Shown here: positions 1-64,000 of the stretch, in pieces
Layout of the letters: the number at the start of each line of letters is the position of its first letter
How positions within the stretch are numbered: position 1 is the first letter of the stretch
Source of the DNA: an uncultured bacterium
GTDB taxonomy: Bacteria; Acidobacteriota; Aminicenantia; UBA2199
Direction of reading: 5' to 3'
Assembly: GCA_965603365.1 (NCBI GenBank)
Contig: CBFDCR010000010.1
Location: 27,425-91,424 of the forward strand
DNA length: 64,000 bases
The notes under the pieces: generated by a model
Databases searched by the model: none
Told to the model about the DNA's origin: nothing
Seen by the model: only the letters and a program-made list of their open reading frames with translations
Made by a program: the position numbers and the translations under genes

Positions 1-153
1 TGGATCACCGGTACCATCATCAACCTGGGGGCCATTATCGTCTCCTACAACTTCGATTTCCCCACCGGCTACACCCTGGTATTCCTCCACTCCATCTTCG
101 CCATTGCCTTCACCCTGATCAAAAAATCCAGAGCCCCTGAATCCCCCTGTTAA
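1..153 (+). CDS. ABC-3 family metal (Zn/Mn-type) ABC transporter permease, C-terminal fragment; the gene starts upstream of the window
   Basis: The frame is open from base 1 to TAA at 151-153. The hydrophobic tail ...IVSYNFDFPTGYTLVFLHSIFAIAFTLI resembles the last TM segment of ZnuB/MntB-type permeases (SY..D.P[ST]G motif). Confidence 0.45.
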   Translation, partial: WITGTIINLGAIIVSYNFDFPTGYTLVFLHSIFAIAFTLIKKSRAPESPC

Positions 154-320
154 ATTGCCCGTATTGGTCACCAACATGGGGGTGTTATAAAAACCCCCTG
201 TAGATGTTCGTTACTTGCTGAATAGACACAAAATATATTTTTATTGTAAATTTTTTTAGTAAAAAAATTCAAGAAGCTGCCCGAAGTGGGTTTCCCATTC
301 GTCTCAATGTATAGGATAAT

Positions 321-929
321 ATGAGACGTGAAGTGCGGAATAGTGAAGCGATGAGACGAACAGAGCGGCAGCCAGTGACCTTTGATAACAGCCGGCAGTT
401 GGTGGCTCAATTTTATAAGGCTTATTTCAAGGGTATCTACCGGTTTATCTTTCGGCTCAGTGGCGATGCCGACGACACCCGGGACATCACCCAGGAAGTG
501 TTTATCAAATTATTCGACTATTTGAATCGGAACGGTGAGATCAGCACCCCCAAAGCCTGGCTGTACCGGGTGGCGGTAAACACCTGTCACAGCCATCTGC
601 GGCGGCAGGCGAAGTTTCAACAGATCGTCGCCCGGGAGCTGGAGGACGGCAATCCGGCAGGGGTAAACGGGCAGGCCAGCGATGTGCTGGTGAACATGAG
701 GTTTTACGAAGGCATCCGGGCCAAAGACCTGGATAAGCCCACGGTGGTCACCTCCTTTTATGTGGAGCCCTTTTGGGTGGGCAATATTGTCTCCGAAACC
801 GACCTTTCGCAAGAAAAGAGCAAGCTGAAGCGAATATTTAACGTGGAGGATGTCAAATTGCTGACCAGGGCCCCAAAAAGATCTTCCGGGTGTTTGTTCT
901 CAACGGCCGGAAGTTCGGTCTACTCTTAA
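321..929 (+). CDS. ECF sigma factor-like protein with a clear sigma-70 region 2 but a degenerate or absent region 4; its 3' end overlaps the next ORF
   Basis: Region-2 motifs DITQEVFIKLF and PKAWLYRVAVNTCHSHLRRQ are present. Only a weak region-4 trace is visible (VLVNMRFYEGIRAKD...TVV). The ORF runs 40 nt into the 890..1864 ORF. Confidence 0.55.
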   Translation: MRREVRNSEAMRRTERQPVTFDNSRQLVAQFYKAYFKGIYRFIFRLSGDADDTRDITQEVFIKLFDYLNRNGEISTPKAWLYRVAVNTCHSHLRRQAKFQQIVARELEDGNPAGVNGQASDVLVNMRFYEGIRAKDLDKPTVVTSFYVEPFWVGNIVSETDLSQEKSKLKRIFNVEDVKLLTRAPKRSSGCLFSTAGSSVYS

Positions 930-1864
930 GCCGGGAAGAACGAAAGAACAGTTTCCGCATCGAGGTGTATGAGGGGGAGAATCCTAAAGATAGGACCAAA
1001 AACCTGCTGGACACCGAGGTGGTACTGGAAGAGCAGAATACCGCCATCTTCGGCTTTGAGAACCCGGACGGTAATATTTACTTCCTCTCCCTTCACCGGG
1101 AGATGGATACCGAAGTCGTCGAGGAGGATGAGATCCTGGTTTCCACCCAATACCGCCCCCGGTTGATTCATTGGCTGCGCCCCCAATACCCCGAAGAGGC
1201 ATTAAAAAAGGGAGTCGAGGGCTGGGTGCGGCTCCAGGGGGGTATCGATAATAAGGGGCAGGTGGCCTATGTCAATGTCATTTCCGGCCCCCGGTTATTG
1301 AAGACGGCGGCGGTGGCCGCAGTCAAGCAGTGGCAATACCGGCCCCCCAAACCGGAGATCAAGGACGGCCAACTGCCAGTGCCCTTTACCGCAGTCATCA
1401 TCTTCAGGCTCCCCAAAGACAAACAAAAAGAAGAGTTGGCGAAAACGGGAACAAAAGATCCGGCTCCGGCCGCCGTTCCCGATATATGGCCGACCCGGGG
1501 CTACATCTCCCTCGCCTTCGGTCCCGCCAGGAGTCCCTTTACCTTAAAAGAGATGTTTCACAACGGCCTCGACATCGCGGCCAAGGCAGGCACCCCGGTG
1601 GCGGCCCCGGCCGATGGCCTGGTCACCACCGCCGGTTTTAAGGGGGATTACGGCTATTTGATCATCATCGACCACCGGAACGGTTACACCACCTGGTACG
1701 CCCATTTGCAGGCGGTCAAAGTCCGGAAAGGAGAGCAGGTGAAGAGGGGGGAAACCATCGGCTTTGTGGGCAACTCCGGCAAGAGCATGGGGCCGCACCT
1801 GCACTACGAGGTGCGGCTCAACGACAAGCCCGTCAACCCGGTGGATCTCATCGAAGAGAGATGA
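890..1864 (+). CDS. TonB C-terminal domain + M23 (LytM-type) metallopeptidase fusion protein
   Basis: A TonB_C-like segment is present (LRPQYPEEALKKGVEGWVRL...AAVAAVKQWQYRP). M23 motifs are HNGLDIAA, YLIIIDHRNGYTTWYAHL and GNSGKSMGPHLHYEV. GTG at 890 is only the first in-frame start, and the frame is open from 842. I see no signal peptide or TM segment. Confidence 0.75.
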   Translation: MFVLNGRKFGLLLSREERKNSFRIEVYEGENPKDRTKNLLDTEVVLEEQNTAIFGFENPDGNIYFLSLHREMDTEVVEEDEILVSTQYRPRLIHWLRPQYPEEALKKGVEGWVRLQGGIDNKGQVAYVNVISGPRLLKTAAVAAVKQWQYRPPKPEIKDGQLPVPFTAVIIFRLPKDKQKEELAKTGTKDPAPAAVPDIWPTRGYISLAFGPARSPFTLKEMFHNGLDIAAKAGTPVAAPADGLVTTAGFKGDYGYLIIIDHRNGYTTWYAHLQAVKVRKGEQVKRGETIGFVGNSGKSMGPHLHYEVRLNDKPVNPVDLIEER

Positions 1865-1865
1865 A

Positions 1866-2804
1866 TTACGGCTGCAGGTTGTTGAACACCGATTCGTAGA
1901 GGCAGCGGTTGATGACCGCTTCGGCGGGTTCGATCTCCGGGAAAATTGCCTGCCAGGTTTCGGAGTCCTCCATACACAGGTAGAGGGGAATATCGGGGCC
2001 CAGTTGCGAACGGATGGTGTCGCGGGCTCCGTGGAACATCGCCAACCGCAGGGGTTTGAAATAACGGTACTTACCGTCGTAGCCTTTGATCAACTCCCCG
2101 GAAAAGAGTTGAGATTCCGGGTGTTTCAATATTTCGGCCCTCAAGGCATAGGGAAAGCGCAACGTTCCTAAGCTCCACCAGGCTATTCCTTCCGGTTGAA
2201 CCACGCCGGCGATCTCCCGTATCAAAGAGTCGTAAGCATCTTGCCAGTCGCCGACAGCCAGCATGGGGTCGAAGTGAATACCGATCTTATAGCCCCGTTC
2301 CTGCACCGCGGCCATGGCAGACAGCCGGGCGGACAGTGATGGGGTACCTGTCTCCTCTTTGTCGATTATACTCTGGGGATTGAGGGACCAGGAGATCACG
2401 ATATTTTTCACTACCCCTGGGTAAGTTAAGATGTTTTTGACATTGGCCGACTTGGTCTTGAATTCAAATACCACCTGCGGATACTGTTCAAAAAGGGCCA
2501 TGATTCCGGCTGCATAGTTGGCCTGGGGTTCGTATACCAGGGAGTCGGAGAGTTCACCTGAGCCGATGCGCAAATGCTGCTTGCCTTTGACAAAGGCGGC
2601 AAGCTCTCGCTCCATATCCTCGATATTGGTGTAAAAGACCGGCTCCTTGCTCTCCAGGTAGGCCTGCAGGATGCAGTAAGAGCAGTCGTAGGCGCAGCCG
2701 GTGTGCAGATTTAGGTTATAATAACCGCAGGAGACCGTCTCCGGCGAGCAGGGGCAGTGCTTGACAAAATTTCCCTTTTGCCGTTGATACTTAATCACTG
2801 GCAT
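1866..2804 (-). CDS. spore-photoproduct-lyase-family radical SAM protein (SplB-like)
   Basis: The protein is 312 aa with an N-terminal CX3CX2C motif (CAYDCSYC). The overall layout resembles SP-lyase-like radical SAM DNA repair proteins. Confidence 0.7.
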   Translation of the reverse strand: MPVIKYQRQKGNFVKHCPCSPETVSCGYYNLNLHTGCAYDCSYCILQAYLESKEPVFYTNIEDMERELAAFVKGKQHLRIGSGELSDSLVYEPQANYAAGIMALFEQYPQVVFEFKTKSANVKNILTYPGVVKNIVISWSLNPQSIIDKEETGTPSLSARLSAMAAVQERGYKIGIHFDPMLAVGDWQDAYDSLIREIAGVVQPEGIAWWSLGTLRFPYALRAEILKHPESQLFSGELIKGYDGKYRYFKPLRLAMFHGARDTIRSQLGPDIPLYLCMEDSETWQAIFPEIEPAEAVINRCLYESVFNNLQP

Positions 2805-2952
2805 ATAGTATCAATTTCCCCCCCCAATTTCAAGGCCACCATCCCAACCCCCATGTGCCAAACCTGGCCTGATCCCCAATCTATAAATATCATCATGCTA
2901 TCTCCTCTAAATGATTGAATACTACAGCCAGGAAAAGATGTCAAGTTTCTTT

Positions 2953-2969
2953 GTGTCTCGAAACGCTGC
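2953..2969. promoter_or_regulatory. upstream element copy 1 (GTGTCTCGAAACGCTGC), candidate enhancer-binding-protein site
   Basis: This is an exact 17-bp direct repeat of 3122..3138. It contains the imperfect dyad GTCTCGAAAC centred on TCGA and lies about 265 bp upstream of the sigma-54 element. Confidence 0.45.
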
Positions 2970-3121
2970 ATCTCTGAAATCCCTGGAAAGTATTGATATA
3001 AAAGCGGCAGTGCGTGATAAGGAGTCCCGGAGACAACTTTAGTGTAGGGAAACGGTACAAAGTTGAAAATATCTTATAGCAAAGGCTAAAGGGGGATAAT
3101 ACGGTTTTTGATGGGGGACGG

Positions 3122-3138
3122 GTGTCTCGAAACGCTGC
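3122..3138. promoter_or_regulatory. upstream element copy 2 (GTGTCTCGAAACGCTGC), candidate enhancer-binding-protein site
   Basis: This is an exact 17-bp copy of 2953..2969. It lies about 95 bp upstream of the -24 element, a typical UAS distance for sigma-54 activators, with AT-rich DNA in between. Confidence 0.5.
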
Positions 3139-3216
3139 GTTTTTGCGTGAGTACTCAAATTTGATAAAACGCCCTATATCCTCTAAATAAGACCGTTTTG
3201 AGCCTTTTTTTCAAGT

Positions 3217-3231
3217 TGGCACCATAGTTGC
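3217..3231 (+). promoter_or_regulatory. sigma-54 (RpoN) -24/-12 promoter
   Basis: TGGCAC-catag-TTGC matches the TGGCAC-N5-TTGC consensus exactly, with GG at 3218-3219 and GC at 3230-3231. It lies about 125 nt upstream of the first precursor ATG. Confidence 0.7.
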
Positions 3232-3355
3232 CCTTTCTTAAGAGTCAATCGTCTTTAAAACATAAGGACACCGTCGCTATCCTCGGACGGGTAGATGCGG
3301 GGTTCGTTTTAAAGTGTCCGGGTTGGCAAAAAATAAAACAAGGAGGATTAACACA

Positions 3356-3556
3356 ATGAAAATAAAGAAATTTAAGAACAGCGGTAATCACATCAAGGTC
3401 CAGAACCTGCGCAATGGTGAGATGCGGGCAGTGCGGGGAGGAACAGAGTATACCTGCGGCGGTGGAAGTGGTGATGACTGTACAAAGTTGGCAGTCCATG
3501 TGCCAGATGCTATGGCGATGGCGGAAAAAGCCGATCTTTTGTCAGTGTACAAATAA
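3356..3556 (+). CDS. RiPP-type precursor peptide A (66 aa; 29-aa leader ending RGG, Cys-containing core)
   Basis: ATG at 3356 follows RBS AGGAGGA (3341-3347). Sequence: MKIKKFKNSGNHIKVQNLRNGEMRAVRGG|TEYTCGGGSGDDCTKLAVHVPDAMAMAEKADLLSVYK. The leader resembles double-glycine bacteriocin leaders. It is paralogous to the next ORF and lies directly upstream of an RRE-containing radical SAM enzyme. Confidence 0.8.
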   Translation: MKIKKFKNSGNHIKVQNLRNGEMRAVRGGTEYTCGGGSGDDCTKLAVHVPDAMAMAEKADLLSVYK

Positions 3557-3582
3557 TAATTAAAATTTAAGGAGGAGAAAAA

Positions 3583-3777
3583 ATGAAAAAGACAACCAAT
3601 TTAAACGACCGTAAACACCTCTCCGTCCAGAAACTCCGCAACAGCGAGTTGAAGGCAACTTTAGCAGGTGAAATCATTACTTGCGGCTATGAAGGTGACC
3701 TTTGCAAGAAACTCTCTGTCGAGGTCCCTGGATGTGAAACCCTTCAGAATGAAAGCCACAAAGTGGTCTTAAGTTAG
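3583..3777 (+). CDS. RiPP-type precursor peptide B (64 aa; 29-aa leader ending LAG, 3-Cys core)
   Basis: ATG at 3583 follows RBS GGAGGAG. Sequence: MKKTTNLNDRKHLSVQKLRNSELKATLAG|EIITCGYEGDLCKKLSVEVPGCETLQNESHKVVLS. It shares the leader positions H12, VQ.LRN.E..A and G29 with peptide A, and the core motif TCG..GD.C.KL.V.VP. Confidence 0.8.
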   Translation: MKKTTNLNDRKHLSVQKLRNSELKATLAGEIITCGYEGDLCKKLSVEVPGCETLQNESHKVVLS

Positions 3778-3796
3778 CAAGCAATGCGCCCACAAA

Positions 3797-3852
3797 AGAA
3801 TCCGGTCTCGTATATCCGTCGATATATGAGACTGGATTCTTCTATTTTGTTT
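3797..3852 (+). terminator. long hairpin plus U-tract after the precursor genes (intrinsic terminator or attenuator)
   Basis: Bases 3797-3815 pair with 3822-3840 (19 bp: 17 Watson-Crick and 2 G-U) around the 6-nt loop CCGTCG. The T-rich tract TCTATTTTGTTT follows. The structure sits between precursor B and the first maturase gene. Confidence 0.6.
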
Positions 3853-3886
3853 GAGGATAATATAAGAGGATCAGGAGGTAAACAAA

Positions 3887-5494
3887 ATGAGACTTGAAAC
3901 ACCGCAGTGCAACGATCAGGAGCCAAAAATTACAGGTTCATTCAGAGATGGACTCTTCGGTAATTTACCGGTCGAATTGTTTCGCAGCAAACGGGGCTAT
4001 TACGCTTTCGATGCCCATAACGTGCGCATGGTGACCGTAGACCGGGTGAGTTACGATATTTTGCGGATCTTGCGGGAGCGTGAGGCAGGGGTAGATGAGA
4101 TCGTACGCCTTCTTGACCACCATCCTGCCAAACAGGTTCGAGAGGCGTTTGAGGAATTGATGGCTGTACAGGACGAAGGCTTTCTTCGTCGAGGCAGTTT
4201 TCGTCGCACCCCCCGCTTTGGCAAAACGGATATCCGCATGAAGCAGCGCCTTACCGAGGAGATGGCAGGGTTAACCATATCAATAACCGGCAAGTGCAAT
4301 CTGGCCTGTTCCTACTGCATCTATGGCGGGAACTACGACGCCCAGCGGCAGCTTTGCGGTGCCAGCATGAGTTGGGAGACCTTGAAAAATGCCATGATCT
4401 TCCTGGCCGATAATTCACGCCGTTCCGAAAGCGTACAGGTGGATTTTTTTGGCGGTGAACCGCTTCTTGAACACCGGCTCATCAAACGGGCGGTGGAGTT
4501 CCTGAAATCCCGTATTGGAACAAGAGAGACAAGAGTGGACGTTACTGTGGCGTCAAACGGCACCATATTAAACGACCGCATCCTGGAGTTTCTTGTCAAG
4601 CATAAAGTCTACCTCCAGTTCAGTATTGACGGCAGCCAGGAACAGCACGATCGCTACAGGATCTTCAAGGCGAATCGCCGGGGTAGTTTCAAAAAGATCA
4701 TGGAGAACCTGAAGAAAATCCACATCTTCGATCCGGAGTACTATCGCTCCTATATTCGCATCAAATCGGTTCAGACATCCGATCAAGACAACAGCCATGA
4801 CGATGCGTTCTGGCAGCATCCCCTCGTCAAACCGGTGGTGGAGGAAAAACACTTATCGGTCCTGCAGCTCAGGCCAGACTTTAACATCGAAAAAGATGGT
4901 GACTATTTTGACAGACTTGCCCGCATCGGGGAGCGATCACTGGCGCTGCGTAATGTTGAGACCCTGGATGATGTGCGCCAGGCTTTCCCACAAAAAGAGT
5001 GGCAATTTTTCTACTCTACTATCGCCAGATTCTTTAATGTTCAGGCGACCTACAATCTCTACAAGCGTGATAAGGCCGAAGTTCCCTTTACCAAGGGATG
5101 CTTATACGGATATAAAGAAGGGAATGTAGAACCCTCGGGCAAGATAACCATTTGTCATCTGGCCACCAATTGGGTCATCGGCGACGTTAATGAAGGGCGC
5201 TGGTATTTCGACAGGATTCGCAAATACGACCAACGTGTCCACAGTTGGCGTCCCTGCTCCGGTTGTTTTGCTCAACGTTTTTGTGATCTTTGTCCTGAAA
5301 AAATCGACGGTACAGAGGAAAATTATATAGAAAGCCGCAGCCGTTTTTGCGAGTTTCAGAGGGAAAACTACCGGGCTATATTCTCTTACGCGCTGGCGTT
5401 GTGTGAGGCGAATCCCGGGCTTTGGGACGAAGTGGATCGTTTAATCGAAGTGGGTTATCGCCGCGAGGAGAAAAAAAACAAGAAGGCTGCCTGA
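3887..5494 (+). CDS. radical SAM/SPASM-type peptide maturase with an N-terminal PqqD-like RiPP recognition element
   Basis: RBS AGGAGG is present. The CX3CX2C motif CNLACSYC lies at 4295-4318. The N-terminal ~100 aa look like a winged-helix RRE (VDRVSYDILRILREREAGVDEIVRLL...EELMAVQDEGFL). The C-terminal auxiliary-cluster Cys pattern is CSGCFAQRFCDLC...FCEF. Confidence 0.8.
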   Translation: MRLETPQCNDQEPKITGSFRDGLFGNLPVELFRSKRGYYAFDAHNVRMVTVDRVSYDILRILREREAGVDEIVRLLDHHPAKQVREAFEELMAVQDEGFLRRGSFRRTPRFGKTDIRMKQRLTEEMAGLTISITGKCNLACSYCIYGGNYDAQRQLCGASMSWETLKNAMIFLADNSRRSESVQVDFFGGEPLLEHRLIKRAVEFLKSRIGTRETRVDVTVASNGTILNDRILEFLVKHKVYLQFSIDGSQEQHDRYRIFKANRRGSFKKIMENLKKIHIFDPEYYRSYIRIKSVQTSDQDNSHDDAFWQHPLVKPVVEEKHLSVLQLRPDFNIEKDGDYFDRLARIGERSLALRNVETLDDVRQAFPQKEWQFFYSTIARFFNVQATYNLYKRDKAEVPFTKGCLYGYKEGNVEPSGKITICHLATNWVIGDVNEGRWYFDRIRKYDQRVHSWRPCSGCFAQRFCDLCPEKIDGTEENYIESRSRFCEFQRENYRAIFSYALALCEANPGLWDEVDRLIEVGYRREEKKNKKAA

Positions 5495-5539
5495 CAGAAT
5501 AGTTGGAGACAGATATAGTAGAGAGCCAGGAGCTGAAGG

Positions 5540-6661
5540 ATGAAAAAGCTGTATTTTATAGTCGTTTTATCGGGTCTTTTATATTTTTGTGGTTCTCAGG
5601 CAAAGAATATAGATAAACCCACTCAGGGTGAATGGGATTTTAAATTGAAAAAAGCCTGGGAAATCGGGCAAATAGGCGAAGATGTTCTGGTTGGGATTCG
5701 GGGGATTGGCGTAAATAAAGAGGGAAATCTTTTTTTATGGGACAGCCGGCAATCTACAGTATTCGTATGTAATTCCCAGGGCCAGTTATTATACCACTTT
5801 GGAAGTAGAGGAGAGGGACCGGGTGAAGTACTGGATAAATGGGCGACTCGCCTGTTTCTTACCGATAAGCATATCATTCTTCATGAAGTAAACACCGGCA
5901 GAATTCACTACTTTTCAGACAATGGAGAGTTCGAGAAAACCGAAAAAATATTAAAATTGAAATATGCCCGAGCCTTAAAAACATTTATTGATCCCGACCG
6001 GTTTTTGTTTTTTTTAGCTGAAGAACCTTCGGATAAACATGAAAATATCCTTGGCATTTATGACCTGTCAACTAAAAATTATGAAGTAATAACCAGAATG
6101 CCTGGAAACAAACCTCTGTCTGTAAATGATGAAAAAGCGGGAAATATAACTTTGCATGACCATGATGTTGCTGCTGCTGTAATATGTGCTCAATTTGAGA
6201 AAAAAAAAATATTTTATGGAAGAAATGATGAATATGTCATAACGGGAGTAGATTTAAAAATTAAAAAAACTATCTCCTTCTCCATAACCGGAAGAAAAGG
6301 TAGAAAAATTAGCGAAAAAACAAAAAATAAAAGATTTAGAAATTTGCCTATAAATAAACAATTATTAAAGCTGCTAATTAAAAAGTGTCCGGATAGAACA
6401 AGATTCTTTAACCGGATATTCATTGAAAAGACGGGATTAATATATGTATTTGTGCCCGATTGGGAAAAGACAAACTCTCTTGAAATAGATATATTTTCTC
6501 CAGAAGGAAAATATCTTTATCATTCAATAATCCGGATACCGGATGAATATAACAAAATTCGCAACCTTACTTTTAATTATAAAGATCTTTACTTTACCGC
6601 CGAAGATCAAAACGGCGAGATTAAATTAGTAAAATTTAATATTACCTCTCCAACAATATAA
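5540..6661 (+). CDS. lipoprotein, 6-bladed beta-propeller-like family (unknown function)
   Basis: The signal peptide has a lipobox-like Cys (MKKLYFIVVLSGLLYFCGS). Repetitive beta-strand-rich sequence ends in ...GEIKLVKFNI, typical of TolB-like or '6-bladed beta-propeller' paralog families. The gene is visibly more AT-rich than its neighbours. Confidence 0.6.
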   Translation: MKKLYFIVVLSGLLYFCGSQAKNIDKPTQGEWDFKLKKAWEIGQIGEDVLVGIRGIGVNKEGNLFLWDSRQSTVFVCNSQGQLLYHFGSRGEGPGEVLDKWATRLFLTDKHIILHEVNTGRIHYFSDNGEFEKTEKILKLKYARALKTFIDPDRFLFFLAEEPSDKHENILGIYDLSTKNYEVITRMPGNKPLSVNDEKAGNITLHDHDVAAAVICAQFEKKKIFYGRNDEYVITGVDLKIKKTISFSITGRKGRKISEKTKNKRFRNLPINKQLLKLLIKKCPDRTRFFNRIFIEKTGLIYVFVPDWEKTNSLEIDIFSPEGKYLYHSIIRIPDEYNKIRNLTFNYKDLYFTAEDQNGEIKLVKFNITSPTI

Positions 6662-6714
6662 CAACGACCGAACCGTCCGGCAATATGATCTCCATACTTT
6701 TTGCCTGATTTTCA

Positions 6715-6743
6715 TTGACAATAACATCTTCTATCACTATAAT
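6715..6743 (+). promoter_or_regulatory. consensus sigma-70 promoter (TTGACA-N17-TATAAT)
   Basis: TTGACA lies at 6715-6720, followed by an exact 17-nt spacer and TATAAT at 6738-6743. The element is about 170 nt upstream of the ATG at 6914. Confidence 0.6.
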
Positions 6744-6913
6744 TGGTTCATGGATGCAAAACGATTTTTCTATTCAGCATCTAAAATAACTACACATGTT
6801 CCATGATCGACCTGATGAAGACGGATTGTGCGGCAGAGTAGTAGATGCAGAAAAATATTTCGAACATTATAAAGGTACTTAAAAATGAAATGTAAAAAAG
6901 GGAGGAACAAAAA

Positions 6914-8431
6914 ATGGGCAGAGCAGTACGTGAGGGATTGCCATTTGGCAAAGAGACACCTATTGAGGTAATCGAGAAGATTGGAAAGGACGGCCTCTCA
7001 GGTGGAGTATCGGATGTGTGTTTGTTTCCAACATACAAATGCGACCTGAATTGCTACATGTGCCATGTGCAGCACACCAGGGGCAAGGACGATCCATACT
7101 TGTCCCCGGGGCAGCTAAAAGAGGTATTTGACGATGTGAAGGTAACTACGATGTTCCATCTAGGCGGCGAGCCGTTCGTAAGGCCCGAAATGATGGAAAT
7201 TCTCAAATACTTCGATTCCAGGAGGACGAACCAGATCATTTCCACTAATGGTACCAATGTGACCGAGACAATGGCTGAGGAATTAGCCAGGTTGAAACAT
7301 CTGGTATGTGTCCAGGTCTCCTTGAACGGAACGGGGGAAAATGACAATATCATAAGAGGGTCTTCAAAGGCCTTTGAAACGACAGTTGAAGGTATCAAAA
7401 TCCTTAAAAAGGCAGGTCTTCAAACGTGGATCCACAGCGTGGTCCTGAACGAAAATATCGACGATCTGGCAAACATTGTAAGGCTCGGTGGAGAACTGGG
7501 GGTTGGCATGGTCAATTTCCTTTTCGGCCAGATGATGTCGGCAGAAGAGGCAAAGAAAACAAAGGATGTCATCAGGAAGTGGATAGGCGAAGAGGTGGAT
7601 ATAGGGGGATACATTGGGGAAATCGCTTATTCGAAGGAGCAATTGATCAACAGCGTAAATGCGGCAAAAGAGGAAGGAAAGAGGCTCGGCCTTCAGGTCA
7701 TGTTCTTTCCCCGTGTGTTTGGAGATAAACCGGAGATTTATTGGGATGGTACATTGCTGGAGCAAGAAAGGCCCATATGCCAGATGACCCTCATGCCGCC
7801 CCTTACCCCCATTGTGGGACCCGAAGGAGATGTTTACGGGTGCTGTATAGTAAACAAGAGCTTTGGAAATGTAAAGGAGCAATCATTAGAAGAGATATGG
7901 GATTCGCCCACACTTCGGGCATTCAGGCGGGGCCTTATCAATGACAAACTAATGCCCGTCTGTAAACGCTGTCCCAGCGGTGACATCATCGACCTCTCCG
8001 CCCCCAGGAGGCAATTATTTGCCGACCTTGCCGCCTGGGAGGCATACCTGGAACGCCTGACCAGAGCACTCAATGACCTACCCGAGCTTTCACCTGTCTT
8101 GAATAATATTGCCCCGGTGAGGTTCCAATACGAAATTAGCGATCGCCCCGAATATAACTACTGGCACGTTTTTGAGAAGGACGAGGTTCGCCTGGGGTTG
8201 GGAATAAATAGAGAGGATAATATTCCCAGGCTCATCCATAAGACCGACTTTGATACCCTCAATAAAGTGAATGCAGGTGAAATAAACCCTATCCAGGCAA
8301 CCATGGATGGTACCTATGCCGTAGATGGCGAGATGTCGAAGCTCATGGCCTGCGCCCCGTTAATTCCGCTGACCATCAAGGCACATGGCATCGCCATTGC
8401 GGATGTTAAAGATACCGACAGGGAGGGATGA
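6914..8431 (+). CDS. radical SAM enzyme with a partial SPASM/twitch Cys region and a C-terminal SCP2-like domain (paralog 1)
   Basis: RBS GGGAGG is present. CDLNCYMC lies at 7040-7063. The mid-protein region reads PICQMT...GDVYGCC...GNVKEQSLEEIWDS...PVCKRCP. The C-terminal ~100 aa match the SCP2 pattern (HKTDFDTLNKVNAGEINPIQATMDGTYAVDGEMSKLMACAPL). Confidence 0.75.
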   Translation: MGRAVREGLPFGKETPIEVIEKIGKDGLSGGVSDVCLFPTYKCDLNCYMCHVQHTRGKDDPYLSPGQLKEVFDDVKVTTMFHLGGEPFVRPEMMEILKYFDSRRTNQIISTNGTNVTETMAEELARLKHLVCVQVSLNGTGENDNIIRGSSKAFETTVEGIKILKKAGLQTWIHSVVLNENIDDLANIVRLGGELGVGMVNFLFGQMMSAEEAKKTKDVIRKWIGEEVDIGGYIGEIAYSKEQLINSVNAAKEEGKRLGLQVMFFPRVFGDKPEIYWDGTLLEQERPICQMTLMPPLTPIVGPEGDVYGCCIVNKSFGNVKEQSLEEIWDSPTLRAFRRGLINDKLMPVCKRCPSGDIIDLSAPRRQLFADLAAWEAYLERLTRALNDLPELSPVLNNIAPVRFQYEISDRPEYNYWHVFEKDEVRLGLGINREDNIPRLIHKTDFDTLNKVNAGEINPIQATMDGTYAVDGEMSKLMACAPLIPLTIKAHGIAIADVKDTDREG

Positions 8432-8434
8432 ATA

Positions 8435-9952
8435 ATGGTAGTAGAGAAAATAGGCTGCGGTGTGAGCAGGCGCGAAGGGATGCCCCTGGGCAAGGATACG
8501 CCGCTAGAGGTCATTCAAAAGATCGGGGCAAGCGGACTTTCCGGTGGAATTCACGATGTTTGCTATTACCCGACCTTCAAGTGCGACTTGAATTGTTACA
8601 TGTGCCTTGTAAAGCACAGGAAGGATAATATTGTCACTCCTATGTCCTCAGAGCAGGCGAAGACTGCCTTTAGGGATGTTAAAACCTTATTCTATCTAGG
8701 AGGAGAGCCCTTCACGTGCGGCAATACCCTGGAATTAATGAAACACTTCGACGATAATGGAATAAACCAGATCATCTCCACAAACGGAATCCACATCACC
8801 CAATCCACGGCAGAGAAGCTGGCGGAACTGAAAAAGCTGGTTGTCATACAGGTCTCATTGAATGGCTCGGGCGAAAATGATAACGGCATAAGAGGATGGT
8901 CACAGGCATTTGAAACAACGGTAGATGGCATCAAGGTTCTCACTAATGCCGGCTTACCCGTATGGATTCACTGCGTGATATTGAACGAAAACATAGACGA
9001 TCTTGTTAATGTTGTCAAACTGGGTGTGGAGTTGGGGGTTGACGCGGTTAATTTCATCTTTGCCCATGTGACGACCCCCGAAGAGATCCAGGCCACGAAA
9101 GAACTATTGAAGGAATGGACCGGCCAAGATGTGGAGGTGAATGGTTACGTTGGGGAATTGTCATATTCGGAAGAGCAATTGGTAAACAGCATCAATGCCG
9201 TAAAGGAAGAGGGAAGAAAAAATGGCATCCAGATCATGTTTTTTTCAAAATTGTTCGGGGACAGACCCGAACTCTACTGGCAGGGAAAATTACTGGAGCA
9301 AGAAAACCCCATTTGCCAATTAACCCTGATGCCACCGCTTACTCCGGCCATCGGACCCGATGGTGACGTTTTTTTATGTCCCTACATCGAAAAGAGTTTC
9401 GGTAACGTGAACACAGCTACCCTGGAGGACATCTGGGACTCGGAACAACTTCAAGCCATCCGCAGGGGAATGATCAACGGTAAGATGTTGCCCATTTGCA
9501 GACGCTGCCCTTGCAGCGATGAGATCAATACGCCCACATCTGGAGAACAAGGGGCCGTGAACAAAGCCCTCTGGGAAACTTATTTAAAGAACTTAACCAA
9601 AGCGCTCAATGATCTCCCGGAGGTTCGACCTATTTTAGAAAATCTCGCCTATGCCCCCGTGGTCTTCCAATACCACATCACCAATCGCCCCGAATTTAAC
9701 TACTGGCATGCCTTTAGAAAGGATGGTATCTACCTGGGTATGGGTGAGAACGAGGAAGAAGATGTCACAAAGCTCATCCACTCCACCGACCTTGATACCC
9801 TGAGAAAGGTAAATTCAGGGGAAGCAAATCCCGTGCAAGCGACCATGGCAGGAACCTACTCCGTGGATGGTGACATGACGATCCTCATGTCCTGTTCGCC
9901 GTTACTACCGTTAACGGTAACAGCACACGCTATTACTGCCAGGCAAGATTAA
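8435..9952 (+). CDS. radical SAM enzyme with a partial SPASM/twitch Cys region and a C-terminal SCP2-like domain (paralog 2, tandem duplicate)
   Basis: The gene starts 3 nt after the previous stop. It is the same length (505 aa) and colinear with 6914..8431. CDLNCYMC lies at 8582-8605. It carries PICQLT...GDVFLCP...GNVNTATLEDIWDS...PICRRCPC and the SCP2-like tail (HSTDLDTLRKVNSGEANPVQATMAGTYSVDGDMTILMSCSPL). Confidence 0.75.
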   Translation: MVVEKIGCGVSRREGMPLGKDTPLEVIQKIGASGLSGGIHDVCYYPTFKCDLNCYMCLVKHRKDNIVTPMSSEQAKTAFRDVKTLFYLGGEPFTCGNTLELMKHFDDNGINQIISTNGIHITQSTAEKLAELKKLVVIQVSLNGSGENDNGIRGWSQAFETTVDGIKVLTNAGLPVWIHCVILNENIDDLVNVVKLGVELGVDAVNFIFAHVTTPEEIQATKELLKEWTGQDVEVNGYVGELSYSEEQLVNSINAVKEEGRKNGIQIMFFSKLFGDRPELYWQGKLLEQENPICQLTLMPPLTPAIGPDGDVFLCPYIEKSFGNVNTATLEDIWDSEQLQAIRRGMINGKMLPICRRCPCSDEINTPTSGEQGAVNKALWETYLKNLTKALNDLPEVRPILENLAYAPVVFQYHITNRPEFNYWHAFRKDGIYLGMGENEEEDVTKLIHSTDLDTLRKVNSGEANPVQATMAGTYSVDGDMTILMSCSPLLPLTVTAHAITARQD

Positions 9953-9968
9953 ATGTAAAAGGAGGCAT

Positions 9969-11333
9969 TTGAGAATGGATTGGGAAGCCGAGGTTGGAGA
10001 GATATTTAAAAAACTTGTTGCCCAGGTTCCGGACCAGTTCCGTCCCATGGTGGAGCCGCTGCTGCACGACACTGCAGAGAAAAAATGCGTCGAGAGGAAC
10101 GCCGGCGTGGTCAATAATGACGACCTGATAACCGCTCTGTTCGATATTACCCCCGAGCCCTTCAAGGCCCAGGCCATAGACAACTGCAAGGCCATCGGCA
10201 TTGACCCGCAGAGATATATAGAGCTCAAAGAGGTACAGGAACAGTATAAATTAAGCTGGGAGAAGTTCGGCAAGGCGTTTCACCCTGGCAACAAGCACTT
10301 CGCCATGTACATTACGGACAGGTGCAACCAGAAATGCCTCCACTGTGCCGCAGATTCCGAAGAGCATCGGGAGGAGCTTTCCACCGACCGGTGGATACAG
10401 ATCGTGGAGAACCTCGAATTCGGCCTTCGTAAGGAGGGGAGGCGCGGGGTCTACATATGGTTCGGCGGGGAGCCCACCTGCCGCCAGGACCTACCCGAGC
10501 TGATCAAGTACTGCGGCGATAAAGGATACCACCAGGCCTTGATCACCAATGGTATACTTTTCGACGAGGACCTGGCAAAGTTCTGTGCCGACAACGGTAT
10601 GGGCCACCTGTTCGTCAGCTTCGACAGCGCAGACCCTGAAAAGAACGACAGGATCAGGGGCGCAGCCCATTCACTCGAGTATGCCAGAAAGGCAGTGGAA
10701 AACGCCCTCAAGTACGGGATATTCGCCTGCGGCTCCACCACCGTAATGAAACAGAACATCGATGAACTGGAGGATATAAAGAAGATGGCCGAGGCGTGGG
10801 GGGCTGCCCCCTATTTCAGGGCGGTGGTGAAGCAGAAGAAGGCGGCCGAGAACTGGGACGAGATCGGGCTTTCTACCGAGGAATACAAGACGCTGTACGA
10901 TTTCAAGTACACACATGTCATCGATGCCATAAGGGAGGGGAAGGGTGAGGCCCTGCCCATATACTCCATCTTCGAGATGGTGCCCTTTATGGAAAAACCC
11001 CTGAATAACAAGGAGCTCACGGCTCTGGAGTGGGGCGTTGGTTGTCAGGCCTGCCGGATATTCAACGGCATCGATGTCAACGGCGATGTCTTTCCCTGCG
11101 GCTATCCCTCCAACCTGATACTGGGCAATGCCCTTACAGACAGCTTTGAAGACATCATGAACTCACAAATCTACAAGGATATTCGCGATAGAAAACGTAA
11201 CGGAAAATGCGCTGGATGCCACCACCTCGATCTCTGCGGTGGGGGGTGCAGGGTACATGCAGAATGCGATACCGGCGACTTTTTCGCCTCCTTTTCATAT
11301 TGCTGGCACCAAAACGACCACCACCATGCTTAA
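9969..11333 (+). CDS. radical SAM/SPASM enzyme with an N-terminal PCP_red-like helical domain and a His-rich C-terminus
   Basis: CNQKCLHC lies at 10323-10346. A full 7-Cys SPASM pattern is present (CQAC...PCGY...GKCAGCHHLDLCGGGC). The N-terminal ~95 aa (DWEAEVGEIFKKLVAQVPDQFRPMVEP...) resemble the PF08369-type domain. The protein ends WHQNDHHHA. Confidence 0.75.
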   Translation: MRMDWEAEVGEIFKKLVAQVPDQFRPMVEPLLHDTAEKKCVERNAGVVNNDDLITALFDITPEPFKAQAIDNCKAIGIDPQRYIELKEVQEQYKLSWEKFGKAFHPGNKHFAMYITDRCNQKCLHCAADSEEHREELSTDRWIQIVENLEFGLRKEGRRGVYIWFGGEPTCRQDLPELIKYCGDKGYHQALITNGILFDEDLAKFCADNGMGHLFVSFDSADPEKNDRIRGAAHSLEYARKAVENALKYGIFACGSTTVMKQNIDELEDIKKMAEAWGAAPYFRAVVKQKKAAENWDEIGLSTEEYKTLYDFKYTHVIDAIREGKGEALPIYSIFEMVPFMEKPLNNKELTALEWGVGCQACRIFNGIDVNGDVFPCGYPSNLILGNALTDSFEDIMNSQIYKDIRDRKRNGKCAGCHHLDLCGGGCRVHAECDTGDFFASFSYCWHQNDHHHA

Positions 11334-12577
11334 CGGCCGTAGAGTTGGGGGATGATCTCCTGCCTGGTGTATACTTTTCCCTTCAGGTCCACGTAGACCA
11401 CCTGGTCTGTGGTCTCCACTCGCCAGAAGGGGTAGGCCCGGCTGTAGGTGAGGTTACAGGGGGTAAAGACCATGGTGGCCCTGATCTCGCTCGTTACGTC
11501 CCGGCTCTCCAGTTTCAAGAATCCTGAAGCCGCCTTGATCGCCTCATCTTTCGGGAGATATTCGACGGGGCGGCCAAAAGAGGCGACCTCCTCAAAATCC
11601 CCGGTAGAGCCGTTAATGATCACACTGATGCTGGAGCGATCCTGATCGACCTCGCTGTTTAAGGCAGAAGTAAAATTATCGCCCGCTTTGGCATAGGGAA
11701 TGATGTAGTAGTAGGGAACCCATTCGGCCTCGGCCATTTCAAAGGTGATCTCTTCCCGCACCAGGATCGGCTCCAGATTTTGGGTATCTCCGTCGTCCAA
11801 CGCTGCGTACGACGGGTGTTTGGCAGCCAGATCCAATTGGTCGATATAGTTTTCAGAGTACTGCAGGGCCTCGGCCTCCGAAAGCTCGGGTGTGCCTCTT
11901 CGATCCACCAGATCGGCACTCACCGATCCCTGGATGTCCGGGGGTTCGATAAGGGCCACATATTTGTTGTACCAGGTGCCCGTGAGGGTGACGGGATTTT
12001 GCCACCTGGTATCGTACCAGACCGTGCCGGTCATGGTACTGACCTGGCCGACGCCGATAGGCCAGGGGTCGTGGATGGTGATTTCCAACAGTTCGGGGTC
12101 GCTGCCCCAGACCGGCTCGATATCGGTCACATAGCCCACCACGTCGACCCAGTGGTAACCGCTGTTGACCAGGGTGGTAACGGGGTAACTGTTGTAATTC
12201 ATCCAGAAGAGGATCTGGAACATCAGTTCTTCCCGTACATCGTATGACTTGAGCGACCATATCCCCACCTGGGGTGGGTTGAGAGTCGGGTCCATCAGGG
12301 TGCCCCGCATACCCTCAGGGTCGGTGGCCCAGCCCGGTTCGCCGCTGTTGTAGGTCTGGATGAAGGTCCATAGATAAGATTGTTCAAAATAGATGGATGG
12401 GTAGGGGTCGGGATAACCGTTAAAGATCATCTGGGCACAGGCAGGCCCGCTCCAGATGCTGTTTTCCTGGCCGTACAGGGGGATCGTCAATGCCACCTCG
12501 TAGTCGGCTAAGAGGGCTGTCTGAAGGCCCAGTAACAGAAAAATGATGCAAAAAACCGTTGAGATTCGTCTTAACAT
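11330..12577 (-). CDS. secreted papain-fold cysteine peptidase, C39-like (Peptidase_C39_2-type), with a C-terminal PepSY-like region
   Basis: A signal peptide is present. The catalytic-Cys context is QENSIWSGPACAQMI, with downstream GYHWVDVVGY and IHDPW as His and Asp/Asn candidates. Its stop codon overlaps the convergent radical SAM gene's stop (TTAA). Confidence 0.6.
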   Translation of the reverse strand: MLRRISTVFCIIFLLLGLQTALLADYEVALTIPLYGQENSIWSGPACAQMIFNGYPDPYPSIYFEQSYLWTFIQTYNSGEPGWATDPEGMRGTLMDPTLNPPQVGIWSLKSYDVREELMFQILFWMNYNSYPVTTLVNSGYHWVDVVGYVTDIEPVWGSDPELLEITIHDPWPIGVGQVSTMTGTVWYDTRWQNPVTLTGTWYNKYVALIEPPDIQGSVSADLVDRRGTPELSEAEALQYSENYIDQLDLAAKHPSYAALDDGDTQNLEPILVREEITFEMAEAEWVPYYYIIPYAKAGDNFTSALNSEVDQDRSSISVIINGSTGDFEEVASFGRPVEYLPKDEAIKAASGFLKLESRDVTSEIRATMVFTPCNLTYSRAYPFWRVETTDQVVYVDLKGKVYTRQEIIPQLYGR

Positions 12578-12607
12578 GCTTGTCCTCCTTTTTTTATTTT
12601 TGGCTAT

Positions 12608-13567
12608 CTAGCCGCCGTAATAGGGGATGGGATAGGCGGCGGCATAACCCACGTAATTACAACCGTAGATAATCCACATAAAACCACCCTCGGTTTCTTG
12701 ATCGATTCGACCGTCTCCGTTGATATCTACGCCGCCCCAGTCGGTGTCCCAGGAGTTCTTCAGCAGCCAGGCGCCGGCAGGCCCCAGGCTGTCGTCCCAG
12801 CCGCATAAGGCCACACAGTGGTTGAGCTCGGAACCTGTGCAGTGGTCAAACACACCGCCGCTGTAGGCCTGGAACCAATAATCGGCGACGATGCCCACCG
12901 CCACCGAGCCGTAATCCATGATGGCCTGTTTGATGTCGTTCACCGGCGGAACACTGCCGCTGTTTCCCACCCAATCCCAATCGTAGATGAAATAGAGATG
13001 GGAGCAGGAGTGATTACAGGGTTTTTTATAGCCCACATAGGGATAACAGGTCTCTGTCAGCGCGCCCTCGTTCATGAACATGTAAAAATTGATAAAGCCC
13101 CCCTGGCAGCTCCAGCCCCAGGGGTTACAGTCCAACAGCCACTGCTCCGATAGATCCTCTTCGGTGCTCATCATCTTCTTGATCAGTCCCTCGACAGCAC
13201 TCGCCATGCAGAAGGCCCAGCAACTGCCGCAGGCCCCCTGATCCTTGGCCGGCGTATAATAACCGATGTAGCGGGAGGGCAGATCCAATCGGACGGTGAA
13301 ATTCTGATCGTCGGCTTCCACTCTGGTGCTGGTCTCCCCCATGGCCAGCTCCGTCTTAAAACAACATAACTGGCTCAAGGGATACTGGCAGGCGGAGTTG
13401 TAGTCCACCGTGAAGGAATAGCCCCTCTCGTTAATCTCCTTTCTCATTTGTTCCAGTTGGTCTTGCCAATCGTTCTCGCTGATTGTTGTGGTTCCCTTTA
13501 TTCCTGTTACCAGGATTAATGAGAAAACCACAATCGTTAAAGAAAAAACAAGGAAAAATTTTTTCAT
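12608..13567 (-). CDS. secreted papain-family (C1A) cysteine peptidase
   Basis: A signal peptide is present, and the canonical motifs are KDQGACGSCWAF (Cys), LNHCVALCGW (His) and LLKNSWDTDWG (Asn). Confidence 0.85.
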   Translation of the reverse strand: MKKFFLVFSLTIVVFSLILVTGIKGTTTISENDWQDQLEQMRKEINERGYSFTVDYNSACQYPLSQLCCFKTELAMGETSTRVEADDQNFTVRLDLPSRYIGYYTPAKDQGACGSCWAFCMASAVEGLIKKMMSTEEDLSEQWLLDCNPWGWSCQGGFINFYMFMNEGALTETCYPYVGYKKPCNHSCSHLYFIYDWDWVGNSGSVPPVNDIKQAIMDYGSVAVGIVADYWFQAYSGGVFDHCTGSELNHCVALCGWDDSLGPAGAWLLKNSWDTDWGGVDINGDGRIDQETEGGFMWIIYGCNYVGYAAAYPIPYYGG

Positions 13568-13645
13568 GATAACCTCCTTTTTACATAATTATATTATGTT
13601 ACCTTCAGAAGATTTTCAACAAATAAATCAATTTTAACTAAAAAT

Positions 13646-14008
13646 TTAGCCCCGGTGGGCAGAATCGGGGGAGAAGGCGGGCCGGCAGACGGCGATGTAT
13701 TCAGCCCCTTCGGGACCGGGAGTGGCGTATCGTACCCATTCGCCCCGGCGGGTCATGATGGCTTCACCGGCCCTGACATCGATCGTATCCTGTTTCGATT
13801 CCACCCTCAATGTGCCTTTCAGCACCACGGTATATTCGTCGAATTCCGGGGTCTGGCCCGGTTCGGCCCAGCCCGGCGGACTGATCATCCGGGCAATACT
13901 TAAATCTGTGGTCCGGGTATTGACCCGGCCAATATACTCCTCGATTTTCTTGGGTTTGTTGCCGGCGGCTTTAACCACGGCAGGCCCTTTTACTAAAGTC
14001 GGCATCAT
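13646..14008 (-). CDS. small cupin-fold protein
   Basis: The 120-aa protein shows a cupin-like pattern (PEFDEYTVVLKGTLRVE...DVRAGEAIMTRRGEWVRY). I see no HxH metal motif. It has the same orientation as, and lies 78 nt upstream of, the C1 peptidase gene. Confidence 0.55.
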   Translation of the reverse strand: MMPTLVKGPAVVKAAGNKPKKIEEYIGRVNTRTTDLSIARMISPPGWAEPGQTPEFDEYTVVLKGTLRVESKQDTIDVRAGEAIMTRRGEWVRYATPGPEGAEYIAVCRPAFSPDSAHRG

Positions 14009-14178
14009 TTACCTCGCTTGTATGGATTCAGATGAAATAATACCCCCCTGATGCCCAAAATTCAACTGCTTTCCGCTCTGGAGTTACCCCAAAGAATAAA
14101 ATTCGAAATCCCAAAGTAAGGGACCTGTGATTTTCGAAAAATGGGCACAGAAAAGAGGTCAGACAAGACTGTCACCCC

Positions 14179-14835
14179 CTAAAATTCTAATTTATAGATA
14201 TATAATCTTTCCGTTTCATCGTGACTTTTACTGGCCAATAGATAGCCGTCGTCCGAGATGAAAAAAGGGTTTAAATTTTTATCAACCGAAAGCCTAACTT
14301 TTGGGTTTTTGGTTTTACCGTCGAAGATGAGACAATCACAGCCCACGGTCTCGCCGAATTCCTTTCGATATTTCAATTTCGTTAAAAAAACGACAAAGTG
14401 ACTCTTGTAAACAAGAATCGATCTGATAAAAGGCACATAGGCAATCGGGGGATATTTAACCGGGAAATCCAGGAAATGGGAAGGGAATGTGTACTGCTTC
14501 TCTATTTCATATTGAAATTGATCCTGATATTTCCCATCCACCGAATAGACAAAAAATTCAACCGGGTTGTTGGGATAGACGAAAGAGATGAGCATTCTAC
14601 CGCTGCCTTTATCGATGCCGATTTTAGGGTTCAGATAAAAACTCATTTACAGCGCCTTTTGGGAGAGCTTTCTCCCTGTATTGATGTGAATGGGTGTTTC
14701 ATCAAAAAAAGAGTAGGTCGAATACGAATGGGTATCGATATTCCTTAGATCTGCCGGAGCACCTTTCCACTTTGATTCAACTGCCGGTGGACGTTCGTAT
14801 TTTAAATTTTGCGCCGATTTCCTTTGTTCATTCAT
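14179..14835 (-). pseudogene. remnant of a 6-bladed beta-propeller-family gene (two ORFs separated only by an in-frame TAA; N-terminally truncated)
   Basis: ORFs 14835..14647 and 14646..14179 are in the same frame, with TAA (14649-14647) immediately followed by ATG. There is no signal peptide. The C-terminal part (...LIFDGKTKNPKVRLSV...ERLYIYKLEF) resembles the tail of the 5540..6661 protein, and the region is equally AT-rich. Confidence 0.4.
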
Positions 14836-14859
14836 GGAACGGGTCGTCCGACACTACCT

Positions 14860-14908
14860 GGACATGAAATCCCTGCTCCGCCGAAGTATTAAGGAGGCCT
14901 TCGCATCA
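14860..14908. repeat. dispersed 49-bp repeat, copy A
   Basis: GGACATGAAATCCCTGCTCCGCCGAAGTATTAAGGAGGCCTTCGCATCA matches 38697..38745 at 43 of 49 positions by my hand alignment. Confidence 0.7.
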
Positions 14909-15027
14909 TGAGCCTTAACCAGGAACTCATTCAAAAACGATGCCAGGAGATTGCCGATTCTTTGAAGAGTAAAAAAGGGGGCACGCGAAAAATGTCCTTT
15001 TCCCAGAGCCACGTCGTAGTTTTTTAA
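14908..15027 (+). pseudogene. short HepT/DUF86-like N-terminal remnant (39 aa)
   Basis: ATG follows RBS AAGGAGG. MSLNQELIQKRCQEIADSLKS resembles HepT/DUF86 N-termini. It overlaps the stop of a 25-aa upstream ORF by ATGA, as in MNT-HepT pairs. It is far too short to be functional. Confidence 0.3.
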
Positions 15028-15078
15028 ACCGCCCCAGGTATCCTTAGTCAAAGCTGAAGAGTATGGGGCGTGAGTCTA

Positions 15079-15201
15079 TTATAAGGTCTCGAAGTCTTTC
15101 GGGGAGAGACCGGTCAACTCGGCGATTTCAGCGCTGCCCTCTTCGCCGAAGAGCTTTTTAAAGCCGACATCGGTATAGGAATTAATATACCGCGCCTTCA
15201 T
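15079..15201 (-). pseudogene. internally deleted Rpn-family (PD-(D/E)XK nuclease/transposase-like) gene remnant, 40 aa
   Basis: MKARYINSYTDVGFKKLFGEEGS matches the hallmark N-terminus of Rpn-family proteins (..YINP.TD.GFKKLFGEE). It is fused directly to a short C-terminal-like tail (AEIAELTGLSPKDFETL). Confidence 0.6.
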
Positions 15202-15310
15202 CGCCGCGTTTCCATTTTTATATTCTGTTAGCAATTTTAAACGCAATCGTTCTATTTTTCAACAGCAAAACAAGCACCTTAAAATTTCTCCGTGCCAGCG
15301 GGTTGGGGGA

Positions 15311-17779
15311 TCAGGGGATGAGGTTTAATATTCTGCCTTTGACGTAGATGGCCTTGCGCAGGGGACCGTCGCCTAGGTGACGGCGGACGGCCTCGTTTTC
15401 CAGGGCGATCTTGAGGGCGGTATCCTGGTCGGCATCGGCGGGGACCTTGATGCTGGCCCGCAGTTTACCCTTGACCTGGACGCCGATCTCGATCTCCGCC
15501 TCCCTCAGGTATTGGGGATCGTGCTTCGGCCAGGTACAGTCGAAGACCAGGTTTGGGGACCCCAGCCTCTCCCACAGTTCACAGGCGAAGTGGGGGGCAA
15601 AGGGGGAGATCAGGATCAGGAAATCCCGGATGGTGTCGGTGGTGATGCCCTGCTTCTCTCCGGCAATGGTGTTGATAAACTCCATGAAGGCGGAGAGTGC
15701 GGTGTTAAACTTGAAGAGTTCCATCCGCTGGCTGACATCGTGGATGAGGCGGTGTCGGGCCCGGGTCACCGTCAGACTCTCTTCATCGCCGAAGGTATTG
15801 TCCTCTTTATGCTGGAGTGTCAAGTCCCAGGCCTTCTTGAGGAAACGGAATATACCGATAATGCCCGAATCGGACCACTCGCTGTCCAGGTCCGGCGGGC
15901 CGATGAAGAGTTCGTAGAGGCGCAGCGAATCGGTGCCGTACCGCCGGATGATGTCGTCGGGGCTGACCACGTTGCCTTTGGATTTGGACATCTTCTCGAT
16001 CTTGCCGGTCTTCTGGCTCATGCGGGTGACCATGCCGATGCAGAAGAGTTTCTTGAAGGGTTCGTCGAAGTCCACTGCCCCGATGTCGTAGAGAAACTTG
16101 ATGTAGAAGCGGGCATAGAGCAGGTGCAGGATGGCGTGCTCGATGCCGCCCACGTACTGGTCTACCGGCATCCAGGCGCTGCCGATGGTGGGATCAAACA
16201 TTCCTTTATCGTAAGCGGGGCTGATGTAGCGCAGGAAGTACCAGCAGGAACCGGCCCACTGGGGCATGGTGTTGGTCTCCCGCTTGGCCGGGCCGCCGCA
16301 TTGGGGGCATGGGACATTGACCCAGTGGTGTATGGCGGCCAGGGGCGACTCCCCCGTGCCGGTGGGTTCGTACTGTTTGACATCCGGCAGGGTTACCGGC
16401 AGATCCTCTTCCGGCACCGGCACCTCGCCGCATTTTTCACAGTGGATGATGGGAATGGGTTCGCCCCAGTAGCGCTGCCGGGAAAAGACCCAGTCCCGGA
16501 GTTTATAGTTGACCTGGAACCTGCCCAGGCCCTCCTGTTCTAAATCTTTGGTGATCTTTTTCTTGCCCTCGACGCTGTGAAGGCCGGTATATGCGCCGCT
16601 GTTGACCATGGTGCCTTCGCCGATGTAGGCCTCCAGCAGCTTGCCGTCCGCATCTTTTTGGGCCTTGGGGCTGGAGATCACCTCGATGATGTCCAGGCCA
16701 AACTTGCTGGCAAACTCGAAGTCCCGTTCGTCGTGGGCCGGAACCGCCATGATGGCGCCGGTGCCGTAGCCCATGAGCACGTAGTCGGAGATCCAGACCG
16801 GTATTTTCCGGTGGTTGACCGGGTTAACGGCAAAGGCGCCGGTAAACACGCCGGTCTTCTCCTTTTCCAGCGAGGTGCGCTGCAGGTCCGATTTCTGGCG
16901 GGACTCGGCGGTATAGGCCGCCACCCTCTCTTTTTGCCCCGGGCCGGTGATTTTGTCGACCAACTGGTGCTCGGGGGCCAGTACCATGTAGGTGGCGCCA
17001 AACAGGGTGTCCGGCCGGGTGGTAAAGACTGGCATCGGGTACTCTTTGCCATCGACTGCCGAGACGATGGTGAAGGTCACTTCCGCGCCTTCGCTGCGGC
17101 CGATCCAGTTCTTTTGCAGGATCTTGACGTTTTCCGGCCACTCCAGTTTGTCCAGGTCGTGCAGCAGCCGCTCGGCATAGTGGGTGATTTTCAACATCCA
17201 CTGCATCAGGTCTTTTTTGCTGACCACGCTGCCGCAGCGTTCGCAGCGGCCGTTGATGACCTCTTCGTTGGCGATGCCGGTCTTGCAACTGTCGCACCAG
17301 TTGATGGGCACCATCTGGCGGTAGGCCAGGCCCTTCTTGTACATCTGCACGAAGATCCACTGGGTCCAGCGGTAATAATCGGGGTCGGCGGTGCTGATCT
17401 CCCTGGTCCAGTCGATCATGCAGCCGAACTCCTTCAACTGGCGGGTGAAGTTCTCGATGTTTTTCTGGGTGTTGATGCGGGGGTGGATCTTCTTCTGGAT
17501 GGCGTCGTTTTCCGCCGGCAGGCCAAAGGCATCGAAGCCCATGGGGTGCAGCACGTTGCAGCCATGCATCTTCTTATACCGGCTCCACACATCGCTCAGC
17601 ACGTAACCGCGGGGGTGGCCGACGTGAAGGCCGCTGCCGCTGGGGTAGGGGAACATATCCAGGCAGTAGTATTTGTTGTCGGCAGCGGTGGTATCGCAGT
17701 GGTGGAGACCTTTCTCTTCCCAGCGGTCTCGCCATTTTTTCTCATAATCAACCGGTCTAAACTTCGTGGGACTCATCAC
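15311..17779 (-). CDS. leuS: leucine--tRNA ligase
   Basis: The 822-aa protein has the class I motifs HVGHPRGY (HIGH) and KMSKSKGN (KMSKS), and LeuRS-specific colinear sequence throughout. Confidence 0.97.
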   Translation of the reverse strand: MMSPTKFRPVDYEKKWRDRWEEKGLHHCDTTAADNKYYCLDMFPYPSGSGLHVGHPRGYVLSDVWSRYKKMHGCNVLHPMGFDAFGLPAENDAIQKKIHPRINTQKNIENFTRQLKEFGCMIDWTREISTADPDYYRWTQWIFVQMYKKGLAYRQMVPINWCDSCKTGIANEEVINGRCERCGSVVSKKDLMQWMLKITHYAERLLHDLDKLEWPENVKILQKNWIGRSEGAEVTFTIVSAVDGKEYPMPVFTTRPDTLFGATYMVLAPEHQLVDKITGPGQKERVAAYTAESRQKSDLQRTSLEKEKTGVFTGAFAVNPVNHRKIPVWISDYVLMGYGTGAIMAVPAHDERDFEFASKFGLDIIEVISSPKAQKDADGKLLEAYIGEGTMVNSGAYTGLHSVEGKKKITKDLEQEGLGRFQVNYKLRDWVFSRQRYWGEPIPIIHCEKCGEVPVPEEDLPVTLPDVKQYEPTGTGESPLAAIHHWVNVPCPQCGGPAKRETNTMPQWAGSCWYFLRYISPAYDKGMFDPTIGSAWMPVDQYVGGIEHAILHLLYARFYIKFLYDIGAVDFDEPFKKLFCIGMVTRMSQKTGKIEKMSKSKGNVVSPDDIIRRYGTDSLRLYELFIGPPDLDSEWSDSGIIGIFRFLKKAWDLTLQHKEDNTFGDEESLTVTRARHRLIHDVSQRMELFKFNTALSAFMEFINTIAGEKQGITTDTIRDFLILISPFAPHFACELWERLGSPNLVFDCTWPKHDPQYLREAEIEIGVQVKGKLRASIKVPADADQDTALKIALENEAVRRHLGDGPLRKAIYVKGRILNLIP

Positions 17780-17910
17780 AAACTGCTCCTTTGGCGTAAA
17801 GATTTACGATTTTAATATAGTGACTATTTTAACCGATTTCCCCAAAATAACAAGGGGGCAAATATATTTTTATCAGAAATTCAGGTCAGCCCCGATAGTT
17901 ACCATGTAAA

Positions 17911-18090
17911 TCAAACTGCCGCTGCGTTCAGGGTTTTTAGGGGGTGAATATTTTTTAGCTCTTTTTTAATAGCCCCAATTTCCTCTTCGAGGTCGTAATC
18001 GTTTTGCAGACCCAGCCAGAATTGCGGCGTGGTCTCGAAAAATCTGGCCAGCCGCAGGGCGGTATCGAACAACCCCTTGTAAGTACTGAA
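17911..18090 (-). pseudogene. HigA-family antitoxin C-terminal remnant with no start codon
   Basis: The minus-strand frame reads ...FDTALRLARFFETTPQFWLGLQNDYDLEEEIGAIKKEL...* (stop at 17913-17911). This matches the conserved HigA tail (RLA.FF....EFWLNLQ..YDL). The frame is closed by TGA just upstream and has no ATG. Confidence 0.6.
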
Positions 18091-18120
18091 GTTGATTTGA
18101 GTTCACATCTATGTTAACAT

Positions 18121-18477
18121 ATGGATATGAAACAAATCATTTTCTTCAGAACCCAGGCAGGCAAGTGTCCAATTGAAGATTTCCTCGACACCCTGTCCGA
18201 TAAACAGGCCAGGAAGGTTGCATGGGTTCTGCGGGTCATAAGAGATATCAACCCTGTTCCGCCTCAGTATTTTAAAAAATTAAAAAACACGGATGATATC
18301 TGGGAGGTTCGGGTGACTTTGGGAAATAATATATTTCGGTTCCTGGGATTTTATGAAAGAGAGGATTTTGTCGTTTTGACCAATGGATTTCAGAAAAAGA
18401 CTCAAGGGACCCCAAAAGGGGAGATTAAATTGGCCGAGGAGAGGAAAAAAGAGTATTTGAGAAGGAGGAAACAATAA
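18121..18477 (+). CDS. type II toxin, RelE/HigB-like (Gp49/DUF891-type)
   Basis: The 118-aa protein starts [18 protein letters not shown]...KVAWVLRVI and contains [16 protein letters not shown]...[15 protein letters not shown], typical of Gp49-like killer proteins. It overlaps the next gene by 1 nt. Confidence 0.75.
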
Positions 18478-18752
18478 TGGACGATCTGGAGAGATATATA
18501 GAGAAGCGTAAACAGCGCAGTGCTGAATTTGCCGAAGACTTTGAAACCGGATATCACGATTTTAAAATCGGCCTGCTGTTAAAACAGGCCCGAGAAGAGG
18601 CCGGGTTAACGCAGGAGGAGGTGGCGAAGAGACTGAGGACCAAAAAATCCGCCATCTCGCGGATAGAGAATCATGCGGAAGATATTAAATTGTCCACCTT
18701 AAAAAGATTCGCCCAGGCAGTGGGCAAGGAAATCAGCCTGCAGGTGATCTGA
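18477..18752 (+). CDS. XRE-family HTH antitoxin
   Basis: The 91-aa protein has the [34 protein letters not shown] and lies immediately downstream of the toxin. Confidence 0.8.
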
Positions 18753-19117
18753 CGGCGGGATAATAAAACGGGACAGGCGCGAAGTGCGCTCTTTGAGATA
18801 TCTTTGGACTGTCTGCTATCCACCACAAGAAAGTATGAGCCTGTGAAGACGGTGCATTGAAGTATGGAAATATTGTCGTAAAACCGGTATGACTGCCAGA
18901 TGTGGAGCAAATTTGGGGATAATCGAGAAGATGTTTATGGACTGATTATAGTAAAAGACCAACAAATTTTTTACATTTTTACCCACCGCCCCCAGTCGGC
19001 CAATATCCTGGAAAAAAGAAATCGTTCTTTCATTTCAAATTGGCCTCCAAAATAATAATAGTTGGACTATTTTTATTTGGCGGGTAAAAATAGTAGGGGG
19101 GGAGGGGGAAACACTTT

Positions 19118-20398
19118 TTATTTGTTAACCTTCCAGGTGTGGATGAGGCTTTTGTCGTGGTCGGCTAAGGGTTCGATTACGTAGAGGAGGCCCCGCTGCC
19201 GGTCGAAGGCGGCGGCGCCCAGGTGGTGCCACTGCTGGTCGGAGCGGAGGTGATAGAGGTGCTGGTCGATGTTCAGCGAGGCATAGGGCTGGGGTTCGTG
19301 GGGCTGTTTTAGACCCTGGGCCACTTCGGCGAGGTCGGCGGGATCGTAGAAGATGATCTGGCCCTCGAAACCGTCGCTCCACCAGCCCCGCTCCCCTGCG
19401 CACTCATCGCACGGCCCGTTACTGTCGCCGTACCAGCAGTTGCCGGTGCCCTTAGTGCCCACGAAGATGACGGCGGTCTTTTCACCGGCGGTTATCCAGG
19501 CGCCGCCGGACCACTCGTCCGAATGGTGGTAGCCCTCCATGGTGTACTGGGGGGCATCGTAGTCTTCGGTGGAGGTGTAGAGCAGCAGGGGTGTGGCCGC
19601 CAGTTTGGTTCCCGGGGGCGGGGGGCTGCCGTGGTTCCAGGGGCCGATGGTAAAGAGGCTGGGACCCTGGCCGGACCAGCCGCCGTCCCGGAACCGGCCG
19701 GTGGCCAGCCGCTTGCCGGGGGTATACGCCTGGGCCCAGGACGCGGGGATCTCGAAGAGGTAGTCGTTGACACTGTAGATGCGGTAATCTCCCACATACC
19801 AGCCGCCGGCGGTCTGGGGATTGGCGAGGTCCGGATTGCACCAGCCGTGGGACACGGTCTGCTCCTGGAAATGTTCGGCCCAGCAGAAGTAGAGTTTGCC
19901 GCCGGTCTGATTTCCCTGGGGGGGCAGGTATTCCAGCCCCACCCGGGGGATCTCCAGTGTGCGGACGTCCACCAGGTCGCCTAAGATGTCGTGGAAGGGC
20001 TGGAGGGTCCTGGCGGTATTTAGATCGGCGGGGTTTTTGCCGGGGGAGACGACCGGCAGGGGGATGGCGATTTCCGAGAACAGCATCTCCACGTCGTAGC
20101 CGGTGCCGAAGAGGGAACCCGGATAGCCGTCGTCCGGGCCATTGGCATCGCCGTCCGGGTAATAGGCCAGGCCTCCGGGTGAGCCGCTCCACTCCCAATT
20201 GGAGCCGCCTGAGCCAGCGGGCAGCCGGAAGGCCCCCACATAGGTGAGGTCTTCCGGCTGCAGTAATGTTGTGAGTGGGTTAGTGTGATAGTCATTATTA
20301 TCTTCGTTCTCGTTTCCCTTATTAGCCGAAGTCATACAGGAGGGGACAACCAACAAAATCACCGTCAGGCAGAGACACAGCCAAATCGATCTCTTCAT
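19118..20398 (-). CDS. lipoprotein of unknown function
   Basis: The signal peptide carries a Cys (LLVVPSCMTSA). The 426-aa ORF has uniform coding character, but I recognise no family motif. Confidence 0.6.
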   Translation of the reverse strand: MKRSIWLCLCLTVILLVVPSCMTSANKGNENEDNNDYHTNPLTTLLQPEDLTYVGAFRLPAGSGGSNWEWSGSPGGLAYYPDGDANGPDDGYPGSLFGTGYDVEMLFSEIAIPLPVVSPGKNPADLNTARTLQPFHDILGDLVDVRTLEIPRVGLEYLPPQGNQTGGKLYFCWAEHFQEQTVSHGWCNPDLANPQTAGGWYVGDYRIYSVNDYLFEIPASWAQAYTPGKRLATGRFRDGGWSGQGPSLFTIGPWNHGSPPPPGTKLAATPLLLYTSTEDYDAPQYTMEGYHHSDEWSGGAWITAGEKTAVIFVGTKGTGNCWYGDSNGPCDECAGERGWWSDGFEGQIIFYDPADLAEVAQGLKQPHEPQPYASLNIDQHLYHLRSDQQWHHLGAAAFDRQRGLLYVIEPLADHDKSLIHTWKVNK

Positions 20399-20472
20399 TT
20401 TTCTTTCTTATAGTATATATATACTATACTGGAACTAGAAATCTCAATAAAATTTCTATCAGAACAAAAATT

Positions 20473-21693
20473 TTAGGTTGCTTTTTGGATGGCTTGATGG
20501 ACCAGTTGGAGGTATTTTTCGTGGGTGTAGTGTTCCTGGCAGAATCGGGCGGCATTTTGGGCCACCTCTTTTCCCCTCTTCATGATAGCCGCCTTTATAC
20601 CGTTGGCGAACGGTTCGGGTTCCGGCTCGGTCAGGATGGCGATGTCGGGGCTGAGGGACTGGGTGTGGGTATAGAGGTTGGTGGCCACCACCGGTATCCC
20701 GCTCTTGAGATAGGTGTAGATCTTCAGGGGGATGTTGGTGCCCAGGATCCGGGGCGAGACCAGCACCCGGGCAGTTTGCAAATAGTAGGGAATCTCATCG
20801 GGCGGTTTTGGGCCCAGCAGCATCACCCGCTGGTCTAGCCCCTTAGCCTCGGCATAGGCCCGGACACCGTCGATCTGTTCCGGTTTGCCGCCGATTAGAA
20901 CCAGGCGAAAATCCCGGCCCAGGTAGGCCAGGCTGTCCAGCAGCAGGGGGATGCCCTGGTAGGGCTCTAAGGTGCCGGTGTACATGACGATGATGTGCTC
21001 GACCGCCTCTAACTCGGTCCGCACCGCCTGCAGCTTTCCCGGCTCCAGTTCCGTGGGCGTTTCGTCCAGGAAGTTTTCGATGAGGGTCAACTTTTTCGGA
21101 TCGGTGAACCGGCCGGCATGTTCCAGCAGGGATTTACAGATTACGATCGCCGAGCGGGCATTTTTTAACGATATTTTCTCGATTCCCTTAAAAAATCCGA
21201 CGATCAGCCGGGATCTGGTAAACTGGAAGTTCTCCATCTGCTGCACCAGCGAAGAGTGCATATCGTACAGGTGGGGAATTTTGAAGATCCTGTTGAAGAA
21301 CACCCCCATGATGTTGGCCTCCTCATGGGTGTGGATGATGTCGTATTTTTCCTTGAGGAGGCGGCCGAAGGCTTTAACAAAAAGGAAAAAATCCAGGATG
21401 ATTTTTTTAAAGGAGGGGCCGGTTTTGACGCTCCTGATTCCGGGAGGACGAAAACTTCGGAAAATCCGCAGTCCCTCGATATCTTTGTCTTCGCCGATGG
21501 GATAGGTCACCAGGTCGACCCGGTGGCCCAGGGCGGTGAGCGCCTTGATGCGGAAGTACTCGGAAAAAGGGGTGCCCCGTGGCTCAAAGAAGGGCTCAGG
21601 GGCGATCATTAAGATCTTTAAGGTTTTAATGTTTTTCAAGGTATTCAAGGTTGTTTTCGTCGAAGCCGATGGTCTCCCGGATGGAATAGACAT
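20473..21693 (-). CDS. glycosyltransferase family 4 (GT-B, group 1)
   Basis: The N-terminus KILMIAPEPFFEPRGTPF and a C-terminal GT1-type region (PRILGTNIPLKIYTYLKSGIPVVATN) are present. The start is uncertain. ATG at 21609 would remove the 68-nt overlap with the upstream GT2 gene. Confidence 0.8.
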   Translation of the reverse strand: MSIPSGRPSASTKTTLNTLKNIKTLKILMIAPEPFFEPRGTPFSEYFRIKALTALGHRVDLVTYPIGEDKDIEGLRIFRSFRPPGIRSVKTGPSFKKIILDFFLFVKAFGRLLKEKYDIIHTHEEANIMGVFFNRIFKIPHLYDMHSSLVQQMENFQFTRSRLIVGFFKGIEKISLKNARSAIVICKSLLEHAGRFTDPKKLTLIENFLDETPTELEPGKLQAVRTELEAVEHIIVMYTGTLEPYQGIPLLLDSLAYLGRDFRLVLIGGKPEQIDGVRAYAEAKGLDQRVMLLGPKPPDEIPYYLQTARVLVSPRILGTNIPLKIYTYLKSGIPVVATNLYTHTQSLSPDIAILTEPEPEPFANGIKAAIMKRGKEVAQNAARFCQEHYTHEKYLQLVHQAIQKAT

Positions 21694-22648
21694 TTTTATT
21701 CAAGCCTTCGTGGTAGATGCGGGACATCATCTCGGCAATTAAGCCTAAGGTGATCATCTGAAATCCCAAAAAGATCAACAAAACGGTAAAGAACAGCATA
21801 GGCCGGCCGGCGATGCCCTCCAACTGAACAAGCCTCAAGTAGGCCAGATAGAGTCCGAAACAGAAACCCGTCGTCATCATCAGCAAACCGGTGCCGCCGA
21901 AGATCTGCAGGGGGCGGTGGGAAAAGGAGAGCAGGTATTTGATGGAGATCAGGTCCAGCACCACCCTGAAGGTGCGGCTCAGTCCGTATTTGGATTTGCC
22001 GAATCGCCGGGGCCGGTGGTTGACCGGAATTTCGATGGACTTGATCCCGATACGGGAGGCAATGGCGGGTATATAGCGGTGCATCTCACCGTACAGCTTG
22101 AGGTTTTTGACCACTTCCCGGGTAAATCCCCTCAGGGTACAGCCGTAGTCGTGCAGCTTGACCTTGGTGATAAAGGAGATCAATTTGTTGCCGAGGAAGG
22201 AGGGGATCTTGCGGGTAAAGAATCTATCTTTTCGGTCTTTTCGCCAGCCATTGACGATATCGTAACCTTCCAGGACTGTATCCACCACCCTGGGGATGTC
22301 GGCCGGGTCGTTCTGGAGATCGCCGTCCAGGGTCACCACAATATCGCCCCGGCAGTAATCAAAGCCGGATGAGATGGCGGCGCTCTGACCGAAATTTTTC
22401 CGGAAACTGATGGCCTTGACCCGGGAATTTTTTTGATTGATTTTTTTTATTTGTTGAAGAGAGCGGTCGGTGCTGCCGTCGTTGATGAAGATGATTTCAA
22501 AATCCCGGTACAGGCCTTTTATGGCGGCGATGATTTCATCGTAAAGTGGCCCGATATTATCTTCCTCGTTGTAAACCGGAATGACGATAGATAGATAAAT
22601 TTCTTTCATATGGCTTTTTAACATATTTTGCCGCTCTTTACAATACAT
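21626..22648 (-). CDS. GT2 polyprenyl-phosphate glycosyltransferase (DPM1/ArnC/GtrB-like) with C-terminal TM helices
   Basis: Motifs are SIVIPVYNEEDNI, FINDGSTDRS and TLDGDLQNDP, with two hydrophobic C-terminal segments. Confidence 0.85.
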   Translation of the reverse strand: MYCKERQNMLKSHMKEIYLSIVIPVYNEEDNIGPLYDEIIAAIKGLYRDFEIIFINDGSTDRSLQQIKKINQKNSRVKAISFRKNFGQSAAISSGFDYCRGDIVVTLDGDLQNDPADIPRVVDTVLEGYDIVNGWRKDRKDRFFTRKIPSFLGNKLISFITKVKLHDYGCTLRGFTREVVKNLKLYGEMHRYIPAIASRIGIKSIEIPVNHRPRRFGKSKYGLSRTFRVVLDLISIKYLLSFSHRPLQIFGGTGLLMMTTGFCFGLYLAYLRLVQLEGIAGRPMLFFTVLLIFLGFQMITLGLIAEMMSRIYHEGLNKNVYSIRETIGFDENNLEYLEKH

Positions 22649-22737
22649 GTGGGCTGCGGATAAAGTTCTTTAGGCCCTTGTATTTTAGCCAAAAAAATAT
22701 TACTATGTTAGAGAAATGTGTTTTATAGTTAGGAGTC

Positions 22738-23298
22738 ATGATGCCGGATATAAGTTTTACAGTCGAAAAATTAAGGGAAATAACCAGGCAGGAAAAACCG
22801 CCAGAGGAATTTTTTTCTCCCGTCATCCAGGAGATTGCCCAATTTTATATGGAGGTATTCGACCTTGAGGATACCGAGGTGGCAATCTTTTTATGTAATG
22901 AGGAAAAGAGTATCCTCTCCTTTGCCTATCCCGAACACCTGCTGGACGCAGGCATGATCCCGGTGAGTTCCAGCGAGGCTGTGGTGTCCATGATCTTTAG
23001 AACCCAGCGGTCCTTTATTGATAACAATTTTTCCCAGCAAAAACATTTATCTATATTTGAGCAGATCAGGATCCCGGGAAAAAAATCCCTCCCCATATGG
23101 AAACTGATAGGCACCTTGGTCACCCTGATCGACGATAATATCGGGGTAATCGAACTTTCCCGCAGGGCCGCTTCCTTTATCGAAGCCGGCAGAGATTTTA
23201 CCAATGAGGACATGGAGTTTTTGAAGATGACCTTGATACAACTGGCCCCCTTTATTAAAAAGGTGATGCCCCAAAATTTCAGGGGAAAATTGACATGA
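22738..23298 (+). CDS. GAF-domain-like protein
   Basis: The 186-aa protein shows a GAF-like pattern (VAIFLCNEEKSILSFAYPEHL...IGTLVTLIDDNIGVIELSRR). Confidence 0.5.
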   Translation: MMPDISFTVEKLREITRQEKPPEEFFSPVIQEIAQFYMEVFDLEDTEVAIFLCNEEKSILSFAYPEHLLDAGMIPVSSSEAVVSMIFRTQRSFIDNNFSQQKHLSIFEQIRIPGKKSLPIWKLIGTLVTLIDDNIGVIELSRRAASFIEAGRDFTNEDMEFLKMTLIQLAPFIKKVMPQNFRGKLT

Positions 23299-23828
23299 GG
23301 GATCAATTAAAAAGGCTGCTGCTGCAAAAGTCTGTGATTACCGGCAGGGAATTTCAATTGGCCTCCGGTAAAACCAGCAATTTTTACGTGGATGCCCGGA
23401 TTACCACGCTGCACCCCGAAGGGGCCTACCTGTGCGGTAAAATCTTCCTGGACATGTTGAAGGATTTCCAGGTAGATGCCGTAGGCGGTTATTCCATCGG
23501 CGCTGACCCCATCGTCACCGCCATTGCCGTGCTCAGTTACCTAGATAAACGACCCATCCCCGCCTTTATCATCCGCAAGGAGGTCAAAGGCCACGGTACC
23601 GGCAAGGCCATCGAGGGCAATTTCCCCCGCAGTGGCCGGGTGGTCATTTTCGACGATGTGGTGACCTCCGGCGGTTCGATCTTAAAGGGTGCCCGACAGG
23701 TGGAGAGCGGGGGCGGTACGGTGGAGGCGGTGATGGCGGTAATCGATCGCCAGGAGGGCGGCAGAGAGGCCATCGAATCCGCCGGCTACCGATTCCTGTC
23801 CATCTTCACCAGGCAGGATTTGATGTAG
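23295..23828 (+). CDS. pyrE: orotate phosphoribosyltransferase
   Basis: Motifs are LASGKTSNFYVD and the PRPP loop VVIFDDVVTSGGS. The length is 177 aa. Confidence 0.9.
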   Translation: MRDQLKRLLLQKSVITGREFQLASGKTSNFYVDARITTLHPEGAYLCGKIFLDMLKDFQVDAVGGYSIGADPIVTAIAVLSYLDKRPIPAFIIRKEVKGHGTGKAIEGNFPRSGRVVIFDDVVTSGGSILKGARQVESGGGTVEAVMAVIDRQEGGREAIESAGYRFLSIFTRQDLM

Positions 23829-23842
23829 ACGATATTTCTAAA

Positions 23843-24832
23843 TTACGAATTACGGAGCTGTTGAATCGTATCGATGACCCTGGGGTGAATGGCCGGTATT
23901 GCTGCCAGGATCCCGGTGTTATGCTGCAATTTTTCCCCGGCGTTAAAATCCAGTTTTTCCCCCAGGATGTCTGTGACCAGGCCTCCGGCCTCTTCCACAA
24001 TCAGGCTGCCGGCTGCATGATCCCATATTTTTTCTTTATAGTCCGGGGTTTTGGGGTGGGGGATTCGCAGATATATCTCCGCCCGGCCCGCGGCCACCAA
24101 TCCATACTTCACCTGGCTGTCCATCTGCACCGGCTGGGCGGCTATGTGCAGTATTTTGGCGATCCGGCCCTGCATCTCCTGGTTGCTGTGGGCCGATACA
24201 TAACTCTCCACAAACCGCATCCGCAGGGGGTCGGTGATCCCGGATACCCGGGCCGGTCGGGATTGGCCGGAATGGATGTCTCTAACGGCCGCGCCCTCGC
24301 CCTGAACCGCAGATACAAGGCAGCCCGATTTTTTCCGGCTTTCGGCAGATGTCAGGTTGGGGCAGCCTAAGATTCCCAGTTTAACCGAGCCTTCCACGAT
24401 GAGTGCTAAGGCTAAGGCAAATTGTTCCCCCCGCAGAAATCCTTTGGTACCGTCGATGGGATCCAGGGTCCAGAATGCCTGGTTCGGCGACTGACAGCCC
24501 AGGTCGATGCTCTCGAACAGGTTGTCCCGATTCAAAAATGTTCGGATTTCGGCATCCCGGTCGATATAAGCGACTATTTTCTCGAGGATTTCCCGGTTTT
24601 CGGGCCTCTTTAGGGCGGCCGAGTCCTCTTCCGCCACGATGGGGAGGTGGGGAAACTCCCGGTGTAAAATACGGCAGATAATGGCCTGGGAAGCAAAATC
24701 GGCGATGGTCACCGGGCTTTTGTCTGCCTTCGTAATGGCGTCGCCGAAAGACAGTTCCTGCTGGATCAATTTTGTCATCCCCATGGCCGCCAAAACCGCC
24801 TGCTCAGCGACTTTCTTTTCCGTTTCAAACAT
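23843..24832 (-). CDS. 3'(2'),5'-bisphosphate nucleotidase / inositol monophosphatase family (HAL2/CysQ-like)
   Basis: Motifs are VAEEDS, WTLDPIDGTKGFL and WDHAAG. Confidence 0.8.
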   Translation of the reverse strand: MFETEKKVAEQAVLAAMGMTKLIQQELSFGDAITKADKSPVTIADFASQAIICRILHREFPHLPIVAEEDSAALKRPENREILEKIVAYIDRDAEIRTFLNRDNLFESIDLGCQSPNQAFWTLDPIDGTKGFLRGEQFALALALIVEGSVKLGILGCPNLTSAESRKKSGCLVSAVQGEGAAVRDIHSGQSRPARVSGITDPLRMRFVESYVSAHSNQEMQGRIAKILHIAAQPVQMDSQVKYGLVAAGRAEIYLRIPHPKTPDYKEKIWDHAAGSLIVEEAGGLVTDILGEKLDFNAGEKLQHNTGILAAIPAIHPRVIDTIQQLRNS

Positions 24833-24991
24833 GGCTGAATATTTCTCCTATTTGGTTTTCAAACCCAGGGCTATATTATCGGTGTTACCCCCCCCTGCTG
24901 TCAACAAAAAAATAAAAGAATACAGGCACGGTAAGGGGAGTGAAGTTGACTAAAGGGGGGAGAATGTTTTATTATTGAGTGAGTGTGGATC

Positions 24992-25903
24992 ATGAAAAAG
25001 GTGTCGAACTTCGAAGAGCTTGTCTCTGCCTTCTACCCTGAGTTGGTTGGCCGGGTAAAACAGGTGATTGAAGAGTCTGAGCGGCTGTATATTAGAGAAA
25101 AGGGGCAGACGATTGATGCGGGCGAAAGTTTTCTGTGGCAGCACACCCGGGAGGTGGCCGCCGTTGCCTTGAGACTGGCAGTTGCCGAAGGCGTCGATCC
25201 CTTGCTGCCGGTGACCGCCGCCCTCTTCCATGATATCGGCAAATTTACCGGCGGCCGGTATCATGCGGATGACATCCCGGAGGAGGAAGAGGCCGCAGGG
25301 ATGGCCCGGGAAATGCTGGAGGCGGCTGGCATGCCGGAAGATCATATGGTCGAGGTGGTGGGCGGGCTCGAGTCCCTCTATAACGAGAATGTCGAGAGCA
25401 ATTATACAGCCGATATTGTCCACGATGCCGACTTTCTGTGCAAATTTGGCTTTTTGGGGGCGGCCCACTTTTTCCAGAAGGCTGCCCTGCGGGGCAGGCC
25501 CCTGCAGCGGGCCGTGCTGCGGGATTTGAGCAAAGAGCTGACTTACGCAGCCTGCCTGCCGGCCAACATGCGCAGCGCCGCGGCCGGGAAAATGGCGGCC
25601 AAGAAGAGGGATGATTCCTTGACCTTTTTCCGGGGGCTGCTTCGGGAGCTGCGGGACACCGGTATTGGGGACTATAGAGTCGAGGTGAGCGAATGGAAGC
25701 CTCCCCAGGAGCCGACAACAGGCATAGAGGTGAGGCTGGTTATCCCTTCGGCCTGTGAAGGGTGCGGCTCCGGCCTAAAGGTGGATTTTTCCACCGAGAG
25801 GGGCATCAAATGCCGGAAGTTGAGGGCAGACGTCAGATGCCGCGGCTGCGGCCATTCGTATGACATCTCATTTTGCCTGCCGGAAGTAAAGGTTAAAAGA
25901 TAA
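24992..25903 (+). CDS. HD-domain phosphohydrolase with a C-terminal CxxC...CxxC zinc ribbon
   Basis: Motifs are ALFHDIGKF and VHDADFLCKFG, with the C-terminal CEGCGS...CRGCGHSY. The ORF track starts at GTG 24983, but ATG at 24992 (MKKVSNF) is more likely. Confidence 0.7.
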   Translation: MKKVSNFEELVSAFYPELVGRVKQVIEESERLYIREKGQTIDAGESFLWQHTREVAAVALRLAVAEGVDPLLPVTAALFHDIGKFTGGRYHADDIPEEEEAAGMAREMLEAAGMPEDHMVEVVGGLESLYNENVESNYTADIVHDADFLCKFGFLGAAHFFQKAALRGRPLQRAVLRDLSKELTYAACLPANMRSAAAGKMAAKKRDDSLTFFRGLLRELRDTGIGDYRVEVSEWKPPQEPTTGIEVRLVIPSACEGCGSGLKVDFSTERGIKCRKLRADVRCRGCGHSYDISFCLPEVKVKR

Positions 25904-25916
25904 GTGGTCGACCACT

Positions 25917-28900
25917 TTAGTACTTCTTGACTAACACCATAGACTTGTAGTCCCGGTGAAAGCCGAAGTGTTGCAGGGCCGGTCGGTAGGGGCTCTCCAG
26001 CACCGGTTGTCGGTTGACGGTTTCGACACTGATGTATTTCAGCGGCTGAAATTGGCGGCCGATCAGCACCTTAAAAAATTCGAGATAGTCACCCAGGCGG
26101 GGATGGTCGGCCTCGACCCGGAATTCCACTTCCTGGCCGTTTTTCCTTGATACCAGTACCAAAACCCGGCCCTGAAACACCAGGTGGGTGGCAGCGAGGC
26201 GGTGGGGAAATCGACCCTTGAGATCTTCGAGATATATGCCGCAGGGGGAGGCGGGGTCAGCGGCGTTCAGCCAGTACACGGCATCCTCCGGCAGTCCCTG
26301 CTGCAAGAGCCGCAGGGCCGCGGGAGAACAGAATTGCAGCCCCGGGATGCCTTTAAAAAAATGGCCGGAGGTAATTTCGCCGGACAGTTCCATCAACCTC
26401 AGCACCGGAAAGACGTCGGCCCAGCGCAGGCCGGGCAGCTCGTTCCACAAGATCTCCCGAAACAGGATGCCGCAGCGCAGCAGCAGTTGCCGGATGCGGT
26501 CTTTGACGATTTCCTGTCGATCCAGGGCATCGATGGATTCGCCCTCCATCCCCTTCAATGGATACCAGTTGCCGCTAAAAGGGCGGCTGCTCTGCCAGCG
26601 GTTGAAGCCGATCCGCCGGGGACGCCGGCCGCGGCTTCGGCTCGTTTCCGCCGGCACTTCGGCCTTAAACCTGTTCATGATGCCGGTTCTCACCGTCTGA
26701 TAGTCATCGTTGGTGATGCGGCCGTTAAAGGCCAAATCCCACAGGGCACCGCTTACCTCGCGGCTGGGCAGTTGTGAGGCGGCGGCGATGTCTTCCAGGG
26801 CCAGTTTGCCGATGGTACGGGAAAATAGTTGTTCCAGCCTCGCCGCGGCTTCGGCTGTATTAGGGCCGTTACCGCCGCCGGACTGTTCCGCCGGATTGGC
26901 AAAGAGTTCGTAGTCCGATTCAAAACAGAAGCCGATCCGTTCTCGGCCGCAGCCGAACCAGGTCAATTCGTTTTGCCGTATCGCCGTATCCAGCCAGTTT
27001 GTGTAATAGGGGGAGAGCCGGGCCGGCAGGATATCGGTCTCCCACAGCGCGGCTTTAGCGGGGCAGCCGAACAATTGCTCCAGGCGGTGCTGTAAATCTT
27101 CCAGCCCCTCGCCGGGGACAGTGAGTCCGTGGTAGGCGGCCAGGAACAGGGGCAGGGCATCGATTCCCAGCGGCTCAAACACCGGGCGGGCCGCGGCCCG
27201 CTGCAGCCGCAGTAAAATTTCTACATTCCGGGTGTCACAAATTTCCAGCGGACCGTCTGGCCGGAACTGGTCGACGATGACGGTGCCATCTTCCGCCAGC
27301 GCATCGAGGCCGGCGGACAACCGCTCTGCCGACAACTCCAGGGTATCCCGGACAAAATCACGACAGACGGGCCCATAAAACCGCAGCCACTCCGCCAGGA
27401 AACCCGTCAGGGCGGCATCGGCAGAGTGAAGGGCCCGGTCGATGCGGGGCAGTTGCTCTGCCGCCATCACCGCCGATAATACGCCTTTTTCCTGCCGGTA
27501 GTATAGACGATCTTCGATGGGCTTCACCACTTCCTCCGGCTCTACCCGGTGGTCCCGCTGGACGGCGGACAGCAAGTCAGCCCACTCTGCCGCCGGGATG
27601 TACTGCCGCTCCTTCACCCACAATAACAATTCTTCGGCACTCCCGGGGGCATAACCGGGGTAGAGGCGCTGCAGTTTCCGCCCAAAGGTCTCGATCAGAT
27701 CTTCGGAAAAGCGGGGCCGCAGGTGGGAAGCATAGATAACCTCCTTAAACAGGCGGTCGCTCAGGTTGGTCTGCAATTTCGAGCCAGGGGCGTCGTCCAG
27801 GTACATGTAGTAACTGGTTTGACGCCAGATGATGCCCTGGGCAAAGGGGGAGGGTTTGGCGGTAACGGCCTCGGTAATTTTGATCTCCCCGGCCTGGATC
27901 TCTTCCAGCAAGCGGGCCAGGGTATCGATCTCGAAGTCGTGGTTCAAACAGTCCCGCCAGGTCTCCAGCAGGATGGGAAAGTTATCGTACCGGGAAACCG
28001 CCTCCAGCAGCTTTTTAGACCGCAGGCGGTTGAACCACAGGGGCAGGCGCTGGTGAAAACCTCGCCGGGGCAGGAGCAGGGCCCGCTGGGCATTCTCCCG
28101 GAACCGGGCACTGAAGTAGCCGGTGCTCTCCAGTTTCTGGCGCAGCCGCCTAAAGATTTGCTCCGGCCCGACCAGGGCGAACAGATCGGCGGCACCGAAG
28201 GCGTGGGGCAGATTGAGCATGATGCAGTCGTTGTTGACAAAAACCTCCAGGGGATAACCGTACTTCTCTTCCCAGGCAGCGGCTAAGGCAAAGGCAAAGG
28301 GGCGGTTTACCCGTCCGCCCCAGAAGGTATGCAGCACCGTTTGTTTGGCATCGGTGACGTTGGCGGGGTCCTGGAAGTGTTCCACCAGCAGGTGGCGGCG
28401 GTGGGGCAGCGGTGCCTTTGTTTCGGTCTTTTGTTCTCTGATATAGCGGATCAACTCGTCGGCTGCGCCCTCGCTCATGTGGTGCCGATCGAGCAATTTA
28501 CGGCGGAAGGCCGTGCCCTCCAGCCGGGTATCGGCCTCCTCCAGGAACTCGCCGATCCGCTGCGACAGGTGAAAGGAGCGGTTCATCTCCTCGGCCCGCC
28601 AGAAGGGGACCAGGCTGTTGCTCTGGGGAACCTGCACCACCTCCACGTCGTTGTGGGTGATGCGCACGATCCGCCAGATCTGGTTGCCCATTGGGAAGGC
28701 ATCGCCCAGAGAGCGCTCCCAGACAAATTCTTCGTCTAGTTCGCCGATTTTGGCTTTGGCATCGGCAACCCGCAGGTTATAATAACCCCGGTCCGGGATC
28801 ACGCCGCCGGAGAGGTAGAGCAGCATGGCGGTACTGTCTCTGGCCTTTGCCGTATTTTTCAGCCGGTCCACCAGCAGCCGGGGCTTCAATTCCCGGATGC

Positions 28901-30326
28901 GGCTGTCGGCATAACGGCCGGCCAGCATCTCCACCACCAGGTCGAACTCCTCCCGTCTCAAATCGTGATAGGGGTAACCGGCCCGGATTTCACCGTAAAG
29001 ATCCTCGATATCCCGGGCTGCCAATAGGGTCATGGACAGAATGACCTGGGCCACCACATCCAGGGGCCCTTTAAGGGGCCGCATCTCCTCGATGGCTTCG
29101 CCGTCGATCTGGGCTGCCAGTACGGCGGCATCGAGAAAGTCGCGGCGGTGGAGGGGGGCAAAAATGCCCCGGGATACCTGGCCCACGCCGTGACCGGCGC
29201 GGCCGATTCGCTGTATGGCCGAAGAGACCGAGAAGGGGGCCTGGATCAACACCACCTGGTCCACGCTGCCGATATCGATACCCAGTTCCAGCGAGCTGGT
29301 GGCCACGATGGCCGAGAGTTCCCCCTCTTTGAATCGTCTCTCCACCACCGCCCGGATCTCTTTTGCTAGAGAGCCGTGGTGGGAGTAGACGCGATTTTCC
29401 CCTTCCGTCTCGTTGATCAGGCGGGTCACCTTCTCTACCAGGCGGCGGCTGTTGGTAAAAAACAGGGTGGAGCGGCCGTGGGCCATCAACTGCCGCCACT
29501 GGCCTACCAGGGCCCGCCACCAATCTTCCTTGCCGCCGATGTCGGCCGCCCGGTCCGGGATGTGGACGCCGATGTCGTATCTCTTTGGGGTATCGGATTT
29601 GACGATGGCGACTCGCCGTTTTTCATAGGTATATTCGCCTCCGGTTTTCCGGGCCTGATACCCGCCGATAAACTCTGCCACTGCCTCCAGAGGCCTGACC
29701 GTGGCCGACAGGGCGATGCGCTGAAATTCGCCGCACAGCGGCACCAATCGCTCGATCGCGGTGATCAGGTAGGTGCCCCGTTTGTTCGGCACCACCGCGT
29801 GGATTTCATCCAGGATGACGGTGGATATTCCTGTGAGCACCCTCCGGCCGCTCCGGGAAGCCAGCAGGATGTTGAGGCTTTCAGGGGTGGTAATGAATAT
29901 CTCCGGCGGGTGGCGCACCATTTGCCGCCGCTGCGCCGGCTCGGTATCGCCGCTGCGTACCGCGGTGCGGATCTCCGGGAAGGGCACACCGGCGGCTTCA
30001 AAGTACGACTTTAACTCCCGCAGCGGCCGTTCCAGGTTGCGTTGAATGTCGTTGTTGAGGGCCTTTAGGGGCGAAATATACAGCACCCGATTCCGGTCGG
30101 GGGCGCCTTTCTCATCTAAAAAACGGTTGATGGCCCACAAAAAGGCCGTTAAGGTCTTGCCGCTGCCGGTGGGGGCCGTCACCAGTACATGCTTGCCGTC
30201 GGCGATCTCCGGCCAGGCCCGGGCCTGAATGTCGGTGGGGGTTCCCACCTGCCGGGAAAACCATTCCCGCACCAGCGGGTGAAACCGGGCCAGCACATCC
30301 TCTGTCTCTGGACTAGTCTGCTGCAT
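25917..30326 (-). CDS. lhr: Lhr-family ATP-dependent DNA helicase (large helicase-related protein)
   Basis: The 1469-aa protein has Walker A TAPTGSGKT, the DEIH box (ILDEIH) and helicase C motifs. A long Lhr-type C-terminal extension is also present. Confidence 0.9.
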   Translation of the reverse strand: MQQTSPETEDVLARFHPLVREWFSRQVGTPTDIQARAWPEIADGKHVLVTAPTGSGKTLTAFLWAINRFLDEKGAPDRNRVLYISPLKALNNDIQRNLERPLRELKSYFEAAGVPFPEIRTAVRSGDTEPAQRRQMVRHPPEIFITTPESLNILLASRSGRRVLTGISTVILDEIHAVVPNKRGTYLITAIERLVPLCGEFQRIALSATVRPLEAVAEFIGGYQARKTGGEYTYEKRRVAIVKSDTPKRYDIGVHIPDRAADIGGKEDWWRALVGQWRQLMAHGRSTLFFTNSRRLVEKVTRLINETEGENRVYSHHGSLAKEIRAVVERRFKEGELSAIVATSSLELGIDIGSVDQVVLIQAPFSVSSAIQRIGRAGHGVGQVSRGIFAPLHRRDFLDAAVLAAQIDGEAIEEMRPLKGPLDVVAQVILSMTLLAARDIEDLYGEIRAGYPYHDLRREEFDLVVEMLAGRYADSRIRELKPRLLVDRLKNTAKARDSTAMLLYLSGGVIPDRGYYNLRVADAKAKIGELDEEFVWERSLGDAFPMGNQIWRIVRITHNDVEVVQVPQSNSLVPFWRAEEMNRSFHLSQRIGEFLEEADTRLEGTAFRRKLLDRHHMSEGAADELIRYIREQKTETKAPLPHRRHLLVEHFQDPANVTDAKQTVLHTFWGGRVNRPFAFALAAAWEEKYGYPLEVFVNNDCIMLNLPHAFGAADLFALVGPEQIFRRLRQKLESTGYFSARFRENAQRALLLPRRGFHQRLPLWFNRLRSKKLLEAVSRYDNFPILLETWRDCLNHDFEIDTLARLLEEIQAGEIKITEAVTAKPSPFAQGIIWRQTSYYMYLDDAPGSKLQTNLSDRLFKEVIYASHLRPRFSEDLIETFGRKLQRLYPGYAPGSAEELLLWVKERQYIPAAEWADLLSAVQRDHRVEPEEVVKPIEDRLYYRQEKGVLSAVMAAEQLPRIDRALHSADAALTGFLAEWLRFYGPVCRDFVRDTLELSAERLSAGLDALAEDGTVIVDQFRPDGPLEICDTRNVEILLRLQRAAARPVFEPLGIDALPLFLAAYHGLTVPGEGLEDLQHRLEQLFGCPAKAALWETDILPARLSPYYTNWLDTAIRQNELTWFGCGRERIGFCFESDYELFANPAEQSGGGNGPNTAEAAARLEQLFSRTIGKLALEDIAAASQLPSREVSGALWDLAFNGRITNDDYQTVRTGIMNRFKAEVPAETSRSRGRRPRRIGFNRWQSSRPFSGNWYPLKGMEGESIDALDRQEIVKDRIRQLLLRCGILFREILWNELPGLRWADVFPVLRLMELSGEITSGHFFKGIPGLQFCSPAALRLLQQGLPEDAVYWLNAADPASPCGIYLEDLKGRFPHRLAATHLVFQGRVLVLVSRKNGQEVEFRVEADHPRLGDYLEFFKVLIGRQFQPLKYISVETVNRQPVLESPYRPALQHFGFHRDYKSMVLVKKY

Positions 30327-30534
30327 CGGGATATCCCTCGTTTGCCGATATGAACATCAGGCATTATATCACAGTTACCCTCGATTCAATAAAGTACTTT
30401 CAATACAAAAAAGGGTTAAAATTGTCAACTGCAGTTGGCAAAAATACTCGTTTTTTGTAAAGTGAAGTTTGCAAAAGAGACCTTGATTTGCAGCCGGTTT
30501 TCCCCTAAAATAGACAACAGATCCAGTTGTTAAA

Positions 30535-32358
30535 ATGAAGCAGCGATTTAGAGTAAAATTTGTGCAATTGCCGATTCCCGAAATCGAACATCTCTACAGG
30601 GAGGGAAACATCCCGCTGGCGGCCGGTTATTTGAAGGCCTATGCCCTGGGCCGGGGGGTCGCCCGGGACCAGGATATCCAGATCATTCCCCGGGATATTG
30701 CCAACTTCGGCGGCGATGCCGCCGTGATAAAGTGGCTGATGCAGGACAGGCCGACGCTGGTGGGATTCACTTCCTATATGTGGAACATCGAGCGCAACCT
30801 CTGGCTGGCCCGACAGCTAAAAGAGCAAGACCCGGCTGTCAAGATCATACTGGGGGGACCGGAAATTACCCCCTACCGGTTGCTGGCCGAGGACAGCAGC
30901 ATCGATGCCGGTGTGGCCGGGGAGGGGGAGCAGGCCTTTCTCGATCTGCTGTCGGCTTTTGGCAACCGGCAGTTGCAAAAGCGGATTTATTATAGGGAAG
31001 AGCCGGTCGATTTGTCGGCACTGCCGAATCCCTACCTGGAAAAGATCGTGGTGCCGCAGCCGGGGGAGCCGCTATTTTTAGAGACCATGCGGGGCTGCCC
31101 CTATGCCTGTAAATACTGCTTTTATGCAAGTTTATATCGGGGTATGCGGTTTTTTCCGGATCGTCATCTCCCCGATATATTCGCGCTGGCCCGGGCCTGC
31201 GGGGTGCCGGAGATCTTTCTGATGGACCCCTCCTTCAATGTGGCCCCCGGGATAGCGGATCGGCTAAAGGGGCTGGCTCGATTGAATACTTCCGGGATCC
31301 CCCTGCATACGGAGATGCGGCTGGAGGCGGTGACTCCCGGGATCGCCCAATTGATGGAGGCGGCGGGATTCCGATCGGTGGAGGTGGGCCTGCAGTCGGT
31401 CAATCCCCGGTCATTGGCGGCCATCGGTCGGAGCTGGGACCGGCATAAATTTATCGAGGGCGCAAAACGGCTCCAAAATCACGGCATCGATATCAAAACC
31501 GGCGTGATCCTGGGACTGCCCCACGACGGCATCGGCGATTTTAGCCGCACCCTGGATTTTGTCCTGGATTTAAATCTAACAGAATCGCTGGAAATCTATC
31601 CCCTGTCGATGTTGCCCGGCACCAGGCTGCGGGACGAAGCCCGTGACCTGGGCATGACCTTCATGCCCAGGCCCCCTTATTGGGTACTGTCCACGCCGCA
31701 GATGTCGGCCGACGACTTCAAGATCGCCGTCACCCTGGCCGAAGAGAAGCTGGATATCGAGTTTTTCCCGCCCCTCATTCCCCGTTTCGGCAATGGCCAG
31801 TCCCGGTCCCATTACCTCTGTTTCCTGGATTTGCGCAAAGATATTGATGCCCGCCTGAACTACTTGTACCGACAGCCCGAGAAGCTGGGACACAGCCTGA
31901 CGATCCTGGTCCATCGGGATGTCGATACCGCCGCCAGGATAGACCGGCTGGCCCGCTGGCTGCAGCGGCAGAGCCCCTTTACCCTGGTGCAACTGGTGAT
32001 GGAGCACGACACCCTGCCGGCAGTGGAAGATATCCGGCTCCTGGCCAATTCCTTTTCGCCTGAGCCCCACTATTTTGACCGCATCCACCACTATAAAGTA
32101 GACCGGCAGCAAACCTATTCGTTCCGCTTCTTCCTGCTCACCCCCCGGCTCGATACTGCGGAGAAATTCCTGCACACGCCGCAGTACGGCGACCTGGTGC
32201 TGAAATACACGCCGGAGCTGCTGTCGGAGGGCCGCCATATTCTGGCAGAGCATCCGATTCTTCTGGTGGATACCCCCATTGCCGATCGGGAAAGGGAGGA
32301 ACTTCGGGGGATTTATGCCGATTTTGAACAACTGCTGATCTTTCGGAATGGCTGGTGA
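30535..32358 (+). CDS. B12-binding-domain radical SAM protein
   Basis: The N-terminal B12-binding-like region reads LVGFTSYMWN...KIILGGPE. The radical SAM motif is CPYACKYC. Confidence 0.8.
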   Translation: MKQRFRVKFVQLPIPEIEHLYREGNIPLAAGYLKAYALGRGVARDQDIQIIPRDIANFGGDAAVIKWLMQDRPTLVGFTSYMWNIERNLWLARQLKEQDPAVKIILGGPEITPYRLLAEDSSIDAGVAGEGEQAFLDLLSAFGNRQLQKRIYYREEPVDLSALPNPYLEKIVVPQPGEPLFLETMRGCPYACKYCFYASLYRGMRFFPDRHLPDIFALARACGVPEIFLMDPSFNVAPGIADRLKGLARLNTSGIPLHTEMRLEAVTPGIAQLMEAAGFRSVEVGLQSVNPRSLAAIGRSWDRHKFIEGAKRLQNHGIDIKTGVILGLPHDGIGDFSRTLDFVLDLNLTESLEIYPLSMLPGTRLRDEARDLGMTFMPRPPYWVLSTPQMSADDFKIAVTLAEEKLDIEFFPPLIPRFGNGQSRSHYLCFLDLRKDIDARLNYLYRQPEKLGHSLTILVHRDVDTAARIDRLARWLQRQSPFTLVQLVMEHDTLPAVEDIRLLANSFSPEPHYFDRIHHYKVDRQQTYSFRFFLLTPRLDTAEKFLHTPQYGDLVLKYTPELLSEGRHILAEHPILLVDTPIADREREELRGIYADFEQLLIFRNGW

Positions 32359-32378
32359 CAATCGTGAAGGAGACCGAA

Positions 32379-33617
32379 ATGAAGACCAAAAGAGGTAGAC
32401 CGAATTTCCTGGCAATGCTGGGACCCGGCATCGTGGTGGCGGCCACCGGCATCGGGGCCGGCGACATGATCGCCGCTGCGGTTTCCGGCGCCAAATACGG
32501 ATTGGTACTGCTGTGGGCGGCGGCGCTGGGGGCAATCCTGAAGTTTTGCCTGAACGAAGGCATTGCCCGCTGGCAGTTGGCCACCGGCACCACTCTGCTG
32601 GAAGCCTGGGTGTCAAGATTTCACCGGGCGGTCTCGATCTACTTTATAATCTACCTCTTTCTGTGGTCCTTTATTGTGGCCGGGGCCCTCGTTGCCGCCT
32701 GCGGCCTGGCGGGTCACGCCCTGCTGCCGGTGCTGCCGGTGGAGGTCTGGGGCATCCTTCATTCCCTGGGGGCGGTGATTCTGGTATATTTCGGCCGCTA
32801 CGCCGTGATCGAAAATATCATGAAATTCTTTATTGCCTTGATGTTCCTGGTGGTTATCGCCAGCAGTGTTTTGGTGCAGCCGGACTGGTCGGCTGTTTTG
32901 GCTTCGATTTTCATCCCAACCGTTCCCGCCGGCTCGGGCAAATTCATTTTAGGCGTCATCGGCGGCGTGGGCGGCAGCGTCACCTTGCTGAGTTACGGCT
33001 ACTGGATACGGGAGAAAAAGTGGAGGGGTGACGCTTATGTAAAGAGGGCCAGGATCGACCTGGCGGTGGCCTATACCTTGACCGGCTTATTCGGCATTGC
33101 CATCATGATCATAGCCGCCGGGGTTAAACCGGAGGTGATGACCGGCAGTGAAATGGTCACCGGCCTGGCGGATCGGCTGGGCACTGCCACCGGTCCGCTG
33201 GGCAGAGGGATCTTCCTGGTGGGCTTCTGGGGTGCGGTCTTTTCCTCCATGTTAGGGGTCTGGCAGGGGGTGCCCTACCTGTTTGCCGACTTCATGAAGG
33301 TCTACCGGAACCGGCGGTTCGCTATCGAAAAAGAAGGGGATATTACCGCTTCAAAATATTATCGCCTCTATTTGCTCTACCTGGCCCTGCCGCCGCTGGT
33401 TCTCCTGTTTGCCGGCAAACCGGTCTGGATCGTGGTCATCTACTCGGTGGTGGGAGCCTTCTTCATGCCCTTTTTGGCCGGAAGTCTGCTCTACCTCAAC
33501 AATAAGACGAATTGGCTCAAAAAAAGGAAAAACCGCCTGGCCATTAATATCATGTTGACCCTCTCCCTGCTGCTCTTCCTCTACCTCTGCCTCAAAGAAC
33601 TCCTGGAAAAGTTTTAA
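32379..33617 (+). CDS. mntH: Nramp-family divalent metal transporter
   Basis: The motif is GPGIVVAATGIGAGDMIAAAVSGAKYG, with about 11 hydrophobic segments. ATG at 32379 with RBS GAAGGAG is preferred over the track start at 32355. Confidence 0.8.
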   Translation: MKTKRGRPNFLAMLGPGIVVAATGIGAGDMIAAAVSGAKYGLVLLWAAALGAILKFCLNEGIARWQLATGTTLLEAWVSRFHRAVSIYFIIYLFLWSFIVAGALVAACGLAGHALLPVLPVEVWGILHSLGAVILVYFGRYAVIENIMKFFIALMFLVVIASSVLVQPDWSAVLASIFIPTVPAGSGKFILGVIGGVGGSVTLLSYGYWIREKKWRGDAYVKRARIDLAVAYTLTGLFGIAIMIIAAGVKPEVMTGSEMVTGLADRLGTATGPLGRGIFLVGFWGAVFSSMLGVWQGVPYLFADFMKVYRNRRFAIEKEGDITASKYYRLYLLYLALPPLVLLFAGKPVWIVVIYSVVGAFFMPFLAGSLLYLNNKTNWLKKRKNRLAINIMLTLSLLLFLYLCLKELLEKF

Positions 33618-33971
33618 AGGGTTCAGACAGGGAGAATAAAAATTGGCCTGCCTTGATTTTTTGGTGTTTACATTTTAGAATGGGGGTCGGCAAAACCCCC
33701 GGCGCCGAAGTATTTAAGCAAGGGGCAACTGCAATACCCCCCTACTTGAATCTCTTGCCTAACTCATCCACAATCGTATCGCAGCCCGGCTTACCCAGCT
33801 ATAGATGAAAGTTCCCCCATTTTTCAAAAACCACAGATTCCTCACTTTGGGGTTTTGGGCTTTGTTTTGGGGTAACTCCAGGGGTGTCCCCGGAAAGTAT
33901 TCGCTTTGAGACTCACCCGGCTGCGATTCCACTTTGTTTGCGGATTTTTATAAAACAACAAGGACTACAGC

Positions 33972-34470
33972 GTGTTTGTCGGCCGGAAGAAGGAATTAAA
34001 ATTATTAGAAGAGGCGTACCGGTCTCCGAAGGCAGAGATGGTGGTCGTCTACGGCAGGAGGCGGATCGGTAAGAGCAGCCTGGTCAAAAAGTTTTCTGAA
34101 GGTAAACCCTACTTTTACAAATTTGAAGCCATCGAAGGCGAAAAGAGTGCGGGTCAAATCAGCCATTTCACGGCACAGCTAAAGGAATAGCTGAAAGATC
34201 CGGTCCTGAACGAGCTGCAGTGGATGGCGGCCGGCAGGATCACCCTGGAATTTCTCCTTACATGTGTTTTTCTGCCCACGGTTTAATGGTAAACGAAGTC
34301 CAACGCATCTTTTACAGCCAGTTCCTGGGGGGCCAAACCTACAAAAAAATCGCCTTCTTGTTGAAATCGGGCCTGCACCATCGAAAAAGCCCTCATCAGC
34401 CTATACGGCCCGGATGATTCTCTAAAAGATTCCCGCTATTTCGATCATTACATTACTTTAGATGAGCTCT
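33972..34470 (+). pseudogene. disrupted ATP-binding protein gene (DUF234/archaeal-ATPase type)
   Basis: The N-terminal fragment has a P-loop (FVGRKKELKLLEEAY...VYGRRRIGKSSLVKKF) and stops at 34190. A family-like C-terminal tail (..IEKALISLYGPDDSL..) appears in a different frame further downstream. The middle of the gene is missing. Confidence 0.55.
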
Positions 34471-34477
34471 TCCGGGG

Positions 34478-37400
34478 TCATTGAAATAGTCGGATGATCT
34501 CCTCTTTGCCGAGGTTTTTGAAAATCTTAGCATCGGCGGTGATGAGGTTTTCCACCAGCTCTTTTTTCTGATTTTGCAGTTCCAGCATCTTCTCCTCGAT
34601 GGAATCCTCCACCACCATGCGGTAAACGATCACCCGTTTGCTCTGGCCGATGCGGTGGGAACGGTCGATGGCCTGCGCCTCCACCGCCGGGTTCCACCAG
34701 GGATCGAAGATAATCACGTAGTCCGCCGCCGTCAGGTTGATGGCCACCCCGCCGGCCTTGAGGCTGAGCAGGAAGGCACCGATCTTTTTGTTCTGTTGAA
34801 AGGCCTGGATCATCTTCTGGCGTTTTTTCACATCCACCGAGCCGTCGATATAGGAATAACGGATCTGTTCCCGTTCAAAATAGGCCCGCAGGATCTTTAA
34901 CACCTCCACAAACTGGGAAAAGATCAACACCTTGTGGCCCTCCGTCAGTATATCCTCCATCAGCCCGGTGAAGTGGTCGAATTTTACTGAGGGAGTTTTT
35001 TCATATTCCTTCCGTACCAGTTGGGGGAAGAGGCACAATTGCCTTAACCGCAGCATGCCTTCCAGGATCTTCATCGACGATTGGGCCACCCCCCTGACAT
35101 CGATCTCCCTGTCGATTTCTTCTCGATAATAGGCAGCCAGTTGGGCATACAACCGGAGCTGCTGCTCTTCCATCTTGAGCCTGGTGACGACCTCCGACTT
35201 GGGGGGAAGCTCGGTTTCCACCTGCTCCTTTTTGCGCCGCAGCACGAAGGGAAAGATCATCTGCCGCAACATGTCGGCTCGAACTTTGTCCCTGTGTTTC
35301 TCCAGGGGGACGGCAAACTGGTGTGAAAACCACGGGCGGGTTCCCAGGAAACCGGGAATCAAAAAGTCAAACAGGGACCACAGCTCCAGGCTGCTGTTCT
35401 CCACCGGCGTGCCGCTCAAGGCGAGCCGGTGGCGGGCCGTTAAAATCTTTACCGCCTTGGCCGTCTGGGACGAAAAATTCTTGATGTTCTGGGATTCATC
35501 CAGTACAACGTAATCAAAGTCATAGCCGCTAAACAATTCGATGTCGTTTCTTAAGGTGGCATAGCTGGTGATGAGCAGATCATATTTTTTCCATGACTGC
35601 GAATCCTTTTCCCTGTTTACTCCCAGATGGATGCAGCGGGTTAATTCCGGGGTAAATTTGTCGATCTCAACTTCCCAGTTGGGAATCGCCGAGACCGGGA
35701 CTACCAGGAGACAGGTGGTCAACTCTTTTTTTTCTTTTAAGGACTGCAGCAGCGCCAGGGTCTGCACCGTCTTACCCAGCCCCATGTCGTCGGCCAGGCA
35801 GCCGGCCAGGCCGTAATCGTGGAGAAAATAGAGCCAGCAAAAGCCGGCCTGCTGATAGGGCCGCAGTTCTCCGCTGAATTGCTTCGAAAGTTTATAATCG
35901 GGAATCTTTTTAAATTGTTCCAGTTTTTTGGCCTGCAGCAATTTTTCCTTCAGCCTGGGGATGTCGTCCATCCGTTGATCGTAGAGTGCGTCGATGAGGA
36001 CATAGTTCTCCGAGGGGACGCGAAAAATATGGCCCCGCTGCTCGGCATATTGAGCCAACCGTTCCAATTTGCGGATGTCTTCGGGGGTGACCAGGTGCAG
36101 CATGCCTCCTCGATCGGTGATCATGCGGTTCTCAAAATCCACAGACTCGATTTCCAGGTCTTCGCCGGTGGCCCCGTCCCGGAGCAGAGGCTTAAATTCC
36201 AGCCACTTGATGCCCGAATGGATTTGAATCCATAACTGGCCGCTGCTGTAACCGACAAATCGCTTCCAGCGGGAGTGGTAGATTTTAAACCCTTTTTTCA
36301 AATATTTGGGCCCGCTCTCCACCAGCCAGGTGTACTCGTCCTCCCCGGAAAATTCAAAATAATAGGTGGTGGCCTTACTCCAATAATCGTATTCCATCCC
36401 CACATCCAGCAAGGCATCACTCTTTACAAAATTGATACACGTCTCTTCAAAGGCCCGGTCCCTGTCAAAACCATATATGTGCATCTGCTTTTCGGGATTG
36501 TCTTTTTTAAATTGTTCCACCACGCTGTCGTAGTCGAACTCAATCTCGACCCGTTTTTCCCTATCCCCATAAACATTCGCCTCGAGAATCTTTAAAATCG
36601 GCACAGGCAAAAAAGTGAGCCGGTATTTTTTCAGCAGTTTTGCCTCCACCAGCAGGAATTCCGATTCTACAGCCTTTAGTGCCGCCGACACCTCTTCAAA
36701 ATCATGAAGGTGAAATCCCCGCTGGAAATTCAGGAATCGAAAAAAACGGGAAAGGTGCTCGGGATTTTCGGCAGCGGCGAAGTAGGGCTGCCCGTCGGGG
36801 GTACGCAAAAATATAAACTCCCGGCTGTAATCAACCTGGACCCGGTAGCGATCCGCCGCGTCCAGTATGTCCCCGGTGTCGGTGACGCACGTTAACCAGA
36901 TGTGGAAAAGCGAGTTTTCATACAGAGACGGGGCAAAGCGGACGGTCACTTTTTTCAGTCGGACTTTTTTCAGCGGTAAGTACTGTTTGAGCCGCTCATC
37001 CAACTGGCAAAATGTCAACTCATCGGCTAAGGAGAAAATCTCCCGGGCGATCTTGCCAAAATATATATTTCTGACCGCCTCCATCTTGACGGGATTTTTC
37101 TGCCGTCGGCCGTCTAAGGAAATATGTTGATGCAAAAATTCCTTCAGGGTCTCGGGCATCCCGGTTAAATCGCATTGTTCGATCTGGGAGGGGATGGCCC
37201 TCTTGGGGGCACCCGGCCGGCCGTCCCTTTTAGTCGGGACGACCAGGAACTCGAAGCGGAGGGGCTCGTTTTGCTCATGGGGAATCACCAGGTTCCAGGC
37301 CAGTTTTGCTTTGGGAGGCGGCGGTTTTGCCGTTTCCGGCAGGCTTGCCGGCTGCAAAAGTTTCAGACTATGCCGGGGCGAAGGTAAGATATTGACATCC

Positions 37401-37906
37401 TCATCCATCAGTTTGGGCTTGATTTCCTTAACCCGCACCTCCTGGTTGATGATATCAAAGTCAAAAGCCTCGATTTTCTTTTTATGGGCGACCTCCGCCT
37501 GCTTGTGGTTGTGGATTTCCCGTTTCACCTCTTTGTAGAGATCCTTTACTTTCCCCTCAAGCTTCATGGTATTTTCACAGCGATTATTCAGAAAATAGAC
37601 GGCCGCCCTCATAAAGATGGCCCGGCGCCCCGGGTCGATATTTTTGTCGGTGTAGACGAAGCTGATGGGATCTTTTCGCTCAAAGGCATGATACAGGAAG
37701 AGAATGGCGCCGTAGTGAACCGCCCGGTCATAAAAATCCCGGTAAATATAGAGATAATAATTTTCCCCCATCTCGGCAAAGGCCCCGTACAATATCATCT
37801 TCCGGTAGTCGCTCTTCCGGCCGGCCCCGTGGTAATAGAAGCCGCCGCTCACATTAGCGAATTCCAGCCGAAGCAGCAGTTCTTTGAAATTTCGGTTCAT
37901 CTTCAT
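34478..37906 (-). CDS. SNF2-family helicase with a long N-terminal bacterial SNF2-associated region
   Basis: Motifs are LADDMGLGKTVQTLALL, the DESQNIKN box and helicase-C QAIDRSHRIGQ. The length is 1142 aa. Confidence 0.85.
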   Translation of the reverse strand: MKMNRNFKELLLRLEFANVSGGFYYHGAGRKSDYRKMILYGAFAEMGENYYLYIYRDFYDRAVHYGAILFLYHAFERKDPISFVYTDKNIDPGRRAIFMRAAVYFLNNRCENTMKLEGKVKDLYKEVKREIHNHKQAEVAHKKKIEAFDFDIINQEVRVKEIKPKLMDEDVNILPSPRHSLKLLQPASLPETAKPPPPKAKLAWNLVIPHEQNEPLRFEFLVVPTKRDGRPGAPKRAIPSQIEQCDLTGMPETLKEFLHQHISLDGRRQKNPVKMEAVRNIYFGKIAREIFSLADELTFCQLDERLKQYLPLKKVRLKKVTVRFAPSLYENSLFHIWLTCVTDTGDILDAADRYRVQVDYSREFIFLRTPDGQPYFAAAENPEHLSRFFRFLNFQRGFHLHDFEEVSAALKAVESEFLLVEAKLLKKYRLTFLPVPILKILEANVYGDREKRVEIEFDYDSVVEQFKKDNPEKQMHIYGFDRDRAFEETCINFVKSDALLDVGMEYDYWSKATTYYFEFSGEDEYTWLVESGPKYLKKGFKIYHSRWKRFVGYSSGQLWIQIHSGIKWLEFKPLLRDGATGEDLEIESVDFENRMITDRGGMLHLVTPEDIRKLERLAQYAEQRGHIFRVPSENYVLIDALYDQRMDDIPRLKEKLLQAKKLEQFKKIPDYKLSKQFSGELRPYQQAGFCWLYFLHDYGLAGCLADDMGLGKTVQTLALLQSLKEKKELTTCLLVVPVSAIPNWEVEIDKFTPELTRCIHLGVNREKDSQSWKKYDLLITSYATLRNDIELFSGYDFDYVVLDESQNIKNFSSQTAKAVKILTARHRLALSGTPVENSSLELWSLFDFLIPGFLGTRPWFSHQFAVPLEKHRDKVRADMLRQMIFPFVLRRKKEQVETELPPKSEVVTRLKMEEQQLRLYAQLAAYYREEIDREIDVRGVAQSSMKILEGMLRLRQLCLFPQLVRKEYEKTPSVKFDHFTGLMEDILTEGHKVLIFSQFVEVLKILRAYFEREQIRYSYIDGSVDVKKRQKMIQAFQQNKKIGAFLLSLKAGGVAINLTAADYVIIFDPWWNPAVEAQAIDRSHRIGQSKRVIVYRMVVEDSIEEKMLELQNQKKELVENLITADAKIFKNLGKEEIIRLFQ

Positions 37907-37921
37907 GTCAGAACCGTACCC

Positions 37922-38602
37922 TCAGGCCAGAATAAATTTCCTCAGACCCGCCACGGTCTCGAAGTAGTCCAGGCAGTGGTCTTCCATGTATTTCCGTATC
38001 TGGGGAATCCGGTGGCCCCAACCGGCCGCCACCACGGGAACGCCGGTGGCTTTGGACATCGTTACACCCGGTTTGAGATCGTCCACCACCAGGGCTTCCG
38101 ACGGGTCAAGGTGGTAGGTTTCCAATATCCGTTCCACCGGGAAAGGGCTGGGTTTGCGCTGCTCTTCATTGCTTACCCAGCCGAAGATCATATCCGGCAG
38201 CAGTTCCTCAGATTCTCTATCTTTGCCGTTGGCCCGATAGTGCTTTTCGATGATATCGGACTCCGAATGGGAGACCACGGTGATGATGCCGCCCCGCTGC
38301 CGGTACTCCTGCAGCATCTGCCGAAACCCCGGGAAAAACAGCGGTATGCGGCTTTCGGTAAACCTGCGCCAGACCCGGTATTCGGTCTCCAATTCCGCCC
38401 CTGTCATGCCCAGTTCTTTGCTCAAGTAATTCATGATACCGGGATCAAAATTCTTCAAAAACCAGCCTTCCAGGCTGATCGGCTTCAGGTGGGGCCGCAT
38501 CAATCGCATGGCCTCCAGGTGGGCCGGATAGTGCACCTGGAGGGTGCTCTCCACCGCCGTATCGTCATGATCCAGGATCAAACACTTATACCGAAGTTCC
38601 AC
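37922..38602 (-). CDS. HAD-superfamily hydrolase
   Basis: The motif I-like sequence is CLILDHDDTAV, and a late VVDDLKPG motif is present. The length is 226 aa. Confidence 0.7.
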   Translation of the reverse strand: MELRYKCLILDHDDTAVESTLQVHYPAHLEAMRLMRPHLKPISLEGWFLKNFDPGIMNYLSKELGMTGAELETEYRVWRRFTESRIPLFFPGFRQMLQEYRQRGGIITVVSHSESDIIEKHYRANGKDRESEELLPDMIFGWVSNEEQRKPSPFPVERILETYHLDPSEALVVDDLKPGVTMSKATGVPVVAAGWGHRIPQIRKYMEDHCLDYFETVAGLRKFILA

Positions 38603-38696
38603 ATCCTATTTTACACCATTCCCCTCTCCTTGTAAAACAATATTCAAACCTGTAATAAGATTTGTAGCTTATTTCCAAAAAAAGATGAAGATACCC

Positions 38697-38745
38697 GGAC
38701 ATGAACCCCCTGCTCCGCCGAAGTATTAAGGCGGCATCTGCATCA
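38697..38745. repeat. dispersed 49-bp repeat, copy B
   Basis: GGACATGAACCCCCTGCTCCGCCGAAGTATTAAGGCGGCATCTGCATCA lies in the HAD-recN intergenic region. A shorter degenerate third copy (CGCCGAAGTATTTAAG) is at 33703..33718. Confidence 0.7.
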
Positions 38746-38784
38746 AGGGGGGTGGTAAAATGTCCGATGATGAGTCAAAAATTA

Positions 38785-40407
38785 TTAGACTTTTCTCTTT
38801 TGCAGGAGGTTGTGGGCGGCTTTGTAGACGTCTTCGTTGACGGCACTGCCGGCCATCAGGCGGGCAATCTCGGAGATCCGTTCTTCATCGCTTAATTCCC
38901 TGGTGGAACTGAAGGTCTGGTCGTTATTAAATTCCTTGTTGATCAAGAAATGGCGATCGGCAAAGGAGGCAATCTGCGGCAGGTGGGAGATGCAGATCAC
39001 CTGGTTGGCGGCGGCGATCTTTCTCAATTTTTCCCCCACAAACTCGGCAGTCTTGCCGCCGATACCGGAATCGATCTCGTCGAAAATATAGGTGGAGAAT
39101 CGCTTGTCGTCGATCAACGATTTTAATACCAGCATCAACCGGGACATCTCGCCGCCGGAAGCCGCATCCTGAATCCGGGCCGGTTCCTGGCCGGGATTGG
39201 AGGTGAAATAAAATTCGATCCGGTCGGTCCCCCTGTCGGACACATTCCGGGCAGTCGGCTCGACCTCATCGATCCGGACCACGAACCTGGCCTTCTCCAT
39301 CTCCAGCCGGGACAACTCGTCCCCGATCACCCGGCCTAAGTCCGCTGCCTTTTGCCGCCGCTTCTCCCGCAGGGCACTATTCAACTCTTTATAGCGTACC
39401 AATAGCTGCTCCATCTCCTTCTGTTTGTCCTGAACAGAAAACTCAAGATTCAGCAGCGCCTCCCGTTCCCGGGCCAGCGCCTCCCGTCGGTCCAGCAATT
39501 CATCCAGGCTAAGCCGGTACTTCGCCTTCAGCCGATTCAGCCCCGACAGCGTATCCTCGACTTTACTCAATTCCTCTTCATCGTATTCCACGCCGCCGAT
39601 AATGTTGGATAGAGTGGCCGAAAGTTCGGGCAGGAGGCGGTAAAACCGGTCGATCTCATCAGCAAAGGCAGAGAGTTCCGGATATATGCCCTGCAAAAAG
39701 CGAATGTCCTTTTGCAGGTCGGCAGTGGTATTGTAAATCGATTCTTCCTTCTGGTAAAAATCGTCCACCAGTTTGTTGGCCGACGAGAGAATTTCTTCGG
39801 CCGAAGTGAGTATTTTATACCGCTGCTCCACCTGCTCGTCGTCCCCCTTTTTCATCTCCAGTCCATCGATCTCGGAGATTTGAAAGGAGATAAAATCCAG
39901 TTTCTCATTCACCTCTTTGCTCTTTTGCCGCAATTCGTCCAGTTCTTTACCGGATCGTTTCAACTGTTGGTATACCCCGGATAACTCATTTAACAATTCC
40001 CGGCTGCGGGCAAATTGATCCAGATAGAGGCCGTGATTCGCCGGGTTGAGCAAGAACACATGTTCGCTCTGGCCGTAAATGGTGAGCAGCGTCAGGGCCT
40101 TTTCTTTTAGCTTTTCAAAGGGGATCAGGTCGCCGTTGAAAAATGACAGGGTCTTGCGCCGGCCCATTTCACGCCGAAAAATAAACTCCTCTTCACCGCC
40201 GCTAAATTGGGCCTCCACGATCAACTGGTCTTTGCCGTTGCGGATGGCGTTTTCCGCTATCCGGGGTTTTAAAAACAGGGAGATGGCATCGACCAGAATG
40301 GATTTTCCGGCACCGGTCTCACCGGTAAAGACATTAAGCCCCGGGGAGAAGCAGATCTCCACCTTCTCCACCACGGCAAAATTCTCGACCCTCAAGTAGG
40401 ACAGCAT
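38785..40407 (-). CDS. recN: DNA repair protein RecN
   Basis: The N-terminus is LRVENFAVVEKVEI.F.PGLNVFTGETGAGKSILVDA. A central coiled coil and a C-terminal ASGGEMSRLMLVLK signature are present. Confidence 0.9.
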   Translation of the reverse strand: MLSYLRVENFAVVEKVEICFSPGLNVFTGETGAGKSILVDAISLFLKPRIAENAIRNGKDQLIVEAQFSGGEEEFIFRREMGRRKTLSFFNGDLIPFEKLKEKALTLLTIYGQSEHVFLLNPANHGLYLDQFARSRELLNELSGVYQQLKRSGKELDELRQKSKEVNEKLDFISFQISEIDGLEMKKGDDEQVEQRYKILTSAEEILSSANKLVDDFYQKEESIYNTTADLQKDIRFLQGIYPELSAFADEIDRFYRLLPELSATLSNIIGGVEYDEEELSKVEDTLSGLNRLKAKYRLSLDELLDRREALAREREALLNLEFSVQDKQKEMEQLLVRYKELNSALREKRRQKAADLGRVIGDELSRLEMEKARFVVRIDEVEPTARNVSDRGTDRIEFYFTSNPGQEPARIQDAASGGEMSRLMLVLKSLIDDKRFSTYIFDEIDSGIGGKTAEFVGEKLRKIAAANQVICISHLPQIASFADRHFLINKEFNNDQTFSSTRELSDEERISEIARLMAGSAVNEDVYKAAHNLLQKRKV

Positions 40408-41708
40408 CAGTCTAATTTATAGGGAGCCAGCAAAGTGTGTAAATTGATCCTGCCGTAACCCATCCGCTCGTCCACCCCCGGCAGTACCGATGCGTTCACA
40501 TCGTCTGCCGTGATCTTGATGAGTTCCATCACCTCGGCGTTGGTCAGAAAGGGTTTGTAAGCCCAGAGGAGAGCCGCCGCTCCGGCCACAAAGGGGGCAG
40601 AAAAGGAGGTGCCCGACTTGTAACCGTAGCGGTCCAGGTATTGCGGGGCAAAGGGAGAATACCAGGCGCCCCTCACCTCGTCCCCCGGGGCCGCCACATC
40701 CACCTGGGGGCCGTAATTAGACCAGGCCGGCACCTGGTCATGGGCATCGGTGGCCGCCACCGCCAGGCAGTATTCATCATAGCCGGCAGGGTAAATCACC
40801 GGTCCCCCCTGGTTACCGGCAGAACCAACAATCACACAGCCCTTCTCAAACGCATAGCGGCAGGCCTCTTCCAGTATAAAACTCGGGCTCCTGCCCCCTA
40901 AGCTGAGGTTGATGACCCGGGCACCGTTGTCGGCGGCAAAACGAATAGCGGCCGCTATATCGAGGTAAGAGCCGGCACCGCTGCTGCGCACACACTTAAT
41001 GGGCATGACCCTGGCGTGCCAGCAGACCCCGGCAATGCCTACGCCATTATCGGTCTGGGCCGCGGCAATGGAGGCCACGAAGGTGCCGTGACCATGGTCA
41101 TCGTAGGCATCGGGACCATCGTTAATAAAATTATAACCCGCCGCCATTTTCCCGGCCAGATCCTCATGGCCCCCGGCCACGCCGGTATCCAGCACCGCGA
41201 TCACCACATCCCCCTCGCCGGTGGTCCAATCCCAGGCCTCGGCGGCCTTGATGTCGCTGCCGGCGCTGCCCTCAAGAGGCGGGTTCTCCCGGAAGAGTTG
41301 ACCGGTGTTAAGCAAGGCGTATTGATACTTAAAATCAGGATCGTTGGGGATGGTTTCGTAAATATAAGCCATATAGTTGAAGGAGACCTTCTCCACCGAT
41401 GCCTCCCGCAGCAGTCGGCCCTTTAAATCTTCCAGGTCGACCCCTTCACCGGTCGCGACCACATAATAGCCTGTATAGGGATGAAATTGTATATCTTGAA
41501 TCTCTTCACCATATCTTTTCACAAATCCCAGGTGGAAATCAGCCATTTCACCGCCTCCGGGGAATCGTTCGGACAATTTTGCCGGGGCGGAAATTTTGAG
41601 AATCAGTTGGCGGCCCTGATACAGATCGTCACCCTCCGTAGGGGCCTCGAACGAAACATTAAAAATAAACATCCCGGCCAGCACGATTAAAAGAATCCTT
41701 TTTGCCAT
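40407..41708 (-). CDS. secreted subtilisin-family (S8) serine peptidase
   Basis: A signal peptide is present. The catalytic triad contexts are VLDTGV (Asp), HGHGTFVASIAA (His) and GTSFSAPFVAGAAALL (Ser). Confidence 0.88.
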   Translation of the reverse strand: MAKRILLIVLAGMFIFNVSFEAPTEGDDLYQGRQLILKISAPAKLSERFPGGGEMADFHLGFVKRYGEEIQDIQFHPYTGYYVVATGEGVDLEDLKGRLLREASVEKVSFNYMAYIYETIPNDPDFKYQYALLNTGQLFRENPPLEGSAGSDIKAAEAWDWTTGEGDVVIAVLDTGVAGGHEDLAGKMAAGYNFINDGPDAYDDHGHGTFVASIAAAQTDNGVGIAGVCWHARVMPIKCVRSSGAGSYLDIAAAIRFAADNGARVINLSLGGRSPSFILEEACRYAFEKGCVIVGSAGNQGGPVIYPAGYDEYCLAVAATDAHDQVPAWSNYGPQVDVAAPGDEVRGAWYSPFAPQYLDRYGYKSGTSFSAPFVAGAAALLWAYKPFLTNAEVMELIKITADDVNASVLPGVDERMGYGRINLHTLLAPYKLD

Positions 41709-41717
41709 GTCGATCTC

Positions 41718-42491
41718 CTAAAATAAGTAAAATGCCTCAATAGAAAAATAGGTCCTGGAGAGGAAATTGGCCCTAACCGCCATCTCCCAGTGACGGCCCA
41801 GTTCAAACCGTGCCCCGGCGCAGACCCCCAGCAGATTTTTCTGCCGGTACTCCAATTCCTGCCGGGCAGAGATATTGCCGATCTCTTCGAACAGGGTCAG
41901 CCGGCCCTTGATCATGTTGAACTGGGGGCCGAAGAAAGGCGTCACCCCCAAAAAACCGTCATACTGAATCAATACATCCAGGGTTCCCTGATAGAAGAAA
42001 TGTTCTTCCGCGGCCGTACCGCCGACAATGGGCAGGCGGATGTCCCATTCATTCGTCAACTGCTTCACATAGATGAATTCCACATTGCCGTGAAAGGAAA
42101 AGTTACCCCAATAAAAGGGCTGCCATTTCAGCACCAGGCCCAAAACCAACGAACCGTTCCACTCCGGCTCCAGGTCCAACGACAGGGGCAGCCGGGTAAC
42201 CAGTACAGGATCGTTAAAATGGGTCAGGCCGTAACCGGCAACCGCTTCCAGGATGAAATTTCGGGAGATCTTCAAATCCAGTTCCAGCAGCAGCGCGCCG
42301 AAGGTAAAGGTGTTTCCCAGCCCTTCTACCCCGGCATCGTCGGCGAATTTCACTTGCGCCCTCTCATAGGAAAAGCGAAGGCCGGTAGAACATTTCGCCC
42401 CCTCCATTTCTTCTATTTCGATGGCAGACAAAGCCCCGGGAAAAGTAAACAAAAAAAGCAGCGATAAAAAGATACTCAACGTTTTGCGCAT
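41718..42491 (-). CDS. outer-membrane beta-barrel protein
   Basis: A signal peptide is present, with an alternating amphipathic pattern and a C-terminal aromatic residue (...EAFYLF). Confidence 0.6.
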   Translation of the reverse strand: MRKTLSIFLSLLFLFTFPGALSAIEIEEMEGAKCSTGLRFSYERAQVKFADDAGVEGLGNTFTFGALLLELDLKISRNFILEAVAGYGLTHFNDPVLVTRLPLSLDLEPEWNGSLVLGLVLKWQPFYWGNFSFHGNVEFIYVKQLTNEWDIRLPIVGGTAAEEHFFYQGTLDVLIQYDGFLGVTPFFGPQFNMIKGRLTLFEEIGNISARQELEYRQKNLLGVCAGARFELGRHWEMAVRANFLSRTYFSIEAFYLF

Positions 42492-42700
42492 GGTTCAAAC
42501 CTCACTGAAATTAGAATATACAGAAATCCCGATCATATGTCAATAAAAATTAGTTAGAAGGAAAGATAAGCTCTGGCGGATGCGGCAAAAAAGATGAAGA
42601 TTAGAATCATAGCCGGAAAAATCATTCCCATTCCCGCCGCATCGGCAAATCGCTGTTCCTTTCCATGATGGAAGGTAACCTGGAAGAGTTAAGGAAATAA

Positions 42701-42740
42701 AAGAAAAGGGACAGGGCGTGGGGCTCTGTCCCTTCTTTTA
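42701..42740 (-). terminator. intrinsic terminator downstream of the S1-Fn3 protease gene
   Basis: GGGACAG (42708-42714) pairs with CTGTCCC (42726-42732). On the minus strand a T-run (TTTTCTTTTATTT) follows, and an A/T tract on each side could allow bidirectional function. Confidence 0.6.
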
Positions 42741-42766
42741 GTTATTAAGTTTCTACTACTCTATCT

Positions 42767-44524
42767 CTACTTGGTCCTGACTGCAAGTACATCGGAACAG
42801 CCTTCACCATAGCTATTGAAAGCACACACCTTGTAGTAGTACCGGGTCTTGCGGGTGAGGCCGGAATCGGTATAGGTGGTCACATCCGCACCTACAGTGG
42901 TCAGCAGGTCGAAGTCTACGCCATTCATGCTTTTGTAGATTTTGAAACCGTCTTCATTATCGGAATTATCCGTCCAGGTCAACATAACCTCATACTTCCA
43001 TGCTTTAGCGGTCAGAGTGGGGGCTGCCGGGGGCTCAGGCGGGCAAACGGGGGTAGTGGCGCTGTCCACATTGGTATAACCGGAATCACCGGCGGAATTG
43101 CGGGCCTTGACCCGGTAATAATAGGTGGTGTTCTCGGCCGCGGTGGTATCGCTGTAGGCAGTTATATTGGCGCCCACAGAGTCGATCTCGTTGAAGTTGA
43201 TACCGTTGGTGCCTCTTTCGATTCTGAAAGAGGCTTCATTGTCAGCGTTATCTGTCCAGGTGAGGTTGATTTGGTCGCAGGCCGCGGCAGTGGCATTCAG
43301 GTTGGTGGGGGCCGCGGGAGGATCCGGCTGTGCACCGCCAATGGCGTCGTTGGGGATAGTAGAACCGAGATCTGAAATGATAGAGGGGATAGGCAGGCCG
43401 CGGTTGGGGCAGGCGGCGCAGTGATGCAGTGACACCACCAGATGATCGGCATTGGCCAGGACCGGAGAACCGGAGCTGCCGCCGGCGGTGTCGGCAAAGT
43501 AGCCGATGTCACCGGGGCCGCCAATGCAGGGGGTCTCGTTGGTGCTGTAGACTTCACAGTAGCCCGATTCGTCGTGAGAGTCGGTGCTGTAAACGGCAAT
43601 CTGCTTGCCGTAGGCATTGGGATGCTGGGGGATGTAGATCCTTTCGTTAATGGTGGGTAGGGAATTTCTAAACTGCATGTAGCCGTAAGAGGAAGTCACG
43701 TTGGAGGGCAGCAATACCAGTGAATAGTCCAGGTCGTAATCGTAGGCTTCCAGTACACCGGAGCTGGCTTCCACCGTCCCGGGACAGGCGCCCCAACTGC
43801 TACAACCGGTACTACAAGTTGCTCCCTCGGCCATGAATTCAAAGTCGGTGTTGCTGGCATCGGTCTGGTTTTCGATACAGTGGTTGTTGGTCATCACATG
43901 GCCTTCGCTGCCCAACAGCCAGCCGGTACAGGCACTGGTGCCGCCGATGAAGAGGCGGCAAACGGCCCTGGCCTTGTCGTACATGGTGCTGGGGTTATAA
44001 CAGGGGGCCCATTCCTTGTCGTCGGTGCCGCAAATCGACTCCAGCCAGGCATCCTCGAAGCCACCCATTTCGGCAAAAGCGGCCTGGATGATGTTGTTCT
44101 CGTAACCCCGGGCCCACTTGTCGATTTCAAAACCCCATCCCCCTTTGGGATTGCGGCTGACCAGTTTCGCAACGGCCATGTCGCCGGGGATGTGGGTGGC
44201 CCAGAATTCACTGATAACCTCTTTACCGCCCATGACCACCTTTCCTTTCTCCCGGAACGTATAGACAAATTTCCCGTCGGGACTGGAAATTTCCAGGTAG
44301 TCGCCGGGAGCCAGGTCGAATTTGGAAAGGTGAATGGCGATATAGCCCGCCTCGGGCCAGTAAAAAGTCTTTTCCCATACTACACCGCCGCCGCCTTTGT
44401 AGGGGTGGGGGGATACGACTTTTTCGTGGACCTCTTCACCAATCTTGATTTTGGCGAAAAGGGTGGGTGAAGAAAATGCGGTTAAACACGCAATGGTGAG
44501 AAACAAAACTAAAAGTTTCCTCAT
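42767..44524 (-). CDS. secreted trypsin-like (S1) serine peptidase with two C-terminal fibronectin type III domains
   Basis: A signal peptide is present. Catalytic contexts are VMTNNHCI (His), DYSLVLL (Asp) and GGSSGSPV (Ser). Two Fn3-like repeats are visible (PPAAPTNLNATAA...YYYRVKA and PPAAPTLTAKAW...YYYKVCA). Confidence 0.8.
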   Translation of the reverse strand: MRKLLVLFLTIACLTAFSSPTLFAKIKIGEEVHEKVVSPHPYKGGGGVVWEKTFYWPEAGYIAIHLSKFDLAPGDYLEISSPDGKFVYTFREKGKVVMGGKEVISEFWATHIPGDMAVAKLVSRNPKGGWGFEIDKWARGYENNIIQAAFAEMGGFEDAWLESICGTDDKEWAPCYNPSTMYDKARAVCRLFIGGTSACTGWLLGSEGHVMTNNHCIENQTDASNTDFEFMAEGATCSTGCSSWGACPGTVEASSGVLEAYDYDLDYSLVLLPSNVTSSYGYMQFRNSLPTINERIYIPQHPNAYGKQIAVYSTDSHDESGYCEVYSTNETPCIGGPGDIGYFADTAGGSSGSPVLANADHLVVSLHHCAACPNRGLPIPSIISDLGSTIPNDAIGGAQPDPPAAPTNLNATAAACDQINLTWTDNADNEASFRIERGTNGINFNEIDSVGANITAYSDTTAAENTTYYYRVKARNSAGDSGYTNVDSATTPVCPPEPPAAPTLTAKAWKYEVMLTWTDNSDNEDGFKIYKSMNGVDFDLLTTVGADVTTYTDSGLTRKTRYYYKVCAFNSYGEGCSDVLAVRTK

Positions 44525-44782
44525 ATTGATACCTCCTTATTGTTGATATTCCTTATAAAAAACACACTCCCTCTGGCACGTTGGCACTGTTAATCGGCTG
44601 AAGAATTTTTCTGTTGCTGTGTGGGTGTGTTTCACTTTGCTTTTTTCCGCTACGGTCTTAAATGGTAAGTAAATAAAATATGGATGTCAATACGCCTAAA
44701 GATGGATTTTTGGTTGTATATTTGTCCCCAAAAAAATGCAACTAAAGTTGTACTTCATCGATGAAAGTTGTATGTTTCCCTT

Positions 44783-45778
44783 TCATTTTTTGCCCAGCAA
44801 AAGGTTCAGGCCAGGGGCCGGGTCTTTGCGGATGATTTCAGAAAGCCCGGCAGCCTCCATCCAGGTGCAGATTTCCGCCTCGGTATAGGTGTCGCCCCCC
44901 GGGGTGCCCACCAACATGTTCAGGGCAAAAATAACCGCCTGCTCCGGGCCGGTACGGTCATGGTCTACAATAAAGTCCAGAATCACCAACCGGCCGCCGG
45001 GATTGAGGGCATTGGCCCCTTTTTGGATCAATTGTCGGTTCTCCTGGGGAGAGTTGATGTGGATGATGGCGGACATGAATACCAGGTCAAAGCCGCTGCC
45101 CAGATCATCGTTCAAATAATTGCCTTCGACGGTGGAAACCTGGGCCGCTAACCCCTCTTCTTGAATGTACTGCCGGGTGAGGGGAATCACTCTGGGCAGG
45201 TCGAAGATCACGGCGGTCCGCTCCGGACTTCCCCTCACCATGGCCATGGTATAGACACCGGAGCCGCCGCCCACATCGAGGATACGCCGCACCCCCGAAA
45301 GGTCGAGATGTTTCACCAGCATACCTGCCTGGTCCCGGGCCCGGGCATGCATGGCGCCGATAAAGGCCCGGGTGCGGTCGGTGGTCTCCCGGTCACCGGC
45401 TGGCGCCAACACCTGCCCCCCGGCCCGCACCGCTTCGGTAAGGGTGGTCCAGGTGCGCCACTGGTTGGCGGTGTGCAGCAAACCTCTCATGAAATCGGGG
45501 CTTTTTTGATTTAAATAGCGGCGGGCAGCCGGCGTATTGATAAATCGATCATTCTCCTTGATCAAAAAACCCAGCGCCACCAGGGCATTGAGCAGCCGGT
45601 CGGTTCCCCGGGGATCGGTACCGGCCTCTTCTGCCACCTGCCGGGAAGTTTTTTTCCGATCTCCTAATACGGTAAATACATCCAGTTCCAGGGCGGTGAG
45701 CAAGATCCGGCTGTGGCGAAAGCCGACGGCCAGTTCCCTGATATCCTGGGGAGTTTTGTACTGGTTCTCTTTTTTCAT
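44783..45778 (-). CDS. class I SAM-dependent O-methyltransferase with an N-terminal winged-helix dimerisation domain
   Basis: The SAM motif is ILDVGGGSGVY, with a COMT/plant-type OMT-like layout. It overlaps the upstream gene by 4 nt. Confidence 0.75.
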   Translation of the reverse strand: MKKENQYKTPQDIRELAVGFRHSRILLTALELDVFTVLGDRKKTSRQVAEEAGTDPRGTDRLLNALVALGFLIKENDRFINTPAARRYLNQKSPDFMRGLLHTANQWRTWTTLTEAVRAGGQVLAPAGDRETTDRTRAFIGAMHARARDQAGMLVKHLDLSGVRRILDVGGGSGVYTMAMVRGSPERTAVIFDLPRVIPLTRQYIQEEGLAAQVSTVEGNYLNDDLGSGFDLVFMSAIIHINSPQENRQLIQKGANALNPGGRLVILDFIVDHDRTGPEQAVIFALNMLVGTPGGDTYTEAEICTWMEAAGLSEIIRKDPAPGLNLLLGKK

Positions 45779-46497
45779 TCCTCTAAATGCCTTAGAAAAG
45801 CCCGCCGGACCGTTTGCATCAATTCACCGATATTTTCCCGGGTATAACCATGGCTGGAGACGGGCGGTTCAACCACCAGGGTCACTCTTCCCGGCTTGAT
45901 CAACCAACTGGTCTTCCGCTTGATTTGAAAACTCCCCAACTGGATGACGGGTAAAATGTCCAGCCCGGCCTCTAAGGCCAGCAGGAAACCGCCCTTCTTG
46001 AAGGGGCTCAATTTACCGGTGATGGTGCGGGTGCCTTCGGGCAGTACGATAAAGGAGAAATCCTTCTTCTTTTGTATCAGGGCGGCGGCCTGCTTGAGGC
46101 TCTCCAGGGCCTTCCGCCCGCTCCGGCGGCTAACCGGGATGAGGCCGACTCGCCTGATTACCCAGCCGTAGACCGGCCATCTAAAATGGCTCTCCTCTTC
46201 GATTCCCCTGGCGTATCCGGGAAACCGGCTGTAAAAGACGAATCCATCAAATAGGTTGACATGATTCATCATCACGATGTACTGCTTTTGGGGGTCGATG
46301 TGTTCGATCCCTTTGGTGTCGATTCTTATGCCCGAAACCCATACCAGCGATCTACACAGTCCCTTGACCATCTTCTCAAAGAGCCTACCGGTACGGCATA
46401 GGCCCACCAAAAATAGAAGAATCGTCCACACACTCAAGACCAGTGGTCCAACGATCCAGACGTAGAGGGAAACGACGACCTCTTTGAGTGTTCTCAT
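45775..46497 (-). CDS. plsC: 1-acyl-sn-glycerol-3-phosphate acyltransferase
   Basis: The HX4D motif (NHVNLFD) and PEGTRT are present, with an N-terminal TM segment. Confidence 0.85.
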   Translation of the reverse strand: MRTLKEVVVSLYVWIVGPLVLSVWTILLFLVGLCRTGRLFEKMVKGLCRSLVWVSGIRIDTKGIEHIDPQKQYIVMMNHVNLFDGFVFYSRFPGYARGIEEESHFRWPVYGWVIRRVGLIPVSRRSGRKALESLKQAAALIQKKKDFSFIVLPEGTRTITGKLSPFKKGGFLLALEAGLDILPVIQLGSFQIKRKTSWLIKPGRVTLVVEPPVSSHGYTRENIGELMQTVRRAFLRHLEE

Positions 46498-47408
46498 ACC
46501 AGGATCTTCAGTTCTCCGGGCAGCACCTTCAAGCTCATGGGGGTTTCTCCCAGGAGCTCGCCGTCGGCCATCAGTAGTTGCGGCGGTTCCGCCTTGATCT
46601 CGATCTCCTTACCCCGGAAGACATCGACCTTTGGGTGATCGATATGTTTGCCCTTAAACACGTTGACAAAAATATTGACGATTTCCCGGCGGTTGACTTC
46701 GTTGAACACAATCGCATCCACCAGGCCGTCGTCGGTCTCGGCCGTGGGCGCAATTTTCATGGCCCCGCCGGTATACCTGGAATTGGAGATGACCAGACTG
46801 CTGTCTTTGAGTTCAACATCTTCCCCATCCACCCGCATGGTGAAACGGTTATCCATGCCTTTGAAGAGCCGGATCAACACCGCTAAGCTGTACCCCAGGG
46901 GGCCTAAGGGTTTCAACTTTTCATTGGTCAGTTTCAGGATATCGGCAATCAGGCCAATACCCAGAATATTCAGATAGTATTTCTTTAATGGGGCACCATC
47001 TTTGTAATAACTGAACTCCACCAGATCCACCCGCCGTCCGGGGCTGCCGAGGACTCTATCGACGGCGTCCCCAGCGGAGACATCCCAGAAATCCCGCAGA
47101 AAGGAGTTGCCGGTTCCGGCTGGGATCATGGCCCATTCGATCTCCCTCTGCGGCTTTCCGGTTGCATAGAGGCCATTGATGAGCTCAAAGGGGGTACCGT
47201 CACCGCCGATGGATACCACTCGCCCATAGCCCCGCGGGACAACCTGCTGCCCCAGTTCAAACAGATGGCCCGGATACCGGGAAACCTCAAAATCCAGATC
47301 CTTTATTTTCCCCTTCAGTTTTTCATATACCGAATCGGCAATTTTTTTTCCTTTGCCCTTACCGGCCGCCGGATTCAAAATCAGTAAAGTTTTTCGATCA
47401 TCTATCAT
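46494..47408 (-). CDS. diacylglycerol/lipid kinase family protein (YegS/BmrU-like)
   Basis: Motifs are LLILNPAAGKGKG and SIGGDGT. The length is 304 aa. Confidence 0.85.
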   Translation of the reverse strand: MIDDRKTLLILNPAAGKGKGKKIADSVYEKLKGKIKDLDFEVSRYPGHLFELGQQVVPRGYGRVVSIGGDGTPFELINGLYATGKPQREIEWAMIPAGTGNSFLRDFWDVSAGDAVDRVLGSPGRRVDLVEFSYYKDGAPLKKYYLNILGIGLIADILKLTNEKLKPLGPLGYSLAVLIRLFKGMDNRFTMRVDGEDVELKDSSLVISNSRYTGGAMKIAPTAETDDGLVDAIVFNEVNRREIVNIFVNVFKGKHIDHPKVDVFRGKEIEIKAEPPQLLMADGELLGETPMSLKVLPGELKILV

Positions 47409-47550
47409 GACCTCTTATATCACAGACGAAACGATTTTTCAAATCCCGTTTTATTTTCTGTTAGAGTTTTCACCCTCTGCAACCACCGACCCTTAAAAAA
47501 ATAGCCGGGGGATGGGTAAACTGCCCCTTTTTTATCTTTTTATGGTGTTT

Positions 47551-47577
47551 GGGGATTGGGGATTGGGGGATTTGGGG
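47551..47577 (+). repeat. tandem TTGGGGA-type repeat / canonical G-quadruplex motif
   Basis: The sequence is GGGG-att-GGGG-att-GGGGG-attt-GGGG: four G-runs of at least 4 with 3-4 nt loops, located 5 nt from the 3' end of the tRNA gene. Confidence 0.7.
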
Positions 47578-47581
47578 AAAA

Positions 47582-47658
<77 letters not shown>

Positions 47659-47748
47659 TTACCAGGTCGTCATAAAATGGTATTATATAATAATTTTAAT
47701 GGTTTGTCAAATTGAAAGAAAAGGATTAAAATAAATGGGCAAAAAGAA

Positions 47749-49272
47749 ATGAAAATTACAAGAAGCTGTGGATTGTTACTTCATGTTACGTCACTGCCGG
47801 GCGCCTACGGCATCGGTACGTTGGGACGAGAGGCTTACGAGTTTATCGATCAGTTGCGGGAGGGGGGGCAGCGGTTCTGGCAGATTTTGCCCGTTGGGCC
47901 GGTTTCTTCATTTTTTGGATTTTCCCCCTATTCCTCCAGCTCAACGTTTGCCGGGAATCCCCTGTTCATCAGTATAGAAACCCTTCAGCAAGAAGAGTGG
48001 CTCTCGGCCGATAGAATAGGTGATATACCGGTTGACAGGGGCAGCGGTTATGTCGATTTTGAACGGGTGCTGCGGCAGACGTTCGTCTGCCTGCGCCGGG
48101 CATTTGAGCATTTCCGGAAAGATGCGGATCAAAAAATGATGGAGTCGTTTTCCCGGTTTTGTGAAACCCATAGATGGTGGCTGGAGGATTTTGCCCTGTT
48201 TACGGCCCTGGCTCATTATCACGGTAGTTTTAATTGGCAAAGCTGGCCGCCGGCAGTTGCCGGCCGGGAACCGGCGGCTCTAAAAACATGGCGGCATAAA
48301 TTGGCTGAAGAGATAAGATTTCAGCAATTTGTCCAGTTTGTTTTTTTTAGTCAATGGGAAAGGCTTCGACAATATGCCCGGCAAAAGGGCATCCGGATCA
48401 TCGGCGATCTGCCCATCTATGTGACCATGGACAGTGCCGATGTCTGGGCAAACCGAAACATATTCCAACTGGATCGAGATACTGGAAAACCACTGGCGGT
48501 GGCCGGGGTACCGCCGGATTATTTCAGCAAGACCGGCCAGCGTTGGGGCAATCCACTATACCGCTGGTTCGAGGGAAAATCGTTGAAGCGGAAGACCCTC
48601 CAGTGGTGGCAGCACCGGCTGCAGCATCTGTTGATGATGGTGGATTTGGTGCGTATCGATCACTTCAGGGGATTTGAAGCCTACTGGGCTATACCGGCTG
48701 GAGAAAAGACTGCAGTCAAAGGAGAGTGGCTGCCGGGGCCGGGGGCGGCATTTTTCAACTACCTGAAGCAGGAACTGGGGGAACTGTCCTTGATCGCCGA
48801 AGATCTGGGAATGATTACCCCGGCGGTGGAAAAGCTGCGGGACGATTTTGGCCTGCCGGGCATGAAGGTGCTGCAGTTTGCCTTTGACGGCAACAGGGAA
48901 AATCCCTATCTGCCCCACAACTTCAAGACCCGCAACTGCATTGTGTATACCGGTACCCATGACAACAACACTTCGCGGGGCTGGTTCTTCGGGGCTGAAA
49001 CCGATGAAGAGCAAAGAAAGAGAATTTTAGACTATATGGACATCGAAGGAAGAGATGAGTTTCATTGGCACTTCATCCGCCTGGCCCTGGATTCTGCGGC
49101 CGATCTGGCTGTCATCCCGGTTCAGGATATTCTGGGATTGGGGGAAAAAGATCGTATGAATTTCCCGGGACAGACGGAACGAAACTGGGCCTGGAAGCTA
49201 AAACCGGGACAGTTGGGTGGGGAGGAGTTGAAACGGTTGAAGCACTTGTGTCAACTGTACAGGCGGGTGTGA
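47749..49272 (+). CDS. malQ: 4-alpha-glucanotransferase (amylomaltase, GH77)
   Basis: Motifs are GLLLHVTSLPG.YGIG, RIDHFRGF and GTHDNNT. The length is 507 aa. Confidence 0.9.
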   Translation: MKITRSCGLLLHVTSLPGAYGIGTLGREAYEFIDQLREGGQRFWQILPVGPVSSFFGFSPYSSSSTFAGNPLFISIETLQQEEWLSADRIGDIPVDRGSGYVDFERVLRQTFVCLRRAFEHFRKDADQKMMESFSRFCETHRWWLEDFALFTALAHYHGSFNWQSWPPAVAGREPAALKTWRHKLAEEIRFQQFVQFVFFSQWERLRQYARQKGIRIIGDLPIYVTMDSADVWANRNIFQLDRDTGKPLAVAGVPPDYFSKTGQRWGNPLYRWFEGKSLKRKTLQWWQHRLQHLLMMVDLVRIDHFRGFEAYWAIPAGEKTAVKGEWLPGPGAAFFNYLKQELGELSLIAEDLGMITPAVEKLRDDFGLPGMKVLQFAFDGNRENPYLPHNFKTRNCIVYTGTHDNNTSRGWFFGAETDEEQRKRILDYMDIEGRDEFHWHFIRLALDSAADLAVIPVQDILGLGEKDRMNFPGQTERNWAWKLKPGQLGGEELKRLKHLCQLYRRV

Positions 49273-49320
49273 TTGTGATACGGCGAATTTTATGGTAAAA
49301 GAAGAAATAAGGAGTTTACG

Positions 49321-51018
49321 ATGAAACGCTGCATGTTGGTTTTTCTTATTTTATCTATTTTTTATAATTTGGGCCAGGCTGCCGACCGCATCACCGGCAA
49401 GATGTTCGCCAGCCGTTCAGAGGTGATGGCCGCCGAGGGCATGGTGGCTACCAGCCAGCCTCTAGCGGTTCAGATCGGCATCGATATTTTAAAAAAGGGC
49501 GGGTCGGCGGTGGATGCCGCCATTGGCGTGAACGCGGCCATGGGCCTCATGGAACCCACCGGCTGCGGCATCGGCGGCGATCTGTTTGTCATTGTCTGGG
49601 ACAATCAAGAGAAAAAGATGTACGGCTTAAATGCCAGCGGCCGGGCGCCGTTGGCGATTTCCCTGAAGGTATTTAAGGAAAAGGGGTTAACCGCGATTCC
49701 CTACGACGGTCCGCTGTCCTGGACGGTGCCGGGCTGTGTGGACGGCTGGTTTGAGCTGCATAAAAAATTTGGTAACCTACCAATAAAAACCCTGCTGGAA
49801 CCCGCCGTCCGCTATGCCCGCCGGGGATTTCCGGTGTCGGAACTGATTGCCTACTACTGGAACCGCTCCATAGACCGATTCAAGGAATTTGAAAACTTCC
49901 AGAAGCTGTATGCACCGGCCGGCAAATATCTGAACAAAGGCGATATCTTCAAGAATCCGGAATTGGCACAGACGCTGTCGTTGATTGCCCGCAAAGGCCG
50001 GGATGCCTTTTACAAGGGGGAGATTGCCCGCAACATTGCGGCCTATTCCCAAAAGGTGGGCGGGTTTTTTCAATACGAAGATTTTGCCCGCCACCACTCC
50101 GATTGGGTGGAGCCGCTAAAGGTGAATTACCAGGGCTGCGAGGTCTGGGAGCTGCCCCCCAACGGGCAGGGCATAGCGGTGCTGCAGATGCTGCAAATGC
50201 TGAAGCGATTTGACCTGAAGGCCATGGGCCACAATTCGGCCCAATATCTCCATACCCTGATCGAGGTCAAGAAAATCGTCTACGAAGATCGGGCCAAATT
50301 TTATGCAGATCCCCAATTTATCGAACTCCCTCTTGAAGAGCTGCTCTCCGAAGGGTACGCCGAAAAGAGGCTTAAGCACTTAGATCCCCGAAGGTCTGCC
50401 CGCCAGATCCCGGCCGGCGATATCCGACTGGAAAGGGGAGATACGGTCTATTTAACGGTGGTGGACAAAGACCGCAATGCGGTGTCTCTCATTCAAAGCA
50501 ATTACGCCGGGTTCGGCTCGGGCAGCGTGCCCGACGGGCTGGGATTCTGCATCCAGGACCGGGGCTGCTTGTTCAGCTTAGAAGAGGGGCATGCCAATGT
50601 CATCGAGCCGGGCAAACGTCCCTTCCATACCATCATCCCGGCCATGGTAACCAGAGAGGGCCGGCCGGTCTTTACCTTTGGGGTGATGGGCGGGTCCATG
50701 CAGCCCCAGGGACACGTGCAGGTTTTGTTGAATATCATCGATTTCGGCATGGGTATCCAGGAAGCTGGCGATGCCCCGCGGTTTCGCCATTCCGGTTCTT
50801 CCCAGCCCAATGGCGGTATCATGAGAAACGGCGGTATTGTCTACCTGGAGGGCGGCATCTCTTCCCAGGTGATCCAGGAATTGCTGGATTGGGGCCACCG
50901 CATCGGCAAGACCCGGGGCGGATTCGGGGGCTACCAGGGAATCTGGATCGATCATCGGCGCGGCATCCTGATAGGCGCCAGTGAATCCCGCAAAGATGGC
51001 TGTGCCATCGGTTATTGA
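49321..51018 (+). CDS. ggt: gamma-glutamyltransferase
   Basis: A signal peptide is present. The autoprocessing site context is GDTVYLTVVD, and MGGSMQPQGHVQVL is also present. The length is 565 aa. Confidence 0.88.
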   Translation: MKRCMLVFLILSIFYNLGQAADRITGKMFASRSEVMAAEGMVATSQPLAVQIGIDILKKGGSAVDAAIGVNAAMGLMEPTGCGIGGDLFVIVWDNQEKKMYGLNASGRAPLAISLKVFKEKGLTAIPYDGPLSWTVPGCVDGWFELHKKFGNLPIKTLLEPAVRYARRGFPVSELIAYYWNRSIDRFKEFENFQKLYAPAGKYLNKGDIFKNPELAQTLSLIARKGRDAFYKGEIARNIAAYSQKVGGFFQYEDFARHHSDWVEPLKVNYQGCEVWELPPNGQGIAVLQMLQMLKRFDLKAMGHNSAQYLHTLIEVKKIVYEDRAKFYADPQFIELPLEELLSEGYAEKRLKHLDPRRSARQIPAGDIRLERGDTVYLTVVDKDRNAVSLIQSNYAGFGSGSVPDGLGFCIQDRGCLFSLEEGHANVIEPGKRPFHTIIPAMVTREGRPVFTFGVMGGSMQPQGHVQVLLNIIDFGMGIQEAGDAPRFRHSGSSQPNGGIMRNGGIVYLEGGISSQVIQELLDWGHRIGKTRGGFGGYQGIWIDHRRGILIGASESRKDGCAIGY

Positions 51019-51039
51019 AGGGAACGAAAAAGAGGCCGC

Positions 51040-51792
51040 ATGAGCGAAGCGTGGTATGAGCACTTTTATACCGGGGATTTTATCGAGGCGGTGGGATTTG
51101 CCGCACCGGAACAGACGGCCCTGGAAGCCGATTTTGTCAAGAAGGTGTTGAAATGCCCGGCAGGAGCCAGGATTTTGGACCTCTGCTGCGGCTACGGCCG
51201 GCATGCCTTTGAACTGGCAAAATCCGGTGAGTACCGGGTGATTGGCCAGGATCTATCGACCGACTACCTGAGAATAGCAAAAAAAAAATTTTCCGGCCCC
51301 AACGTTGAATATATCAGGGGGGACATGCGGGAAATCCCCTTTGAAAATGAATTCGACGGCGTGATCGATTTGTTTACCTCCTTCGGTTTTTTCGACAGCG
51401 ACGGGGAGAATGAACGGGTCCTGGCCGCCGTGCACCGGGCCTTAAAACCGGACGGCCTCTTCCTGTTAGACTATGAGAACAAATTCTATTTTGTCTATCA
51501 CGATGTGTTTCTTAAACGGAGATACTGGGAACAGATAGATGGCCGATTTTACCTCTACGAAAATAGATACGACCCCTTTTTGGAGCGGGAAATAATGGAT
51601 GTCAGGATCTTTGAGAACGGCGAGGTCAAACGGAGCGGCGGCTACAACATCCGCCTCTATGGTTACCCTGAAATCGAAAAGATGTTGTCAAGAACCGGCT
51701 TTACCATCCGGCAAACCTGGGGCGACTACCGTGGTAACCCCTACTCGACCCACAGCCCCCGCCTCATCCTCCTCTCACAGAAGATTCGCTGA
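51040..51792 (+). CDS. class I SAM-dependent methyltransferase
   Basis: The motif I sequence is ILDLCCGYGRH, and LKPDGLFLLD is also present. Confidence 0.75.
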   Translation: MSEAWYEHFYTGDFIEAVGFAAPEQTALEADFVKKVLKCPAGARILDLCCGYGRHAFELAKSGEYRVIGQDLSTDYLRIAKKKFSGPNVEYIRGDMREIPFENEFDGVIDLFTSFGFFDSDGENERVLAAVHRALKPDGLFLLDYENKFYFVYHDVFLKRRYWEQIDGRFYLYENRYDPFLEREIMDVRIFENGEVKRSGGYNIRLYGYPEIEKMLSRTGFTIRQTWGDYRGNPYSTHSPRLILLSQKIR

Positions 51793-51808
51793 AGGGTTTC
51801 GGGACAAT

Positions 51809-53809
51809 TTATTTTTTCAGGGTTTTGGCGGCGTTGAGCATGATGTCCTGGATGCGGGGCACCACTTCGTCGATGTTGTCGATGATGCCTTCCCGCAGCA
51901 TCATGTTGTCCAAGAGCTGCCAGGCCAGGGCGATCAATCCGGGGGAATCGGGTTTCTTCTTGTGGATGGCCACCATCTCCTTGATCAAATCGTGGTCGCC
52001 ATTGAGCTCAAAAATCCGTTTGGAGAAATTGTAATCTTTGCTGGTCATCTTCATGATCTTTTCCATCTGGATGGATGGACCCTGGCCGCTGTGGACCAGA
52101 AGGCAGGGGCTGTCCACCAACCGCCTGGAGACTTTTACATCCTCTAACTTGTCGCCGTAAACGGTTTTGAGATAACCGACGAAGTTGTTCAGCTCCTTCT
52201 GGTATTGTTCGTCTTTCTCCTTTTCTTTTCCCTCTTCTTTCTTCTTTTTATCTTCATCCTCTTCATCAAACTGGATGTCAGCTGCTTCGGCGGTCTTAAA
52301 GTGTTTACCCTCAAACTCTTTCAGATGATCCACGGCGATCTCGTCCAGCGGCTCGGTTAGATACAGCACCTCGATATCCTTTTTCTTAAAGGCCTCCAGG
52401 GCCGGGTTTTTGGACAGTAGACCGATATCAAAGCCGGTGATGTAGTAGATATAATCCTGATCTTTCTTCATATCTTTGACATATTCCGCCAGGTCACCAA
52501 ATTCATCTTGGGACTTTTTGGAGGAATGAAAGAGCAGCAATTGGGCCAGCTTTTCGCGGTTCTCGAAGTCCGCGGCAATGCCCTCTTTAAAGTGCTTGCC
52601 GTGGCTCTTCCAGATATCCAGATATTTCTCTTTTTTCTTTTTTTTGATTTTTTCGAGGTGCTCGAATAACTTTTTCATAATATGCTTTTTGATTTTATCG
52701 ATCAGGATATCGTTCTGAATGGTTTCCCTCGAGATATTTAAGGGAATATCTTCGGAATCGATAATCCCTTTGACGAATCTCAGGTACTCGGGCAGGATAT
52801 CTCGACAGCCTTTTTGAATCAAGACCTTCCGGGAGTAAAGGTCCACACCTGGTTCGGATTTGAAGAAACCCGGCATTTCCGTGGAGGTTTTGGGGAGAAA
52901 GAGGATGGTGTTGAATTGGACCGGAGCATCCGACGATAGGTGGAGATAGGTCTCGGGATTATCGGGGGTGGTGTCGAAAAACTTGAAGAATTCTTGATAA
53001 TCCTTCTCCTTGAGACTACTCTTAGGCTGGGTCCAGATGGCCTCTTTACTGTCGATCTTTTCGCCTTCAATATAGAGGGGGAAGGGCACAAATTGGGAGT
53101 GTTTGGTGATGATGTGCTTGACCCGGTATTTTTCCATGAATTCCTTTTCATCTTTTTTCAAAATGAGTTCGATCCGGGTGCCCCGCTGTTTCTTCACCGT
53201 CTCCTCGATGGTATAGTTGGAACTTCCCCTGGACTTCCATAAATAGGCCTTGCTGGTTTTGCGAAAGGATTTGGTAATGATATGGATTTCGCTGGCTACC
53301 ATGAAGCTGGAGTAAAATCCCACCCCGAATTTACCGATCATATCATCCATTTTCGTTTGTTCATCGGCTTTGACAGCCCTTTTCAGAAAATTCATGGTTC
53401 CGGAGCGGGCGATGGTACCGATGTTGTCGATGATCTCCTGCCTGGTCATGCCGATACCGGTATCTTCGACGACCAGTCGATTCCGTGTTTTGTCGAAGGA
53501 GATATCGATTTTGAGATCCAGGTCTTTTTCGGCCACGTTCTCATCGGTCAGGATTTGAAATTTAACCTTGTTTATAGCATCCACGGCGTTGGAAATGAGC
53601 TCCCTTAAAAAGACCTCTTTGTTTTTATAGAGTGAATAAACCAGGATCTCCAGCAGTTGTTTGACTTCCGACTGAAATTCCAACTTCTCGGTTTTCTGCC
53701 CGGCTTTCTCTTCGGCCTTTTCTGTGGCCTTTGCTTCACTTTTGGTTTCTTCGGATTCGGTGGGTTCGACCTTTTCCTCTGCGTTTTGTTTGGCTTTTTC
53801 TTCAGACAT
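51809..53809 (-). CDS. htpG: molecular chaperone HtpG (Hsp90)
   Basis: Motifs are EVFLRELISNAVDAI and IGKFGVGFYS. The length is 666 aa, with an acidic/lysine-rich N-terminal extension. Confidence 0.93.
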   Translation of the reverse strand: MSEEKAKQNAEEKVEPTESEETKSEAKATEKAEEKAGQKTEKLEFQSEVKQLLEILVYSLYKNKEVFLRELISNAVDAINKVKFQILTDENVAEKDLDLKIDISFDKTRNRLVVEDTGIGMTRQEIIDNIGTIARSGTMNFLKRAVKADEQTKMDDMIGKFGVGFYSSFMVASEIHIITKSFRKTSKAYLWKSRGSSNYTIEETVKKQRGTRIELILKKDEKEFMEKYRVKHIITKHSQFVPFPLYIEGEKIDSKEAIWTQPKSSLKEKDYQEFFKFFDTTPDNPETYLHLSSDAPVQFNTILFLPKTSTEMPGFFKSEPGVDLYSRKVLIQKGCRDILPEYLRFVKGIIDSEDIPLNISRETIQNDILIDKIKKHIMKKLFEHLEKIKKKKKEKYLDIWKSHGKHFKEGIAADFENREKLAQLLLFHSSKKSQDEFGDLAEYVKDMKKDQDYIYYITGFDIGLLSKNPALEAFKKKDIEVLYLTEPLDEIAVDHLKEFEGKHFKTAEAADIQFDEEDEDKKKKEEGKEKEKDEQYQKELNNFVGYLKTVYGDKLEDVKVSRRLVDSPCLLVHSGQGPSIQMEKIMKMTSKDYNFSKRIFELNGDHDLIKEMVAIHKKKPDSPGLIALAWQLLDNMMLREGIIDNIDEVVPRIQDIMLNAAKTLKK

Positions 53810-53833
53810 CGTTTCCTCCTAAAGACTTCATAA

Positions 53834-53862
53834 TTTATATTATATTATACCATCCCTGTCAA
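53834..53862 (-). promoter_or_regulatory. sigma-70-type promoter of htpG (TTGACA-N17-TATAAA)
   Basis: On the minus strand, TTGACA lies at 53862-53857, followed by a 17-nt spacer and TATAAA at 53839-53834. RBS AGGAGG and the ATG at 53809 follow. Confidence 0.55.
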
Positions 53863-53987
53863 GGGTTTATACTGTCTTTATCAAATTTTTTTGAGTCCAT
53901 GTTTCGCTTTTAGAAATTGAAGGAAGAAAATTTCCTTAATCTTTCTTGTTTCGGCTAAATTTTTGTTTCCTATCTGTCACAGATATC

Positions 53988-54596
53988 TTATAGAATTTCT
54001 AAGCCGTGTTGAAGGATCTCCAGGACCAACGGGTCACTCTCTTTGAAGTCATCTGGATGATAAGGCATCGGTTCGAGTCTTCGGTCTACTTCTCGTCTTA
54101 AAGGTACGATGCGGCGTCGATCCATAAATCGATCGCCGGAAAAGTCTTTCGAAACTACGGCAATATCAATATCGCTGTCACCGGAGGCTTTACCCAATGC
54201 ATATGAACCGTAAAGATATACTTTCTCTACTTTAATATTGTTTTTCAACATAATGCCAATATAGTTTTTTATGATTTTTCTGATTCTATTAACCCTTTCA
54301 GCCATTGGTAGTATTCCTTCCTCGATATTGAAATCGCTCACCATTTCAAAAAATGATTCCTGTTCATCATTAAGTTCTATACCCGCCTTTTTAGCAAGAA
54401 GCGGAAGATTGTGCTTATATGGGACTTTCGTGTCGATATTTTTTACGTATAATGCCTTCAATGTTTTTTCGAGTGCCAGATGACCAATAAAAAGACAGTA
54501 ATGGTAGTCTTTTTTTTTTAAAAGATGGGTGGCTACCTTGAGATCGGATTCAGCGCTTTTCAGCCAAAAAGCAATTAATTCCGCTCTCTTTTTCAT
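53988..54596 (-). CDS. fused truncated HEPN domain + MNT-type nucleotidyltransferase
   Basis: The N-terminal ~95 aa are HEPN-like (WLKSAESDLKVA..LL...DYHYCLFIGHLALEKTLKALY...YKHNL). From internal Met98 (ATG at 54305-54303) onward the sequence is a typical MNT (MAERVNRIRK...VYLYGSYALGKASGDSDIDIAVV). Confidence 0.7.
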   Translation of the reverse strand: MKKRAELIAFWLKSAESDLKVATHLLKKKDYHYCLFIGHLALEKTLKALYVKNIDTKVPYKHNLPLLAKKAGIELNDEQESFFEMVSDFNIEEGILPMAERVNRIRKIIKNYIGIMLKNNIKVEKVYLYGSYALGKASGDSDIDIAVVSKDFSGDRFMDRRRIVPLRREVDRRLEPMPYHPDDFKESDPLVLEILQHGLEIL

Positions 54597-54662
54597 GTTA
54601 TAATTATAGATAGCAAATCCGTAAAAGTCAATTCAGATAGGAAACAAATCTTTTCGAGGGAT

Positions 54663-55847
54663 TTATTCTAAGAGGGTTGAGATGTAGACGATGTCGATGC
54701 CTGCCCCTTTGATCCGGGGAATGGAATCGCGGATGGCCCGGAAAGTCGTCTCATAAGGATGGCCGATGGCGATGGCTTTGCCCTTTTGCCTGGCCTTCAG
54801 GATCAACTTTTTAATCTGGTTGAGGGAATATTCATAGGTGGTGTCGCCGTTGCCGATATCCTCCAGGAACACATCCCGTTCCGCTGCCTTTATTTTCAGC
54901 TTTTTGGCCATCCGGTAGGCCACTGTTTGGGGACTGGTGCGGGAGTCGAGGAAAAATAGGTTTTCCTCTTTGATGATACCCAATACCCGTTTCATGACCT
55001 CTTTATTGGACGTTGCCAGCGAGCCTTCGTGGTTGTTAACGCCCCGGGCGTAGGGGACCTTTTGCCTGGCTACTTTGAGTAATTCCCTGATATCGTCATC
55101 ACCTGAGCGAAGAGTGATAACTCTATGGGGATTGTGTTTTTCCCCATGAGAATTTATCCTTTGCATCGGCAGGTGAATCATGGTCTCCAGCCCGTACATG
55201 TGGAGCTGCCTGGCCTCATCGTAGGCATAGGGGGCATGGGGCAAGACGGAACCGGTGATGGGGATGTTGAGTTGCTTCAATTGCAGGGCGCCCCGATCGT
55301 TGTTGCCGATATCATCGATGACAAAGGCTACCCTGGGACGGTTCTGTTCCTTTTTGATTCTTTTTTTGGCCACGGTTTTGTCAGGACTGACCGCCGTAAT
55401 TAAGATGATGTGGGTGGTGTCTCGGCCTGCCTTCACATTGTAGAGATAAAGGGTCTTGTGGTCGAGCTTCTGGAGTTCCGAAAGTTCCAGTTTTAAAGGA
55501 CCGGCGGCCTGTTTTACAAGCTTTTTGATTTTTTCTGAGATCGACCTGTAATTTGCCGCCGGGATCTCGATTTTATAATGGTATTTTTTGTCCCGGTCCT
55601 TGAGGTAATCGTATTTGACCTTTTGTTCTTGCAAAAACCCCAGCAGTTGGGAGTTGAATGGTGTGGCTGTTTCGACCTTTTTATCGGCGGTTAGAGGCAC
55701 AATTTTGGTAAAGATAAATGAGGGTTTTCCCTTTTTATAGTCCAGATATTCCAGTAAAATGACGGTCAACAAGGCGATGATGATGAAAATCAGTAAAATA
55801 ATCCCCGGGGTTTTTTTGGGGGCTTTTTTTCTCTTACGGCCGGGCAT
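54663..55847 (-). CDS. divergent polysaccharide deacetylase family protein (YibQ-like)
   Basis: An N-terminal TM anchor is present. Motifs are RVAFVIDDIGN and GVNNHEGS. Its position downstream of EnvC-like and S41 genes matches other diderm bacteria. Confidence 0.7.
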   Translation of the reverse strand: MPGRKRKKAPKKTPGIILLIFIIIALLTVILLEYLDYKKGKPSFIFTKIVPLTADKKVETATPFNSQLLGFLQEQKVKYDYLKDRDKKYHYKIEIPAANYRSISEKIKKLVKQAAGPLKLELSELQKLDHKTLYLYNVKAGRDTTHIILITAVSPDKTVAKKRIKKEQNRPRVAFVIDDIGNNDRGALQLKQLNIPITGSVLPHAPYAYDEARQLHMYGLETMIHLPMQRINSHGEKHNPHRVITLRSGDDDIRELLKVARQKVPYARGVNNHEGSLATSNKEVMKRVLGIIKEENLFFLDSRTSPQTVAYRMAKKLKIKAAERDVFLEDIGNGDTTYEYSLNQIKKLILKARQKGKAIAIGHPYETTFRAIRDSIPRIKGAGIDIVYISTLLE

Positions 55848-56965
55848 TATTTTTTATCCCTGTGAAGCGCTGAGAGGCATCGGCCGATCAATCGACCGTC
55901 ATCCGTTTCGTCGGTCTCCACCGTGGGGACTACCTTTGAATCGCAGAGGGGCCGCCCATCTAGCTGAAATGTTCCGGCGGTGAGTAGAACCGAACTTCCG
56001 TCTTCCAGTTCGATCTTCTTGAGGGTGGCCGCGAATCCGGGAGTAGCGGTGCCCACCAGGACGGCGCCATTTGCCTTGAACAGGGCGGCCAAAAGCTCGC
56101 CGTACATGATGGCGGATGGACCGGTGATAACGGCAGCCCGTCCGGTGAAGGCCTGCGGCGAGCCCGACCGGATCACTTCCTCACCCCCTTTGGTCTTCAG
56201 GGTAAGGCGGTCGTTCTCTTTAAAGAATATTTTAGAAATCTCGATGAAGGAGTCGAAATCTCCACCGGAATATTTTCTCAAGTCAACAATCAATGTGGAA
56301 ATGGATTTCTTCTCAAATTTATTCTTTAAAAAGTCGATGCTGTTGGGGTCTATTCGCAGTAATTGAATCAAGTAGACATGACTCTTAATCCTCTTGAAGA
56401 CGGTGCCGGTGCCGAGCCGTCTGGTTTTTAAAGAGATTTTTTCCGGTTTGTTTGAATTTTTTCTAAAGATGGTTAACTCGATGGCTTCCGGTTGATCCGA
56501 CAGCAAGGAGAGATACATCTCCCAGAAGGAAAGCGAATAGATACTGTCGCCCTGTACGCCTTTGATGATATCTCCCGGTTTCAACCCGCCTCTGTCTGCC
56601 GGGGAATCCGCTAAAATATCGGAAATATAAAAATAATTCTGCCGTTTGGCACCATAAATACCCAGCCCATGGACGTCTCCCTTTTGATACCGATCGTAAA
56701 TCCTGCTCGTTTTATGGTCCAGGTAAGCGGAACAATGATCCAGTTGCCGCAGCAAGGCCGAGAAGGCTCCGGGAAACTTAACTGCCGGGTCTATCTCATC
56801 GACGTAGTCTGTTTTTACCAGGGCCGCGACTTCGGCAAATAGCGATAAATATCCATAATCTCTTTTCTTTTCCCCTTCGGGCAAAAACAGCTTTTTACCG
56901 GCAAACAGGCCCCAAAAAAGCAACACCGTTATCAAAAACAAAAGACCCTGATTCAATTTCTTCAT
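55847..56965 (-). CDS. S41 family C-terminal processing peptidase with a PDZ domain
   Basis: The PDZ-like segment is GGLKPGDIIKGVQGD and the S41-like core is LIVDLRKYSGGDF. The start is set at MKKLNQGLLFLITVLL (RBS GGAAGGA). The longer track ORF (to 57103) overlaps the upstream gene. Confidence 0.7.
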   Translation of the reverse strand: MKKLNQGLLFLITVLLFWGLFAGKKLFLPEGEKKRDYGYLSLFAEVAALVKTDYVDEIDPAVKFPGAFSALLRQLDHCSAYLDHKTSRIYDRYQKGDVHGLGIYGAKRQNYFYISDILADSPADRGGLKPGDIIKGVQGDSIYSLSFWEMYLSLLSDQPEAIELTIFRKNSNKPEKISLKTRRLGTGTVFKRIKSHVYLIQLLRIDPNSIDFLKNKFEKKSISTLIVDLRKYSGGDFDSFIEISKIFFKENDRLTLKTKGGEEVIRSGSPQAFTGRAAVITGPSAIMYGELLAALFKANGAVLVGTATPGFAATLKKIELEDGSSVLLTAGTFQLDGRPLCDSKVVPTVETDETDDGRLIGRCLSALHRDKK

Positions 56966-56987
56966 GGAATTTCCTTCCCCTATTTTA

Positions 56988-58121
56988 TCATTTTTTACGC
57001 AGCCACTGCAAGGGATTCTGGGGCTGCAACTGCTTGCGAATTTCAAAATACAGGGATTTTCCTGAGGTGGAGCCGGTATCGCCGGCAACGGCAATAATAT
57101 CACCGGTGTTCACCGCTTTACCTCTTTGTATGTCTATCTTCTCACAGTGGCCATACATGGAGTGGAAGTCCTTGGAATGCTGAATAATCACCAGGTTGCC
57201 GTAGCCCTTCCAATAATCGGCAAACACCACTTCACCGGGATAGACGGCCTTCACTTCATCCGATTGGGCGGGTTTGATTTCAATGCCGTTGTTGATGATA
57301 TAGGTGTCGAATTGGGTACTCTTTCGCTTGCCGAAATGGGAAATCACTCTTCCGGGGAGCGGCCAGATCAACTTTCCCTTCAGGTTGTCGATGTTTTCAA
57401 TATGAAAATAGGCGTCGGTGGTCTTGCCGGATATCAGCGCCTTGAGACTCTGGGCTTCGTATTTGAGTTCATCCAGAAGGGTGTGATATTCCTTTTTGTC
57501 CTTGTTGATCTGCATAATGAGGTTCAGCTTTTGCCGCTTTAATCCGGAAATGTTGCGGAGCTTGCGCTCCTTCATCTGCTTTAAATCCCTCAACCGCTGC
57601 TGTTCTTTCTCCAATTGGGACTTAACCGTTTCCAGTTCCTTCATGTTCTGTTTGACTTTTTTCAGCTCCCCCATATGGATATTGATCAAAGAGGTAAACA
57701 AGCGGTAATTACGAAACAATTGATTCAGGTCGTTGATACGGGCAAATAATTTGAAATAAGTATTTCCTCCTACTTTATATAGAATCCGAAGCAATTGTTT
57801 GATTTTTTCATTGGATTTTTTTATTTCCAGCTCCAACCGCCTCTGCTCCCGCCTCTTCTTCTCTATTTTCTCTCCCACCCATTTGAGCTGCATGCCGATG
57901 CGGTTGCTCTCGACTTTTTCCTTTTCGTAATTCAATTCGATTTTATAGATTTCATTCAAAAGCGAGCTTTTTTCACTCTTCAATTGCTGCATCTTGCGGT
58001 TGATCTCTTGAATTTGCCTGCTGATGGCCGCCAATTTCTCCTTTTTTGTGGCAGCCGCAGGCCCCAGAAGTATTCCCCAGCCCAGCAGCCATAGTATGAA
58101 GAACGTACGATTCGGTTTCAT
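56988..58121 (-). CDS. EnvC-like murein hydrolase activator (coiled coil + M23/LytM domain)
   Basis: A signal peptide is followed by a long heptad-rich region and a C-terminal LytM domain (GYGNLVIIQHSKDFHSMYGH...GDTGSTSGKSLYFEIR). Confidence 0.8.
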   Translation of the reverse strand: MKPNRTFFILWLLGWGILLGPAAATKKEKLAAISRQIQEINRKMQQLKSEKSSLLNEIYKIELNYEKEKVESNRIGMQLKWVGEKIEKKRREQRRLELEIKKSNEKIKQLLRILYKVGGNTYFKLFARINDLNQLFRNYRLFTSLINIHMGELKKVKQNMKELETVKSQLEKEQQRLRDLKQMKERKLRNISGLKRQKLNLIMQINKDKKEYHTLLDELKYEAQSLKALISGKTTDAYFHIENIDNLKGKLIWPLPGRVISHFGKRKSTQFDTYIINNGIEIKPAQSDEVKAVYPGEVVFADYWKGYGNLVIIQHSKDFHSMYGHCEKIDIQRGKAVNTGDIIAVAGDTGSTSGKSLYFEIRKQLQPQNPLQWLRKK

Positions 58122-58138
58122 TTCACAGAAAAATTTTT

Positions 58139-59152
58139 TTAAAAATCCAGGAGTTCAACCTCGAAAATCAAGAAGGAATTGGGAGGAATGGGGCCTCGAC
58201 CCTGCTTGCCATAGGCCAGATGGGGAGGGAGAATCAACAACCTCTTTTCTCCCTTTTTCATGTCCAGAACCGCCTCATCGAAACCGGGGATCATTTGCCT
58301 CATGCCCACCGCAAATTCCAGCGGTTGGCCTTTGTCTGCGGAACTTTCCAGCTTCCGGCCGTCCAGGAAGGATACGGTGTAATGCACCTTCACCTTCGTT
58401 TCCCTTGCCGGTTTCTCTCCTCTTCCCTCGTTTTTCACGATGAAGCGTAAGCCGCTTTCCTTTTTTTGGGCATTGGGCCATTTTTGCTCCACCAACTCCG
58501 TGTCTAACCGGAGCTTCTCCGCCAGTTCCCGCTGGATTTTTTCTGTGGCTGCCTTCACCATTTTCTGAAAGGTCTCTGTATTGGGCTTGAACTTTTTCGC
58601 CGCCTCACCGGTTCTGTAGATTTTAACGCTCTCGATGGTATCACCTTGCTCAATCCGATTCATTACCTCCATACCCTGGATGACCTTACCGAAAACGGAG
58701 TAACCGCCGTCCAGGTTGGGGGTGGCTTTTAGGGTGAGATAAAATTGGCTGCCGTTGGTATGGGGGCCGCGATTGGCCATGGCCAGGATGCCCGGGCCAT
58801 CGTGTTTGAGGTCAGGGTGAATCTCATTGGGGAAGATGTAACCAGGTCCGCCGCTGCCGTCGCCTTTGGGGTCGCCGGCCTGGATGACAAAATCCGGAAC
58901 CACCCGATGGAAGGTCACACCGTCAAAATAAAGCTCTCCTTTGGCCTTAGCGGAGTTCTGAATTGTCCCCTCGGCCAGGCCCACGAAGTTGGCCACCGTC
59001 ATAGGTACCTTTTCCAGGGCCAGAGAGGCGACGATTAATCCCTTGCCGGTTTCGATCTCCGCATACAGGCCGTCCTGCTTGTATTTATTTTTCTGACAGT
59101 TTGCCAGTAAAAGTATTGCCATTAGTATTGAAGTGAGTAAAATTTTTCTCAT
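58139..59152 (-). CDS. dual-family peptidyl-prolyl isomerase: N-terminal cyclophilin + C-terminal FKBP, probable lipoprotein
   Basis: The cyclophilin motif is FHRVVPDFVIQAGDP.GDGSGGPGY...LAMAN.GP.TNGSQF. The FKBP motif is VKVHYTVSFLDGRKLESS...PLEFAVGMRQMIPGFDEAVLDMKKGEKR...LAYG. The start is set at MRKILLTSILMAILLLANC (RBS GGAGG). Confidence 0.85.
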   Translation of the reverse strand: MRKILLTSILMAILLLANCQKNKYKQDGLYAEIETGKGLIVASLALEKVPMTVANFVGLAEGTIQNSAKAKGELYFDGVTFHRVVPDFVIQAGDPKGDGSGGPGYIFPNEIHPDLKHDGPGILAMANRGPHTNGSQFYLTLKATPNLDGGYSVFGKVIQGMEVMNRIEQGDTIESVKIYRTGEAAKKFKPNTETFQKMVKAATEKIQRELAEKLRLDTELVEQKWPNAQKKESGLRFIVKNEGRGEKPARETKVKVHYTVSFLDGRKLESSADKGQPLEFAVGMRQMIPGFDEAVLDMKKGEKRLLILPPHLAYGKQGRGPIPPNSFLIFEVELLDF

Positions 59153-59674
59153 TGAAACCTCCGTCAACAATTACCATAAATGGAAACGAAGAAAAAGTCA
59201 ACTGATTAAACTGGAAATAATAGGGGAAAAGATATTTTAGGGCCATCCATCTCTTCACCGCATACCACCGGTACATCCGGCAGCAGCACTTCGCATTGGC
59301 CGCAATTTTTCAGTAACTCTCCCAATTGCACAATGATTTTACTGCCGGTCCACTGGTGCTTCTTGACCGGTGTAGGGGTCATGGCATAGGGAATCCCGCC
59401 AATCAATTCCCAGCGCCGGTGTCCTCATCATTTTCACATCTCCTACCTGGTCCCCAACGATCGGGTAGGAGAGATCCGCTCTCTAATCAGGGAAGGGATT
59501 TTTTGCCTGACGACTATTTTCTCTAAATATTTGAAATTATATTTATATTCTGGTATAAATGAGTCGGAGTCAAAAATGGAAAACATGGCAAAACAATCCC
59601 GACACTGCCAAAAATTCGATCAGTCTGGTGTCATAAATATATTTTCTTATGAAAAAAAATAAAGGAGGAGTAAG

Positions 59675-60271
59675 ATGGCAAAAAGCAAAGCGAAAGGAAA
59701 AATGAGTAAATTCATTTTTGAGGATACCGTAGTCACTGTCGCTGTGGCGATAGGCATCCTGGGAGGCGGAATCATGAGCCTTTTCGCAAAAGTACCGCCC
59801 ATTATCGTCAGCATCTTCCTGGGAATGGGGATTTCCTCATTAGTCTATCGATTTCTTGGTGGGATTAATCAAGATAATTCCATCACGCTCAAAGGTATCA
59901 AATTAACCGGAACGGTTGCGGTCTTGATAGGTTGCGCATTAATTATTAACACTGAATTAGCCAGACAGTTAAAACCGGCAAAATCGGAAAGTAAGAATCT
60001 AATCCTGGAGGTCCGCGAAGGTGATTTTCTGAGTCGGGATATTGAAGTAAGGATCGAGAACGAAGATGAATTCATTGAACCGGTCAAAAATAAAGATGGT
60101 GAATTGAAAGAGGGTAAATTTTCTATACCCCTGGAGAAAATTCAACTGGAACCCAAAATCTTCATTTCTCAAAATCGCGGCTCCGAAGAAGAAGGCGCCC
60201 AAAACAGTGAAATAATCCATAAGATAGAATACATCCATGGTACTGACCCCATCTTAAAGGTACATTTATAA
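59675..60271 (+). CDS. hypothetical membrane protein
   Basis: RBS AGGAGGAG is present. Three hydrophobic segments lie in the first ~100 aa. The gene is AT-rich and I recognise no family. Confidence 0.5.
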   Translation: MAKSKAKGKMSKFIFEDTVVTVAVAIGILGGGIMSLFAKVPPIIVSIFLGMGISSLVYRFLGGINQDNSITLKGIKLTGTVAVLIGCALIINTELARQLKPAKSESKNLILEVREGDFLSRDIEVRIENEDEFIEPVKNKDGELKEGKFSIPLEKIQLEPKIFISQNRGSEEEGAQNSEIIHKIEYIHGTDPILKVHL

Positions 60272-60276
60272 GGCAA

Positions 60277-61266
60277 ATGAAGGAGGAAACTATGTTTAGA
60301 ATACGTAATCCAAAGTTGTTTGTTTTTATGATAGGCCTGGTTTTCGCTTATACAGCTTTTGCCAGTGGCTTAAATTTAGACGATATCTTGAAGGCTATTC
60401 AATCTAAAGATTTTTCACAACGCCGGCATGCACGAGAATCGTTAGGCAAATACCTGGAAAGCATTAGCGAATCACAACGTAACAAGGATGTTAAACAGTT
60501 GCTTGATTCATTTACACTTCCATCAAGCAGCTACTACTACAAACTTGGTATATGCGAAGGCATCGGGAAAATGAGAAAAGCTTCCTGGGAGGTGGAGAAC
60601 CAGGAAGAAACGGAAAAAAAACTATACGCTCTTTTTAAAAAAGAGAAAAATAACACCCTCAAAAGAAGCATAGACGACGCTTTAATGACGGCACGTGGTT
60701 TGTATTGGGATGCCATCCATGATTACAATAACGACCGGGTCGATCAACCGGATTCCGTTGCGAAAAAATTTCAGCGGGTTTTTCATGTTTATCCGGCCAG
60801 CCGACGGGCGCCTGGCGCTCACTTTTACCTGGCAAGATATTACACTAGAGCTTATTTTATACTAAAGGCTCAAAACAAAAAACCGGCCCCCGGTGTTTGG
60901 ATTGAAAAGTCGAATGACGCTTTTAAAGGGTTTATATCGAAAGTAATGGATAATAAGTATAAAACGAAGAAATTGCAGGAGGCCCGGTATTTTATGGCCC
61001 TGAATTTCGTCTTGCTAAAAAAATTTAAAGAAGCAAATGCTCTACTAAAAAAAATTATGGCAGATTCCCAGGGAAAAAATTACACAATTTACGTTTATCA
61101 ATTCTATTTTTCATACAAAAAAAACGATCTCATTGACAAATACTTCATAGCTTTCGACCTGGCTCAGTACACACTGAACTACCTCAACGAAAACCCTGTG
61201 TATAATGAAAATTATCTGCCCTCGTTTATCGAATATCTTAAAAAGTTCATTACAAGAAGAATATAG
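60277..61266 (+). CDS. hypothetical secreted protein (helical-repeat-like)
   Basis: RBS AAGGAGG is present, with a signal-like hydrophobic segment (LFVFMIGLVFAYTAFA). The protein is Lys-rich and helical in appearance, and I recognise no family. Confidence 0.5.
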   Translation: MKEETMFRIRNPKLFVFMIGLVFAYTAFASGLNLDDILKAIQSKDFSQRRHARESLGKYLESISESQRNKDVKQLLDSFTLPSSSYYYKLGICEGIGKMRKASWEVENQEETEKKLYALFKKEKNNTLKRSIDDALMTARGLYWDAIHDYNNDRVDQPDSVAKKFQRVFHVYPASRRAPGAHFYLARYYTRAYFILKAQNKKPAPGVWIEKSNDAFKGFISKVMDNKYKTKKLQEARYFMALNFVLLKKFKEANALLKKIMADSQGKNYTIYVYQFYFSYKKNDLIDKYFIAFDLAQYTLNYLNENPVYNENYLPSFIEYLKKFITRRI

Positions 61267-61673
61267 GAGAGAGGAAGATGATAAAGTATTGAATTTTACC
61301 AAAGAGCTTCTTCGAGTTCAAGTTCATTTGACGGTAAATCCTGGACACACTCAAAATGATGCCCCTTTTTTGGCAATGTCGGGGTTTTTACCCCAACGAC
61401 GGGCTTTTAAGGGACAAAGAGGTGATTATCGATCATAAAAGGGGGGAGCAAAGAAATGTGTTCGTTTGCGGACAGGCGATGTACGGCCAGCGAACAGGAT
61501 AAAGAAACAAATTAGGGGCCGTGGGCCGTAAATCTTTCGATACAGTCTATGTTTGGGGACATGTGGTTTTTTTATTTATTCAGGCATGGATATTGCTGCA
61601 TAAAATATATGAAAATAGAACTTTTTTCGAATAGTTTCGTATGTAATTTATTTAGTGCAAGCGGAGGATTTGT

Positions 61674-63224
61674 ATGAGAAAAATAATGGCATTATTAATA
61701 CTGGTTGGCTATTTGGCCGCACTTCCGGTTCCCCAGGAAGAGCCGACAAAGGAATTAACGTTAAAGGATGCTATAGTTCTGGCATTGAAACGCAACCTTG
61801 ATTTGCAGGTAGAAATGACCACCCCGGAGCTCTCCTGGCAGGCCTTAAAGGTCAACAATGCCATTTTTATCCCCAGGTTAGAAGTATCCCTTCAAGATCA
61901 GGAAACCAACTCCCCGGCCACCGATGCCTTCAGCGGAGCCGATGTGGTGAAAAGGGAGACCGAAACGTTAAGCTTGAAATTATCCCAGCAGATTGCTCTG
62001 GGCGGCACCTTCGAGGTGGAAATGACGAACCAGAGGGTCAGATCCAACAGCATCTGGAGTACCATCAATCCGAGCCTTGGCTCTAGCCTGACATTTACGC
62101 TGGCCCAGCCGCTGTTGAAAAACTTCGGCACCTTTTCCACCAAAAAAGATATATATATCGCCGCCAATGACTATAGAAAGAGCAAATTACAGTTAAAACA
62201 GGCTGTCATCGACCTGGTCTATAACGTAGAGGATGCCTACTGGAACCTGGTTTATGCCTACCAGGAGCTGGATGCCAGGAAAAAATCTCTGCAGCGTTCC
62301 CAGGATCTACTGCGCCAGAATGAGATCAAGGTCCGGGTGGGGGCTGCCGCCCGCATGGATATCCTCCAATCCCAGGCAGAGGTGGCCTCTTACGAGAGCC
62401 AGGTCATCCAGGCGGAGAAAACCATCCAGATGGCGGAAGACTACTTGAAACGGATCCTCAATTTAAGCCAACAAGAGGAAAAACTCATTCCTTCCGATAG
62501 GCCCGAGATTAAACCGGTGGAGACCGATTTTAATGCCTTCCTGCTGGAGGCATTGGAAAACCGGCCGGATATCGGCCAGGCCAGGTTGGAGCTGAAAAAC
62601 CACAATATAAACGTCAAATATGCCCGCAACCAGATGCTGCCGGACCTTCAACTGACCGCCACCTACTGGACCACCGGCCAGGGGGGTGACCAGATTATAT
62701 ACGATCAATCTCCACTTTTTGGCGGCGTACCTATCGGCTTTGTTCAGAAAGATATCTGGGAAACCGTCAAAGATACGGTCTCAAATCTATATCGAAATTA
62801 CCAGGTGGGATTACGGTTGAGCATTCCCTTAAGTTTTTCCCGGGAAAGGGCCCAGTTGGCCCAGGCTAAAATTAATCTGAAACGGGGGTTCCTGAATTTA
62901 AAAAATATCGAAAATACCATCTACTCTGAGGTTAAAGAGGTGATCAAGGAACTGGAGGCCAACCAGAAGCTGGTGGAATCCAACCAGATTGCCCTGAAAC
63001 TCCAGGAAGAGAAGTTAAAAGCAGAGCAGAAGAAATTATCGGTGGGACTCACCACCAATTTTGAAGTGTTGAACTACCAGCGTGATGTTGCCCAGGCCGA
63101 AACCAACCTGTTGAATTCCATCAAAGAATACAACATGACGGTTGCCCGGATCAACCGGAGACTGGGAAAAACCCTCAACGCCTACAGCATCAAGTTCAAG
63201 GATTTCCTAAAAGAAATAAAATAG
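61674..63224 (+). CDS. TolC-family outer membrane efflux protein
   Basis: A signal peptide is present. Two OEP repeats have a typical start (LTLKDAIVLALKRNLDLQ) and coiled-coil segments. The length is 516 aa. Confidence 0.8.
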   Translation: MRKIMALLILVGYLAALPVPQEEPTKELTLKDAIVLALKRNLDLQVEMTTPELSWQALKVNNAIFIPRLEVSLQDQETNSPATDAFSGADVVKRETETLSLKLSQQIALGGTFEVEMTNQRVRSNSIWSTINPSLGSSLTFTLAQPLLKNFGTFSTKKDIYIAANDYRKSKLQLKQAVIDLVYNVEDAYWNLVYAYQELDARKKSLQRSQDLLRQNEIKVRVGAAARMDILQSQAEVASYESQVIQAEKTIQMAEDYLKRILNLSQQEEKLIPSDRPEIKPVETDFNAFLLEALENRPDIGQARLELKNHNINVKYARNQMLPDLQLTATYWTTGQGGDQIIYDQSPLFGGVPIGFVQKDIWETVKDTVSNLYRNYQVGLRLSIPLSFSRERAQLAQAKINLKRGFLNLKNIENTIYSEVKEVIKELEANQKLVESNQIALKLQEEKLKAEQKKLSVGLTTNFEVLNYQRDVAQAETNLLNSIKEYNMTVARINRRLGKTLNAYSIKFKDFLKEIK

Positions 63225-63266
63225 ATCGTACCGACGGTTGGGAAATATCGAAATTATTAATTTTGC

Positions 63267-64000
63267 TTAAAACCGCAGGGAGAGACAACTGAGGCCGCCG
63301 TCCAGTTTTCTATATTCCGACACATCGACGACCAGGGTTTGATACCCTGCCTCCTCGATGGCGCTTCGGGTCTTTTCAAAACCCATCGGCAGAAGGACGC
63401 GGTCATTCACCCAGATAGAGTTGGCGGCATACTGTTCTTCGTCGTCGATAGCGATAATCTCAAAATTCTTAAACGCCGGCTGATCGATAAATTCGCCCGC
63501 CGCCAGCAGATGGTTGTTCTCGATATAAGAAACGCCGGTTTTTAAGTGGAGCACATTCTTCAGCGGCAGGACGGAGCCGGTATAGCCGAATCTATCCAGG
63601 ATTTGAATGAATTGCTCGGCTCCGCTGCGATTGGTCCGGCCTGACAAACCGATATAGAAGTGATTGTCCGCCGGCATGACGTCCCCTCCCTCTAAGGTGC
63701 CGGGAAATTCAATGTATTCCGGGTTCGGATAAAAAATCTTTAGCTGTTCTACTATAGCCGTCTCTTCTCCTTTTCGACCTGGAACACCGGGGCAGCAAAT
63801 AACGGCACATCTTTCGGTTAATACGGCCGTGTCCTCCACGAAGGTGGAGTCAGGAAAACGTTCATCAGGTTCCAGGACGGTCACCTTCAGACCGCACGCT
63901 TCCAGGGCTCGCACATAATAGGCGTGCTGGACAATGGCCTTCCGATAATCCGGCTTCCCCAGACCTGCGCCGGAAATACCGTCCGAGAGCCGTTTGCAGG
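63267..64000 (-). CDS. amidinotransferase-fold enzyme, dimethylarginine dimethylaminohydrolase (DDAH)-like; the 5' end lies beyond the window
   Basis: The C-terminal catalytic-Cys context is LDGGLSCLSLRF. The frame stays open upstream of the GTG at 63914 to the window edge (..KAIVQHAYYVRALEACGLKV.., a typical DDAH N-region). Confidence 0.6.
   Translation of the reverse strand, partial: CKRLSDGISGAGLGKPDYRKAIVQHAYYVRALEACGLKVTVLEPDERFPDSTFVEDTAVLTERCAVICCPGVPGRKGEETAIVEQLKIFYPNPEYIEFPGTLEGGDVMPADNHFYIGLSGRTNRSGAEQFIQILDRFGYTGSVLPLKNVLHLKTGVSYIENNHLLAAGEFIDQPAFKNFEIIAIDDEEQYAANSIWVNDRVLLPMGFEKTRSAIEEAGYQTLVVDVSEYRKLDGGLSCLSLRF

Follow-up and report, generated by a model that had tools for sequence, protein, structure and literature searches.

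An undescribed sigma-54-controlled RiPP-type operon and its likely independent neighbours in an Aminicenantes-like genome

Thuricin CD (Trn-alpha/Trn-beta), a two-peptide sactibiotic, is encoded by tandem genes for distinct precursors located beside radical SAM (rSAM) maturase genes, and each core places its cysteines in its N-terminal half, ahead of a C-terminal segment. The SCIFF maturase CteB (PDB 5WGG/5WHY), a ranthipeptide enzyme originally described as a sactisynthase, comprises an N-terminal RRE, an rSAM core and a SPASM domain with two auxiliary clusters, and is encoded adjacent to a Cys-containing precursor. The precursors of CcpM (TIGR04068) systems are Cys-rich, and the leaders of class II bacteriocins, which are cleaved by a C39 PCAT, carry a double-glycine consensus. 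Quinone hydroxylation without O2 is an established function of UbiT (SCP2) together with UbiU/V (U32) (PMC6747719).

The region analysed here (2953-13567) is part of a 64,000-nucleotide stretch of DNA from an uncultured, Aminicenantes-like bacterium, the whole of which is referred to as the window (64 kb). An initial annotation had assigned the region to a single RiPP system that was taken to include two secreted peptidases as well as four rSAM enzymes with three different accessory domains. Nearly all of the sequence features listed therein were present on re-analysis; the single-system reading is contradicted by rSAM1 loci elsewhere, which lack the additional enzymes. The region, which is of atypical composition, is considered likely to be a juxtaposition of three independent modules, of which only the first represents a RiPP operon:

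2953-6661, plus strand: module 1, RiPP-type operon with activator-like sites, sigma-54 promoter, pepA/pepB, hairpin, rSAM1 and NHL propeller
6715-11333, plus strand: module 2, sigma-70 promoter and rSAM2-4 trio (rSAM genes at 6914-11333)
11330-13567, minus strand: module 3, C1 peptidase and 415-aa C39-like protein

Module 1 was shown to consist of the following elements, all on the plus strand:

2953-2969, plus strand: activator-like element 1 (GTGTCTCGAAACGCTGC), with the -24 element 264 bp downstream
3042-3058, plus strand: degenerate middle copy of the activator-like element (GTGTAGGGAAACGGTAC), with the -24 element 175 bp downstream
3122-3138, plus strand: activator-like element 2, identical in sequence to element 1, with the -24 element 95 bp downstream
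3217-3231, plus strand: sigma-54 promoter TGGCAC-N5-TTGC, the sole 0-mismatch match in 64 kb
3356-3556, plus strand: pepA, A-type precursor of 66 aa; leader end ...LRNGEMRAVRGG, core TEYTCGGGSGDDCTKLAVHV...DLLSVYK
3583-3777, plus strand: pepB, B-type precursor of 64 aa; leader end ...LRNSELKATLAG, core EIITCGYEGDLCKKLSVEV...HKVVLS
3796-3851, plus strand: hairpin (stem-loop 3796-3841) with a 21-bp stem and T-run, separating the precursor genes from rSAM1
3887-5494, plus strand: rSAM1, an RRE, radical SAM and SPASM maturase (CteB/CcpM-like) by motifs, profiles and predicted fold
5540-6661, plus strand: NHL/DUF5128 six-bladed beta-propeller, secreted or a lipoprotein, by profile match and N-terminal signal

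The sigma-54 promoter, previously called near-consensus, matches the consensus exactly, and an identical or 1-mismatch motif was observed 5' of the precursor genes in comparison loci L001, L003/4, L005, L006, L091/92 and L093. The duplicated upstream element was confirmed as an exact 17-bp direct repeat (at 2953 and 3122; reached in 0/100 shuffles), to which the degenerate third copy at 3042 can be added. An element related to element 1 is located at equal distance in L001 and L005, relatives of element 2 lie 94-95 bp before the -24 element in L001, L005 and L006, and alignment placed the middle copy in a conserved block (AGTG..GAAACGG.ACA) common to the window, L001, L005 and L093; the mutual distances of the sigma-54 motif and the three upstream elements are conserved across loci. 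The peptide operon is compact and tightly regulated, and its promoter would be activated by an enhancer-binding protein that binds the three upstream sites and for which the window contains no gene.

The precursor genes are paralogous, each preceded by an AGGAGG RBS, as had been recorded for this pair of 64-66 aa peptides, and were furthermore shown to be under purifying selection (pN/pS 0.20-0.71, pS 0.42-0.98). A single transcript would give rise to two distinct precursors, one A-type and one B-type. The core is preceded by the leader pattern L-x3-E-[LM]-x2-[AVT]-x-[GA]-G, which corresponds to the double-glycine consensus and would imply that products of genes located elsewhere later cleave and export the peptides; neither a leader peptidase or exporter for GG-type leaders nor, in agreement with the earlier observation, a PCAT/ABC exporter was found within 64 kb, and the secreted cysteine peptidase nearest to the precursors is the C1 enzyme. 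The precursors carry 1-3 Cys, and the only invariant core residue is a Cys within the motif C-x-x-L-x-V, the first core Cys being variable (Trp in one B-type peptide). Searches of Pfam and NCBIfam returned no family match for any peptide, and the precursor family is absent from curated libraries and was not found described in a literature search, which bears out the view that the core motif cannot be placed in a known RiPP family.

A hairpin after the peptide genes had been reported with a stem of 19 bp; the hairpin stands, with a stem of 21 bp. The 96-nt segment at 3775-3870 has a folding energy of -34.8 kcal/mol (z -5.1). At the matching position the hairpin is retained, with compensatory changes, in L001, L004, L005, L006, L092 and L093, and in L002 a hairpin of unrelated sequence occupies the corresponding place. 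This structure may serve as an attenuator or stabiliser, and would probably hold precursor mRNA above enzyme mRNA.

rSAM1 contains a CX3CX2C motif, a 7-Cys SPASM domain with invariant cysteines (C405, C423, C457, C460, C466, C469 and C488) and an N-terminal RRE, the last of which had been predicted as PqqD-like and is upheld by both profile and predicted fold (AF2 model, pLDDT 82; residues 29-96 forming a beta3-alpha3 N-domain). Peptide maturases account for each of its top five NCBIfam matches (CcpM, RumMC, SCIFF maturase, PapB and lachnocin maturase), and it scores below every curated cut-off. CteB was retrieved as the top match by both PDB profile (E 1.9e-41, N-terminal domain included) and Foldseek (E 4e-20). 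pepA/pepB and this RRE-bearing rSAM-SPASM enzyme constitute, as proposed, a genuine sigma-54-controlled RiPP-type system, and represent an undescribed family.

By analogy with described maturases, rSAM1 probably cross-links PepA and PepB: it would bind the leaders via its N-terminal RRE and, by a radical mechanism involving two auxiliary Fe-S clusters, join the conserved core Cys residue(s) through a thioether to a carbon atom in a different residue of the core. The identity of the first core Cys varies, which speaks against a thioether. As the aligned peptides contain no conserved acceptor candidate beside the cysteines, the thioether assignment derives from homology, by analogy with the closest relatives of rSAM1 (CteB, CcpM, RumMC, PapB and QhpD). 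A different modification within a real RiPP operon, for example C-C or C-O cross-linking, epimerisation or alteration of the conserved C-terminal strand, with the cysteines acting as disulfide or metal ligand, would accommodate the Trp replacement, the lack of a conserved acceptor, the scores below the cut-offs of all thioether-maturase models, and structural neighbours that include anSME, TigE, ChlB and the epimerase EpeE. This is considered unlikely, as the best sequence and structure match is to a thioether-forming enzyme, the top four NCBIfam matches that name a product class (CcpM, RumMC, SCIFF maturase and PapB) are thioether maturases of sacti-, ranthi- or SCIFF-type, and the sole invariant core residue is a Cys.

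The propeller gene fits its previous description as an AT-rich beta-propeller lipoprotein gene, with low GC (GC 0.34, GC3 0.29), an NHL/DUF5128 fold and a signal/lipobox-like N-terminal sequence. It is located 3' of rSAM1 in L001, L005, L006, L091/92 and L093, and this fast-evolving lipoprotein may represent a lineage-specific extracytoplasmic partner (in binding, immunity or processing).

Module 1, a self-contained RiPP operon, is found repeatedly as a unit. Precursors and rSAM1 were found together in approximately 22 distinct loci from Aminicenantes-like bacteria, Deltaproteobacteria and Polyangiaceae, among 32 fetched loci of which 11 have several kb of flank and many are short contigs. The rSAM1 homologues are clearly set apart from other matches as a clade (74 clusters, 367-1182 bits; next match 144 bits). 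In the close clade, A/B-type peptides are encoded upstream of rSAM1, and in the distant clade CPGDC-type peptides, in which the GG leader is absent, are encoded downstream. rSAM2, rSAM3, rSAM4, the 415-aa protein and the C1 peptidase are absent from all 32 rSAM1 loci.

Module 2 comprises the following features:

6715-6743, plus strand: sigma-70 promoter TTGACA-17-TATAAT (12/12), directly 5' of rSAM2
6914-8431, plus strand: rSAM2, 505 aa, rSAM with partial SPASM and SCP2-like tail, 65% identical to a Thermoplasmata gene
8435-9952, plus strand: rSAM3, 505 aa, rSAM2 paralogue with SCP2 tail, in tandem with rSAM2
9975-11333, plus strand: rSAM4, DUF2621-like N-domain, rSAM and SPASM, with a Thermoplasmata gene 74.5% identical over 451 aa

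The sigma-70 promoter had been overlooked previously. The tandem pair with SCP2-like tails was recovered as annotated, with rSAM3 scoring above (22.3 bits) and rSAM2 below (17.8 bits) the Pfam SCP2 cut-off of 21.3 bits; the rSAM3 tail shares 54-56% identity with a stand-alone protein and with the C-terminus of a U32 protein in L115. rSAM4, for which the ATG at 9975 is the probable start codon, is indeed an rSAM/SPASM enzyme with an additional N-domain of ~110 aa. Its assignment as PCP_red-like was rejected in favour of DUF2621-like, since PF11084 was matched by 13/13 homologous copies (best 3e-8), compared with 1/13 for PCP_red (E 0.058).

Genes 55-75% identical to rSAM2-4 were identified in L007 (Thermoplasmata, alongside archaeal ribosomal genes), L115 (Thorarchaeota), L008/9 and L116. 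Small peptides had been expected next to the rSAM homologues; these four loci contain no pepA/B-like ORF and appear to belong to a cofactor or lipid pathway. PTase_Orf2 (an ABBA prenyltransferase) is encoded in 4/4 distinct homologue clusters, and two of these (L115 and L116) also encode U32 proteins (well under any curated cut-off), SCP2 proteins and B12-rSAMs, including one whose top match is a lipid-biosynthesis family. The SCP2-like tail and DUF2621-like domain are common to several enzyme classes in these archaeal and bacterial clusters, and the RRE is absent from rSAM2-4.

This prenyltransferase-cluster context indicates a lipophilic small-molecule pathway: the sigma-70-driven trio, whose extra domains would be shared with the prenyltransferases and U32 proteins of its clusters of origin, most likely acts on a lipophilic prenylated small molecule rather than on PepA and PepB. 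Participation in tetrapyrrole or other cofactor maturation (AhbD/NirJ-like), or in an unseen peptide system, is suggested by the top NCBIfam matches of rSAM2-4 (AhbD, NirJ2, MftC and WgkB, all far under cut-off) and by the single PCP_red match, yet appears distinctly unlikely given the cluster context just described, in which neither tetrapyrrole genes nor conserved small ORFs were seen. As the companion prenyltransferase and U32 genes are absent from the window, the trio may have been co-opted for another role in this genome. The search for a plus-strand terminator separating the propeller gene from rSAM2 was negative, and sigma-54 read-through into rSAM2-4 could therefore occur.

Module 3 consists of two genes:

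11330-12577, minus strand: 415-aa secreted member of a C39-like family, Ser standing in place of the canonical catalytic Cys (family alignment)
12608-13567, minus strand: secreted C1 papain-family cysteine peptidase with intact catalytic motifs (PF00112, E 2e-37)

Of the pair described earlier, secretion and the C1 peptidase were substantiated, and the C39-like peptidase was corrected to a C39-like protein in which the canonical catalytic Cys is Ser. The 415-aa protein has no Pfam match of its own; Peptidase_C39_2 was matched by 10/26 aligned members of its family, in which distant members carry WCGAA at the nucleophile site, compared with WSGPAC in this protein. Judged from its sequence, it is probably a non-catalytic partner of the C1 peptidase. 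In L117, from another Aminicenantes genome, a C1 orthologue (53% identical) adjoins a 415-aa homologue, with rSAM1 and pepA/B-like peptides absent nearby, and the pair would be unrelated to the RiPP.

All nine genes could in principle form one RiPP system, in which four rSAM enzymes modify both peptides in succession and the secreted peptidases remove the GG/AG leaders extracellularly. The genes are contiguous, rSAM1 to rSAM4 share an orientation across a junction without a strong plus-strand terminator, GG-type leaders require a papain-fold peptidase that no PCAT in the window supplies, and the arrangement is preserved in two sister contigs, which at >90% identity are not independent evidence. 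This reading is nevertheless highly improbable in view of the 0/32 co-occurrence of rSAM2-4 or either peptidase with rSAM1, the peptide-free prenyltransferase clusters of the rSAM2-4 orthologues, the perfect sigma-70 promoter belonging to rSAM2, the missing RRE and non-peptide-enzyme domains of the trio, the C39-like protein without its canonical Cys, and the separate peptidase pair of L117. Three juxtaposed modules remain the preferred interpretation.

Compared with known systems, module 2 resembles Ubi and ABBA (Orf2/NphB-type) pathways in the prenyltransferase, U32 and SCP2 associations of its homologues and in the SCP2-like domain carried by rSAM2/3 themselves; the known Ubi pathway lacks multiple rSAM-SPASM enzymes, and of the genes in such clusters the window has the three rSAM genes only, with no U32 or prenyltransferase. 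Module 1 shares its leader consensus with class II bacteriocins, but differs from them in having no PCAT/ABC exporter within 64 kb, a local C39-like protein without the canonical Cys and a distant rSAM1 clade without a GG leader. Thuricin CD resembles module 1 in gene order and cysteine placement, but has two maturases, an ABC transporter and three Cys per peptide, and occurs in Firmicutes; no sequence similarity of its peptides to PepA and PepB, which are without family match, was detected. CcpM is the best NCBIfam match of rSAM1, spanning residues 30-500, almost its full length, although rSAM1 is not a member (213.7 bits, cut-off 500; true CcpM proteins just 25-30% identical) and PepA and PepB are not Cys-rich. 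With SCIFF/CteB, the top match by PDB profile and Foldseek, rSAM1 shares its domain architecture and adjacent Cys-containing precursor. rSAM1 scores 141 bits against the SCIFF maturase model TIGR03974 (cut-off 425), the SCIFF precursor contains six Cys, compared with 1-3 here, and SCIFF/CteB is found in Clostridia rather than in Aminicenantes, Deltaproteobacteria and Polyangiaceae; module 1 is further distinguished by its conserved A/B precursor pair, double-glycine-type leader, sigma-54 control and NHL propeller partner.

The initial annotation had assigned the genes of this region to one RiPP system with four radical SAM (rSAM) enzymes and two secreted cysteine peptidases. The sequence features it described were largely correct, and an undescribed RiPP-type core under sigma-54 control was indeed identified, but its extent was not upheld, as this core encompasses one rSAM enzyme rather than four. 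Module 1 (2953-6661), which comprises the sigma-54 promoter, a pair of small Cys precursors (A-type pepA and B-type pepB), a hairpin, the maturase rSAM1 and a propeller protein, represents a real and recurrent RiPP-type operon, and rSAM2-4 constitute a different module. The ORF map and domain scans gave the following genes:

3356-3556, plus strand, pepA, precursor of 66 aa
3583-3777, plus strand, pepB, precursor of 64 aa
3887-5494, plus strand, rSAM1, 535 aa
5540-6661, plus strand, NHL/DUF5128 propeller
6914-8431, plus strand, rSAM2
8435-9952, plus strand, rSAM3
9975-11333, plus strand, rSAM4 (TTG 9969 is the first codon of the ORF, whereas its homologues begin at the ATG)
11330-12577, minus strand, secreted 415-aa protein of a C39-like family
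12608-13567, minus strand, C1 peptidase

AGGAGG-type ribosome-binding sites precede pepA, pepB and every enzyme gene. The GC3 values of pepA/B and rSAM1-3 (0.52-0.58) and of the propeller gene (0.29) fall below those of the housekeeping genes in the window (0.63-0.82).

Homologues of rSAM1 were shown to fall into a clade of 74 clusters at 367-1182 bits, set sharply apart from the next match, a named CcpM at 144 bits. The few named members derive from Candidatus Aminicenantes, Deltaproteobacteria and Pyrinomonadaceae, and one comparison locus (L010) is from a member of the Polyangiaceae. Neighbourhoods of rSAM1 homologues were obtained by exact look-up (L001-L006) and by scanning metagenomes with a C-terminal alignment specific to the family (L090-L114); many of the comparison contigs are short. 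A scan of genome contigs with the full-length rSAM1 alignment followed generic rSAM patterns, with Clostridia CcpM-like genes dominating its 80 loci and L010 as the sole true member.

The rSAM1 protein carries the CX3CX2C motif (CNLACSYC at residue 137; PF04055, E 1.3e-15) and a SPASM region that has the seven Cys of two auxiliary clusters (C405-x12-G-x4-C423, C457-x2-C-x5-C-x2-C469 and C488), invariant in 16 homologues, even though the Pfam SPASM model gave no match. The PqqD-like RRE originally proposed for this enzyme was not detected by the PF05402 scan, but it was corroborated by profile and structure comparisons: the rSAM1 family profile matched CteB (PDB 5WGG; E 1.9e-41) from CteB residue 9 and thus spans the N-terminal recognition domain of CteB, residues 29-96 of the AlphaFold2 model (pLDDT 82) form three strands and then three helices, and Foldseek returned CteB as the top match (E 4e-20, ~500 columns). 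The best NCBIfam matches were CcpM (213.7 bits, cut-off 500), RumMC (146.6, cut-off 720), the SCIFF maturase (141.4, cut-off 425), PapB (138.6, cut-off 340) and the lachnocin maturase, with QhpD in seventh place, all far under their cut-offs. Given this CteB-like profile and fold, together with exclusively sub-cut-off NCBIfam matches, rSAM1 represents a new family within the RRE-rSAM-SPASM peptide maturases. By homology only, its most likely product would be a thioether formed from the invariant Cys, a prediction held with slightly better than even confidence.

A single peptide family adjoins the rSAM1 homologues, being present in the window and in L001-L006, L010, L091-L094, L096, L101-L104 and L108-110. 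In close-clade loci, whose enzymes are 66-81% identical to rSAM1, the peptides are encoded immediately upstream of the enzyme, mostly as an A/B pair, with an A-B-A-B duplication in L006. The A-type consensus consists of a leader ending in LRNxEMRAxxGG and a core TEYTCGxGxGDDCxKLxVHV...DLLSVYK, and the B-type consensus of a leader ending in LxNSELKATx[GA]G and a core EIITCGxxGDLCKKL[ST]VV...HKVVL. In the distant clade (about 43% identity), the peptides are located immediately downstream of the enzyme, with K-rich leaders that do not contain the GG motif and a core ...C-P-[GR]-[DYTN]-C-x-x-L-T-V-[VI]... that terminates in a hydrophobic strand (e.g. LTIEI, LVVAV or LIVVL). Precursors with the compact C-P-G-D-C-x-x-L-T-V core were observed at L010:2081-2600 (in tandem copies), L096:592-920, L101:10389-10640, L102:434-635 and L103:2184-2440. 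Common to all cores are C-x(2-8)-C-x-x-L-x-V and a beta-strand-like C-terminal tail. In the B-type precursor P0236 (L091:638-840 / L092:1042-1245), the first core Cys is replaced by Trp (GETITWGSSGDLCEKLTVVV), and only the second Cys is therefore invariant in the family.

That the peptide genes are real is supported by pN/pS values of 0.20-0.71, with pS near saturation, and by the NCBI annotation, in which both pepA and pepB are called as genes, unnamed. With the threshold relaxed to E = 10, still no Pfam or NCBIfam model matched any of the peptides, and a pepA+pepB profile retrieved only 18 matches from 1.84 billion representative proteins, 14 of which are small peptides. Further GG-leader Cys-rich small peptides were found in related loci, together with another rSAM gene in L006 and with peptides matching Lant_leader_dom, which adjoin the rSAM1 operon in L004 and a 415-aa protein homologue in L118 (L006:8259-8411, minus strand, 14958-15155 and 15506-16900; L004:4217-4426, minus strand; L118:7958-8164). 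Such neighbourhoods hold several RiPP-like genes.

The regulatory region of module 1 was shown to be similarly recurrent. Its sigma-54 motif, TGGCAC-N5-TTGC at 3217-3231, is the sole exact match in 64 kb, with the -24 GG and -12 GC elements at canonical spacing (TGGCACcatagTTGC), and was retained, exactly or with one mismatch, ahead of the precursor genes in L001, L003/4, L005, L006, L091/92 and L093. Upstream, a 17-bp repeat at 2953 and 3122 exceeds chance expectation, and three GTGT-N(4-5)-AAACG-N(2-3)-AC elements precede the -24 element at distances of 264, 175 and 95 bp. The distances of the outer two are preserved within 1 bp in L001 and L005, and the middle element aligns with theirs; the three elements constitute a phylogenetic footprint of putative enhancer-binding-protein sites. 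No Sigma54_activat gene was found within the 64-kb window; such genes flank the rSAM1 operon in L002, L004 and L006.

Between promoter and pepA, a segment of ~110 nt (5'UTR, 3236-3355) is conserved in L001, L005 and L093, with an insertion of 50-75 nt immediately past the promoter in L001 and L005. A structured RNA was considered for this segment and rejected (RNAalifold -0.81 kcal/mol, convincing covariation being absent), and no Rfam match was obtained for it. Downstream of the precursors, the hairpin at 3796-3841 consists of a 21-bp stem and a T-run; for the 96-nt segment spanning 3775-3870, the folding energy is -34.8 kcal/mol (z -5.1). This hairpin separates the last precursor gene from rSAM1 in every close-clade locus, with compensatory substitutions, and one of unrelated sequence occupies the same place in L002. 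The conserved hairpin would act as the usual RiPP device by which precursor message exceeds enzyme message.

The propeller, an NHL-repeat/DUF5128 protein with an N-terminal signal/lipobox-like sequence, is encoded after rSAM1 in six of the seven distinct loci of the close clade, but is absent from those of the distant clade. It is only 30-34% identical to counterparts for which rSAM1 identity is 77%, indicative of far faster divergence, and represents a partner that is lineage-specific and probably extracytoplasmic. Either repeated replacement of the gene or diversifying selection would explain this divergence.

A different genomic context was observed for rSAM2-4. Across 32 rSAM1 loci, of which about 22 are distinct and 11 include several kb of flanking sequence, no close homologue of rSAM2, rSAM3 or rSAM4 was present. 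Conversely, the proposed co-occurrence of the rSAM genes with small peptides, which was borne out for rSAM1, did not extend to rSAM2-4: no pepA/B-like ORF was found in the four distinct loci inspected for these genes (L007, L008/9, L115 and L116). Instead, an Orf2-type aromatic prenyltransferase adjoins the rSAM2-4 homologues in all four. L115 and L116 additionally encode two U32-family proteins, stand-alone SCP2 proteins and B12-binding rSAMs, one of which has a lipid-biosynthesis family as its best NCBIfam match, and an FAD oxidase is found in L115 only. The cassette extends over 6914-11333 in the window, L007:7709-12894, L008:5925-12896, L115:4890-21202 and L116:1766-15987. The window holds only three genes of this cassette, with neither a prenyltransferase nor a U32 gene; the 415-aa ORF was considered as the missing prenyltransferase and rejected for want of similarity.

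Two small domains recur among these proteins. The N-domain of rSAM4 had been described as PCP_red-like (PF08369), an assignment that was not sustained, as the window copy gave no match and all 13 homologous copies matched DUF2621, with PCP_red in one of the 13 (at 0.058). This domain (~100 aa; 9975-10310) is also present on prenyltransferases, at either end, and on one U32 protein. The SCP2-like tails of rSAM2 and rSAM3 (~120 aa; 8024-8404 and 9566-9931) score 17.8 and 22.3 bits, respectively, below and above the Pfam cut-off of 21.3. They share 54-56% identity with a stand-alone 132-aa protein, which has no Pfam match, and with a U32 C-terminus in L115, and 31-36% with the L115:19366-19743 protein, itself a weak Pfam SCP2 match. 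In L115, the two domains were located at 11554-11952, 16543-17892 and 14381-16432. Their distribution over four classes (rSAM, prenyltransferase, U32 and stand-alone) suggests common handling of one hydrophobic substrate, and they may serve as common substrate- or partner-docking modules. SCP2 (UbiT) and U32 (UbiU/V) proteins are an established set for O2-independent quinone hydroxylation (PMC6747719). On this precedent and the cluster context, rSAM2-4 were assigned to a putative, uncharacterised lipophilic small-molecule pathway.

Among the rSAM3 homologues (54-70% identity) are proteins that carry Thermoplasmata, Promethearchaeota and Thorarchaeota labels. For rSAM4, identity reaches 74.5% across 451 aa with a gene on a Thermoplasmata contig of 3.6 Mb, where archaeal ribosomal protein genes are present at the same locus. 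The rSAM-SPASM/prenyltransferase cassette is shared between archaea (Thermoplasmata, Thorarchaeota and Promethearchaeota) and bacteria at 55-75% identity. It has the appearance of a hitherto undescribed anaerobic pathway that yields a lipophilic, prenylated molecule and has been transferred between domains.

The peptidase pair was likewise not demonstrably part of the RiPP system. The secreted papain-like C1 peptidase was confirmed by its family match (PF00112, 129.8 bits), a signal sequence and intact QGACGSCWAF, NHCVALCGW and KNSWDTDWG motifs (catalytic Cys/His/Asn). For the 415-aa protein, the earlier C39-like designation appears to hold at the family level, with Peptidase_C39_2 (PF13529) matching 10 of 26 aligned members (best E 4.8e-6) and no Pfam match for the window protein itself, but not for a canonical catalytic Cys: distant members carry WCGAA[SC]AQM and the window copy WSGPACAQM, with Ser at the nucleophile position, where close relatives have G or A. 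The His (HW) and DP (Asp) motifs are kept, and the protein is predicted to be either non-catalytic or equipped with a non-canonical nucleophile. It has 57 homologues, the few named ones mostly from Aminicenantes. The catalytic Cys of the family is variably lost, as is the His in some members, and a homologue lies beside a serpin in L118 (8313-9662, minus strand, and 10001-11260). This suggests a pseudo-peptidase or protease-regulatory role. PDB sequence and profile searches, and Foldseek on a good AlphaFold2 model, returned nothing significant; the best Foldseek match, the papain-fold ZUFSP DUB (probability 0.63), was not taken as evidence. Neither protein is encoded in any of the 32 rSAM1 loci, and an orthologous pair (C1 53%, 415-aa homologue 52% identity) occurs together in L117, an Aminicenantes chromosome in which neither rSAM1 nor a peptide lies near it. 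A function of the pair in leader removal is without comparative support. No PCAT or ABC exporter was found in the 64-kb window.

The sigma-54 motif of the original promoter map was verified, but a sigma-70 promoter (TTGACA-17-TATAAT, 12/12) at 6715-6743, inside the 252-bp gap ahead of rSAM2, had been overlooked. The interval from the propeller gene to rSAM2 showed no plus-strand terminator, and some read-through is therefore possible. Such read-through enters into an alternative that is essentially the four-rSAM system first proposed: in this Aminicenantes lineage, the two-precursor thioether RiPP operon would have taken three SCP2-/DUF2621-tagged rSAMs from an archaeal-type lipophilic pathway, sigma-54 read-through would provide extra tailoring of pepA/pepB (e.g. 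lipid-like or additional radical cross-links), and the C1 peptidase would trim the GG/AG leader. The composite arrangement is retained in two sister contigs, although these are >90% identical; with rSAM2-4 and the peptidases absent from the rSAM1 loci, this alternative is considered very improbable. The stretch as a whole looks like an accessory island gathering unrelated modules.

Two further rSAM genes were observed. One, spore-photoproduct-lyase-like (1866-2804, minus strand; PF20903, E 3.6e-17), is found ~150 bp ahead of the first upstream activator-like element and is divergent from the sigma-54 operon; it is the fifth rSAM gene of the neighbourhood and has no counterpart in related loci. 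The other, a B12-binding rSAM protein of 607 aa (30535-32358, plus strand), is encoded 19 kb away from the cluster, with an Nramp transporter gene after it; it shares just 22% identity with the B12-rSAM in the cluster of L115.

For genome mining, these results advise caution, as a system can be overstated by tallying neighbouring rSAM genes. Literature searches on rSAM+SCP2+SPASM, or on U32/SCP2/prenyltransferase in archaea, returned nothing specific; the different, uncharacterised cassette of Asgard/Thermoplasmata archaea and bacteria to which rSAM2-4 lead is the most intriguing by-product of this analysis, may make a prenylated aromatic or lipid anaerobically, and merits its own study. Searches on DUF5128+rSAM, Aminicenantes RiPPs and sigma-54 RiPPs were equally unproductive. 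The rSAM1 family represents a well-delimited rSAM-RiPP family that is open to testing and comes from little-studied anaerobes (Aminicenantes-like bacteria, Deltaproteobacteria and Polyangiaceae), with a minimal unit of one or two precursors and one enzyme, and three-gene expression should expose its chemistry. The module 1 operon is a new form within the RRE-rSAM-SPASM RiPPs. Its unusual features are the seemingly obligate pairing of A and B precursors, the sigma-54 enhancer architecture with its phylogenetic footprint, and the hairpin conserved between precursor and enzyme genes.

Follow-up and report, generated by a model that had tools for sequence, protein, structure and literature searches.

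A predicted sigma-54 promoter with three conserved upstream dyads at a two-peptide radical-SAM RiPP operon of uncultured Aminicenantes

We analyzed a stretch of 64,000 nucleotides from an uncultured bacterium of the Aminicenantia, which we will call the window. Near one end of the window is an intergenic region of 551 bp (2805-3355), with a minus-strand radical SAM gene on one side and a plus-strand operon for two precursor peptides on the other. The peptides were identified as open reading frames with Shine-Dalgarno sequences, and the proteins encoded downstream of them were identified with Pfam and NCBIfam. The genes are:

1866-2804, minus strand: radical SAM gene, spore-photoproduct-lyase-like (SPL-like), divergent from the peptide operon
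3356-3556, plus strand: precursor peptide A, 66 aa, with leader ...LRNGEMRAVRGG and core TEYTCGGGSGDDCTKL...
3583-3777, plus strand: precursor peptide B, 64 aa, with leader ...LRNSELKATLAG and core EIITCGYEGDLCKKL...
3887-5494, plus strand: CcpM-like radical SAM (rSAM) maturase
5540-6661, plus strand: beta-propeller protein
6914-8431, 8435-9952, and 9969-11333, plus strand: three rSAM/SPASM proteins

The leaders of peptides A and B end in GG or AG, and there is cysteine in the cores. Neither peptide matches a family in Pfam or NCBIfam. The maturase scores 213.7 bits against TIGR04068 in NCBIfam (CcpM-type Cys-rich peptide radical SAM maturase), which is below the cutoff of 500 bits; this putative maturase is from a radical SAM family that is related to CcpM yet distinct from it. 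Just upstream of the divergent radical SAM gene, 321-1864 contains a gene for an ECF-type sigma factor and then a gene with TonB_C and M23 peptidase domains, and the same arrangement is found in a sister strain (L001).

An exact-sequence look-up of the window's maturase gave no record, and we reached its relatives via homologues. These include a tight group of maturase orthologues at 68-99% identity, whose named members are Candidatus Aminicenantes MAGs. Ordered by maturase identity, the loci are L001-L003 (99%), L004/L005 (81%), L006 (77%), L007 (77%), L091/L092 (74%), L008/L093 (~71%), and L009 (68%). When we searched genome contigs with the maturase alignment, we found almost only CcpM loci from Firmicutes, at 24-31% identity, as well as one short contig from Polyangiaceae. 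A search of metagenome contigs with the maturase gave four loci, two of which were repeats (L090 is the same as L004, and L093 is close to L008). Our comparison of promoters and upstream sites is based on seven distinct orthologous loci whose rSAM maturases are 68-81% identical. Orthologues of peptides A and B are found in the same place in L006, L008, and L009.

Within the intergenic region and the transcript that is predicted to arise from it, we identified these elements (dyad positions are relative to the predicted transcription start, and their scores and ranks are those of a weight matrix that is described below):

2954-2970, plus strand: distal dyad TGTCTCGAAACGCTGCA, centre at about -281; 20.6 bits, rank 1 in the window
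3043-3059, plus strand: middle dyad TGTAGGGAAACGGTACA, centre at about -192; 16.5 bits, rank 3 in the window
3123-3139, plus strand: proximal dyad TGTCTCGAAACGCTGCG, centre at about -112; 17.1 bits, rank 2 in the window
3217-3231, plus strand: putative sigma-54 -24/-12 element TGGCAC-CATAG-TTGC (TGGCACCATAGTTGC), an exact match, with GG at 3218-3219 and GC at 3230-3231
3242-3244, plus strand: predicted transcription start, 11-13 nt 3' of the -12 GC, placed by standard sigma-54 promoter geometry
3244-3327, plus strand: leader stem-loop of ~85 nt in the 5' UTR of peptide A, with a minimum free energy of -31.8 kcal/mol (z = -3.0)
3797-3840, plus strand: 20-bp hairpin and then a T-run, between peptide B and the maturase gene, from a terminator scan

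A first-pass annotation of the window had reported a sigma-54 promoter, TGGCAC-N5-TTGC, at 3217-3231. We confirmed this element, and it is the sole exact match in the 64 kb. By chance we would expect 0.11 matches, and 11 of 100 shuffled windows contained at least one. The sequence at 3217-3232 (TGGCACCATAGTTGCC) fits TGGCAC-N5-TTGC (15 nt) at all 10 of its positions, and it fits the 16-nt consensus TGGCACG-N4-TTGCW at 10 of the 12 specified positions. The element is in the correct orientation, with 125 nt between its GC and the start codon of peptide A. We scanned the plus strand from 2811 to 3356 for sigma-70-like promoters and found none; a 9/12 match to a sigma-70-like promoter at 2784-2811 overlaps the start codon of the divergent gene. 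In all of the loci with 68-99% identical maturases, the orthologous promoter reads TGGCA[C/T/A]-N5-TTGC and is upstream of the first peptide gene. GG-N10-GC is found at the aligned position in L001, L004/5, L006, L007, L008/L093, L009, and L092.

A second sigma-54-like element (AGGCATGGATATTGCT) is found far from this operon, at 61582-61597 of the window. It is intergenic and is 92 nt upstream of the gene for an outer-membrane efflux protein (61674-63224). There is no dyad of the TGTnnCG-AAA-CGnnACA type (see below) upstream of it, and we rejected a CGATACA half-site near 61536, as ~8 such 7-mers are expected by chance. A near-identical element (TGGCATGAATATTGCA, at 13058 in L097, another Aminicenantes genome) precedes genes for membrane-fusion and ABC transporter proteins.

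Upstream of the promoter, the first-pass annotation had described two copies of an exact 17-mer, GTGTCTCGAAACGCTGC, at 2953-2969 and 3122-3138. Both copies are present, at 264 and 95 bp from the promoter, as had been reported. The window contains exactly two copies (0.07 expected), none of 100 shuffled windows had two, and there are no further copies with up to three mismatches anywhere in the window. The two upstream elements are real, but a third site, TGTAGGGAAACGGTACA at 3043-3059, had been missed, and the 10-bp dyad that had been proposed within each copy (GTCTCGAAAC) is not the relevant symmetry. We searched every locus for TGT-N11-[A/G]C[A/G] and placed the matches with respect to the promoter, and the consensus over the loci is a 17-bp inverted repeat, TGTnnCG-AAA-CGnnACA, with a 7-3-7 layout. 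In the window, these 17-bp dyads are centred on 2962, 3051, and 3131, and the previously described 17-mers are the outer dyads offset by one base. We rejected the 10-bp sequence as the recognition unit because conservation is among the highest at positions 15-17 of the 17-mer (the ACA arm), and only the 17-bp dyad accounts for this.

The outer dyads of the window are imperfect (their right halves contain TGCA or TGCG, not nnACA), and TGT/ACA symmetry is best in the middle dyad. In strain L001, which is 99% related, the 17-bp dyad carries one substitution at each outer copy, and there is another substitution at the first base of the proximal 17-mer as originally described. Given the substitutions in the outer copies, the exactness of the repeat is incidental, and it is the dyad that is kept.

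All three dyads have counterparts at other loci. The distal dyad is matched at -279 to -291 in L001, L006, L007, L008, and L009; the middle dyad is matched at -190 to -192 in L001, L007, and L008 and at the aligned position in L006 (TGGTACGAAACGGCACA); and the proximal dyad is matched at -112 in L001, L006, and L009 and at the aligned positions in L007, L008, and L092. In other words, the window, L001, L006, L007, and L008 have three sites at near-identical positions, while in L009 only the sites at -291 and -112 are clear. A bEBP (bacterial enhancer-binding protein) enhancer would have multiple dyad-symmetric sites 80-300 bp upstream of the promoter, and the window has three 17-bp sites, at -281, -192, and -112, whose consensus across loci is a dyad. 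As another approach, we trained a weight matrix on 16 sites from the other loci only and ran it over both strands of the 64 kb. Its top three hits are the three dyads, with 0.13 hits expected at that score, but similarity and position guided our choice of the training sites, so this is not a fully independent test of the window's sites. The next-best hit (51790, minus strand) scores 13.9 bits, where the mean maximum in simulations was 14.3 bits, and we disregarded it as chance level.

Conservation is concentrated on these elements. Among five distinct loci, the GGCA and TTGC core of the promoter has a mean pairwise identity of 100%, as compared to 45-51% for the DNA between the upstream sites and 30% for the DNA further upstream. 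The core positions of the dyads are 70-82% identical across loci. Judged by this comparison, the pattern shows that the putative promoter element and the upstream sites have a function and are not there by chance.

The sites are 80-89 bp apart and span 170 bp. This spacing far exceeds that of classical NtrC enhancers, which makes the assembly of a single ring harder to picture. AT-rich, bendable DNA had been noted between the proximal copy and the promoter. This DNA is indeed 65% AT, as compared to 49% for the whole window, but in none of 8 loci did this interval contain a match to the IHF consensus (WATCAANNNNTTR, up to one mismatch). With 65% AT and no IHF consensus, the argument from bendable DNA is weak. 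An IHF site or an intrinsic bend between the enhancer and the promoter is common but not obligatory.

Sigma-54 promoters are frequent within the clade of close relatives. Among more distant members of the maturase family, with 36-46% identity, a plausible TGG-N9-TTGC is found in L094, along with a bEBP with an FHA domain at a distance of 3.4 kb. In L095 and L096, the peptides are preceded by sigma-70-like promoters; L096 nonetheless has a bEBP gene next door. Sigma-54 control characterizes this clade and does not extend to the entire maturase family.

Some of the relatives have more than one arrangement of this kind. L092 contains two opposed cassettes of three dyads and a sigma-54 promoter (25-613). 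In L097, a second dyad triplet with a sigma-54 promoter is found 3.5 kb away from the first; the additional cassette of this genome (2667-2978) precedes a gene for a 241-aa protein of unknown function. The recurrence of the three-dyad and sigma-54 cassette in L092 and L097 hints at a regulon of multiple operons. In L009, a second cluster with a precursor peptide and a radical SAM protein lies directly downstream of the first one (13105-16900). This second cluster has a receiver-less bEBP of its own, in which the motif is a GAYTGA variant, and its peptide is preceded, at a distance of 117 nt, by a sigma-54-like promoter (TGGCAATATAATTGC, at 14841).

If the dyads are activator sites, then which protein binds them? 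The first-pass annotation found no bEBP gene in the window, and neither did we: none of the major ORFs in the window contains the Sigma54_activat domain (Pfam), the GAFTGA motif is not found in any of the six frames of the window, and tblastn of the window with the bEBP, kinase, and peptide sequences of related loci gave only hits with E > 0.1. We also found no bEBP in the contig of L001, which extends ~6.6 kb beyond the window's start, or within 10 kb of the L006 and L007 loci. Similarly, rpoN is absent from the window and from the 6.6 kb further upstream in L001. Genes with Sigma54_activat are present in the close relatives L004/5, L008, L009, L097, and L100. To our knowledge, bEBPs act only on the sigma-54 holoenzyme, so these genes imply that sigma-54 is present in the lineage.

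In L005, the orthologous peptide operon is divergent from an operon that encodes a 69-aa GG-leader peptide, a histidine kinase with Reg_prop and Y_Y_Y domains, and a response-regulator bEBP. There is a separate TGGCAT-N5-TTGC for this regulator operon, on the minus strand, and the interval between the two opposed sigma-54 promoters contains three dyads (TGTATTAAAACGATACA and similar sequences). L097, whose bEBP is 76% identical, has the same operon of peptide, kinase, and bEBP, with no maturase cluster nearby. The regulator operon of L097 is preceded by three dyads of the CGTATCGAAATGATACG type, with sigma-54 promoters flanking them in both directions. L100, which is a complete Ca. Aminicenantes genome (CP070627.1) with a 66% identical bEBP, has an operon of the peptide and the bEBP, without the kinase. 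Here the three dyads (9268-9534) are TGTAACG-N3-CGTTAC[A/G], and they are directly upstream of a perfect sigma-70 promoter, TTGACA-N16-TATAAT, that precedes the peptide-bEBP operon. The putative dyad-binding protein may also act, or repress, at promoters that do not use sigma-54, and in L100 it may be a repressor or another kind of regulator. The bEBPs of L097 and L100 both contain GAFTGA, and their HTH_8 recognition helices are near-identical. This family of candidate bEBPs is abundant in Aminicenantes, with 596 matches at E <= 1e-80. We searched for the orthologue from the window's own organism and did not find it; the best guess, P0136, is from another sample.

The peptides that come first in these regulator operons (L005 4217-4426, minus strand; L097 6644-6847; L100 9604-9801) are 65-69 aa long, with GG leaders and a weak match to Lant_leader_dom.

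To summarize these loci, dyad triplets accompany the candidate bEBP operon in three genomes of Aminicenantes (L005, L097, and L100), and the histidine kinase is present in two of them. From this association, we infer that the orthologue of this bEBP, encoded elsewhere in the genome, is the activator of the window's promoter; a response-regulator bEBP of the L005/L097/L100 type is the likely candidate. The position of the dyad triplets upstream of the regulator operon suggests that this operon might be autoregulated, possibly with peptide signalling.

The predicted transcript has two prominent hairpins. The base of the leader stem-loop coincides with the predicted transcription start. The stem-loop is kept in 6 distinct loci, with 30 pairs: 93% of the cells in the alignment are paired, as compared to 36-48% if the partners are slid, and 7 pairs show compensatory changes, as compared to 1.8 in shuffles. 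In the other loci, there are ~90-100 nt between the stem-loop and the promoter. A scan of 2800-3900 against Rfam gave only chance-level matches, with no family for the stem-loop, and a covariance model found no copies beyond the loci that were used to build it. The stem-loop could be an mRNA stabiliser, a processing site, or a protein-binding site. For the second hairpin (3797-3840), the sequence of the stem, and not only its structure, is kept in L005-L009, while the T-run is clear only in the window. This hairpin would be a leaky terminator or a 3' stabiliser, and it may be more than a simple terminator.

Putting these observations together, we consider it quite probable that 2805-3355 is the activator-dependent sigma-54 promoter of a two-peptide radical-SAM RiPP operon, with three dyads and with the bEBP from the GG-leader-peptide operon as the activator. 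This would agree with the first-pass proposal that a sigma-54 promoter with activator sites drives the peptide operon. That proposal is supported by the conserved GG/GC core and by the conserved sequences and positions of the sites, as well as by the bEBP genes that adjoin or lie near the orthologous operon in several relatives and by the lack of a sigma-70-like promoter on the plus strand. The peptide operon would then probably be switched on only upon a signal, by an NtrC-type activator that is encoded outside the window.

We propose the following mechanism. RNA polymerase with sigma-54 would sit on the promoter in a closed complex, while dimers of the NtrC-family response-regulator bEBP would bind the three dyads. 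Once phosphorylated by its kinase, the bEBP would form an AAA+ ring, which would reach the polymerase through DNA looping and open the promoter at the expense of ATP, with a transcription start near 3243. Further along the transcript, the second hairpin (3797-3840) would probably lower read-through into the maturase genes, and the precursors would outnumber the enzymes. The activator would be an orthologue of the response-regulator bEBP from the GG-leader-peptide operon, and in this genome it would be encoded outside the 64-kb window.

The main alternative is that the sigma-54 promoter is genuine but the dyads bind another protein (another bEBP, a non-bEBP repressor, or a co-regulator). This would fit with the lack of a bEBP gene within reach in the window, L001, L006, and L007. 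Also, the two bEBPs near the L009 cluster are of other kinds: one is a response-regulator bEBP with an HTH_8-type recognition helix that differs from that of the candidate family, and the other is receiver-less. Furthermore, the half-sites in the window deviate from the GTATCG or GTAACG half-sites that are found beside the peptide-bEBP operons, and the promoter next to this type of dyad in L100 is a perfect sigma-70 promoter. On this last point, NtrC is known to repress its own expression at a sigma-70 promoter. In favor of the candidate bEBP, three independent genomes show the dyad together with a bEBP of the L004/L097/L100 family, the dyad of L005 is common to the bEBP operon and the orthologous peptide operon, and a 17-bp dyad with a 7-3-7 layout at -112 and beyond is what would be expected of an NtrC-family activator. 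We think that binding by a protein other than the candidate bEBP is unlikely.

It is also conceivable that the upstream 17-mers serve the divergent SPL-like radical SAM gene (1866-2804, minus strand), either instead of the peptide promoter or in addition to it. The distal copy is only ~150 bp from the start of the divergent gene, and L005 and L092 have opposed sigma-54 promoters that share or flank sets of dyads. However, the minus strand of the window's intergenic region contains no GG-N10-GC. Furthermore, a different divergent gene is found in L006-L009, and the distance from the dyads to the peptide promoter remains fixed across the loci, which ties the dyads to the peptide promoter. Given this, a role at the divergent gene seems very improbable. 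Least probable of all is a chance sigma-54-like sequence and a chance repeat, with no regulatory role, in intergenic DNA that diverged recently and is still similar: shuffling the window does yield exact promoter-like matches (11 of 100), and the entire intergenic region can be aligned among the relatives, but the core positions stand out in their conservation (100% and 70-82%, versus 30-51% elsewhere), this conservation persists down to 68% identity of the maturase, and two exact 17-mers arose in 0 of 100 shuffles.

With the activator-dependent sigma-54 promoter and its three dyads, the regulation of a RiPP cluster from an uncultured phylum can be cast as a testable model, which specifies the class of promoter, three activator sites, and a family of candidate activators. 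Under this model, expression of the cluster in a heterologous host should require sigma-54 together with the right bEBP in its activated form, or else replacement of the promoter; otherwise, the cluster should be silent.

Overall, the putative sigma-54/bEBP system is of the canonical kind, and what is new is where it is found, at a two-peptide radical-SAM RiPP operon of an uncultured phylum. The closest known systems are the sigma-54 enhancers that are bound by NtrC or ZraR, such as glnAp2 of enteric bacteria. The sites of NtrC and ZraR are 17-bp inverted repeats with a 7-3-7 layout. As in the window, these enhancers combine a -24/-12 promoter with several 7-3-7 sites at least 100 bp upstream, and the response-regulator bEBPs of the window's relatives share the architecture of NtrC and ZraR (a receiver, AAA+ with GAFTGA, and a Fis-type HTH_8). 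Unlike those enhancers, the window has TGTnnCG half-sites, its sites are 80-89 bp apart over 170 bp rather than clustered, and there is no IHF site. Also, the target in the window is a RiPP precursor operon, instead of genes for nitrogen or metal stress, and the activator gene is unlinked in this genome. The window's TGT...ACA arms upstream of a sigma-54 promoter also recall the NifA upstream activator sequence (TGT-N10-ACA), but this is a resemblance only: the spacing in the window is N11, the inner CG-AAA-CG core is absent from the NifA sequence, and the bEBPs of the relatives have receiver domains, not GAF domains.

Sigma-54 promoters with EBP sites are known to directly drive genes for secondary metabolites in Myxococcus xanthus, with Nla28 and HsfA as the EBPs (PMC7910581). 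The targets in Myxococcus are polyketide and non-ribosomal peptide clusters, and most of the promoters are predicted to be intragenic (PMC7910581). In contrast, the promoter in the window is intergenic, it precedes ribosomal precursor peptides, and it is from a different phylum. In the literature, we found no report of sigma-54/EBP control for RiPP operons or for Aminicenantes. The loci that we analyzed suggest that ribosomal peptides, too, are among the natural products under sigma-54 control, and that this control may be coupled to a module of peptide, kinase, and regulator.

The order of genes in L005 and L097, with a GG-leader peptide, then a kinase, and then a response regulator, resembles the three-component systems of Firmicutes (induction peptide, histidine kinase, and response regulator), which control class II bacteriocins and the autoinduction of lantibiotics. 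A system of this kind would have co-transcribed genes for the peptide, the kinase, and the regulator, and sites for the regulator upstream of both the regulatory and the structural operons. In L005 and L097, putative sites for the regulator precede both its own operon and a two-peptide operon, and L100 has only the peptide and the regulator. The differences are that the regulator of these relatives is an NtrC-type bEBP that would act at sigma-54 promoters, instead of a LytTR or OmpR regulator at sigma-70 promoters, and that the sites are dyads, not direct repeats. Also, the sensor of the kinase in these relatives is periplasmic, with Reg_prop and Y_Y_Y domains; no part of the module is found in the window, and the peptide is a putative signal. 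Tentatively, and with more doubt than confidence, we suggest that the window's promoter might be the output of an undescribed circuit. In such a circuit, a secreted GG-leader peptide would be sensed by a Reg_prop/Y_Y_Y kinase, which would phosphorylate an NtrC-type bEBP that binds triplets of TGTnnCG-N3-CGnnACA, and the bEBP would activate sigma-54 transcription of its own operon and of unlinked two-peptide radical-SAM RiPP operons across the Aminicenantes. If this is correct, then the circuit would be a sigma-54 analogue of the three-component quorum sensing of bacteriocins in Gram-positive bacteria.

Follow-up and report, generated by a model that had tools for sequence, protein, structure and literature searches.

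One of the closest described systems is SCIFF, the CteA–CteB pair (TIGR03973 and TIGR03974; PDB 5WGG and 5WHY), whose enzyme combines an RRE, a radical-SAM barrel and a SPASM domain with seven cysteines, an architecture that the enzyme described here appears to share. Like the distant loci discussed below, it is a minimal cassette, with small Cys-containing peptide(s) and one enzyme, and without a dedicated protease or transporter. Other enzymes (PapB, which matures freyrasin, QhpD, which matures QhpC, and NxxcB) form thioethers between Cys and Asp, Glu or Asn, and their substrates have a conserved acidic residue near the Cys, as do our peptides. QhpC is the thioether-bridged gamma subunit that QhpD matures and that lies on the beta-propeller subunit of quinohemoprotein amine dehydrogenase.

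The window analysed here, a stretch of 64,000 nucleotides, contains two small adjacent genes, referred to as A and B, which are followed by a gene encoding a radical-SAM/SPASM enzyme (Table 1). We consider it fairly probable that A and B are the paired precursors of a RiPP cassette, that the adjacent enzyme joins their cysteines in thioethers, and that the leaders are removed. The chemistry that we infer, by homology, is of the sactipeptide or ranthipeptide type. Aminicenantes-type and other environmental bacteria harbour this family of cassettes, which is as yet uncharacterised.

Table 1. Features of the cassette and of its surroundings (window coordinates; residue numbers refer to the encoded peptides).
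Feature	Coordinates	Strand	Remarks
Putative sigma-54-type promoter element TGGCACCATAGTTGC	3217..3231	+	-24 GG / -12 GC; 139 nt 5' of peptide A ATG
Structured 5'UTR (predicted)	3244..3327	+	long three-helix hairpin, 31 pairs; RNAalifold, 6 loci
Peptide A precursor gene	3356..3556	+	66 aa ORF; AGGAGG 9 nt 5' of ATG
Peptide A leader	3356..3442		aa 1-29
Peptide A Cys box	3452..3505		T33-P50
Peptide A conserved tail DLLSVYK	3533..3553	+	aa 60-66
Peptide B precursor gene	3583..3777	+	64 aa ORF; AGGAGG 7 nt 5' of start
Peptide B leader	3583..3669		aa 1-29
Peptide B Cys box	3679..3729		T33-P49
Peptide B conserved tail HKVVLS	3757..3774	+	aa 59-64
Stem-loop followed by T-rich tract	3796..3841	+	20-21 bp; between last precursor gene and maturase gene
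Radical-SAM/SPASM peptide maturase	3887..5494	+	535 aa; predicted N-terminal RRE-like domain
Predicted lipoprotein, 6-bladed beta-propeller (DUF5128/NHL-like)	5540..6661	+	PF17170 E=3e-5; ScyF NHL E=7e-6
Three additional radical-SAM/SPASM genes	6914..11333	same as cassette	directly after the cassette

Both peptide genes are real, conserved and under purifying selection: dN/dS is 0.08–0.28 across the two genes (0.11–0.20 for A, where it could be computed, and 0.08–0.28 for B), with pN of 0.08–0.29 against pS from 0.34 up to saturation. The two peptides are 49% identical over 43 residues (E=2e-12 in a single BLASTP comparison), far beyond chance, and to judge from this alignment they are paralogues. 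Pairwise alignment reproduces the leader residues that the initial annotation had found to be common to A and B (M1, K2, H12, V15, Q16, L18, R19, N20, E22, A25 and G29), to which N8 must be added, and also the common core box T-C-G-x(2-3)-G-D-x-C-x-K-L-x-V-x-V-P (T33, C34, G, G, D, C, K, L, V, V and P in the alignment). The cysteines are C34 and C42 in A, and C34, C41 and C51 in B. The AlphaFold2 model of unmodified peptide A, obtained with a 20-sequence alignment, has a pLDDT of 55 and predicts only short strands, at residues 31–33 and 44–46; its confidence is too low to support the two-stranded arrangement proposed below.

If the two peptides are substrates of the enzyme, homologous peptides are expected beside homologous radical-SAM genes elsewhere, and such pairs were found in 12 distinct loci, with enzyme identities from 36% to 83%. 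The A and B pairing is kept in six Aminicenantes-type loci (at least five besides the window), upstream of an orthologous radical-SAM/SPASM gene. Orthologues of peptide A are encoded in L002, L009, L010, L015 and L016, and also include P0107, P0109, P0111 and P0113; orthologues of peptide B are encoded in the same five loci (with two copies in L015), and also include P0108, P0112 and P0115. In L002, L010 and L016 the genes are arranged as A, B, radical-SAM enzyme, propeller. L009 and L015 are short contigs, with the peptide genes and only the beginning of the radical-SAM gene, and L001 has a single peptide and the radical-SAM gene. Divergent two-Cys peptides with the same architecture flank enzymes that are 36–46% identical to ours in six further loci (L017, L018, L020, L021, L022 and L023), one of which is labelled Deltaproteobacteria. 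There are two peptides each in L017, L020 and L021, and a single one in L018, L022 and L023, as in L001; in some of the related loci the peptides are encoded downstream of the enzyme gene, not upstream. When metagenomes and genomes were scanned with the enzyme, 4 and 5 loci only were obtained, several of them duplicates; most of this breadth comes from a search for protein homologues combined with contig look-ups. Clustered at 90% identity, the enzyme family falls into 74 clusters, from metagenome bins of the Aminicenantes/Acidobacteriota type and bins labelled Deltaproteobacteria.

The architecture of the peptides was tabulated over 33 family members. The second cysteine of the box is present in all of them and is the sole invariant residue of the core, while the first is found in 32 of the 33: Trp replaces it in one B-type lineage (L002/P0105), which suggests that two bridges are not obligatory. 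There are two cysteines per peptide, rarely three. An acidic residue precedes Cys2 at position -1 or -2 in 29 peptides, the other four having none before Cys2; acidic residues lie a few positions from the cysteines, as C-x2-5-D and D-x0-1-C; the pattern x-x-L-x-V-x-h follows Cys2 throughout the family. The motif can be summarised as Cys1, 3–10 residues, an acidic residue, Cys2, a first strand, a loop and a second strand, in a core that is rich in beta-branched residues. Thr33, Pro49/50 and the third Cys of B are not family features; this Cys was correctly noted in peptide B, but it is not conserved. A search of 1.84 billion representatives with a profile of the peptide alignment gave only 15 matches, all from the same family, and hence no wider superfamily at the sequence level.

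The claim that everything outside the Cys box varies freely is contradicted by the C-terminal heptads, which are conserved in both peptides. It is true that A and B cannot be aligned with one another past V-x-V-P, but each tail is kept among its own orthologues, A ending in DLLS[VI]Y and B in HKV[VI]L. Both tails resemble the strand that follows Cys2 (the likeness scores 223, against 158 ± 16.5 for shuffled tails, and was reached by none of 1000 shuffles). Within the core, conservation is highest in the Cys box. Since the heptads are kept too and resemble that strand, the region that the enzyme recognises or modifies may extend beyond the box.

Regarding the leaders, both are 29 residues long in the window, as first described, but this is no family feature: A and B leaders measure 26 and 21 residues in L010, and 25 and 30 in L016, and on this comparison the equal length in the window is a coincidence. 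Following L18-R-N-x-E22-[ML]-x-A25, peptide A has G28-G29 and peptide B has A28-G29. The G-G or A-G pair is kept in most relatives; it is absent from L020 and L023, and three distant members have no GG altogether. In L001, P0113 and P0116, 10–14 residues are inserted exactly where G-G/G-A meets the core, which marks a leader/core junction. Peptide A matches TIGR04149 with 13 bits (E=0.073), below the 25-bit cut-off, while B does not match; B matches PF14406 with 13.6 bits, again below a cut-off of 25 (E about 0.07–0.08 over the two models). The distant L022 peptide passes TIGR04149, with 26.3 bits against 25. On the other side, Pfam detects neither a Peptidase_C39 nor an ABC transporter domain among the 30 ORFs scanned in the window, and none of the genes called in the related loci encodes a C39-peptidase ABC transporter (PCAT), although such a gene could lie elsewhere in the genome. 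No leader peptidase, exporter or sigma-54 activator was found among the 30 window ORFs either. The double-glycine reading of the two leaders, which the initial annotation had put forward, is thus plausible but weak.

Two neighbouring genes were considered as parts of the system and rejected, because they are not conserved at the other loci: a papain-family protease (12608..13567, minus strand) and a 415-aa secreted protein (11330..12577, minus strand). The notion that the latter is C39-like was also dropped, for it has no Pfam or NCBIfam support.

The maturase matches the Pfam Radical_SAM model (E=1e-15), and no match to the Pfam SPASM model was reported. All of 42 family members keep its cluster motif C137-x3-C141-x2-C144 and the seven cysteines of the SPASM region (C405-x12-G-x4-C423, C457-x2-C460-x5-C466-x2-C469 and C488). 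In the AlphaFold2 model (pLDDT 88), the N-terminus consists of three strands (29–33, 38–42 and 47–51) followed by three helices (53–64, 69–75 and 81–96); as modelled, it is RRE-like, of the PqqD-like type, and its counterpart in the alignment with CteB is the N-terminal domain of that enzyme. CteB is also the best structural match, both in sequence searches (E=8e-25) and by Foldseek (E=2e-21 over 506 columns of 5WGG). The second-best fold match is anSME, which is not a cross-linker, and ChlB, SuiB and the epimerase EpeE are significant too. The top NCBIfam models are those of CcpM (TIGR04068, 214 bits for a cut-off of 500), RumMC (NF035951, 147 for 720), the SCIFF maturase (TIGR03974, 141 for 425) and PapB (NF047865, 139 for 340), all below cut-off; QhpD (TIGR03906) scores 112 for 453. 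Similarly, the best NCBIfam matches of four distant family enzymes are all enzymes that form Cys thioethers, none of them at cut-off. Homologues that are 36–99% identical to the maturase score at least 367 bits and the next protein, CcpM, scores 144 bits; by these scores, the maturase family is a distinct clade. Six residues near the catalytic site of CteB have been defined for profiling purposes (PMC10288494); the maturase is identical to CteB at three of these six positions (I-F-A-S-H-L vs F-F-T-S-H-Q).

The regulatory elements are conserved as well. The promoter candidate, the sole exact TGGCAC-N5-TTGC in the 64 kb, is a consensus match and hence a putative sigma-54-type promoter; L001, L002, L010, L015 and L016 have sites of the form TGGCA[CTA]-N5-TTGC[TA] 195–262 nt before their first peptide gene. 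In the 5'UTR hairpin, 10 of the 31 pairs show compensatory changes across six loci; 90% of the alignment cells are paired, against about 40–46% when the partners are slid, and none of 500 shuffles reached this covariation. The stem-loop that precedes the maturase gene has a minimum free energy of -35 kcal/mol (z=-4.9) and is picked up by a terminator scan; 18 of its pairs are conserved in six loci, three of them with compensatory changes. It may be a terminator- or attenuator-like element, or one that stabilises the mRNA. Neither the 5'UTR nor the stem-loop matched a known RNA family in an Rfam scan of positions 2700..4000 (E<=1).

We propose the following scheme. Expression would start from the sigma-54-type promoter and proceed through the structured 5'UTR, and the stem-loop after gene B would likely keep the precursor mRNA above that of the maturase. 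The RRE would bind the conserved leader strand H-I/L-x-V/I-Q/H-x-L (I-x-V-x-x-L family-wide), and the enzyme would abstract a hydrogen from an acceptor residue and join this residue to the thiols of Cys34 and Cys41/42, giving two intramolecular thioether bridges of the sactionine or ranthionine type. The acceptor could be the Asp that precedes Cys2 almost invariably, which would form a Cys-Xn-Asp ring as in the PapB and QhpD substrates, and/or residues of the strands. The bridges would lock a small two-stranded unit, in which a variable loop joins strand 1 (K-L-x-V-x-V, immediately following Cys2) to strand 2 (DLLSVYK or HKVVLS). The leader would be cut at or near G28-G29 in A and A28-G29 in B by a protease encoded outside the cassette. 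The two peptides, which are paired in most loci, probably act together, and the propeller lipoprotein may be a lineage-specific accessory, possibly involved in envelope binding or self-protection.

It may be that the enzyme modifies A and B by a different chemistry, such as formylglycine-type oxidation of Cys, L-to-D epimerisation in the strands rich in Val, Ile and Leu, or the formation of a C-C or C-O cross-link, and that the cysteines are cluster ligands or part of a disulfide or metal site. The fold matches to anSME, ChlB, SuiB and EpeE go in this direction, together with the failure to pass the cut-off of any thioether family, the CteB-type proximity residues that are identical at half of the positions, the abundance of beta-branched residues in the cores and the tolerance of one lineage to Trp at Cys1. 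We nevertheless find it unlikely, since thioether enzymes regularly come first in the sequence and fold comparisons, also for the four distant members, and the one residue that never changes in the cores is a cysteine. That A and B are unmodified bacteriocin-like or signalling peptides, and the radical-SAM gene unrelated to them, would fit the resemblance of the leaders to the double-glycine type, but the linkage between peptides and enzyme holds from 99% down to 36% enzyme identity, across differently labelled lineages and also where the peptides sit downstream of the enzyme gene; the predicted RRE-like domain would bind peptides, and there is no PCAT nearby. We give this reading hardly any credence.

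The genes downstream of the maturase raise two other options. Instead of being free natural products, the cross-linked peptides could belong to the periplasmic beta-propeller lipoprotein encoded with them, as small subunits or as ligands, like QhpC: the QhpD model is among the top matches (112–179 bits), the Cys-Xn-Asp spacing in A and B resembles that of QhpC-type rings, and the propeller gene directly follows the maturase gene in every complete Aminicenantes-type locus, being found in this position in L002, L010, L012 and L016. It occurs there in such loci only; none of the six distant loci has it, and elsewhere paralogues of 38–54% identity stand alone, without peptides or radical-SAM genes. 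There are no cytochrome and no QhpE/F-like genes, and most peptides lack a Trp that could give the quinone cofactor, all of which makes the option decidedly improbable. A general link between this propeller family and peptides with double-glycine leaders was also rejected, because paralogues of 38% and 54% identity have no small ORF of this kind next to them. As for the three additional radical-SAM/SPASM genes, their strand and their position directly after the cassette would be compatible with further tailoring of A and B, so that the product in this genome would bear several kinds of modification. On the contrary, they are absent from L016 and L010, which extend past the propeller gene; the 253-bp gap that precedes them holds a perfect sigma-70-type promoter match (6715..6743); and the two 505-aa proteins end in an SCP2-like lipid-binding domain and have nearly no N-terminal extension that could accommodate an RRE. 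Such tailoring is very improbable.

The thioether cassette thus remains the reading that we favour. A bolder version of it is quite unlikely: the two N-terminal cysteines would staple a pair of pseudo-repeated L-T-V-x-V strands into a compact, cross-braced beta-unit with a new thioether topology, the A and B products of Aminicenantes would together dock on the propeller or be handled by it, in a partnership like that of QhpC and QhpB, and a sigma-54 activator and a new structured 5'UTR RNA would gate expression.

A literature search on the family, the names of its HMMs, RiPPs from Aminicenantes and DUF5128/NVEALA yielded nothing specific. If experiments confirm the scheme, a new family of precursors and maturases would be added to the sactipeptide/ranthipeptide RiPPs, in uncultured hosts whose peptide chemistry is essentially uncharted. 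The compact substrate motif and its natural variants (Trp at Cys1, short C-P-G-D-C loops, peptides without Asp) make up a ready-made mutational series for ring connectivity, and the putative sigma-54-type promoter, the covarying hairpin and the stem-loop are a tidy case for how precursor and enzyme levels are set. It brings no new principle: uncharacterised radical-SAM RiPP families are numerous, and bacterial natural-product systems of this kind are familiar.

Compared with SCIFF, whose precursor has six cysteines in forty-five residues, A has two and B three, with no NCBIfam match; the leader, which may be of the double-glycine type, the A/B pair and, in the Aminicenantes clade, the lipoprotein propeller are further differences. 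CcpM (TIGR04068) is the highest-scoring curated model for the maturase and the four distant members (201–222 bits over nearly the full length), but the scores are far under the 500-bit cut-off and the precursors described here are not Cys-rich. The leader style resembles that of the GG-Bacteroidales peptides (TIGR04149 and TIGR04148) and of Bacteroid_pep (PF14406), with a K-rich N-terminus and L-x-N-x-E-M/L-x-A-x-x-G-G, while the core motif differs and the maturase scores 125 bits with TIGR04148, for a cut-off of 300. The maturase has PapB and QhpD among its highest-scoring models; PapB-type substrates have repeated CX3D motifs, whereas there is one box per peptide here. Last, thuricin CD (Trn-alpha and Trn-beta; PMC12093266) is likewise encoded by two adjacent precursor genes, with N-terminal Cys donors, a hydrophobic C-terminal half and possibly a hairpin. 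It differs from our system in being made by Firmicutes with two radical-SAM enzymes and three cysteines per peptide, instead of one enzyme and two cysteines. The conserved pairing of A and B suggests that they may act in synergy, as two-component RiPPs do.

A and B, the two small genes upstream of the radical-SAM/SPASM maturase gene, are protein-coding and under purifying selection, since in codon-level comparison with their orthologues pN is 0.08-0.29 while pS runs from 0.34 to saturation, and dN/dS, where computable, is 0.08-0.28. Each ORF is preceded by an AGGAGG Shine-Dalgarno sequence (spacing 7-9 nt). Over residues 8-50, BLASTP finds the two peptides 49% identical (E=2e-12), a similarity far above chance. 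The alignment recovers every common leader residue that the initial annotation had picked out by hand, N8 in addition, and bears out the common core T33-C34-G-x(2-3)-G-D-x-C-x-K-L-x-V-x-V-P. The identical leader length of 29 residues is particular to this pair.

A profile of A and B retrieved just five additional sequences from 5.8 billion clustered proteins, and HMMER, run exhaustively over 1.84 billion representatives, gave 15 matches, every one from this same family. Related loci were gathered by genome scan, metagenome scan and exact-protein look-ups; the closest named relatives are Candidatus Aminicenantes MAGs. The gene order A-type, B-type, radical-SAM, beta-propeller recurs in L002, L010 and L016, while the short contigs L009 and L015 hold peptide genes and the beginning of the radical-SAM gene. 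The number of precursor genes differs among loci, since L015 has three upstream of the enzyme (B, A, B at 2..175, 971..1165 and 1197..1391); L001 has one divergent peptide only. The expectation that homologous peptides would accompany homologous radical-SAM genes elsewhere proved correct, even beside enzymes of just 36-46% identity, which are adjoined by small two-Cys ORFs (see table). The linkage of peptide to enzyme is obligate.

Features of the cassette and its surroundings, and of related loci. In peptide entries a space marks the leader/core boundary where a G-G or G-A junction is visible.
Locus	Feature	Coordinates	Strand	Remarks
window	spore-photoproduct-lyase-like radical-SAM gene	1866..2804	-	directly upstream of cassette
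window	sigma-54-type promoter match	3217..3231	+	sole exact TGGCAC-N5-TTGC in 64 kb
window	5'UTR hairpin	3244..3327	+	three helices, 31 pairs, ~85 nt; between promoter and Shine-Dalgarno
window	peptide A gene	3356..3556	+	66 codons
window	peptide B gene	3583..3777	+	64 codons; in tandem with A
window	stem-loop and T-tract	3796..3841		20-21 bp; between gene B and enzyme gene; z=-4.9
window	radical-SAM maturase	3887..5494	+	535 aa; Pfam Radical_SAM
window	predicted lipoprotein	5540..6661		DUF5128/NHL-type six-bladed propeller
window	three further radical-SAM/SPASM genes	6914..8431, 8435..9952, 9969..11333	+	after cassette
window	secreted protein	11330..12577	-	415 aa
window	papain-family (Peptidase_C1) cysteine protease	12608..13567	-	
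window	B12-binding radical-SAM gene	30535..32358	+	
L001	sigma-54-type -24/-12 match	5008..5023		
L002	sigma-54-type -24/-12 match	193..208		
L010	sigma-54-type -24/-12 match	7568..7583		
L015	sigma-54-type -24/-12 match	757..772		
L016	sigma-54-type -24/-12 match	5224..5239		
L017	two peptides			upstream of enzyme; ...TGG ATYECPRDCNKLVVIFGNKADRFTVEL; ...TGG GIAACPGDCNKLTVVTSAKEQLTIVVN
L018	peptide			upstream of enzyme; ...KGA KCTYQDDFIYISCGDGITVNIEMAAWSLTVNM
L020	two peptides			downstream of enzyme, without GG; ...FECPGDCAKLTVDTLQGQPSWLVVNL; ...FKCPGDCKSLTVVPGAHSATPKSLTVFI
L021	two peptides			upstream of enzyme; ...RGG RCSYGKHVCSKLVVEAKPTRLTVVL...; ...RGG SYTCPSQKCKRLVVVVEARGTHKVVVVR
L022	peptide			upstream of enzyme; ...HGGGG CSYIDDKHAFFCASFTITFENQTESLNFIFVD
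L023	peptide			downstream of enzyme; ...FTCPGDCKKLTVVVVQAQPEKLNVVVVAKP

Tabulated over 33 distinct peptides, the conserved Cys box is real, and the family as a whole shares neither Thr33 nor the Pro that follows the box nor the third Cys of B (found just in the window and L009). The second box cysteine (Cys42 in A, Cys41 in B) is present in all 33 and the first (Cys34) in 32, with 3-10 residues between them; Asp or Glu occupies position -1 or -2 of the second in 29. Immediately after the second cysteine comes x-x-[LFI]-x-[VIT]-x-h, then a loop and, close to the C-terminus or right at it, a second motif resembling a beta-strand. A-type peptides have DLLS[VI]Y there and B-type ones HKV[VI]L (HKVVK in one variant); HTVDIY, LTVVL, SLTVFI, KLNVVVV and SLTVNM are among the motifs of the remaining and distant ones. 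The summed BLOSUM62 score between the two segments is 223, against 158 +/- 16.5 for shuffled tails, and was reached in 0 of 1000 shuffles, a figure that is not a probability since the peptides are related. The tails of A and B are indeed mutually unalignable, but the free variation initially ascribed to them does not hold: this segment is under constraint and has the look of a partner strand. In one B-type lineage, which occurs on three contigs (L002 659..841, L007, L008, P0105), Trp replaces the first box cysteine (ITWGSSGDLCEKL); this natural single-Cys peptide can help to establish which of the bridges is the essential one.

What persists best in the leader across the family is a short strand, I/V-x-V/I-x-x-L (in the window HIKVQNL or HLSVQKL; RIAVKKL, SLIRDLG, MIKVINL and PAIVRTV elsewhere), which we infer to be the expected binding target of a RiPP recognition element (RRE). 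The segment N-x-E-[ML]-x-A-x-x-G-G is similar to Bacteroidetes-type GG leaders: A matches TIGR04149 (E=0.073) and B PF14406 (E=0.083), both under the cut-off, and the L022 peptide exceeds that of TIGR04149 (26.3 vs 25 bits). In L001 and in two peptides from the protein search (P0113, P0116), 10-14 extra residues fall exactly between G-G/G-A and the core x-Y-[AST]-C, which argues that this point is the junction. The double-glycine logic proposed initially is plausible. Against processing by a C39-peptidase ABC transporter (PCAT), no C39 peptidase or ABC transporter was found among 30 scanned window ORFs or the called genes of related loci, and GG is missing from the peptides of L020 and L023. 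The leader may plausibly be cut after G29.

PmbA/TldD-type proteases process some RiPP leaders. Such a pair lies ~2.5 kb upstream of the L010 cassette (2737..5314, +), with opposite-strand genes in between, and was not seen in the other loci. In L001, an Aminicenantes MAG, a different small ORF with a GG leader (4217..4426, -; ...KIHEVKGG SPLIEDGLVVSVSNNISLCKTKTEPWCPIWA) lies in divergent orientation, ~800 nt further upstream than the family peptide, and could represent a second type of precursor that is unrelated.

The top NCBIfam matches of the maturase (CcpM at 214 bits, RumMC, SCIFF maturase, PapB, lachnocin maturase) are all Cys-thioether enzymes, and all score far under the curated cut-offs. 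Its homologues fall into three tiers: near orthologues (68-99% identity), a broad clade (36-48%, 65 clusters, of which some bear the label Deltaproteobacteria or Pyrinomonadaceae), and, after a sharp fall in score from at least 367 bits, CcpM at 144 bits; by this measure the enzyme belongs to a distinct family without a name. Ten cysteines are invariant in 42 aligned members: C137/C141/C144 (CX3CX2C) and seven in the SPASM domain (C405, C423, C457, C460, C466, C469, C488). In the AlphaFold2 model (pLDDT 88, pTM 0.86), residues 29-96 form three strands then three helices, the predicted arrangement of an RRE. Foldseek against the PDB ranks the SCIFF thioether synthase CteB first (E=2e-21, 506 columns), followed by anSME, ChlB, TigE and SuiB, and sequence search agrees (5WGG, E=8e-25). 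The CteB residues defined as lying near the catalytic site (F112, F152, T186, S210, H363, Q364; PMC10288494) align with I145, F188, A222, S246, H424 and L425, three of the six being identical.

Of the other Aminicenantes-type loci, the five whose upstream sequence is long enough all have a sigma-54-type site ahead of the first peptide gene; L017 has a weaker one. Sigma-54 activator genes lie upstream in L017 and L018; none was found among the 30 scanned window ORFs. The 5'UTR hairpin shows compensatory changes at 10 pairs across six loci, 90% of its cells are paired (40-46% with slid partners), and its covariation was matched by 0 of 500 shuffles. It has no Rfam match and could be a new cassette-specific cis-regulatory or mRNA-stabilising RNA. 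The stem that separates gene B from the maturase gene is kept in six loci. In RiPP operons such hairpins typically make the precursor transcript more abundant than that of the enzyme, and this one may do the same, a reading in line with what is established for lantibiotic operons.

The window has six radical-SAM genes, including the cassette maturase, the spore-photoproduct-lyase-like gene and the B12-binding one. The 415-aa secreted protein has no Pfam or NCBIfam match; its gene and the adjoining protease gene are convergent with the radical-SAM genes and are not kept near the cassette elsewhere.

It is very probable that A and B are RiPP precursors modified by the adjacent enzyme, a reading grounded in their paralogy and coding constraint, the obligate linkage, and the architecture and nearest relatives of the enzyme. 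Cys thioether cross-linking is the likelier modification, by a smaller measure. The RRE would capture the leader strand and the enzyme would join Cys34 and Cys41/42 by thioether bridges to acceptor carbons that belong either to the adjacent Asp, giving a ranthipeptide-like Cys-Xn-Asp ring, or to residues of the two strands, giving a sactipeptide-like hairpin. A peptidase encoded elsewhere would then cut off the leader near G29, and the two peptides would probably act together. That the enzyme performs a different radical chemistry on them is clearly less probable; half of the compared CteB positions differ, which speaks for it, but the best sequence and fold matches are thioether enzymes, which speaks against it.

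A and B could instead be unmodified GG peptides, as their leaders might suggest, a much less probable reading given their linkage to a maturase. Also improbable is that the peptides serve, like QhpC, as subunits alongside the propeller, whose gene lies 3' of the enzyme in each complete Aminicenantes-type locus; it is in no distant locus, propeller paralogues (38-54% identity) stand alone, and the propeller is a lineage-specific add-on. Last, and improbably, A and B could be tailored by the three further radical-SAM/SPASM enzymes. Two of these are paralogues of 505 aa that carry an SCP2 (sterol-carrier-like) domain at the C-terminus, and the third has 454 aa and a 110-aa helical N-terminal extension. 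Their genes have no evident small precursor ORF of their own, were not found in related loci, and follow a 253-bp gap with a perfect sigma-70-type TTGACA-17-TATAAT match (6715..6743); we treat them as a separate unit.

The source databases give the peptides no name and label the enzymes just "radical SAM protein", and a full-text literature search found no description of either family. Uncharacterised radical-SAM RiPP families are common and we infer the chemistry, so we regard the finding as solid but of moderate interest, below the initial estimate. Although the cassette scores under the thresholds of the SCIFF/CteB, CcpM, PapB, QhpD and TIGR04149 families, and its precursor motif is unlike theirs, the leaders of A and B resemble TIGR04149, and the cassette would work like the thioether RiPP systems of the SCIFF/CteB, CcpM, PapB and QhpD types.
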